From Candidatus Asgardarchaeum abyssi (lineage in GTDB: Archaea > Asgardarchaeota > Asgardarchaeia > Asgardarchaeales > Asgardarchaeaceae): a stretch of 19,264 nucleotides of DNA. The translations under genes were made by a program, and so were the position numbers. The stretch lies in assembly GCA_040225955.1 (NCBI GenBank), contig JBECUL010000019.1:15849-35112 (forward strand), written 5' to 3'. Shown here piece by piece: positions 1 through 19,264 of the stretch. The notes under the pieces were generated by a model. That model saw nothing but the letters and a program-made list of their open reading frames with translations, was not told the DNA's origin and did no database searches. Position 1 is the first letter of the stretch. Every line of letters starts with the position of its first letter.

Positions 1-39
1 ATCAATGGTCTGTCTTCGTTCGATATAGTCTATCTCTGC

Positions 40-3000
40 GTTGTATCGAATGCCTCGATGAATAGAGGACGGCAACAAAGAAAAAATCATTTTTTTATGA
101 GTTCATTGTATATTTCCTCAAGGTTGTATCGAATGCCTCGATGAATAGAGGACGGCAACCCAGAACTGCTTTGCTGTATCTGCCAGACTCTTTTCTTATC
201 CAAGTTGTATCGAATGCCTCGATGAATAGAGGACGGCAACATCATAAAAGTTAAGTCTATGTGGTGTCAGATTAACAATTCTCATGTTGTATCGAATGCC
301 TCGATGAATAGAGGACGGCAACGTTTTGACTATTTTTGCTTTCGCCGGGAATCTGACAATGTGGGTTGTATCGAATGCCTCGATGAATAGAGGACGGCAA
401 CGGTAAATGGCCTCAGCAACTGGATATACGCGGATATCTTCTGTTGTATCGAATGCCTCGATGAATAGAGGACGGCAACTGATTCATCAAAACAATGCCA
501 ACCGTTATGGCCCCGTAGAGAGTTGTATCGAATGCCTCGATGAATAGAGGACGGCAACCTCCCTGCTCTTCTGACTGCTCTGTAGAAGACTCTTGTTCAT
601 TGTTGTATCGAATGCCTCGATGAATAGAGGACGGCAACTGGGCCCTTGTCTTATCGAATTCGTCTAAGACCAATACTGTTTGTTGTATCGAATGCCTCGA
701 TGAATAGAGGACGGCAACTCTTGGTCAATTCGTTTAATCGCTTTACTATTGTATTAGTTGTATCGAATGCCTCGATGAATAGAGGACGGCAACCTTCTGA
801 CCCTTGTTGGATATCTCCATGCAGCTACATACCACTTGTTGTATCGAATGCCTCGATGAATAGAGGACGGCAACAAGCAATTGTTGAGCTCTTCCTATAG
901 GTTTTATTTTAATTATCGTTGTATCGAATGCCTCGATGAATAGAGGACGGCAACACGTTATAAAAGAAATGAGGGATGAGATTGTCTCAGAGATTGCGTT
1001 GTATCGAATGCCTCGATGAATAGAGGACGGCAACATGAGGAAAAAACTAAAGTATTGAAGATTTTGCCTATGCGTTTCGTTGTATCGAATGCCTCGATGA
1101 ATAGAGGACGGCAACAGCCACAGCGCGGGCACCGAGCAGGCGCCCGCGATAAAGCATGTTGTATCGAATGCCTCGATGAATAGAGGACGGCAACGGGGAC
1201 AAAAACATTGTAAGTAATGTGCTCTGAAGAAGGTTTTAGTTGTATCGAATGCCTCGATGAATAGAGGACGGCAACCCTTACGCGGTCTCGTACTCGAAAA
1301 CGATGTCGCAGTTTATGTTGTATCGAATGCCTCGATGAATAGAGGACGGCAACATTTCATCTGTATCTGTATATATAGTTAACTTATGTGGTGTAAGTTG
1401 TATCGAATGCCTCGATGAATAGAGGACGGCAACGTCATCATAAAAGTTAAGCTGGTGAGGAGTTAAGTTGATAATTGTTGTATCGAATGCCTCGATGAAT
1501 AGAGGACGGCAACTTTAGACCCCCCATGAGGGGGGTCTCTAACAATTTATAACCTTGTTGTATCGAATGCCTCGATGAATAGAGGACGGCAACATACTCT
1601 TCGTAGTGGTAAAGCACTAAAATCCACGTGAAGTTTCGGTTGTATCGAATGCCTCGATGAATAGAGGACGGCAACTGGCCTTTCAGGTTCCTCGTCATCA
1701 TCATTCCATTTAGCAATGTTGTATCGAATGCCTCGATGAATAGAGGACGGCAACTGTACTCATAAATCAAGCCCTCATCACGCCCACAGATTGGGCATGT
1801 TGTATCGAATGCCTCGATGAATAGAGGACGGCAACACAATGCGGGCATTCCACCACAACTGCTTTTATACCATCATGTTGTATCGAATGCCTCGATGAAT
1901 AGAGGACGGCAACGAGGAGGGCAGACAATCCTAGAACCTTTATGACCCCAACTATGTTGTATCGAATGCCTCGATGAATAGAGGACGGCAACCCCACTAG
2001 GGAGCTTCACAGACCTAGCAATAATTTCAAAGTTGTATCGAATGCCTCGATGAATAGAGGACGGCAACTCTACATTTTTCATGAACCCACCATTTAACGG
2101 TGGGTTCATGTTGTATCGAATGCCTCGATGAATAGAGGACGGCAACAATTGACGAACCATCCTGTAAAGTTAACGTCCCCTGTTCTTACGTTGTATCGAA
2201 TGCCTCGATGAATAGAGGACGGCAACTTTCTGTAATAATTTAAAAGTTCAGGATACTTCCTGAGATAGTTGTATCGAATGCCTCGATGAATAGAGGACGG
2301 CAACTGTACTGTCATCGGTTTTCAGGGTGTTGCTTATTGTTTTAGAGTTGTATCGAATGCCTCGATGAATAGAGGACGGCAACACGTCTTACAGCTACTA
2401 TGCGACCATTTGCATCACGTATGTTGTATCGAATGCCTCGATGAATAGAGGACGGCAACGCCGCAGGGGACGTCGTATATAAAGAAAGAAAAAGGGTTGT
2501 TGTATCGAATGCCTCGATGAATAGAGGACGGCAACGATATAATCGTTTGAGTGTTGGTAACATCAAAACGCTTACTATGTGTTGTATCGAATGCCTCGAT
2601 GAATAGAGGACGGCAACGTTCTCCAAACTCAACCTCTTCGGTACCCTCTTGGGTACTTTCATGTTGTATCGAATGCCTCGATGAATAGAGGACGGCAACT
2701 CGCTGTTCTAAACGAATTACACCTTCTGATGGGTACTTGAAGTTGTATCGAATGCCTCGATGAATAGAGGACGGCAACTTACAAAGTAAGCAAAGTCTAA
2801 GTTCTTTGTGTCTATTACTGTTGTATCGAATGCCTCGATGAATAGAGGACGGCAACTACAGTATTCACAGCTATCAACGGGCTCGTCACATTCGCTACAT
2901 ACGTTGTATCGAATGCCTCGATGAATAGAGGACGGCAACGGATCATATGTTCTGACGATGTATTCACTTCCGTCCTTTTGAAAGTTGTATCGAATGCCTC

Positions 3001-5518
3001 GATGAATAGAGGACGGCAACGATACACTGATGCATTTGTCGTAACCAAGTTCCCTAAGGTTTTGTTGTATCGAATGCCTCGATGAATAGAGGACGGCAAC
3101 TATAGCAAGCCCTGACCGGTCTCTCAAGGTAACCTTCTTCGTTGTATCGAATGCCTCGATGAATAGAGGACGGCAACCTAAGTTTTCGAGTACTTTAAGT
3201 ACTCTTTGATAGCCCATTTTGTTGTATCGAATGCCTCGATGAATAGAGGACGGCAACATCTCGCCACCATCATCGAGGTGAAGGAGTAAAGATATGTTGT
3301 ATCGAATGCCTCGATGAATAGAGGACGGCAACTCTCTCACTCTTATTCCCGTTCTTATTTTGCTCTCAGTTTTGAATTGTTGTATCGAATGCCTCGATGA
3401 ATAGAGGACGGCAACTTTGAAAGGATATAACAGTATACAATATTTAACCAATCTTTCAAGTAGTTGTATCGAATGCCTCGATGAATAGAGGACGGCAACG
3501 TCTCATCCATAGTGATGTAGGCAATAGCGTATAGTACACCGTGTTGTATCGAATGCCTCGATGAATAGAGGACGGCAACAGTGATGTAGGGCCCGTGTTT
3601 GGCACCATCACGTATTTTATTGTTGTATCGAATGCCTCGATGAATAGAGGACGGCAACTTGCTCCCAGTTTCATCGGGATAAACTGATTCCAAGACTGCA
3701 AGTTGTATCGAATGCCTCGATGAATAGAGGACGGCAACATAACCTGCGGGGCCTGAGGCCCCGCAGTTTTTAAATTAAACTTGTTGTATCGAATGCCTCG
3801 ATGAATAGAGGACGGCAACGGGCACAAAAGTGCTCCGTCGTCAAAACAAAGTATAGCGTCCTGTTGTATCGAATGCCTCGATGAATAGAGGACGGCAACG
3901 TGGTGATCCATTTAATGTGGGCTCGCCATATTCAACTTTTGTTGTATCGAATGCCTCGATGAATAGAGGACGGCAACGTATCGAGTATTTTTATTTCGTG
4001 TGGTGTCAAATTAACGTTGTATCGAATGCCTCGATGAATAGAGGACGGCAACTTTGAGCAAGAATTCATGTATCGGCTTATCACATTTTGGACGTTGTAT
4101 CGAATGCCTCGATGAATAGAGGACGGCAACAAATGATAAATCTTTGTCCTTCCCTTTTTATCTTGCAGAAATAGTTGTATCGAATGCCTCGATGAATAGA
4201 GGACGGCAACAGTGTAATTTGTATTTCACAGTGCCACCGCCATTTTCTTAATTTTCTGTTGTATCGAATGCCTCGATGAATAGAGGACGGCAACACTGCT
4301 GTCTTCGCTGACAATGCGAATCAAGTTTTTGGTGTAAGTGTTGTATCGAATGCCTCGATGAATAGAGGACGGCAACATTTTCGCAGAGTATCGATGGTTA
4401 TCTGATTTGCAATTACTTGTTGTATCGAAGGCCTCGATGAATAGAGGACGGCAACTGTCAAATTCATCCAAGACAAGTACTGTCAATTTCTTTTTACTTG
4501 TTGTATCGAATGCCTCGATGAATAGAGGACGGCAACTAGAACATATATAAATTTTTACATAAAATTTTTATATAACTTGTTGTATCGAATGCCTCGATGA
4601 ATAGAGGACGGCAACACTACGATGTATCTGCCGCCTCTGTAGGTGACTTCGGCTGCGATGACCTTCCCATGTTGTATCGAATGCCTCGATGAATAGAGGA
4701 CGGCAACAAGTATAATTCAGTGAAACAATCATATATTTCCTCACGAAAACGCATTTGTTGTATCGAATGCCTCGATGAATAGAGGACGGCAACATAATTC
4801 ATCCGCAGGCACAATTAGTGGTTTATATCCTTTGTTGTATCGAATGCCTCGATGAATAGAGGACGGCAACTTGCTTAGTCTAACATATACTCTTTGTGTT
4901 TTTCCTTCTCTTTTGTTGTATCGAATGCCTCGATGAATAGAGGACGGCAACCTCAGATTTCTTGAACCTTGTAGGAACTTGCAGAACGTTCTGAACTGTT
5001 GTATCGAATGCCTCGATGAATAGAGGACGGCAACCTCTTGGCAGATGTCGTATTCGCCACACCTTTTCGTTTCGGATTTGTTGTATCGAATGCCTCGATG
5101 AATAGAGGACGGCAACGAAAACTCAAGCATCTGACCAAGTCCTAAACGAATTCGCTGCTGTTGTATCGAATGCCTCGATGAATAGAGGACGGCAACTCGC
5201 TTATTCCATCAGCATTGCTGCCGATACGCGCTATGCATGTTGTATCGAATGCCTCGATGAATAGAGGACGGCAACACCGCACCAAGTTGCGATGGCCCTG
5301 TGTTTGGATAAGCAATAGTTGTATCGAATGCCTCGATGAATAGAGGACGGCAACACAAGCTCCTTATACTTTTGCTCCACCAGCTTCAGATATTCCTGTT
5401 GTATCGAATGCCTCGATAAATAGAGGACGGCAACATGCTATCTGTTGATTCACTGCTACCATGAGTCTCCTCTGTAGTTTCGTTGTATCGAATGCCTCGA
5501 TGAATAGAGGACGGCAAC
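40..5518 (+). CRISPR. CRISPR array: 69 x 37-bp repeat GTTGTATCGAATGCCTCGATGAATAGAGGACGGCAAC and 68 complete spacers (38-55 nt); continues beyond the left edge (1-39 is a partial spacer)
   Basis: Repeats were counted directly, from 40-76 to 5482-5518. Only two variants were seen: T12G at 4430 and G21A at 5418. The + orientation is inferred from the CCTC/GAGG stem (repeat nt 14-17/26-29) followed by exactly 8 nt, ACGGCAAC. This is Cas6-type geometry and resembles known type III 5' handles (ACGGAAAC, ATTGAAAC). Confidence 0.99.
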
Positions 5519-5856
5519 AAGATGTGAAGATCTACTATGCAGTAATTGTTTGCGTGTTGAGAAAGATAAGGAATAAGACTGAGAAATGTGCTGCATTGTG
5601 GTTCTTGTAAATAGAAGAATTGCATGAAAAGATAAAATTACCAAGTATAACATTTTTTCAAAAAAATAAATTATTTCATAAAAAATGATATTAATTCAGA
5701 GTGATTTATTGTTGAAAGAGTAGTTTTTGATGCTGTTTATGAAGGATAAAGTTATGAAAAATCTGTTTTATGAGAGATTATGGATGAAGGTCTTTCTTTT
5801 TTAAAATAGAGGCAGTTAGAAATTAATTTCTTTGATTAATTCTAATTATAATTATT

Positions 5857-5890
5857 TTTAAATAGTATCTGAAAGACTATTATTTTGGTG
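5857..5890 (+). promoter_or_regulatory. Putative archaeal promoter (TATA box TTTAAATA 5857-5864) and GGTG ribosome-binding site (5887-5890) of the cmr operon
   Basis: TTTAAATA lies about 33 nt upstream of ATG 5897, and GGTG lies 6 nt before the ATG. The region is very AT-rich, so the TATA assignment is tentative. Confidence 0.45.
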
Positions 5891-5896
5891 TTTTTT

Positions 5897-7096
5897 ATGC
5901 ACTCTGCGGAATTTACTTTAGAGGCAGTAACTCCGATATTTATGTATGGTGCTGATACTAATGTTCCAGAGATTAGAGCTTCTGCAATAAAAGGTCTACT
6001 TAGGTGGTGGTTTAGGGCAATTCTTGGTGGTGTTAAATTTTCACAGGGTATTTATAAAGGGAATGTGTTGCTAGAAAAGGTCAAAGAAGAAGAAAAGATT
6101 TGGGGAACTACTAATGAGAAAAGTAAAGTTATAGTAAAGGTTTTTCCGATTAAACTATATAAAAAGCCATTTCCTATACTATTAAAAGGGGAGAGATTAA
6201 GGGAAAGAGGGAAAGGTATTAAATATCTTGGATTTGGTGTATCTAATAAGGTATGCATAACATATGGAAGTAAAATTAAAATTACGATTGCTTTTAGATC
6301 ACGAGTTTCAAGGATGGAGGAAAATAAAGTATTAGCAAGCTTATGGTTGTTGTTAAACCTTGGTAATATTGGGAGCAGATGCAGAAGAGGGTTTGGAAGT
6401 TTACGGGTTGAGAAGGATATCACGATAGATGAAATAGAGTTTCGTAGTCCAGCAAATGTAAACGATTTAGAAAAATATCTTAAAGCTGGGGTTCAGAAGT
6501 GTTTAGATTTGTTTGGTTGGAAAGGAGTCTCGGTAGAAACTCAGTCTTTACCCGAATTTTCAATGATAGTTCCTAAATTTTGGAAGATGAAAATTTTAGA
6601 TGATATATACAGTTCACCACTTGAAGCAATTAACGAATTAGGGATAAAAATACGAGAATATAGAGAGGACCGAGATAATCCATTTGCGAGACATACCCGA
6701 GCTACAAAAACTGGTAAGCGTTTCGCATATTGGGTTACGAAGGATTATAATGCAGTAAAAAGTATTTACTCATCTCAAATGCAATCCTCTACGCCCCAAG
6801 GATCCATATTTGGTTTACCACATCAATTTCAATTCCAGTCAATTAATAAAAAAGCTATAGTTACGGGTCTTACCAAAGAGAGGAGAGCATCTCCCTTATT
6901 TATAAAGATTTGGAAATTGGCTGAGAGAGAATATGTAGTTGGGTTGCAACTGTTTCTTTCTAAATTTGTTCCAACAGATAAATTACAAATTTCTGATTTA
7001 AGAAACCCGAAGATAGGAAGCGTAGTAAATGCACCGTCCTATAATTTTCTTATAGGTTTTTTGAATAGATTACGAGGAAGGTGGTTAACCTTATGA
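5897..7096 (+). CDS. cmr1: Type III-B RAMP protein Cmr1 (Cas7 group)
   Basis: N-terminal FTLEAVTPIFMYGA, EIRASAIKGLLRWWFRA, glycine loop GNIGSRCRRGFGS, C-terminal FGLPH and RRASPL motifs. The ORF track starts at TTG 5885, but ATG 5897 follows a GGTG RBS and is preferred. Confidence 0.93.
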   Translation: MHSAEFTLEAVTPIFMYGADTNVPEIRASAIKGLLRWWFRAILGGVKFSQGIYKGNVLLEKVKEEEKIWGTTNEKSKVIVKVFPIKLYKKPFPILLKGERLRERGKGIKYLGFGVSNKVCITYGSKIKITIAFRSRVSRMEENKVLASLWLLLNLGNIGSRCRRGFGSLRVEKDITIDEIEFRSPANVNDLEKYLKAGVQKCLDLFGWKGVSVETQSLPEFSMIVPKFWKMKILDDIYSSPLEAINELGIKIREYREDRDNPFARHTRATKTGKRFAYWVTKDYNAVKSIYSSQMQSSTPQGSIFGLPHQFQFQSINKKAIVTGLTKERRASPLFIKIWKLAEREYVVGLQLFLSKFVPTDKLQISDLRNPKIGSVVNAPSYNFLIGFLNRLRGRWLTL

Positions 7097-9924
7097 GTGC
7101 TTTTTGGCGAGATAAAATTAAAGCATTTCTTCATGATCCACCTGATAAAGCACTATATTTAGTTAGGTCGGATGAGGATAAGCTTGGGCATGAAGATAGA
7201 CGTGACAAAATACTGCAAGTTTTAAATTTAAAATATGATATACCTAGCGAGTTTGATTATGTTTCATCATCACTTCAAAGAATAAGTGTAAAAACCGCAG
7301 ACGAAGCATGGATAGATTTTACTAGAACTGAAAGGGAAAAGAGGCCTTATTTTATTCACACAATATCCGCTGTTACGAAAAATTATAAAGAAATTAATGA
7401 TACCATCATTGGCGTATATAAATCCAAGTTAAAGCTGCTGTTAAAAGATGTTATAGATAGTGAGCTAACTGCAATCTCAAAAATAAAGAAACTTGCTGAA
7501 GAATATTCGCAATCTGAAAATCAATATTACAAACAACTTTATTTGTACATATGGCGTTTTTTCAAAGATTTTTTATTTGATGAGTTAAAAAAGAAGGGGA
7601 TGTCTCAAGAACTTGCAGCTGAGTTGGTTAATCTACCTGCTGATACAAGAACTCCAGATCACACAATATGGGATCATATGGATATAGCCTCTGCGGTGTA
7701 TGGTGCGCTGAAAGAGAAATACCCTGTTTTACTTCTATTTAAAATTTCTCCAGTTCAGTCATTTATTCGAGCTGCACGGAAGGAGAAAGACTTATGGGCT
7801 GGTAGTCATCTGTTAAGCTTTCTAACATTTAAGGCCATGAAGGTAATCATTGATAAATATGGTCCTGATTCCATTATATATCCTCATCTTAGAGGACTTC
7901 CATTTATGGACATTTCTTACTTTAGTCATGCCACTAAGCAAATTGGTTATTATAAGAAAATTATTAAAGAGATTCAAATTGCAAGTATTCCTAATAGATT
8001 TTTAGCACTGATAGGAGTTCAATCGCCAGAGACAATAAATGGCATCGAAGAAGAGATAAAGGAAAATGTAATTGCCTTTTTGAGAGAATTAGGGGAATTC
8101 ACGTTTAAACAATTTATTCAATTAATTCCTGAAAATTATAAAAAAGATGAAAATTATTATCTTAAAAAATATCTTCCAGTAATAGAAAATTATTTTTCTA
8201 TTATAGTTGCTGTATTACCTTTTCCGAGTTTGAGTACAAGCAATTATGAGGAAATAAAACAGTATGTTTTATCAATGGATATTCCAAAAACTTTGAAAGA
8301 TAAATACATTGAATGGATTGAAGTATTAAGTAAGATAAGTGAGTATCCTGCTAGGTACCTTGATCTTTATGGCCTTATTTTTGAAATATTAACTGCCGTG
8401 TTAGCTGCAAAATCCATTAAATTGTCAAAAGGTAGGCAAGAATCTGGTTTTAAGTGTACTGTCTGCGGCGAGCTTGTTGCTATATATGGTGAAGAAAATT
8501 ATAGTACATTTTCTTCATTTTGGAGAGATATTGCAAGTAAAAGTAAAGAACTTGGTCGTTTTAAGTTAAATGAAAAATTATGTCCTATATGCCTAGTTAA
8601 AAGATATTATGCTGATTTATTGGAAAAACAAGTAGTTAGGGATAAAGAATTGAAAGTTGGTTTTGAGAGCGTTGCTAAAATGGCATTATCAAAGAAGGCT
8701 GATAAAATAGGAAAAATATACTATATTGCTTTTGAACAATCCAGCAAATTTGATGATTTCTTTAAGATTTTTAGAGATTTGATGATTAGTGCATCAAAAG
8801 AGAATTTTGATAATGTAATACCCCTTCTCGAGTTGTCTCGCATGGAGGATGAGAGATCTAGGAATCATGAGTGGTACTATATCGAAAAATATGATATTTC
8901 CCGATTTATGAATGATTTAAATATTACAAAACCTCTTAGCAAGGATATAAAGAAGAAATTAGATAAGATTAAAGAAATAATAAGGGAAATACACAGTGAA
9001 ATAACAAGTGACTCAGATCAGCCAAAATATTACGCAATTCTTGTTATTGATGGAGACAACATGGGCAAAATGCTTGTGGGAGATTCTTCAGAAATTAAAA
9101 ATTATACTTCCTATTTACATCATCAAATAGCTAATAGACTACCAGATAACGTAAGAAAAGATATTAAAAGAAAGTTAACTCCATCAATTCATATGGCAAT
9201 TAGCCGGGCTCTCATGTACTTTTCAACAAAAATTGTTCCAACGATAGTAGAAGATAAATACAATGGCGAATTAATATACTCTGGAGGAGATGATATTTTA
9301 GCACTTCTACCTATGGATACTGCTATTAAGTGTGCTTACGAAATTCAAAAGGAATTTAACAAAAACTACGATAATTGGGATTTGCTTCCAGCAAAGACCA
9401 TGAGCGGTGGAATTCTTATCGTACATTATTTACATCCTCTTCAAGATGCACTAGAAAGAGCTAGATATCTTGAAGAAAAAGCAAAAAAGAGTGGAAGGAA
9501 TGCGTTTTTCATAGGTTTCTTGAAAAGAAGTGGTGCATTTAAAATTGCTGGAGCCTCATGGGATATTTTGGGTGAAGGTAGCTTATCTGAAATTGTAAAA
9601 TATCTAAGGAGTGATAAATCCCCAAGAATCTCCAAGAGAATGATTTATGATGTTCTTCAAACAGCAGATGCTCTTAAGAATTTGAATGAAATAGAAGCCT
9701 ATCTAAAATATGAGCTATCAAGACACTTGCTTTATGATAAGGATAAGAAAAAGAAGAAAGTTGAAAATCTCGCCACTGAAATTGTAAAACTGATTAAATA
9801 TATTAGAGATGAAAAAGATCAATGCCAAGGAGAAGAAGATAGTGAGGCTTGTGCGAGAAAATTAAAGTCGTTATTTACATTATTTGAAATTCTTGTCGAT
9901 TCTGATAGCGATCTGGAGGCATAA
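7093..9924 (+). CDS. cas10: Type III-B large subunit Cas10/Cmr2 with HD nuclease motif, Zn finger and palm/cyclase domains
   Basis: FLHDPPDKAL (HD), LPADTRTPDHTIWDH, ISPVQSFIRAARKEKDLWAGSHLLS, CTVC...CPIC, DGDNMGK and YSGGDD (GGDD at 9283-9294). ATG 7093 overlaps the cmr1 stop (ATGA); the ORF track starts at GTG 7081. Confidence 0.97.
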   Translation: MSAFWRDKIKAFLHDPPDKALYLVRSDEDKLGHEDRRDKILQVLNLKYDIPSEFDYVSSSLQRISVKTADEAWIDFTRTEREKRPYFIHTISAVTKNYKEINDTIIGVYKSKLKLLLKDVIDSELTAISKIKKLAEEYSQSENQYYKQLYLYIWRFFKDFLFDELKKKGMSQELAAELVNLPADTRTPDHTIWDHMDIASAVYGALKEKYPVLLLFKISPVQSFIRAARKEKDLWAGSHLLSFLTFKAMKVIIDKYGPDSIIYPHLRGLPFMDISYFSHATKQIGYYKKIIKEIQIASIPNRFLALIGVQSPETINGIEEEIKENVIAFLRELGEFTFKQFIQLIPENYKKDENYYLKKYLPVIENYFSIIVAVLPFPSLSTSNYEEIKQYVLSMDIPKTLKDKYIEWIEVLSKISEYPARYLDLYGLIFEILTAVLAAKSIKLSKGRQESGFKCTVCGELVAIYGEENYSTFSSFWRDIASKSKELGRFKLNEKLCPICLVKRYYADLLEKQVVRDKELKVGFESVAKMALSKKADKIGKIYYIAFEQSSKFDDFFKIFRDLMISASKENFDNVIPLLELSRMEDERSRNHEWYYIEKYDISRFMNDLNITKPLSKDIKKKLDKIKEIIREIHSEITSDSDQPKYYAILVIDGDNMGKMLVGDSSEIKNYTSYLHHQIANRLPDNVRKDIKRKLTPSIHMAISRALMYFSTKIVPTIVEDKYNGELIYSGGDDILALLPMDTAIKCAYEIQKEFNKNYDNWDLLPAKTMSGGILIVHYLHPLQDALERARYLEEKAKKSGRNAFFIGFLKRSGAFKIAGASWDILGEGSLSEIVKYLRSDKSPRISKRMIYDVLQTADALKNLNEIEAYLKYELSRHLLYDKDKKKKKVENLATEIVKLIKYIRDEKDQCQGEEDSEACARKLKSLFTLFEILVDSDSDLEA

Positions 9925-9926
9925 TT

Positions 9927-11012
9927 ATGAAAATGGTATTATATCCATATGATGTTTTAATGTTTAGAGATTTCAGATCTTTTACTGCGGGAGAAGATGT
10001 AATAGCCAAATCAATTTTACCTATGCCTCATACATTAGCAGGTGCAATAAGGACAAAACTTTACTTAGACTATGGTAAAGAAGTGTATGAGCTAATTGGA
10101 TATAAGCGTACTGAACCGAATTTTATGATATATGGAACTTTTCTAAGTATTAATGGTGATGAAATTTTTGCTTTTCCTGCTGATATCGTTGAGTCTAAAG
10201 ATACTGAGAATTCGAAAAGTAAGTTATTTTATGTATATCCTCACAAGCTATATGATTCTGAAGAATATTTATTTTTTGCTGGAAGGTATATTCACTATGA
10301 ACCTGTTTATGATTATTTTCTTACTAAAGAAGGCTTAATTAAGTATCTGCTAGGTGAGTTGAGCGAAAATGATTTAGAGTCTAAAGAGGAAGCAGAAAAG
10401 TATATTATCCCGTCTAATAAAGTATATAGGAAAGAAGAACGTGTTGGAATAGCTCTTGATGAAAATAAGGTTACCAAATATGGATTCTTCTACATTTCAC
10501 AATTTCTTAGATTCGAAGAGAGTGTAGGTATCTCAATATGGCTTGATGACAGAGTTAAGAATTATCTTTCTCGAACTGGTTTTCTTAAAATTGGAGGAGA
10601 AGGGAGACTTGCTAGATATCAGCTTTTTGATGTCTCAGCTAAAGACGTTATTGCTGTAGATGTAAATGAACTGTTAGCGAAAATTGAGAAGAAAAAAAAG
10701 CTAAAAATATACCTTGCCACCCCCCTTGTCATACCCGATAGTGAAAATACCACAGAATATTTGCAAAAATCCCTAGAGAAGGCATTGTATACAAAAATAA
10801 AGAATATCTATCCTCTTGTGGACAAATTGTTACCTGTTGGAGGGTGGGATCTTGCTAGAAATAAGCCGAAAGAAGTAGCATATTCATTATCATCTGGTTC
10901 AATTATATTTGTGGAGTTTGACGGATCTATCAATATTAGTGAGTTTTTCTTTAAGATGGGTAATTTGCAGAAGTTAGGGTATGGATTATGTTTTATTGGA
11001 GTTTGGAGGTGA
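9927..11012 (+). CDS. cmr3: Type III-B Cmr3 (Cas5 group)
   Basis: PYDVLMFRDFRSF, LPMPHTLAGAIRT, EERVGIALD, LKIGGEGR, GGWDLARNKPK and terminal LGYGLC glycine loop. GGAGG RBS upstream. Confidence 0.95.
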   Translation: MKMVLYPYDVLMFRDFRSFTAGEDVIAKSILPMPHTLAGAIRTKLYLDYGKEVYELIGYKRTEPNFMIYGTFLSINGDEIFAFPADIVESKDTENSKSKLFYVYPHKLYDSEEYLFFAGRYIHYEPVYDYFLTKEGLIKYLLGELSENDLESKEEAEKYIIPSNKVYRKEERVGIALDENKVTKYGFFYISQFLRFEESVGISIWLDDRVKNYLSRTGFLKIGGEGRLARYQLFDVSAKDVIAVDVNELLAKIEKKKKLKIYLATPLVIPDSENTTEYLQKSLEKALYTKIKNIYPLVDKLLPVGGWDLARNKPKEVAYSLSSGSIIFVEFDGSINISEFFFKMGNLQKLGYGLCFIGVWR

Positions 11013-11018
11013 TTATAT

Positions 11019-11984
11019 ATGGTAGAAGAAAATGAAAAAGAAAGTGAAAAGAAATTAGTTTTAGGGATATATGCACTATCGCCATTGCACCCTGGAAGTG
11101 GTACTTATATAAATAGCCCTGTAGACCTACCCATTCAAAGGGAGCGGCATACAAACTTTCCAGTAATTTATGGTCAAGGTTTAAAAGGCGTTTTAAGAAA
11201 TGCTTATAGACGACTTAAAAATGATATTGAAAAAGAAGAATCTATCTTTGGTCCTAGACCAGAAAACTCTCGGGAGAAAAGCTTCTCAAGTGCTATAACC
11301 ATATGTGATGCAAAAATACTTCTATTTCCAGTACGCAGCTTAAAAGGGGTTTTTGCATATGTAACATGCCCAAAAGTGATAGAAAGATTCTTTATAGATC
11401 TATATTATTCAGGTTTGATTAAAGAAGAGTTATCTAGTCTTCTTAAAAAAGTTCCAGTAATTAATGAGGATGAAATTATTATTGAAAGTGAGTCATCTCT
11501 ATGTGTGAGTTCTACTGATGATAAGAGCAAAGAACAAGCGAAAGTAGTAGTTCTTGAAGATGTGGTATTGAAGGTTAAAGGGGATACTACTAAACTTCTA
11601 AATGACTTTATACCTTATGTTAGAAACTTGCTTCCAGCAGATATTATAGCTGACAAAAGATTTGCGGTTGTTTCCAACGATTTGTTTGAGCAATTTGTAA
11701 CGATGGCAACTGAAATAAATGCAAGAATAAAAATAAATTATGATACTGGTGTTGTTGAAACTGGAGCTTTATGGTACGAGGAAGATTTGCCATCCGATAC
11801 ATTACTCTACTCATTAATTATCATAGGGAGACCCAAGAAAGAAAACGAAACTATAAAGACGGCAGAAGATATAGCAAATGAGCTAAAGAAAAACTTTAAT
11901 GAGAAACTCGTACAGATTGGTGGAGATGAAACTGTTGGGAAAGGGCTCTGCGTTCTAAAGTTTTGGGAGGGTGAGAAAAAATGA
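11019..11984 (+). CDS. cmr4: Type III-B Cmr4 (target-RNA-cleaving backbone subunit)
   Basis: SPLHPGSG...VDLPIQRERHTNFPVIYGQGLKG, with the catalytic Asp position retained. Also LLFPVRSLKG, GALWYEEDLP and QIGGDETVGKG. GGAGGTGA RBS upstream. Confidence 0.97.
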   Translation: MVEENEKESEKKLVLGIYALSPLHPGSGTYINSPVDLPIQRERHTNFPVIYGQGLKGVLRNAYRRLKNDIEKEESIFGPRPENSREKSFSSAITICDAKILLFPVRSLKGVFAYVTCPKVIERFFIDLYYSGLIKEELSSLLKKVPVINEDEIIIESESSLCVSSTDDKSKEQAKVVVLEDVVLKVKGDTTKLLNDFIPYVRNLLPADIIADKRFAVVSNDLFEQFVTMATEINARIKINYDTGVVETGALWYEEDLPSDTLLYSLIIIGRPKKENETIKTAEDIANELKKNFNEKLVQIGGDETVGKGLCVLKFWEGEKK

Positions 11985-12409
11985 GAACCTTAGAGCAAGA
12001 AAGAGCAAAATATGCATTTGATGTGGTTCATGAGGTGAAAGAAAAAAGTTCTAAAGTACAGGAGAGCTATAATAGCTATTCGAAAAAGGCAGCAGTCCTA
12101 ATTTTGACTAATGGACTTGGGAATACTCTTGCCTATTATAAATCAAAATTCAAAGGAAAGAAGTTTGAGGAACTGGAGGAGGATGATGAAAAAGCATACT
12201 GCTTATTATACAAACATATTAACAATTGGTTATTGAGGAAAATTAATGTTGCAGGTAATTGTGAAAAAGACGTTTTGGAATGGATAATCAAAGACGCCAC
12301 ATCACTACAAGTATACCTACTAACTCGTGAAGTGGTTCTACTATTGAATTGGATTAAGCGGTTTGCAGATGCTGAACTGGAGCGTGAGGAGGAGAGAACC
12401 AGTGGATAA
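11981..12409 (+). CDS. cmr5: Type III-B small subunit Cmr5 (Cas11)
   Basis: MRTLEQERAKYAF, ILTNGLGNTLAY and LLNWIKRFADAEL; 142 aa, helical; ATGA overlap with cmr4. Confidence 0.96.
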   Translation: MRTLEQERAKYAFDVVHEVKEKSSKVQESYNSYSKKAAVLILTNGLGNTLAYYKSKFKGKKFEELEEDDEKAYCLLYKHINNWLLRKINVAGNCEKDVLEWIIKDATSLQVYLLTREVVLLLNWIKRFADAELEREEERTSG

Positions 12410-13286
12410 TAATAGCAGATCAAATACCATTTTTATGCTCTCAAATGAACTTGCTATGATACTTAATAAAGTTAAACCAACAAATTTGAGCCTTTGGTTT
12501 TATAGGTTTGTAAAATTTAGAGAAGAAAGTGAAGGAGTTTATAAACCCTCATTGGAGAACTCAGTTGGTAATAGGCTTAATCTCCCCTCGGAAGCTTATC
12601 AACTTTATAGAAACTATATAAATCTGCTAAAAACTTTAAAACAGCCAACATTCTCTGCTAAGAATATTACCCGTCTTGTTGTAGGTTTAGGCCAAGCTAA
12701 TGTTTTCGAAGTGTCCATAAAACTTCATAGGAACTACGGTTTTCCCTTCATCCCTGGATCGTCACTCAAAGGCATAGCTAAAAGTTATTCTTACATGTTA
12801 TTTAATGAGGTGATAGATAAAAATCTTTCTAAAGAACTGAGAGATATTTTTGATGGGAAAAAAAGCTTAGGTGAGACAAAAATAGATAAAAACGAGTATG
12901 TAACACTTAAGGATAAAACAAAAAGCGTAATTCTGTCATTAGAAGAAGCTCTTGAGATCTTTGGTACACAGACATTAGAAGGCGATATAATATTTTTTGA
13001 TTCGTTCCCTGATCCAGATACTCTTAGCTTAGAATTTGACATTATGGCACCGCACTATGGACCCTATTACGTAGGGGATGCGATTCCAGGAGACTGGCAT
13101 GATCCGACAATAATAAAATTTTTAACCATCAGTAGAGGTGCTAAATTCTATTTCTGGTTATCTTCAAGAAATAACAATAGTAGCTTGTTGAAAAAAGCAG
13201 TTATACTTCTTAAGTGTTCACTATCACAACTAGGAGTAGGGGCGAAGACCGCTTTAGGCTACGGACTGTTTTCTATAGACCAATAA
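12402..13286 (+). CDS. cmr6: Type III-B RAMP protein Cmr6
   Basis: RLVVGLG, LHRNYGFPFIPGSSLKG, FFDSFP, DIMAPHYGPYY, PTIIKFLT and GVGAKTALGYGLF. GTG 12402 follows GAGGAGG and overlaps the cmr5 end, so it is preferred over ATG 12363. Confidence 0.95.
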   Translation: MDNNSRSNTIFMLSNELAMILNKVKPTNLSLWFYRFVKFREESEGVYKPSLENSVGNRLNLPSEAYQLYRNYINLLKTLKQPTFSAKNITRLVVGLGQANVFEVSIKLHRNYGFPFIPGSSLKGIAKSYSYMLFNEVIDKNLSKELRDIFDGKKSLGETKIDKNEYVTLKDKTKSVILSLEEALEIFGTQTLEGDIIFFDSFPDPDTLSLEFDIMAPHYGPYYVGDAIPGDWHDPTIIKFLTISRGAKFYFWLSSRNNNSSLLKKAVILLKCSLSQLGVGAKTALGYGLFSIDQ

Positions 13287-13369
13287 TAATTTTGTAGTAC
13301 CTTTAATTTACATAACCGAATTCTCCTTAGTGTTTTTAGATTATTTGATATCAATTTTGGTGATGTTCA

Positions 13370-15484
13370 ATGAAGAATAAATTGAATGAGAATGCTCTTA
13401 GTGTATTAAGGGCTTTTATTAAGGATAAAATAGTCAAGATTATCAGTGACGGAGATTTAGACGGAATATTTGCCACAGGTTTTCTAGTGATGTACCTTAG
13501 GAGTTCAGGTCTGGAGGTCGAATATTTCTATCCTGAGCCAGAGAAAATTAGGGGTTTAGTGGTTCAAGATTCTATTCTCGTAGAGCTTCCATTGACTAAA
13601 GGACTGACATATAAAGGTAAAAACTTGCTTTTTGATCATCACAATGGTCCTGCTAGAGTAGAATTATTTAATGAAAGCAATGTGGTAAAACGTATTGTTT
13701 TTCCAGACTGTAGAAGTGTTGCACAGCTAGTACGCGAAGCTCTTGGAATTGGTGTTGATAATGAGCTTTTAGAAGCAGTAAATGATATAGATAGTGGCGT
13801 ATACAGAACAAAAATTGCTAAGGATTTGCATAAGGCGTATTTGCTTAACATTTCTAGTAAGGAAATGAGAGAGTTTCTTACAGAGGCTGTTGCTAATGAA
13901 GAATGGTCAAAGATTTCAAAGTGGGCTTCAGAGGAGAGTAAAAAGTGGAAATATGTAGAGGATAAGGTTAGTGATATCATTAAGAATGTTAATATTATAA
14001 TACCTAGAGTTGCAGTTTTTACATATTATGAACAAAATGATATTGAAAGAGCTGCCAGAACTGAAGCCATGCTAAAATTAGAAGACCAGTACGATATTGT
14101 TGTATCGATTGGATTAAATGACAAGCACCAAGCAATTTCGGCTAGAATAGCAACTAAAAGAGACATTGACTTATCTGGAGTCTATCAACAATTGAGGGGA
14201 TTGGGATATACAGCTGGCGGACGAAAGAACGTTGGAGGTGTGCAATTTAATAATGAGAATCTCGATAATATTCTAAAGGTTCTTAAAAAGATAAGGTGGC
14301 CTATATCCAATTCTGACCCTTCTTTTGATGTTATTTACGCAGAGCCTTCTCTTAATATATTCTATCCAGACACTTTCTACTTACTCCCAGATGCTATGCG
14401 TGAAATCGATTATATTGGTGTAATAAAAATTACAGATAGTAAGAATAATAACGATTATTTATTGTATACGCTTGAGGAAGTCTCTAAATCGGGTGAAGAG
14501 TCTAAAAATATAGTTGACTTGGTAACTGGTATGAGACCTATTTTTTGGTATAAAGGTCAGCAACGTAAATTGGATGGAATACCATGTCTCTCAAATCTTA
14601 AAATACTTTATAGTGAAACAAAAAACAAAGCTGAAAATATAAAACCCTCATTTATTAAAGCTCTTGAAATAGATGCAGAGATTCACAATTTAATATACTA
14701 TGCTTTATTCTTTCTTTCAAAAGAAAATACAGAAAAAGTCTTGGATGATATTAAAAACAGTTATGGGGCGTGTCAAGTTTCGGAACCAATAGATATTTTT
14801 TCTAAATTTCTTGCAAATAAAGCTGAAATGTTTCTTAATATGTTCTTTAAAAAAGCCGAGAAAGAGATAATAATACCAGATATATCTAAAATTGACCCTA
14901 ATATACAGTGGGACGATATTTTTACAATCATTGCAGAGGATCTTAAACTGAGAAAAGAGGATGAATTGTCTATTTTATTTTTAGTTCAGTCTATCGGAAA
15001 GGAAACAATTGCGTATAAAGAAAGAGTGAATCATCAGAAAAATTGCATTCAGAATATAGTTGAAAAACTTAAAGATAAGGCCAGAATAAAAGTTTTTCTG
15101 GTTTCTAATAATCGTATAAATGAGCAAGTAGAGCGTATTAAAGAAATCCTGAAGGAAGATTTGAATATACCTATAGATGTCATTGACGAGGAGGTATTGA
15201 AAAAAGGCAAATTTGAAAGAATTAGAGAAGGGAAAGTAGTGGTTATAATTCTTTCTGACTATAAAAAGGATAGTATCTTTGCAATATTAAAGACTCTTTC
15301 ATCTACATCATGTTTAGTAGTTGTACCTGAATCAAGAATAGAACCTAAAAATACTAAGTCTATAGGCAAGCACCAGAAAAAGCTTCTGTATCCAGAACAT
15401 AAGTATTTTGAAGGGGCCTTATATGAAAATAGAGTGTTATATATATCTATGTCTGAACTTATCAAATTGAAAGCTATTAGGTGA
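13370..15484 (+). CDS. CRISPR-associated DHH/DHHA1 phosphoesterase (aa ~1-309) fused to an unknown middle region and a putative divergent CARF-like C-terminal domain (aa ~534-704)
   Basis: DHH motifs: DGDLDG, LVELP, FDHHNG, VNDIDSG, and DHHA1-type AGGRKNVGG. The C-terminal beta/alpha pattern (ILFLVQSIG / KVFLVSN / IPIDVI / VVVIILSDYKK / LVVVPE) is reminiscent of CARF. GGTGA RBS at 13359-13363. The DHH call is strong; the CARF call is by eye only. Confidence 0.8.
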   Translation: MKNKLNENALSVLRAFIKDKIVKIISDGDLDGIFATGFLVMYLRSSGLEVEYFYPEPEKIRGLVVQDSILVELPLTKGLTYKGKNLLFDHHNGPARVELFNESNVVKRIVFPDCRSVAQLVREALGIGVDNELLEAVNDIDSGVYRTKIAKDLHKAYLLNISSKEMREFLTEAVANEEWSKISKWASEESKKWKYVEDKVSDIIKNVNIIIPRVAVFTYYEQNDIERAARTEAMLKLEDQYDIVVSIGLNDKHQAISARIATKRDIDLSGVYQQLRGLGYTAGGRKNVGGVQFNNENLDNILKVLKKIRWPISNSDPSFDVIYAEPSLNIFYPDTFYLLPDAMREIDYIGVIKITDSKNNNDYLLYTLEEVSKSGEESKNIVDLVTGMRPIFWYKGQQRKLDGIPCLSNLKILYSETKNKAENIKPSFIKALEIDAEIHNLIYYALFFLSKENTEKVLDDIKNSYGACQVSEPIDIFSKFLANKAEMFLNMFFKKAEKEIIIPDISKIDPNIQWDDIFTIIAEDLKLRKEDELSILFLVQSIGKETIAYKERVNHQKNCIQNIVEKLKDKARIKVFLVSNNRINEQVERIKEILKEDLNIPIDVIDEEVLKKGKFERIREGKVVVIILSDYKKDSIFAILKTLSSTSCLVVVPESRIEPKNTKSIGKHQKKLLYPEHKYFEGALYENRVLYISMSELIKLKAIR

Positions 15485-16797
15485 GTATAGTGGATATTTC
15501 TAATATGGAAATTTACCTTAATTTAAAAATTAGAATGGGTGCGCGTGAATTTCTTAGAAAATTTATAAGTTTGTCGTCTAGCTATATGTTTAGCCCACGG
15601 ATAGGAAAAGAAATAAATGATGAAAATCTCCAATTGGCTATAATGTATGATAGAAATACTTATCAAAAAATTCTAGCATTAGATATCTATGGCAAAGACA
15701 ATGGAGTCGAAGGATATAAGCCTGGAAGGACATTTGCACTTTTGAAGTACCTATCAGTTAATCCAATGGCCTTTTATATAGCCATTACCTCAAGGATTGT
15801 AAAAGATACAAAAGAAGCTTGGGCTCCAAAATATCTTTCATGGGCCCATCGTTCCGCGAAGAAAATGACACCCCTTATAAAATATTGTGATCTTTATTGC
15901 AATTCACAAGAGTATAATGTTTATCAAGATATAGAATCAGTAGCATTAACTCTAGCTGCTCTTACATCGGGAGTTCATAGGAATGCTTTATCCTTAAGAC
16001 AAGTAGCAACACAATGGGTCGCATTAAAATTAGCTTGTAGTAAGTCAGATAAGATATTACTATCAAAGTTATTAGTAAGTCTCCTTATGGACACATTAAT
16101 ATGGCTTCCTGTTGTCTTAAAGTATAAAGCTGGTGTATATGGCTCGGAGTTTATACATAGCATCGCAGCATCGTTTCTTATTGGACTTACTCGACTTTCG
16201 GAACAGAAAATTAATTTCTTAAAAGAAAACCTTAGGGGGCTTGAAGAGTGGATAACAACCATGAAATATAAAAGTTATTCGCAAGCCGTAGTTTCTATAT
16301 CTAATAAGATAAAATGCATTTTAAGCACATGTATAAAAAGCGACTTAGACCCTCTTTTAGGTCGTCTTGCAGTTTTAGATTCAAAAACTATATGGAAAGA
16401 AAAACTAGAAAAATTGGAGAAAAATAAATATAGGCAAGTAGCGTTATTGCTCACAGAGCAGAGCGGACCAGCTCAGATAGTGTTTCTTTTAGAAAAGTTA
16501 AAAGATTACTTATCAGGAAATGTTAAATTGATCCTATTCTACACTCAACAGACGTTATGGAACAGACTCTTAATTTCCGATATGGAAAAAATAATAGAAG
16601 AACTATTAAGGGATATTAATGTACACGTTACTGATAAAGTAAAATATATTCCCATTGCAACAGCGTCGCCTTTGCTAATCAGAAAGATAATATCCTCATG
16701 CGATTTTAAAGACACATTAGTATTAATACAAGGACCACTTATACCATCTATCCTCCTCGTCCTATATTCTGAAAAGGACAATAGTATATTAATCTAA
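15481..16797 (+). CDS. CRISPR-associated hypothetical protein: helical N-terminal region plus a putative CARF-like C-terminal domain (aa ~318-438)
   Basis: 438-aa ORF whose GTG start overlaps the upstream TGA (GTGA). The C-terminal pattern VALLLTEQSGP / KLILFYTQQT / KVKYIPI / TLVLIQGPLIPSILL follows the CARF Rossmann strand order. Coding status is confident; function is not. Confidence 0.7.
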   Translation: MSIVDISNMEIYLNLKIRMGAREFLRKFISLSSSYMFSPRIGKEINDENLQLAIMYDRNTYQKILALDIYGKDNGVEGYKPGRTFALLKYLSVNPMAFYIAITSRIVKDTKEAWAPKYLSWAHRSAKKMTPLIKYCDLYCNSQEYNVYQDIESVALTLAALTSGVHRNALSLRQVATQWVALKLACSKSDKILLSKLLVSLLMDTLIWLPVVLKYKAGVYGSEFIHSIAASFLIGLTRLSEQKINFLKENLRGLEEWITTMKYKSYSQAVVSISNKIKCILSTCIKSDLDPLLGRLAVLDSKTIWKEKLEKLEKNKYRQVALLLTEQSGPAQIVFLLEKLKDYLSGNVKLILFYTQQTLWNRLLISDMEKIIEELLRDINVHVTDKVKYIPIATASPLLIRKIISSCDFKDTLVLIQGPLIPSILLVLYSEKDNSILI

Positions 16798-16818
16798 TCG
16801 ATTTATAAACAAAGATAT

Positions 16819-17071
16819 TCAGCTAACTTTCTTCTTATGTAAAAACCAAGCAATATCCCTTTGCTCATGACTTTCTTTTTATTTCTTCCTTTGTCAAAAG
16901 AGGTGGAAGTAATACTTCATCTCTGGGTTTCCAATTTGCTGGCGTCATGACGTTGTGCTTTTCTATAATTTGAAGAGCGTCAATTATTCTTATGATCTCG
17001 TCGATGTTCCTACCCACATTTAGGGGGTAGTGAAGGATAGCTCTGATTACTCCTTCAAGGTCTATTATAAA
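16819..17071 (-). pseudogene. 5'-truncated, frameshifted peroxiredoxin (Prx6/1-Cys, archaeal TDXH-like) remnant
   Basis: The minus strand translates FIIDLEGVIRAILHYPLNVGRNIDEIIRIIDALQIIEKHNVMTPANWKPRDEVLLPP..., containing the hallmark GRNxDE and TPANW motifs. There is a stop at 16865-16867, and the natural tail DIAWFLHKKKVS* is in another frame. It has no start codon and no peroxidatic-Cys half. Confidence 0.88.
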
Positions 17072-17171
17072 ATTTTGATAAAAAAGTTTTTCCTAAAATA
17101 GCGAACAATAATATACAACATTTTAGCGATTATTCCGAACCTAATATACATATTTACGGTAGGTGGTTAGA

Positions 17172-17425
17172 ATGGATTTATTTGAATTTCTTTACAAACT
17201 TGGTGAAAAGTATGGATTGTCAAAACTTGATATTTTGGAAATGATACGCTTTTTAAATGGAACCATCCTGTTGCACAGTATGATGTATTATTGCGATTAT
17301 TTAAGGAACACGGAATTGAATTAGAATACTTAGATAAAGTACGATTAATGCAATTTTTCCCATATATAGATGTTCAGAGTTGGAGGGAAAAACGTGGAGG
17401 ATATAGATATAGAAAATCTCACTAA
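17172..17425 (+). other. Small gene split by a -1 frameshift (50 aa in frame 0, about 84 aa if shifted); programmed frameshift, pseudogene or sequencing error
   Basis: AGGTGG RBS plus ATG 17172 gives MDLFEFLYKLGEKYGLSKLDILEMIRF..., with a stop at 17322-17324. The -1 frame continues KWNHPVAQYDVLLRLFKEHGIELEYLDKVRLMQFFPYIDVQSWREKRGGYRYRKSH* to 17425. The junction is T TTA AAT (17252-17258). Confidence 0.55.
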
Positions 17426-17994
17426 ATTATCTTTTAACAGAAATAATTGATTTATGGATTAAAGTGTGTTTGCAAAAGGAAATGATTTATAGATTTATCA
17501 AAAGCCCTGTTGACGTATTAAGATTAAGTTGCATAGAAATGTTCAACAAATAGAGGATGTTGTGATTCAGAGAGTTTTTGTCAATATCTTTGGGTACTCG
17601 TATATATGGAATTTGTTCGTGTCTATTTCTTCGATATGCTCTACTAAGTCCAATTTTTTCATTTATTGGATCTGTTATATTTTCTTGCTCTACTGTATTT
17701 TCAGTTCTATAATTTTCTTGAGTATAAGTTCTTATTGTTTCATGTTTTGCAAAACGTTTCTCTTTTTTGGAAATATTCCTTTGCAAAACTAATACTGGCG
17801 ATTTAATGAAATATTGTATAAAATAAGGGTATGAGATAAATTACATAATACAGTTACAATCTTCTGGGCTTGACTGACAGTTGATAACCTATCCTTTGTC
17901 ATGAGATGAATAATTGAACTTTGATCGGCATCAATTTGTCGAAGAATGTTTTTACAATTTTGATATTGTGTGATCTTGTGGGAGATGTTACGTG

Positions 17995-19264
17995 ATGAGA
18001 ATTCGTATTAAAATGCTATATGGTCTGTTATTGTTCGTATTAGTATTTTCCATAGTAGGATCTGCTATTATTCAATATACAGGTTACAATGAAAACATCC
18101 AAATTGTAAATCAAGTTAGCAATATGGCCATATCTAATGTTATTGCTAGTAACGCAATAGATACTGAAAAGTATATTAAACAAATAACATTTATAGAGAG
18201 GAATCCGAATACTATCATGGATGAGTATGCCTATTTAGCAGCTGTTCCTAACAGTATTATTTATGATTCTGATGGCATAAAGTATATTTCACCCATCCTG
18301 TATGGCATGTCAGATATTGAGCAGTATTACTTAGAAGATTGGGCATCTTATCTTAATGGATGGCCTGGGACTACTATCATACACCTTGTTGGAGACTACA
18401 GTCCTGGCTTTAAGAGCAATGTGCTATCCTATTTTGAAGAAAGTTCATATCGTGAGTATTCAAGTAGCGATGCAATACAGTTTGCAAAGGATATTGCGAT
18501 AAGCAACTGGATAAATTCCAGCTATGCGGTATTAGCTCCTATAGATACGTCTCTAGGTGAGCACACATATTCCGGGTCTTTTACTGGAAACTTTTCAGAC
18601 ATATCTTGTGATAAGTATGTAAGCAGACTTGTTACATATGATTATAATGTATTATACTTTAGTTTCCCATATTTTGCAGAAAGTCCACATCCTTATAGTA
18701 ATAACATGAACCAGATCTATACTATACATGTAGATGGTGCAGTAGCATTAACTCTTCACTTTGAAAAAATTGATGTTGAAGAAAACTTTGACTACGTGCG
18801 AGTATATGATGGCCAATGGAATTTAATTGCAGAATATACAGGATATTATGAAGATGTATGGACGCCAAAAATTATCGGTAACGTTGCATACATTGAGCTA
18901 TGCACAGACTCTTCGGTTACTGCGTGGGGATTTGTTGTGGACCATTTAATATATTCAAAACCACCAATGCTAACATTGGATGGCGATTCATTTTCGTATG
19001 ACTTTTATGTTAATTCTAATGTCAATTATGTGTTAGCATACATATATACCAATGAAACTTCAAGTACAAAATCAGTAATAGGAGTTTATCTGAAAGACGC
19101 TAGTGGCAGGGTAGTTGATTATTCCATTGTTCCTGGTAGTGAACGTAGCTCTCGATCTGTAAATGTTTCTTATTTTGATATAGGCTATAGTGATAGACTG
19201 TTCTGGTTGAATAATATGGAGGGATACTACACAATCACATTCGAAGCAATAGATATTCCAGACG
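17995..19264 (+). CDS. Secreted or cell-surface protein with a CUB domain (3' end beyond the window)
   Basis: Open frame to the window edge, not listed in the ORF track. N-terminal signal/anchor MRIRIKMLYGLLLFVLVFSIVGSAII. CUB signature ESPHPYSNN...LHFEKIDVEENFDYVRVYDG...YTG...TDSSVTAWGF at about 18679-18942. The in-frame GTG at 17992 is an alternative start. Confidence 0.85.
   Translation, partial: MRIRIKMLYGLLLFVLVFSIVGSAIIQYTGYNENIQIVNQVSNMAISNVIASNAIDTEKYIKQITFIERNPNTIMDEYAYLAAVPNSIIYDSDGIKYISPILYGMSDIEQYYLEDWASYLNGWPGTTIIHLVGDYSPGFKSNVLSYFEESSYREYSSSDAIQFAKDIAISNWINSSYAVLAPIDTSLGEHTYSGSFTGNFSDISCDKYVSRLVTYDYNVLYFSFPYFAESPHPYSNNMNQIYTIHVDGAVALTLHFEKIDVEENFDYVRVYDGQWNLIAEYTGYYEDVWTPKIIGNVAYIELCTDSSVTAWGFVVDHLIYSKPPMLTLDGDSFSYDFYVNSNVNYVLAYIYTNETSSTKSVIGVYLKDASGRVVDYSIVPGSERSSRSVNVSYFDIGYSDRLFWLNNMEGYYTITFEAIDIPD

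What the first reader, a model, noticed from the sequence alone, without database searches (positions are those of the whole stretch)
241..5317. Array repeatedly targets one small protein family (NLTPH motif), possibly viral ring-nuclease anti-CRISPRs
Seen: reverse complements of four distinct spacers encode homologous N-termini with different codons: 241-285 MRIVNLTPHRLNFYD, 1354-1396 (L)TPHKLTIYTDTDE, 1434-1476 IINLTPHQLNFYDD and 3978-4015 VNLTPHEIKILD. Two more encode what I recognise as the C-terminus of the same ~110-aa family: 5276-5317 IAYPNTGPSQLGA and 2384-2422 IRDANGRIVAVRR. Tentative internal segments are 2700-2741 FKYPSEGVIRLEQR, 3900-3940 KVEYGEPTLNGSP, 2536-2580 IVSVLMLPTLKRLY and 4794-4833 KGYKPLIVPADEL. 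All have the same polarity (crRNA antisense to mRNA) and span the whole array. Six to ten of 68 spacers on one short gene family is far above uniform sampling of a viral genome. Recollection, unverified: this NLTPH family is common in viruses and resembles the Crn4 ring nuclease, whose mobile-element orthologues were proposed as anti-CRISPRs. Inference: there is long-term selection for spacers against the early transcript of a cOA-destroying enzyme, an 'anti-anti-CRISPR' memory across several virus variants.
Basis: partly seen in the sequence, partly recalled or inferred. Interest (0 to 1): 0.9.

Follow-up and report, generated by a model that had tools for sequence, protein, structure and literature searches.

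The report
CRISPR array repeatedly targets viral Crn4
A long RNA-targeting (type III-B) CRISPR array of an uncultured archaeon holds at least eight different memories aimed at one small viral gene family, the Crn4 enzymes that destroy the CRISPR alarm signal. This fits the recently published bias of type III systems towards early viral genes, so it is a natural example of that bias rather than a new mechanism.

Summary
The window holds 68 spacers of a 105-spacer array (95 unique) that is read on the + strand and lies next to cmr1-6.

- **Count:** Eight unique spacers, seven of them in the window, translate on the reverse strand into fragments of one protein family. They score above every shuffled control.
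- **Polarity:** All eight are antisense to the target mRNA.
- **Position:** Four cover codons 1-19 (NLTPH). Three cover the PNTGP motif. One covers the catalytic Arg motif.
- **Identity:** The family is Crn4. The profile matches Crn4b (9r7b) at E=2e-18. It is very common, with 10,974 clusters at 50% identity.
Three are unsupported. One spacer was missed.
- **Host:** It signals with cOA (Cas10 GGDD motif, several CARF proteins).
- **Other arrays:** A type I-B array in the same genome has 0 of 79 such spacers. A second type III array has 1 of 47.

I found no target virus in any collection, so the size of the targeted elements and the timing of crn4 expression are unknown. The enrichment matches the published transcription-linked preference of type III adaptation for promoter-proximal early genes, including acr regions (PMC13575424). 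Dedicated "anti-anti-CRISPR" selection is possible but not shown. Earlier notes of this scan flagged NLTPH/Crn4 genes on other DNA, but not this targeting.

The parts
39..5518 (+). CRISPR array (part in the window): 69 copies of a 37-nt repeat and 68 spacers of 38-55 nt. It is read left to right, and it continues upstream of the window.
   Evidence: The leader lies on the left of the contig. Its last 35 nt (with an AAAATTTATTA TATA-like box) are identical to the leader of a second mini-array on C144. The variant repeats lie near the right end. The repeat's 3' end ACGGCAAC resembles the known Cas6 tag ACGAGAAC (the last point is from my own knowledge).
241..285 (+). Spacer 3. Its reverse complement reads MRIVNLTPHRLNFYD, codons 1-15 of a Crn4-family gene including the start codon and the catalytic T-x-H.
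   Evidence: HMM 17.0 bits; SW 62; phrog_30542 E=0.021.
1354..1396 (+). Spacer 17. Its reverse complement reads (L)TPHKLTIYTDTDE, codons about 6-19 of a diverged Crn4-family gene.
   Evidence: HMM 6.8 bits; SW 46, above the null maximum of 41.
1434..1476 (+). Spacer 18, next to spacer 17. Its reverse complement reads IINLTPHQLNFYDD.
   Evidence: HMM 15.7 bits; SW 62; phrog_30542 E=0.0018.
2384..2422 (+). Spacer 30. Its reverse complement reads IRDANGRIVAVRR, the C-terminal motif that holds the invariant catalytic Arg (the R of IRD).
   Evidence: HMM 10 bits; SW 54. The Arg aligns with the VRD Arg of Crn4b, chain residue 102, which is R103 in the paper's numbering.
3580..3621 (+). Its reverse complement reads IKYVMVPNTGPTS, the P(D/N)T(S/G)P motif.
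   Evidence: SW 42. It is homologous to spacer 66 and to the upstream spacer S004 in the all-against-all comparison.
3978..4015 (+). Spacer 50. Its reverse complement reads VNLTPHEIKILD.
   Evidence: HMM 15.8 bits; SW 56. It matches 29 of 38 nt of the start of a Crn4-family gene on IMG/VR contig L093, which is a relative and not the target.
5276..5317 (+). Spacer 66. Its reverse complement reads IAYPNTGPSQLGA. Its position in the gene is within 1 nt of that of S004.
   Evidence: SW 42; register.
2700..2741 (+). Spacer 34, probable. Its reverse complement reads FKYPSEGVIRLEQR, which fits the family's YPSxG.ARV segment at positions 23-32.
   Evidence: SW 36, p about 0.005 per frame, at the correct position. 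Not significant on its own.
1116..1157 (+). Spacer 14, doubtful and GC-rich. Its reverse complement reads MLYRGRLLGARAVA, which resembles the family's GRIIGCRA.
   Evidence: SW 37, p about 0.003 per frame. Unresolved.
5885..7096 (+). cmr1
   Evidence: TIGR01894, 5e-21.
7081..9924 (+). cas10/cmr2, with an intact GGDD cyclase motif at residue 735
   Evidence: TIGR02577, 6e-99; GGDD motif.
9927..11012 (+). cmr3
   Evidence: TIGR01888, 1.6e-56.
11019..11984 (+). cmr4, the RNA-cleaving backbone subunit
   Evidence: TIGR02580, 4.9e-70.
11981..12409 (+). cmr5
   Evidence: TIGR01881, 1e-28.
12363..13286 (+). cmr6
   Evidence: TIGR01898, 1e-50.

Best explanation
This is a long type III-B (Cmr) CRISPR array of an uncultured archaeon. 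At least 8 of its 95 unique spacers (7 of 68 in the window) were taken independently from diverged copies of one roughly 110-codon viral gene family, Crn4, the cyclic-oligoadenylate ring nuclease and candidate anti-CRISPR.

Shown:
- The identity of the family.
- The count of spacers.
- Their uniform antisense polarity.
- Their spread from the oldest to the newest end of the array.
- The absence of such spacers from the type I-B array of the same genome.
- The presence of cOA-signalling parts in the host.

Inferred: the over-representation most likely comes from the transcription-linked preference of type III adaptation for promoter-proximal early genes. That preference was shown for type III-A in S. 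thermophilus, where the hotspots include acr-bearing variable regions. Better survival of cells whose crRNAs meet their target at the very start of infection would reinforce it.

Inferred consequence: Cmr-crRNA complexes pair with crn4 mRNA as soon as it is made. Cas10 starts cOA synthesis, and Cmr4 cuts the message before much ring nuclease has accumulated.
For: - Array and direction.
- Cmr1-6.
- Eight spacers above all shuffled controls, all on the reverse strand (8 against 0; null 0.25 per strand at score 40 or more).
- Coding-type divergence between homologous spacers (41/21/65% by codon position).
- Family is Crn4: with the catalytic T, H and R from PMC12830947.
- Family size and viral occurrence.
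- Host signalling: Cas10 GGDD; Csx1-like, Csa3/CasR and CARF/CARF-PIN proteins.
- Type specificity within one genome: 8/95 (III-B array) and 1/47 (second type III array) against 0/79 (I-B array). Fisher one-sided p=0.007 and p=0.017. The three contigs share the genome's composition.
- Four of the 8 robust hits start within the first 6 codons. Detectability alone predicts a share of 0.117, so p is about 0.009. This agrees with hotspots just downstream of early promoters and in the first 10-50 bp of ORFs (PMC13575424).
- An unbiased PHROG scan of all 108 open reverse frames found only this family more than once.
- No RT-Cas1 fusion: the array's Cas1 is 328 aa and the only RT lies on another contig. 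Uptake is therefore from DNA, as in the published model.
Against: - No protospacer-bearing virus or plasmid was found. It is therefore unknown whether crn4 is early-expressed or promoter-proximal in the targets, how large those elements are, and how the other 87 spacers are distributed.
- The published adaptation bias was measured for type III-A in a bacterium, not for type III-B in an archaeon.
- Recognition works only for conserved segments of a family already known. Other genes could be hit as often without being recognised.
- Three or four spacers fall on the C-terminal PNTGP site, far from the ORF start, which a pure promoter-proximal hotspot does not predict.
- The type I-B comparison assumes that the arrays saw the same viruses over the same period.
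- The array assembly has a gap and a duplicated block.
Confidence: 0.6

Rival explanations
1. Dedicated 'anti-anti-CRISPR' selection. Spacers against crn4 are kept because destroying the message of the cOA-degrading enzyme restores signalling. The function of the target, not its timing or position, drives the enrichment.
For: - The host depends on cOA signalling, and Crn4 degrades cA3, cA4 and cA6 (PMC12830947).
- The spacers span the whole array, so acquisition or retention recurred over a long time.
- Two sites far apart in the gene are hit repeatedly.
- The authors of PMC13575424 themselves argue that only equally early targeting can counter an early Acr.
Against: - No data separate uptake from survival here.
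- In the only system tested, the bias arose during adaptation and did not depend on interference.
- Type III targeting of any early transcript would trigger immunity equally well.
- Activity of the targeted proteins is untested.
Confidence: 0.2
2. Near-uniform sampling of small or very abundant elements. The Crn4 genes sit on small plasmids or satellite-like elements of a few kb, or occur in tandem copies, so 8% of spacers on this gene is close to its share of the DNA.
For: - With 5-kb elements, P(8 or more of 95) is 0.29.
- Some family-bearing IMG/VR contigs are only 4-7 kb.
- The Crn4 paper reports plasmid copies.
Against: - Most family-bearing viral contigs are 12-370 kb.
- The type I-B array of the same genome has none of 79.
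- All eight have one polarity (p=0.004), which uniform DNA sampling does not give.
- Not all 95 spacers can come from Crn4-bearing elements, so the true share is higher still.
Confidence: 0.12
3. Chance resemblance or recognition artefact. The short peptides only look like Crn4 because NLTPH-type strings are easy to find.
For: The peptides are 12-15 residues long.
Against: - Eight spacers exceed every one of thousands of shuffled frames.
- All are in one orientation.
- They align at the right positions of the family.
- They are homologous to each other with codon-position-3-biased differences.
Confidence: 0.02

Closest known systems
Crn4 ring nucleases (Crn4a of Actinomyces procaprae, Crn4b; PDB 9sma, 9qs9, 9r7b; Chi et al. 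2025, PMC12830947)
   Same: The family hit by the spacers matches Crn4b and Crn4a by sequence (2e-18 and 2e-13). It keeps the N-terminal T-x-H and the C-terminal Arg that the paper names as catalytic. Both motifs are present in the spacer-encoded fragments.
   Different: - Only fragments of the targeted genes are known.
- The described Crn4 proteins are cellular and associated with type III-D in bacteria. Here the genes are foreign, are targeted by a type III-B archaeal array, and are absent from the host genome.
- The paper counted 11 phage and 10 plasmid homologues. A profile search finds 10,974 clusters.
Intrinsic early-gene bias of type III spacer acquisition (Noble-Molnar et al. 2026, PMC13575424)
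   Same: - Type III arrays, but not co-resident DNA-targeting arrays, are enriched for a few viral genes.
- There is a strand bias that gives crRNAs antisense to mRNA.
- Hotspots lie at the start of ORFs downstream of early promoters.
- Natural hotspots extend into regions that carry acr genes.
   Different: - That work concerns type III-A in Streptococcus thermophilus, with known phages and experiments. This is type III-B in an uncultured archaeon, and the case rests on spacers alone.
- Here one acr-like family takes at least 8% of the array, and the same two sites recur across diverged variants.
AcrIII-1 / Crn2 (DUF1874) viral ring nuclease (Athukoralage et al. 2020, as cited in PMC12830947)
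   Same: It is a viral enzyme that degrades the type III second messenger. A homologue is reported in a virus of Jordarchaeia, whose hosts carry type III systems (PMC13700489).
   Different: The fold and sequence are unrelated. No repeated spacer targeting of it is reported in the texts I read.
phrog_30542 (PHROGs, unknown function)
   Same: The peptides of spacers 3 and 18 match its positions 127-143. Bacillus phage Mgbh1 gp10 has the same layout, an N-terminal extension followed by a Crn4 domain.
   Different: The targeted genes appear to start at the NLTPH segment. Spacer 3 begins with ATG, so they lack that extension.

Membership tests
Crn4 ring nuclease family (for the genes targeted by the spacers) | Significant sequence similarity to solved Crn4a/Crn4b | tested here: met
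   Family profile A1 against the PDB: 9r7b at 2e-18, 9sma at 2e-13. Spacer peptides against the family: 8 above all shuffles. The link from the spacers to Crn4 goes through the family and rests on fragments of 12-15 residues.
Crn4 ring nuclease family (for the genes targeted by the spacers) | Conserved N-terminal Thr and His (T13/H15 in Crn4a, H17 in Crn4b) | tested here: met
   TPH is present in spacers 3, 17, 18 and 50. It aligns with the NLTPH of Crn4b. Residues are as named in PMC12830947.
Crn4 ring nuclease family (for the genes targeted by the spacers) | Conserved C-terminal catalytic Arg (R112 in Crn4a, R103 in Crn4b) | tested here: met
   Spacer 30 encodes IRDANGRIVAVRR. The R of IRD aligns with the invariant R96 of A1 and with the VRD Arg of Crn4b.
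Crn4 ring nuclease family (for the genes targeted by the spacers) | Small protein of about 110-130 residues with the dimeric Crn4 fold | not testable with these tools
   No full-length target gene was recovered. Spacer 3 starts at an ATG four codons before NLTPH, as in stand-alone members.
Crn4 ring nuclease family (for the genes targeted by the spacers) | Cleavage of cA3, cA4 and cA6 | not testable with these tools
   Needs biochemistry on recovered genes.
Type III-B (Cmr) CRISPR-Cas with cOA signalling | cmr1-cmr6 operon including Cas10/Cmr2 | tested here: met
   All six have equivalog-level NCBIfam hits and Pfam hits.
Type III-B (Cmr) CRISPR-Cas with cOA signalling | Intact cyclase GGDD motif and CARF-domain partners | tested here: met
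   GGDD at Cas10 residue 735. Csx1-like (1.7e-73), Csa3/CasR-like and CARF plus CARF-PIN pieces lie upstream on the contig.
Type III-B (Cmr) CRISPR-Cas with cOA signalling | crRNAs complementary to target transcripts | tested here: inconclusive
   The direction is inferred from the leader position, the 35-nt leader identity with a second array and the variant repeats at the far end. With that direction, 8 of 8 recognised targets are antisense. No RNA data: no sequencing run was listed.
Type III early-gene adaptation hotspot (PMC13575424) | Enrichment specific to type III arrays and absent from a co-resident DNA-targeting array | tested here: met
   8/95 and 1/47 against 0/79; p=0.007 and p=0.017.
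Type III early-gene adaptation hotspot (PMC13575424) | Hotspot immediately downstream of an early promoter, or in the first tens of bp of the ORF | tested here: inconclusive
   Four of 8 hits start in codons 1-6 (p about 0.009 against detectability). The promoter and the timing cannot be seen without the target genomes, and three or four hits lie near the C-terminus.
Type III early-gene adaptation hotspot (PMC13575424) | The bias arises at uptake, independently of interference | not testable with these tools
   Needs adaptation assays.

The most novel reading that the evidence does not exclude
In this archaeon the type III memory is shaped specifically against viral ring nucleases. Spacers are repeatedly taken, or kept, from the same two sites of crn4 in each new virus variant. 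Two independent spacers share their position to within 1 nt. That would imply either a site-directed uptake rule or direct selection for silencing the enzyme that destroys the cOA signal, a true anti-anti-CRISPR layer that goes beyond the general early-gene bias.
Probability: 0.22. Interest if true: 0.8.

Novelty: new member of a known kind. Interest (0 to 1): 0.6.

Why it matters
- It is a natural, statistically solid case in which a type III array concentrates its memory on a viral counter-defence gene. The case comes from a little-known archaeal lineage whose viruses are not in any collection I could search.
- It extends the type III early-gene and acr-region bias from a laboratory bacterium with type III-A to an environmental archaeon with type III-B.
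- It suggests a practical use: genes that type III arrays hit over and over are good candidates for early anti-defence genes.
- It shows that the Crn4 family is about a thousand times more widespread than the counts in its founding paper. It also predicts Crn4-bearing viruses for this host before any has been seen.

Tried and rejected
Searches for the target viruses, all without a result:
- Degenerate peptide patterns and exact spacer cores in IMG/VR.
- Two patterns in JGI metagenome contigs.
- blastn of the whole array against 50,697 phage records and 72,556 plasmid records.
- The array against the host's own genome and against 300 genomes of its phylum, where only chance-level hits appeared.
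- A 69-residue string of spacer peptides in the 5.8-billion-protein word index found no candidate.
- The search for related loci with the spacer peptides alone matched 120 stretches, but none passed its tblastn check.
- The pattern scan that replaced it gave 21 true family members. The nearest is L093, which matches 29 of 38 nt of spacer 50. It is GC-rich and is not the target.

Other attempts:
- Sequencing runs: none was listed.
- A 21-residue peptide against the PDB and Pfam gave nothing. The link to Crn4 needed a full-length family member.
- tblastn of all spacer peptides against 1.5 Mb of Crn4-bearing viral loci found no second shared gene.

Rejected readings:
- The tentative spacers 3900-3940, 2536-2580 and 4794-4833 are at noise level.
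- RT-Cas1 uptake from RNA is not supported, because there is no such fusion.
- A position of crn4 near genome ends was considered as a cause. Of 80 homologues, 35 lie within 5 kb of a contig end against about 20 expected. Most contigs are fragments, so I left this open.

Full report
**What is there.** The window opens inside a CRISPR array. A 37-nt repeat occurs 69 times between 39 and 5518 and separates 68 spacers of 38-55 nt. On the contig (C19 of a 2.6-Mb, 34% GC genome bin in 189 contigs) the array starts 3 kb further left. It has 106 repeats, a run of N just before the window, and a nine-spacer block that occurs twice and may be an assembly effect. That leaves 95 unique spacers.

The leader lies on the left. 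Its last 35 nt, which include an AAAATTTATTA box, are identical to the sequence in front of a four-repeat array on contig C144, and the only variant repeats lie near the right end. The array is therefore read on the + strand, and the reverse complement of a spacer is the sense strand of its target.

Downstream lie cmr1 to cmr6. Cas10 keeps its GGDD cyclase motif. Next come a 704-residue DHH/DHHA1 protein and a 438-residue protein with no family match. Upstream on the contig lie Cas1 (328 aa, not fused to a reverse transcriptase), Cas6, a Csx1-like CARF protein, a Csa3/CasR-like CARF regulator and CARF plus CARF-PIN pieces. This is a type III-B system equipped for cyclic-oligoadenylate signalling.

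**The host.** Its RNA polymerase B subunit is 74% identical to that of an unnamed archaeal genome bin. It is 68-71% identical to those of Culexmicrobium, Odinarchaeia, Jordarchaeales and Freyarchaeota. Earlier notes of this scan call the genome Asgard; I did not resolve that. It is the only genome of its GTDB family. The same locus sits on a contig of JGI metagenome 3300033145.

**Checking the observation.** To test them I needed an independent family.

- The peptides of spacers 3 and 18 gave weak hits to phrog_30542.
- A tblastn of the same peptide led to Thermobifida phage P318 orf42 and Bacillus phage Mgbh1 gp10, which carry an NLTPH domain.
- From the Mgbh1 domain I collected 15 relatives and 80 IMG/VR loci, out of 288 confirmed from one narrow pattern.
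- I added 21 more loci with NLTPH followed by E, K or Q and the 150 best of a full profile search.

Against a family HMM, spacers 3, 50, 18, 30 and 17 score 17.0, 15.8, 15.7, 10.0 and 6.8 bits. The best of 28,500 shuffled frames scores 4.8. In a best-of-family local alignment against 235 members, eight spacers score 42-62, and the best of 4,560 shuffled frames scores 41. The eight are spacers 3, 17, 18, 30, 45, 50 and 66 in the window, plus the fourth spacer from the leader (S004), which lies outside the window.

All eight are on the reverse strand and none on the forward strand. At the looser threshold of 36 the count is 10 against 2, with 1.6 expected per strand. One or two more are therefore probably real, chiefly spacer 34, whose PSEGVIRLE sits where the family has PSEGVARVE.

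An all-against-all comparison of the spacers finds only four groups above its null. These are the NLTPH group (four spacers), the PNTGP group (three), and two pairs on other, unidentified genes. Within the two Crn4 groups, differences fall 41%, 21% and 65% on codon positions 1, 2 and 3. The spacers therefore come from diverged coding sequences and not from duplication inside the array.

**What the family is.** The Mgbh1 domain matches Crn4b (PDB 9r7b) at 4e-12 and Crn4a at 5e-5. A 14-member profile matches them at 2e-18 and 2e-13. The Crn4 paper names a Thr, a His and an Arg as conserved and catalytic: T13, H15 and R112 in Crn4a, and H17 and R103 in Crn4b (PMC12830947). The Thr and His are the TPH of NLTPH, present in four spacers. 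The Arg is the R of the invariant (I/V)RD motif, present in spacer 30.

The family is also far larger than the paper's counts of 11 phages and 10 plasmids. The profile finds 10,974 clusters at 50% identity, 7,152 of them at E of 1e-10 or lower. The host genome itself has no member.

**Is the enrichment real?** Eight of 95 spacers fall on a 330-bp gene. Under uniform sampling this has P=1e-6 for 40-kb elements, P=2e-4 for 20 kb, P=0.013 for 10 kb and P=0.29 for 5 kb. Most family-bearing viral contigs are 12-370 kb.

Recognition is incomplete. In a leave-out simulation only 61% of 14-residue windows of a family member are detectable at the threshold used, so the true number is probably higher. 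An unbiased scan of all 108 open reverse frames of the window's spacers against PHROGs found only this family more than once, although that scan has little power.

The best control is internal.

- The genome has a type I-B locus (Cas8b, Cas7, Cas5, Cas3, Cas4, Cas1) with a 79-spacer array. None of its spacers hits the family.
- A second type III locus has a 47-spacer array. One spacer (TFINCTPHPLKL) hits the N-terminus, again antisense once the ATTGAAAG end of its repeat is used to orient it.
- The III-B array against the I-B array gives p=0.007, and both type III arrays against I-B give p=0.017.
- The three contigs match the rest of the genome in GC content and tetranucleotide use.

**How it most likely works.** A 2026 paper shows that type III-A adaptation in S. 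thermophilus, unlike co-resident type II adaptation, prefers early phage genes. The preference arises at uptake, needs the early promoter and peaks just downstream of it. In natural arrays it extends into variable regions that carry acr genes. An earlier study from the same group saw hotspots in the first 10-50 bp of ORFs (PMC13575424).

The present array shows the same signs: type III specificity, uniform antisense polarity and a cluster at the very start of the ORF. Four of the eight robust hits start in codons 1-6, against a detectability-weighted expectation of 12% (p about 0.009). Spacer 3 begins exactly at the ATG.

I therefore read the enrichment as this adaptation bias acting on a gene that is probably an immediate-early anti-defence gene. 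Better survival of cells that detect the infection at its first transcript and cut the crn4 message before the enzyme builds up would reinforce it. Only the sequence facts are shown. Early expression, promoter proximity and enzyme activity are inferred.

**What does not fit neatly.** Three robust spacers (with spacer 30 just downstream of them) lie at the C-terminal PNTGP and RD..GRI motifs. Two of them, spacer 66 and S004, lie at opposite ends of the array yet share their position in the gene to within 1 nt. The ends of spacers 3, 18 and 50 fall within 3 nt of each other. The last base of a spacer is T in 59 of 95, against a 34% background. These points hint at a sequence or structure rule in uptake, or at selection for a few effective sites. 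I could not test either.

**Limits.** No target virus or plasmid was found in IMG/VR, JGI metagenome contigs, GenBank phages, PLSDB plasmids, the host genome or 300 genomes of its phylum, and no sequencing run was listed. The size of the targeted elements, the place and timing of crn4 in them, and the distribution of the other spacers therefore remain unknown.

**Verdict.** The causal reading is only partly supported, because a published mechanism explains the pattern without invoking the target's function. This is a new natural instance, in an archaeal type III-B system and on a Crn4 gene, of a known kind of bias. It leaves open questions about the recurring sites and offers a practical lead for finding early anti-defence genes.

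Noticed in passing
upstream of the window (G000:C19:12804-15887); window 1-38: The array continues 3 kb to the left of the window, with 37 more spacers. A 100-N scaffold gap lies just before window position 1. The nine-spacer block S019-S027 is repeated exactly as S028-S036, which is either a real duplication or an assembly artefact.
   Followed up: partly
window 639-681 and 4456-4499; window 3258-3295 and C19:14380-14434: Two further pairs of spacers hit homologous sites of unidentified genes, on the same reverse strand. One pair reads TVLVLDEFDKTRA / SKKKLTVLVLDEFD, which looks like a Walker-B motif. The other reads ISLLLHLDDGGE / ISVSFLLHLDEGDLTLTF.
   Followed up: partly
window 5276-5317 and C19:13079-13122; window 241-285, 1434-1476, 3978-4015: Independent spacers from diverged Crn4 genes share their position in the gene. 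Spacer 66 and S004 differ by 1 nt at each end, and the tag-proximal ends of spacers 3, 18 and 50 lie within 3 nt of each other. This could reflect a site rule in uptake or selection for effective sites.
   Followed up: partly
all 95 unique spacers of the array: The last base of the spacer, next to the following repeat, is T in 59 of 95 and G in only 4. The first base is A in 38 of 95. This could be an uptake preference or a repeat boundary that is one base off.
   Followed up: no
window 1116-1157, 1514-1556, 2069-2109, 3739-3782: Four spacers contain strong GC-rich hairpins that look like terminators or other structured RNA (for example AGACCCCCCATGAGGGGGGTCT). Spacer 14 is 69% GC, unlike the rest of the array.
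   Followed up: no
window 13370-15484 and 15481-16797: A 704-residue DHH/DHHA1 protein and a 438-residue protein with no family match directly follow cmr6. They are conserved at this position in two other assemblies. They could be a type III accessory pair, for example for degrading linear oligoadenylates or nanoRNA.
   Followed up: no
G000:C19:4768-8954 (locus L086): A cluster of a VWA protein, a protein kinase, an unknown 446-residue protein and a second VWA protein sits between cas6 and the Csx1-like gene, inside the CRISPR-Cas neighbourhood.
   Followed up: no
G000:C24:28509-32466: A second type III-associated array (36-nt repeat, 47 unique spacers) holds one spacer that encodes TFINCTPHPLKL. 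This is an N-terminal Crn4-like fragment with C in place of L, and it is also antisense.
   Followed up: partly
proteins P0018-P0164: The Crn4/NLTPH family has about 11,000 clusters at 50% identity. Many members carry N-terminal extensions of 50-130 residues, some are 230-500 residues long, and some show two matched stretches, which suggests tandem or fused forms.
   Followed up: no
window 17992-19263: This is the start of a large secreted-type protein with a CUB domain. In the longer JGI contig it is a 1,277-residue product with Peptidase_C25 and Big domains.
   Followed up: no

Follow-up and report, generated by a model that had tools for sequence, protein, structure and literature searches.

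CARF-domain effectors of type III CRISPR systems are, in the literature searched, either homodimers or single-chain fusions (Can1, Csm6-2). The asymmetric Can1 binds cA4. Csm6-2, a single-chain and likewise asymmetric protein, prefers cA5 (PMC13187428), and asymmetric pockets can read odd-numbered signals. Here we describe a type III-B locus in which two unlike CARF domains, carried by two adjacent genes (A and B), are predicted to form one heterodimeric sensor. We did not find such a two-gene CARF heterodimer in the literature searched, though a brief earlier mention is possible in the CARF classification of Makarova 2020; if real, it would add a third route to such a pocket.

The window, by which we mean the whole 19,264-nt stretch of DNA analysed, comes from a host that its relatives mark as an archaeon. 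It begins with a CRISPR array (40..5518) whose 37-nt repeat occurs 69 times in the window and 104 times on the contig, followed on the plus strand by a cmr1-cmr6 type III-B operon (5885..13286, from ORF calls and Pfam). The cmr6 stop lies at 13286, and gene A (704 aa; 13370..15484, +) begins 83 bp further on and overlaps gene B (438 aa; 15481..16797, +) through a GTGA at 15481-15484, in agreement with the preliminary description, which had placed a GTGA-overlapped pair directly after cmr6 on the same strand. A GTG three codons downstream is an alternative start for B that gives the recorded 435-aa protein (P0006). A encodes a DHH-DHHA1 part, a putative nuclease domain, a helical domain and a C-terminal CARF; B encodes an alpha/beta domain, a helical domain and a C-terminal CARF. 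Also within the window, an AT-rich tract 3' of B (16820-17500) holds short broken reading frames, possibly gene remnants, and 17992-19264 encodes a CUB-domain protein (Pfam E 9e-9) that looks secreted, is unrelated to the CRISPR module and is truncated by the contig end, 2.5 kb past B.

Upstream of the array, on the same contig (C19 of genome G000) and outside the window, lie three further CARF genes, encoding a CARF-only protein with weak Csx14/Crn1 matches (L010:624-1310), a divergent CARF protein of 320 aa (L010:9327-10289) and a Csa3-like CARF-HTH protein (L010:10413-11174). The same CRISPR locus has, inserted between its adaptation/cas6 genes and its CARF genes, a single operon (L010:4768-8954) with a vWA protein, a protein kinase, a PP2C phosphatase, a small Cys-rich protein and a second vWA protein, resembling the TerY-P triad. 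The 345-aa product of a gene between cas6 and cas1 (L010:2246-3283) has a PIN-like motif by eye and no match in Pfam or NCBIfam. A stretch of several spacers is present twice, with identical translations, in the array upstream of the window (C19:14482-15550), reflecting a duplication or an assembly artefact.

Close homologues are few: for A, two full-length proteins (59% identity) and a DHH-less one of 400 aa; for B, two proteins. Searching with a profile of A 316-704, hereafter the A-core, found 26 representatives, mostly standalone proteins of 350-460 aa, so that the A-core is the conserved unit and the DHH part an addition. In all 14 loci with readable downstream DNA (the window, C24, L001, L003, L009/L013, L014, L024, L027, L029, L030, L039/L040, L118, L119 and L121) the A-core is followed by B, and among the matches the two are separate genes at every locus, with no A-B fusion. 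L118, L119 and L121 are diverged members of this set, whose proteins are homologous by profile (B at 97.8%, E 1e-12; A-core at E 6e-4, plus synteny).

At eight of the loci the neighbours are type III genes, and the subtypes vary (the window, III-B; C24, L001, L003, L024, L030, L118 and L119), and at L003 the pair sits between the cas10 operon and the array. The genome of the window itself carries a second, distant A+B pair without DHH (L025:9139-12044, equal to C24:12138-15043, minus strand), divergent from a second cas10 operon, so two of its three cas10 loci have the module. The third cas10 operon (C55:1027-12891) has no A+B pair; a 421-aa Csx1-like CARF protein was recognised there by eye, and a HEPN fragment (PF09670) lies at the contig end. 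All seven species genomes that carry the module, which belong to four families and are not independent, have cas10, compared with 69 of 400 in the phylum. A survey of gene neighbourhoods thus bears out the type III linkage on which the preliminary description had staked its proposal. Three loci do not adjoin cas genes: L014 (1731-5166) is a decayed DHH-A fusion, interrupted by two in-frame stops and accompanied by a split B, next to a kinase and an ATPase-nuclease gene; around L121 no cas gene occurs within 5-7 kb; and L120 has none upstream and ends at a contig edge. The other loci are on short contigs. Genes separating the pair from the type III operons encode unassigned proteins of 527 aa (L024:6960-8543) and 417 aa (L001:4183-5436), the latter with a nuclease-like ECK motif at its end by eye.

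The part of A that follows the DHH region is not simply helical, as had first been proposed, since it begins with an alpha/beta domain bearing invariant acidic residues (A 316-410; 14315..14599, +). Its conserved residues are E345, D347, E369, E376 and K379; 31 sequences of mostly about 20% identity all have E345, D347 and E369 (for E345 in L121, by reading upstream of the called start), and K379 is kept in 29 of the 31. In four diverged relatives a lysine at position 371 gives the canonical ExD...ExK. With a beta-beta-beta-alpha-beta topology, the domain matches the PD-(D/E)xK motif and core layout, in which ExD is followed by ExK or by a relocated lysine, and its acidic motif parallels the nuclease residues E541/D543/E560/K562 of Can1 (10.1101/784280) and the Can2 motifs E-ExD-(E/S)CK and E-ExD-SxTTS-K (10.1101/2023.09.18.558242). 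Comparison with the nuclease fold by hhalign gave E values of 0.05-0.25, like those of controls, and known family pairs scored equally weakly. In the genome search the top non-family match of the N-terminal profile was an ATPase-linked nuclease domain (E 0.035), on which we place no weight, and PHROGs gave nothing for A's N-terminal domain. Enrichment of DUF234 scores was rejected as an effect of composition, because reversed sequences gave it equally. From conservation and topology, A 316-410 is probably a metal-dependent PD-(D/E)xK nuclease domain, which the preliminary description had overlooked.

The alpha/beta domain of B (B 1-150; 15481..15930, +) lacks A's acidic motif. B aligns weakly with the nuclease-like domain plus CARF2 of Can1, and by this analogy B 1-150 is possibly a nuclease-like domain of the Can1 kind. 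An hhalign comparison of A-core with B found no similarity and no sign of paralogy, and a scan of the species genomes with B gave no match. The CARF heterodimer might be real and its output something other than a PD-(D/E)xK nuclease, the site in A belonging to another metal enzyme or the N-terminal and helical parts of B being toxic. All 12 B sequences do keep H123, R167 and Q178, and 11 of the 12 have H166; E223 is present in each of 11. Neither fold nor profile results prove A 316-410 to be a nuclease. We consider this alternative unlikely, because the invariant residues and topology of A fit the Can2 motif, four relatives have the canonical form, and the diverged branch loses the His and Arg residues of B while A's acids persist.

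The C-terminal CARF half-sites occupy A 531-704 (14960..15481, +), with Q540, D630 and K633, and B 316-438 (16426..16794, +), with T325, Q327 and T355. CARF proteins head the fold searches with both A-core and B, which upholds the earlier assignment of CARF-like domains to the C-termini of both proteins, and a CARF Rossmann fold is predicted for each. The canonical (D/N)xTGGxK loop is absent from both, as had been noted; the replacing loops are at A 628-633 (LSDYKK, that is D-Y-x-K) and B 416-420 (IQGPL, with Q-G). The replacement is incomplete in A, where K633 occupies the position of the TGGxK lysine and is invariant in 30 of 30 sequences. HEPN profiles match neither A nor B, a single distant member hitting the Csx1 profile at just E 0.005. 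Matches to whole models by Foldseek, to methyltransferases or eIF2B at TM about 0.2, were judged to be generic Rossmann noise, and in the ESM Atlas no feature matched and the structure rows were weak.

Complex prediction of A-core with B gave a score of 0.88, as against 0.00 for the best of three controls, a level attained by 58 of 80 solved pairs and 2 of 110 mismatched pairs; the score sets the heterodimer against controls, and since CARF dimers have already been solved, part of it may be likeness. Across runs at least 68% of contacts were common and the pLDDT of the partners was at least 74. The predicted interface sets A 627-657 and 686-704 against B 416-437, the usual CARF dimer surface, so that the beta4-alpha4 loops of the two CARFs meet, and B 355-406 is laid on residues 434-478 of A's helical linker domain (A 411-530; 14600..14959, +). 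The heterodimer through the two C-terminal CARFs that the preliminary description had envisaged is thus predicted. CARF proteins mostly homodimerise (PMC13187428), and A and B could be co-inherited and yet each pair with itself, giving either two effectors or one effector plus a regulator. This seems quite improbable in view of the constant A-then-B coupling, the half-motifs that complement each other, and the CARF of B resting on the helical domain of A in the predicted interface.

As for the signal, Cas10 (cas10/cmr2, 947 aa; 7081..9924, +) has an HD motif and, as reported earlier, keeps GGDD, at position 735. SAM-AMP synthases have acidic residues, D70 and E151, at the positions of Pfu Cmr2 N300 and R436 (PMC10600005). 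In the alignment to Pfu Cmr2 this Cas10 lacks that signature, having N305 at the first position and K447 at the second, the latter placed with less certainty because the alignment has a gap next to it; with these residues in place of acidic ones its acceptor site is of the cOA type, and the signal is likely a cyclic oligoadenylate. The alternative that the pair reads SAM-AMP or another non-cOA nucleotide, with divergent CARFs accommodating an unusual ligand and the DHH part equivalent to NrN, would suit both the non-canonical loops of A and B and the precedent of NrN, which belongs to the DHH enzymes and breaks down SAM-AMP but not cOA (PMC10600005). It has little probability given N305 and K447; a CorA gene was not seen among the ORFs of contig C19, which ends 2.5 kb after B, or in the loci read, and the pair serves unrelated Cas10s. 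The SAM-AMP/NrN lead of the preliminary description is accordingly disfavoured.

The DHH-DHHA1 phosphoesterase part of A (A 1-312; 13370..14305, +) is recognised by Pfam over A 24-307 (DHH E 2e-4, under the curated cut-off; DHHA1 E 2e-6), and among solved structures an archaeal pAp phosphatase (8a8k, E 8e-5) comes closest to it. D29, D31, E72, D89-H90-H91, D141 and G283-G284 are invariant across 16 relatives, so that the DxD, DHH, fourth Asp and DHHA1 GG loop are all present and the motifs are indeed intact; the deviations are a Glu instead of Asp in motif II and an Arg instead of His in the DHHA1 loop. Of the five closest standalone DHH relatives (36-44%), four are encoded by genes of their own immediately upstream of a diverged A gene (G312, G317, G322, G324), with B following in all three of these loci where the contig continues; more distant standalone relatives had no cas gene by eye in the 1.5 kb read. 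In another lineage the DHH slot is filled by a 175-aa CARF without effector domain, fused at the N-termini of P0013 and P0029 and a divergent neighbour of the module elsewhere (L028:47-580; L029:338-868; L039:753-1280). [quoted passage not shown] Some A+B pairs carry neither accessory.

A CARF that stands alone at a type III locus is often a ring nuclease (PMC9638899), and the 175-aa family is a candidate new ring nuclease. The exchange of DHH and CARF in one slot fits an off-switch better than an effector, and we give about an even chance to the DHH part being an exchangeable accessory that switches the response off by degrading either the signal or linear products of it; the latter could be its substrate, because NrN does not cleave cOA (PMC10600005). 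It may not be the sole off-switch, since the CARF-only and the 320-aa divergent CARF genes upstream of the array are ring nuclease candidates. The preliminary description had offered a DHH domain switched on by the signal or a built-in eraser, and the putative eraser is the better option. An effector role for a signal-activated DHH domain could draw on its fusion to A, its equal conservation (66% identity) and its place directly upstream in four more genomes. It has very little chance, however, as most A-core relatives are without DHH whereas the A+B core does not vary, the DHH is in some cases encoded on its own, and intact A+B pairs stand beside cas10 without it (L024, L025, L030). Finally, that both C-termini merely adopt a generic Rossmann or methyltransferase-like fold, with a defence-island coincidence behind the cas linkage, as the mostly methyltransferase Foldseek matches of A-core and the loci not adjoining cas genes (L014, L120, L121) could suggest, is the least probable reading of all, given that the top 14 VIA-align rows for B are all CARF proteins (one annotated merely as hypothetical) and every carrier genome has cas10.

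We therefore favour A and B acting as one heterodimeric type III ancillary effector, and judge the following mechanism moderately probable as a whole. On detection of foreign RNA by Cmr, Cas10 would make cyclic oligoadenylate, as expected from its family and its catalytic residues. The unlike C-terminal CARFs would hold it in one asymmetric pocket, to which A would give the lysine loop D630-x-x-K633 and B the conserved T325-x-Q327 and T355. [quoted passage not shown] The DHH part would end the response by degrading the signal or its linear products. That the signal of the two-gene sensor is an asymmetric one (cA3, cA5 or a nucleotide not yet described), and that the DHH part is a new class of cOA eraser interchangeable with a standalone CARF ring nuclease, is a more tentative proposal that we hold to be possible but doubtful. 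The ligand is of interest because cA3- or cA6-activated effectors were not found in complete archaeal genomes by Hoikkala et al. (PMC11229360), and the DHH/CARF swap bears on whether cOA can be erased by an enzyme of the DHH kind, a reaction that NrN does not perform. Neither A-core nor B has a name in Pfam, PADLOC or NCBIfam, and a family missed by these may explain archaeal type III loci seemingly without an effector.

In keeping with the earlier impression of an unfamiliar architecture and no recognisable known effector, the arrangement is absent from the profile libraries and literature searched, and known effector profiles match neither protein. Cam1 is likewise a C-terminal CARF effector (PMC11229360) and turns up in the fold matches of A and B, but it is a single-gene effector with an N-terminal membrane domain. 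The CorA-NrN systems also place a DHH phosphodiesterase beside or fused with a type III effector (PMC10600005); their sensor is CorA, whereas that of A/B is CARF and the Cas10 is without the D70/E151 signature. Csm6-2 shares an asymmetric two-CARF pocket, binding the odd-numbered cA5 (PMC13187428), but is a single chain with HEPN RNase domains. Can2/Card1/Cdn1, which join CARF to PD-(D/E)xK, are the best structural matches for the CARFs of both A and B, share the ExD motif, provide in clade 1 an example of the lysine shifting to the following helix, and in Cdn1 T9/Q11 have a match to the T-x-Q loop of B. They are, however, one-gene homodimers with an N-terminal CARF, a C-terminal nuclease and an NxTGGTK motif; in A/B the domain order is reversed, NxTGGTK is absent, and neither protein matches PF09002. 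Can1 (Thermus thermophilus TTHB155, PDB 6SCE) is alike in having two unlike CARFs in one pocket and a single active nuclease site paired with a non-catalytic partner domain (10.1101/784280). It differs as one CARF-nuclease-like-CARF-nuclease chain, as against two genes whose products each end in a CARF preceded by a helical domain, in lacking a sequence-level match to A/B, and in that A/B have a DHH or CARF accessory. Most likely, then, A and B work like Can1 and yet stand, by the features tested, outside Can1, Can2/Card1, Csx1/Csm6 and CorA-NrN.
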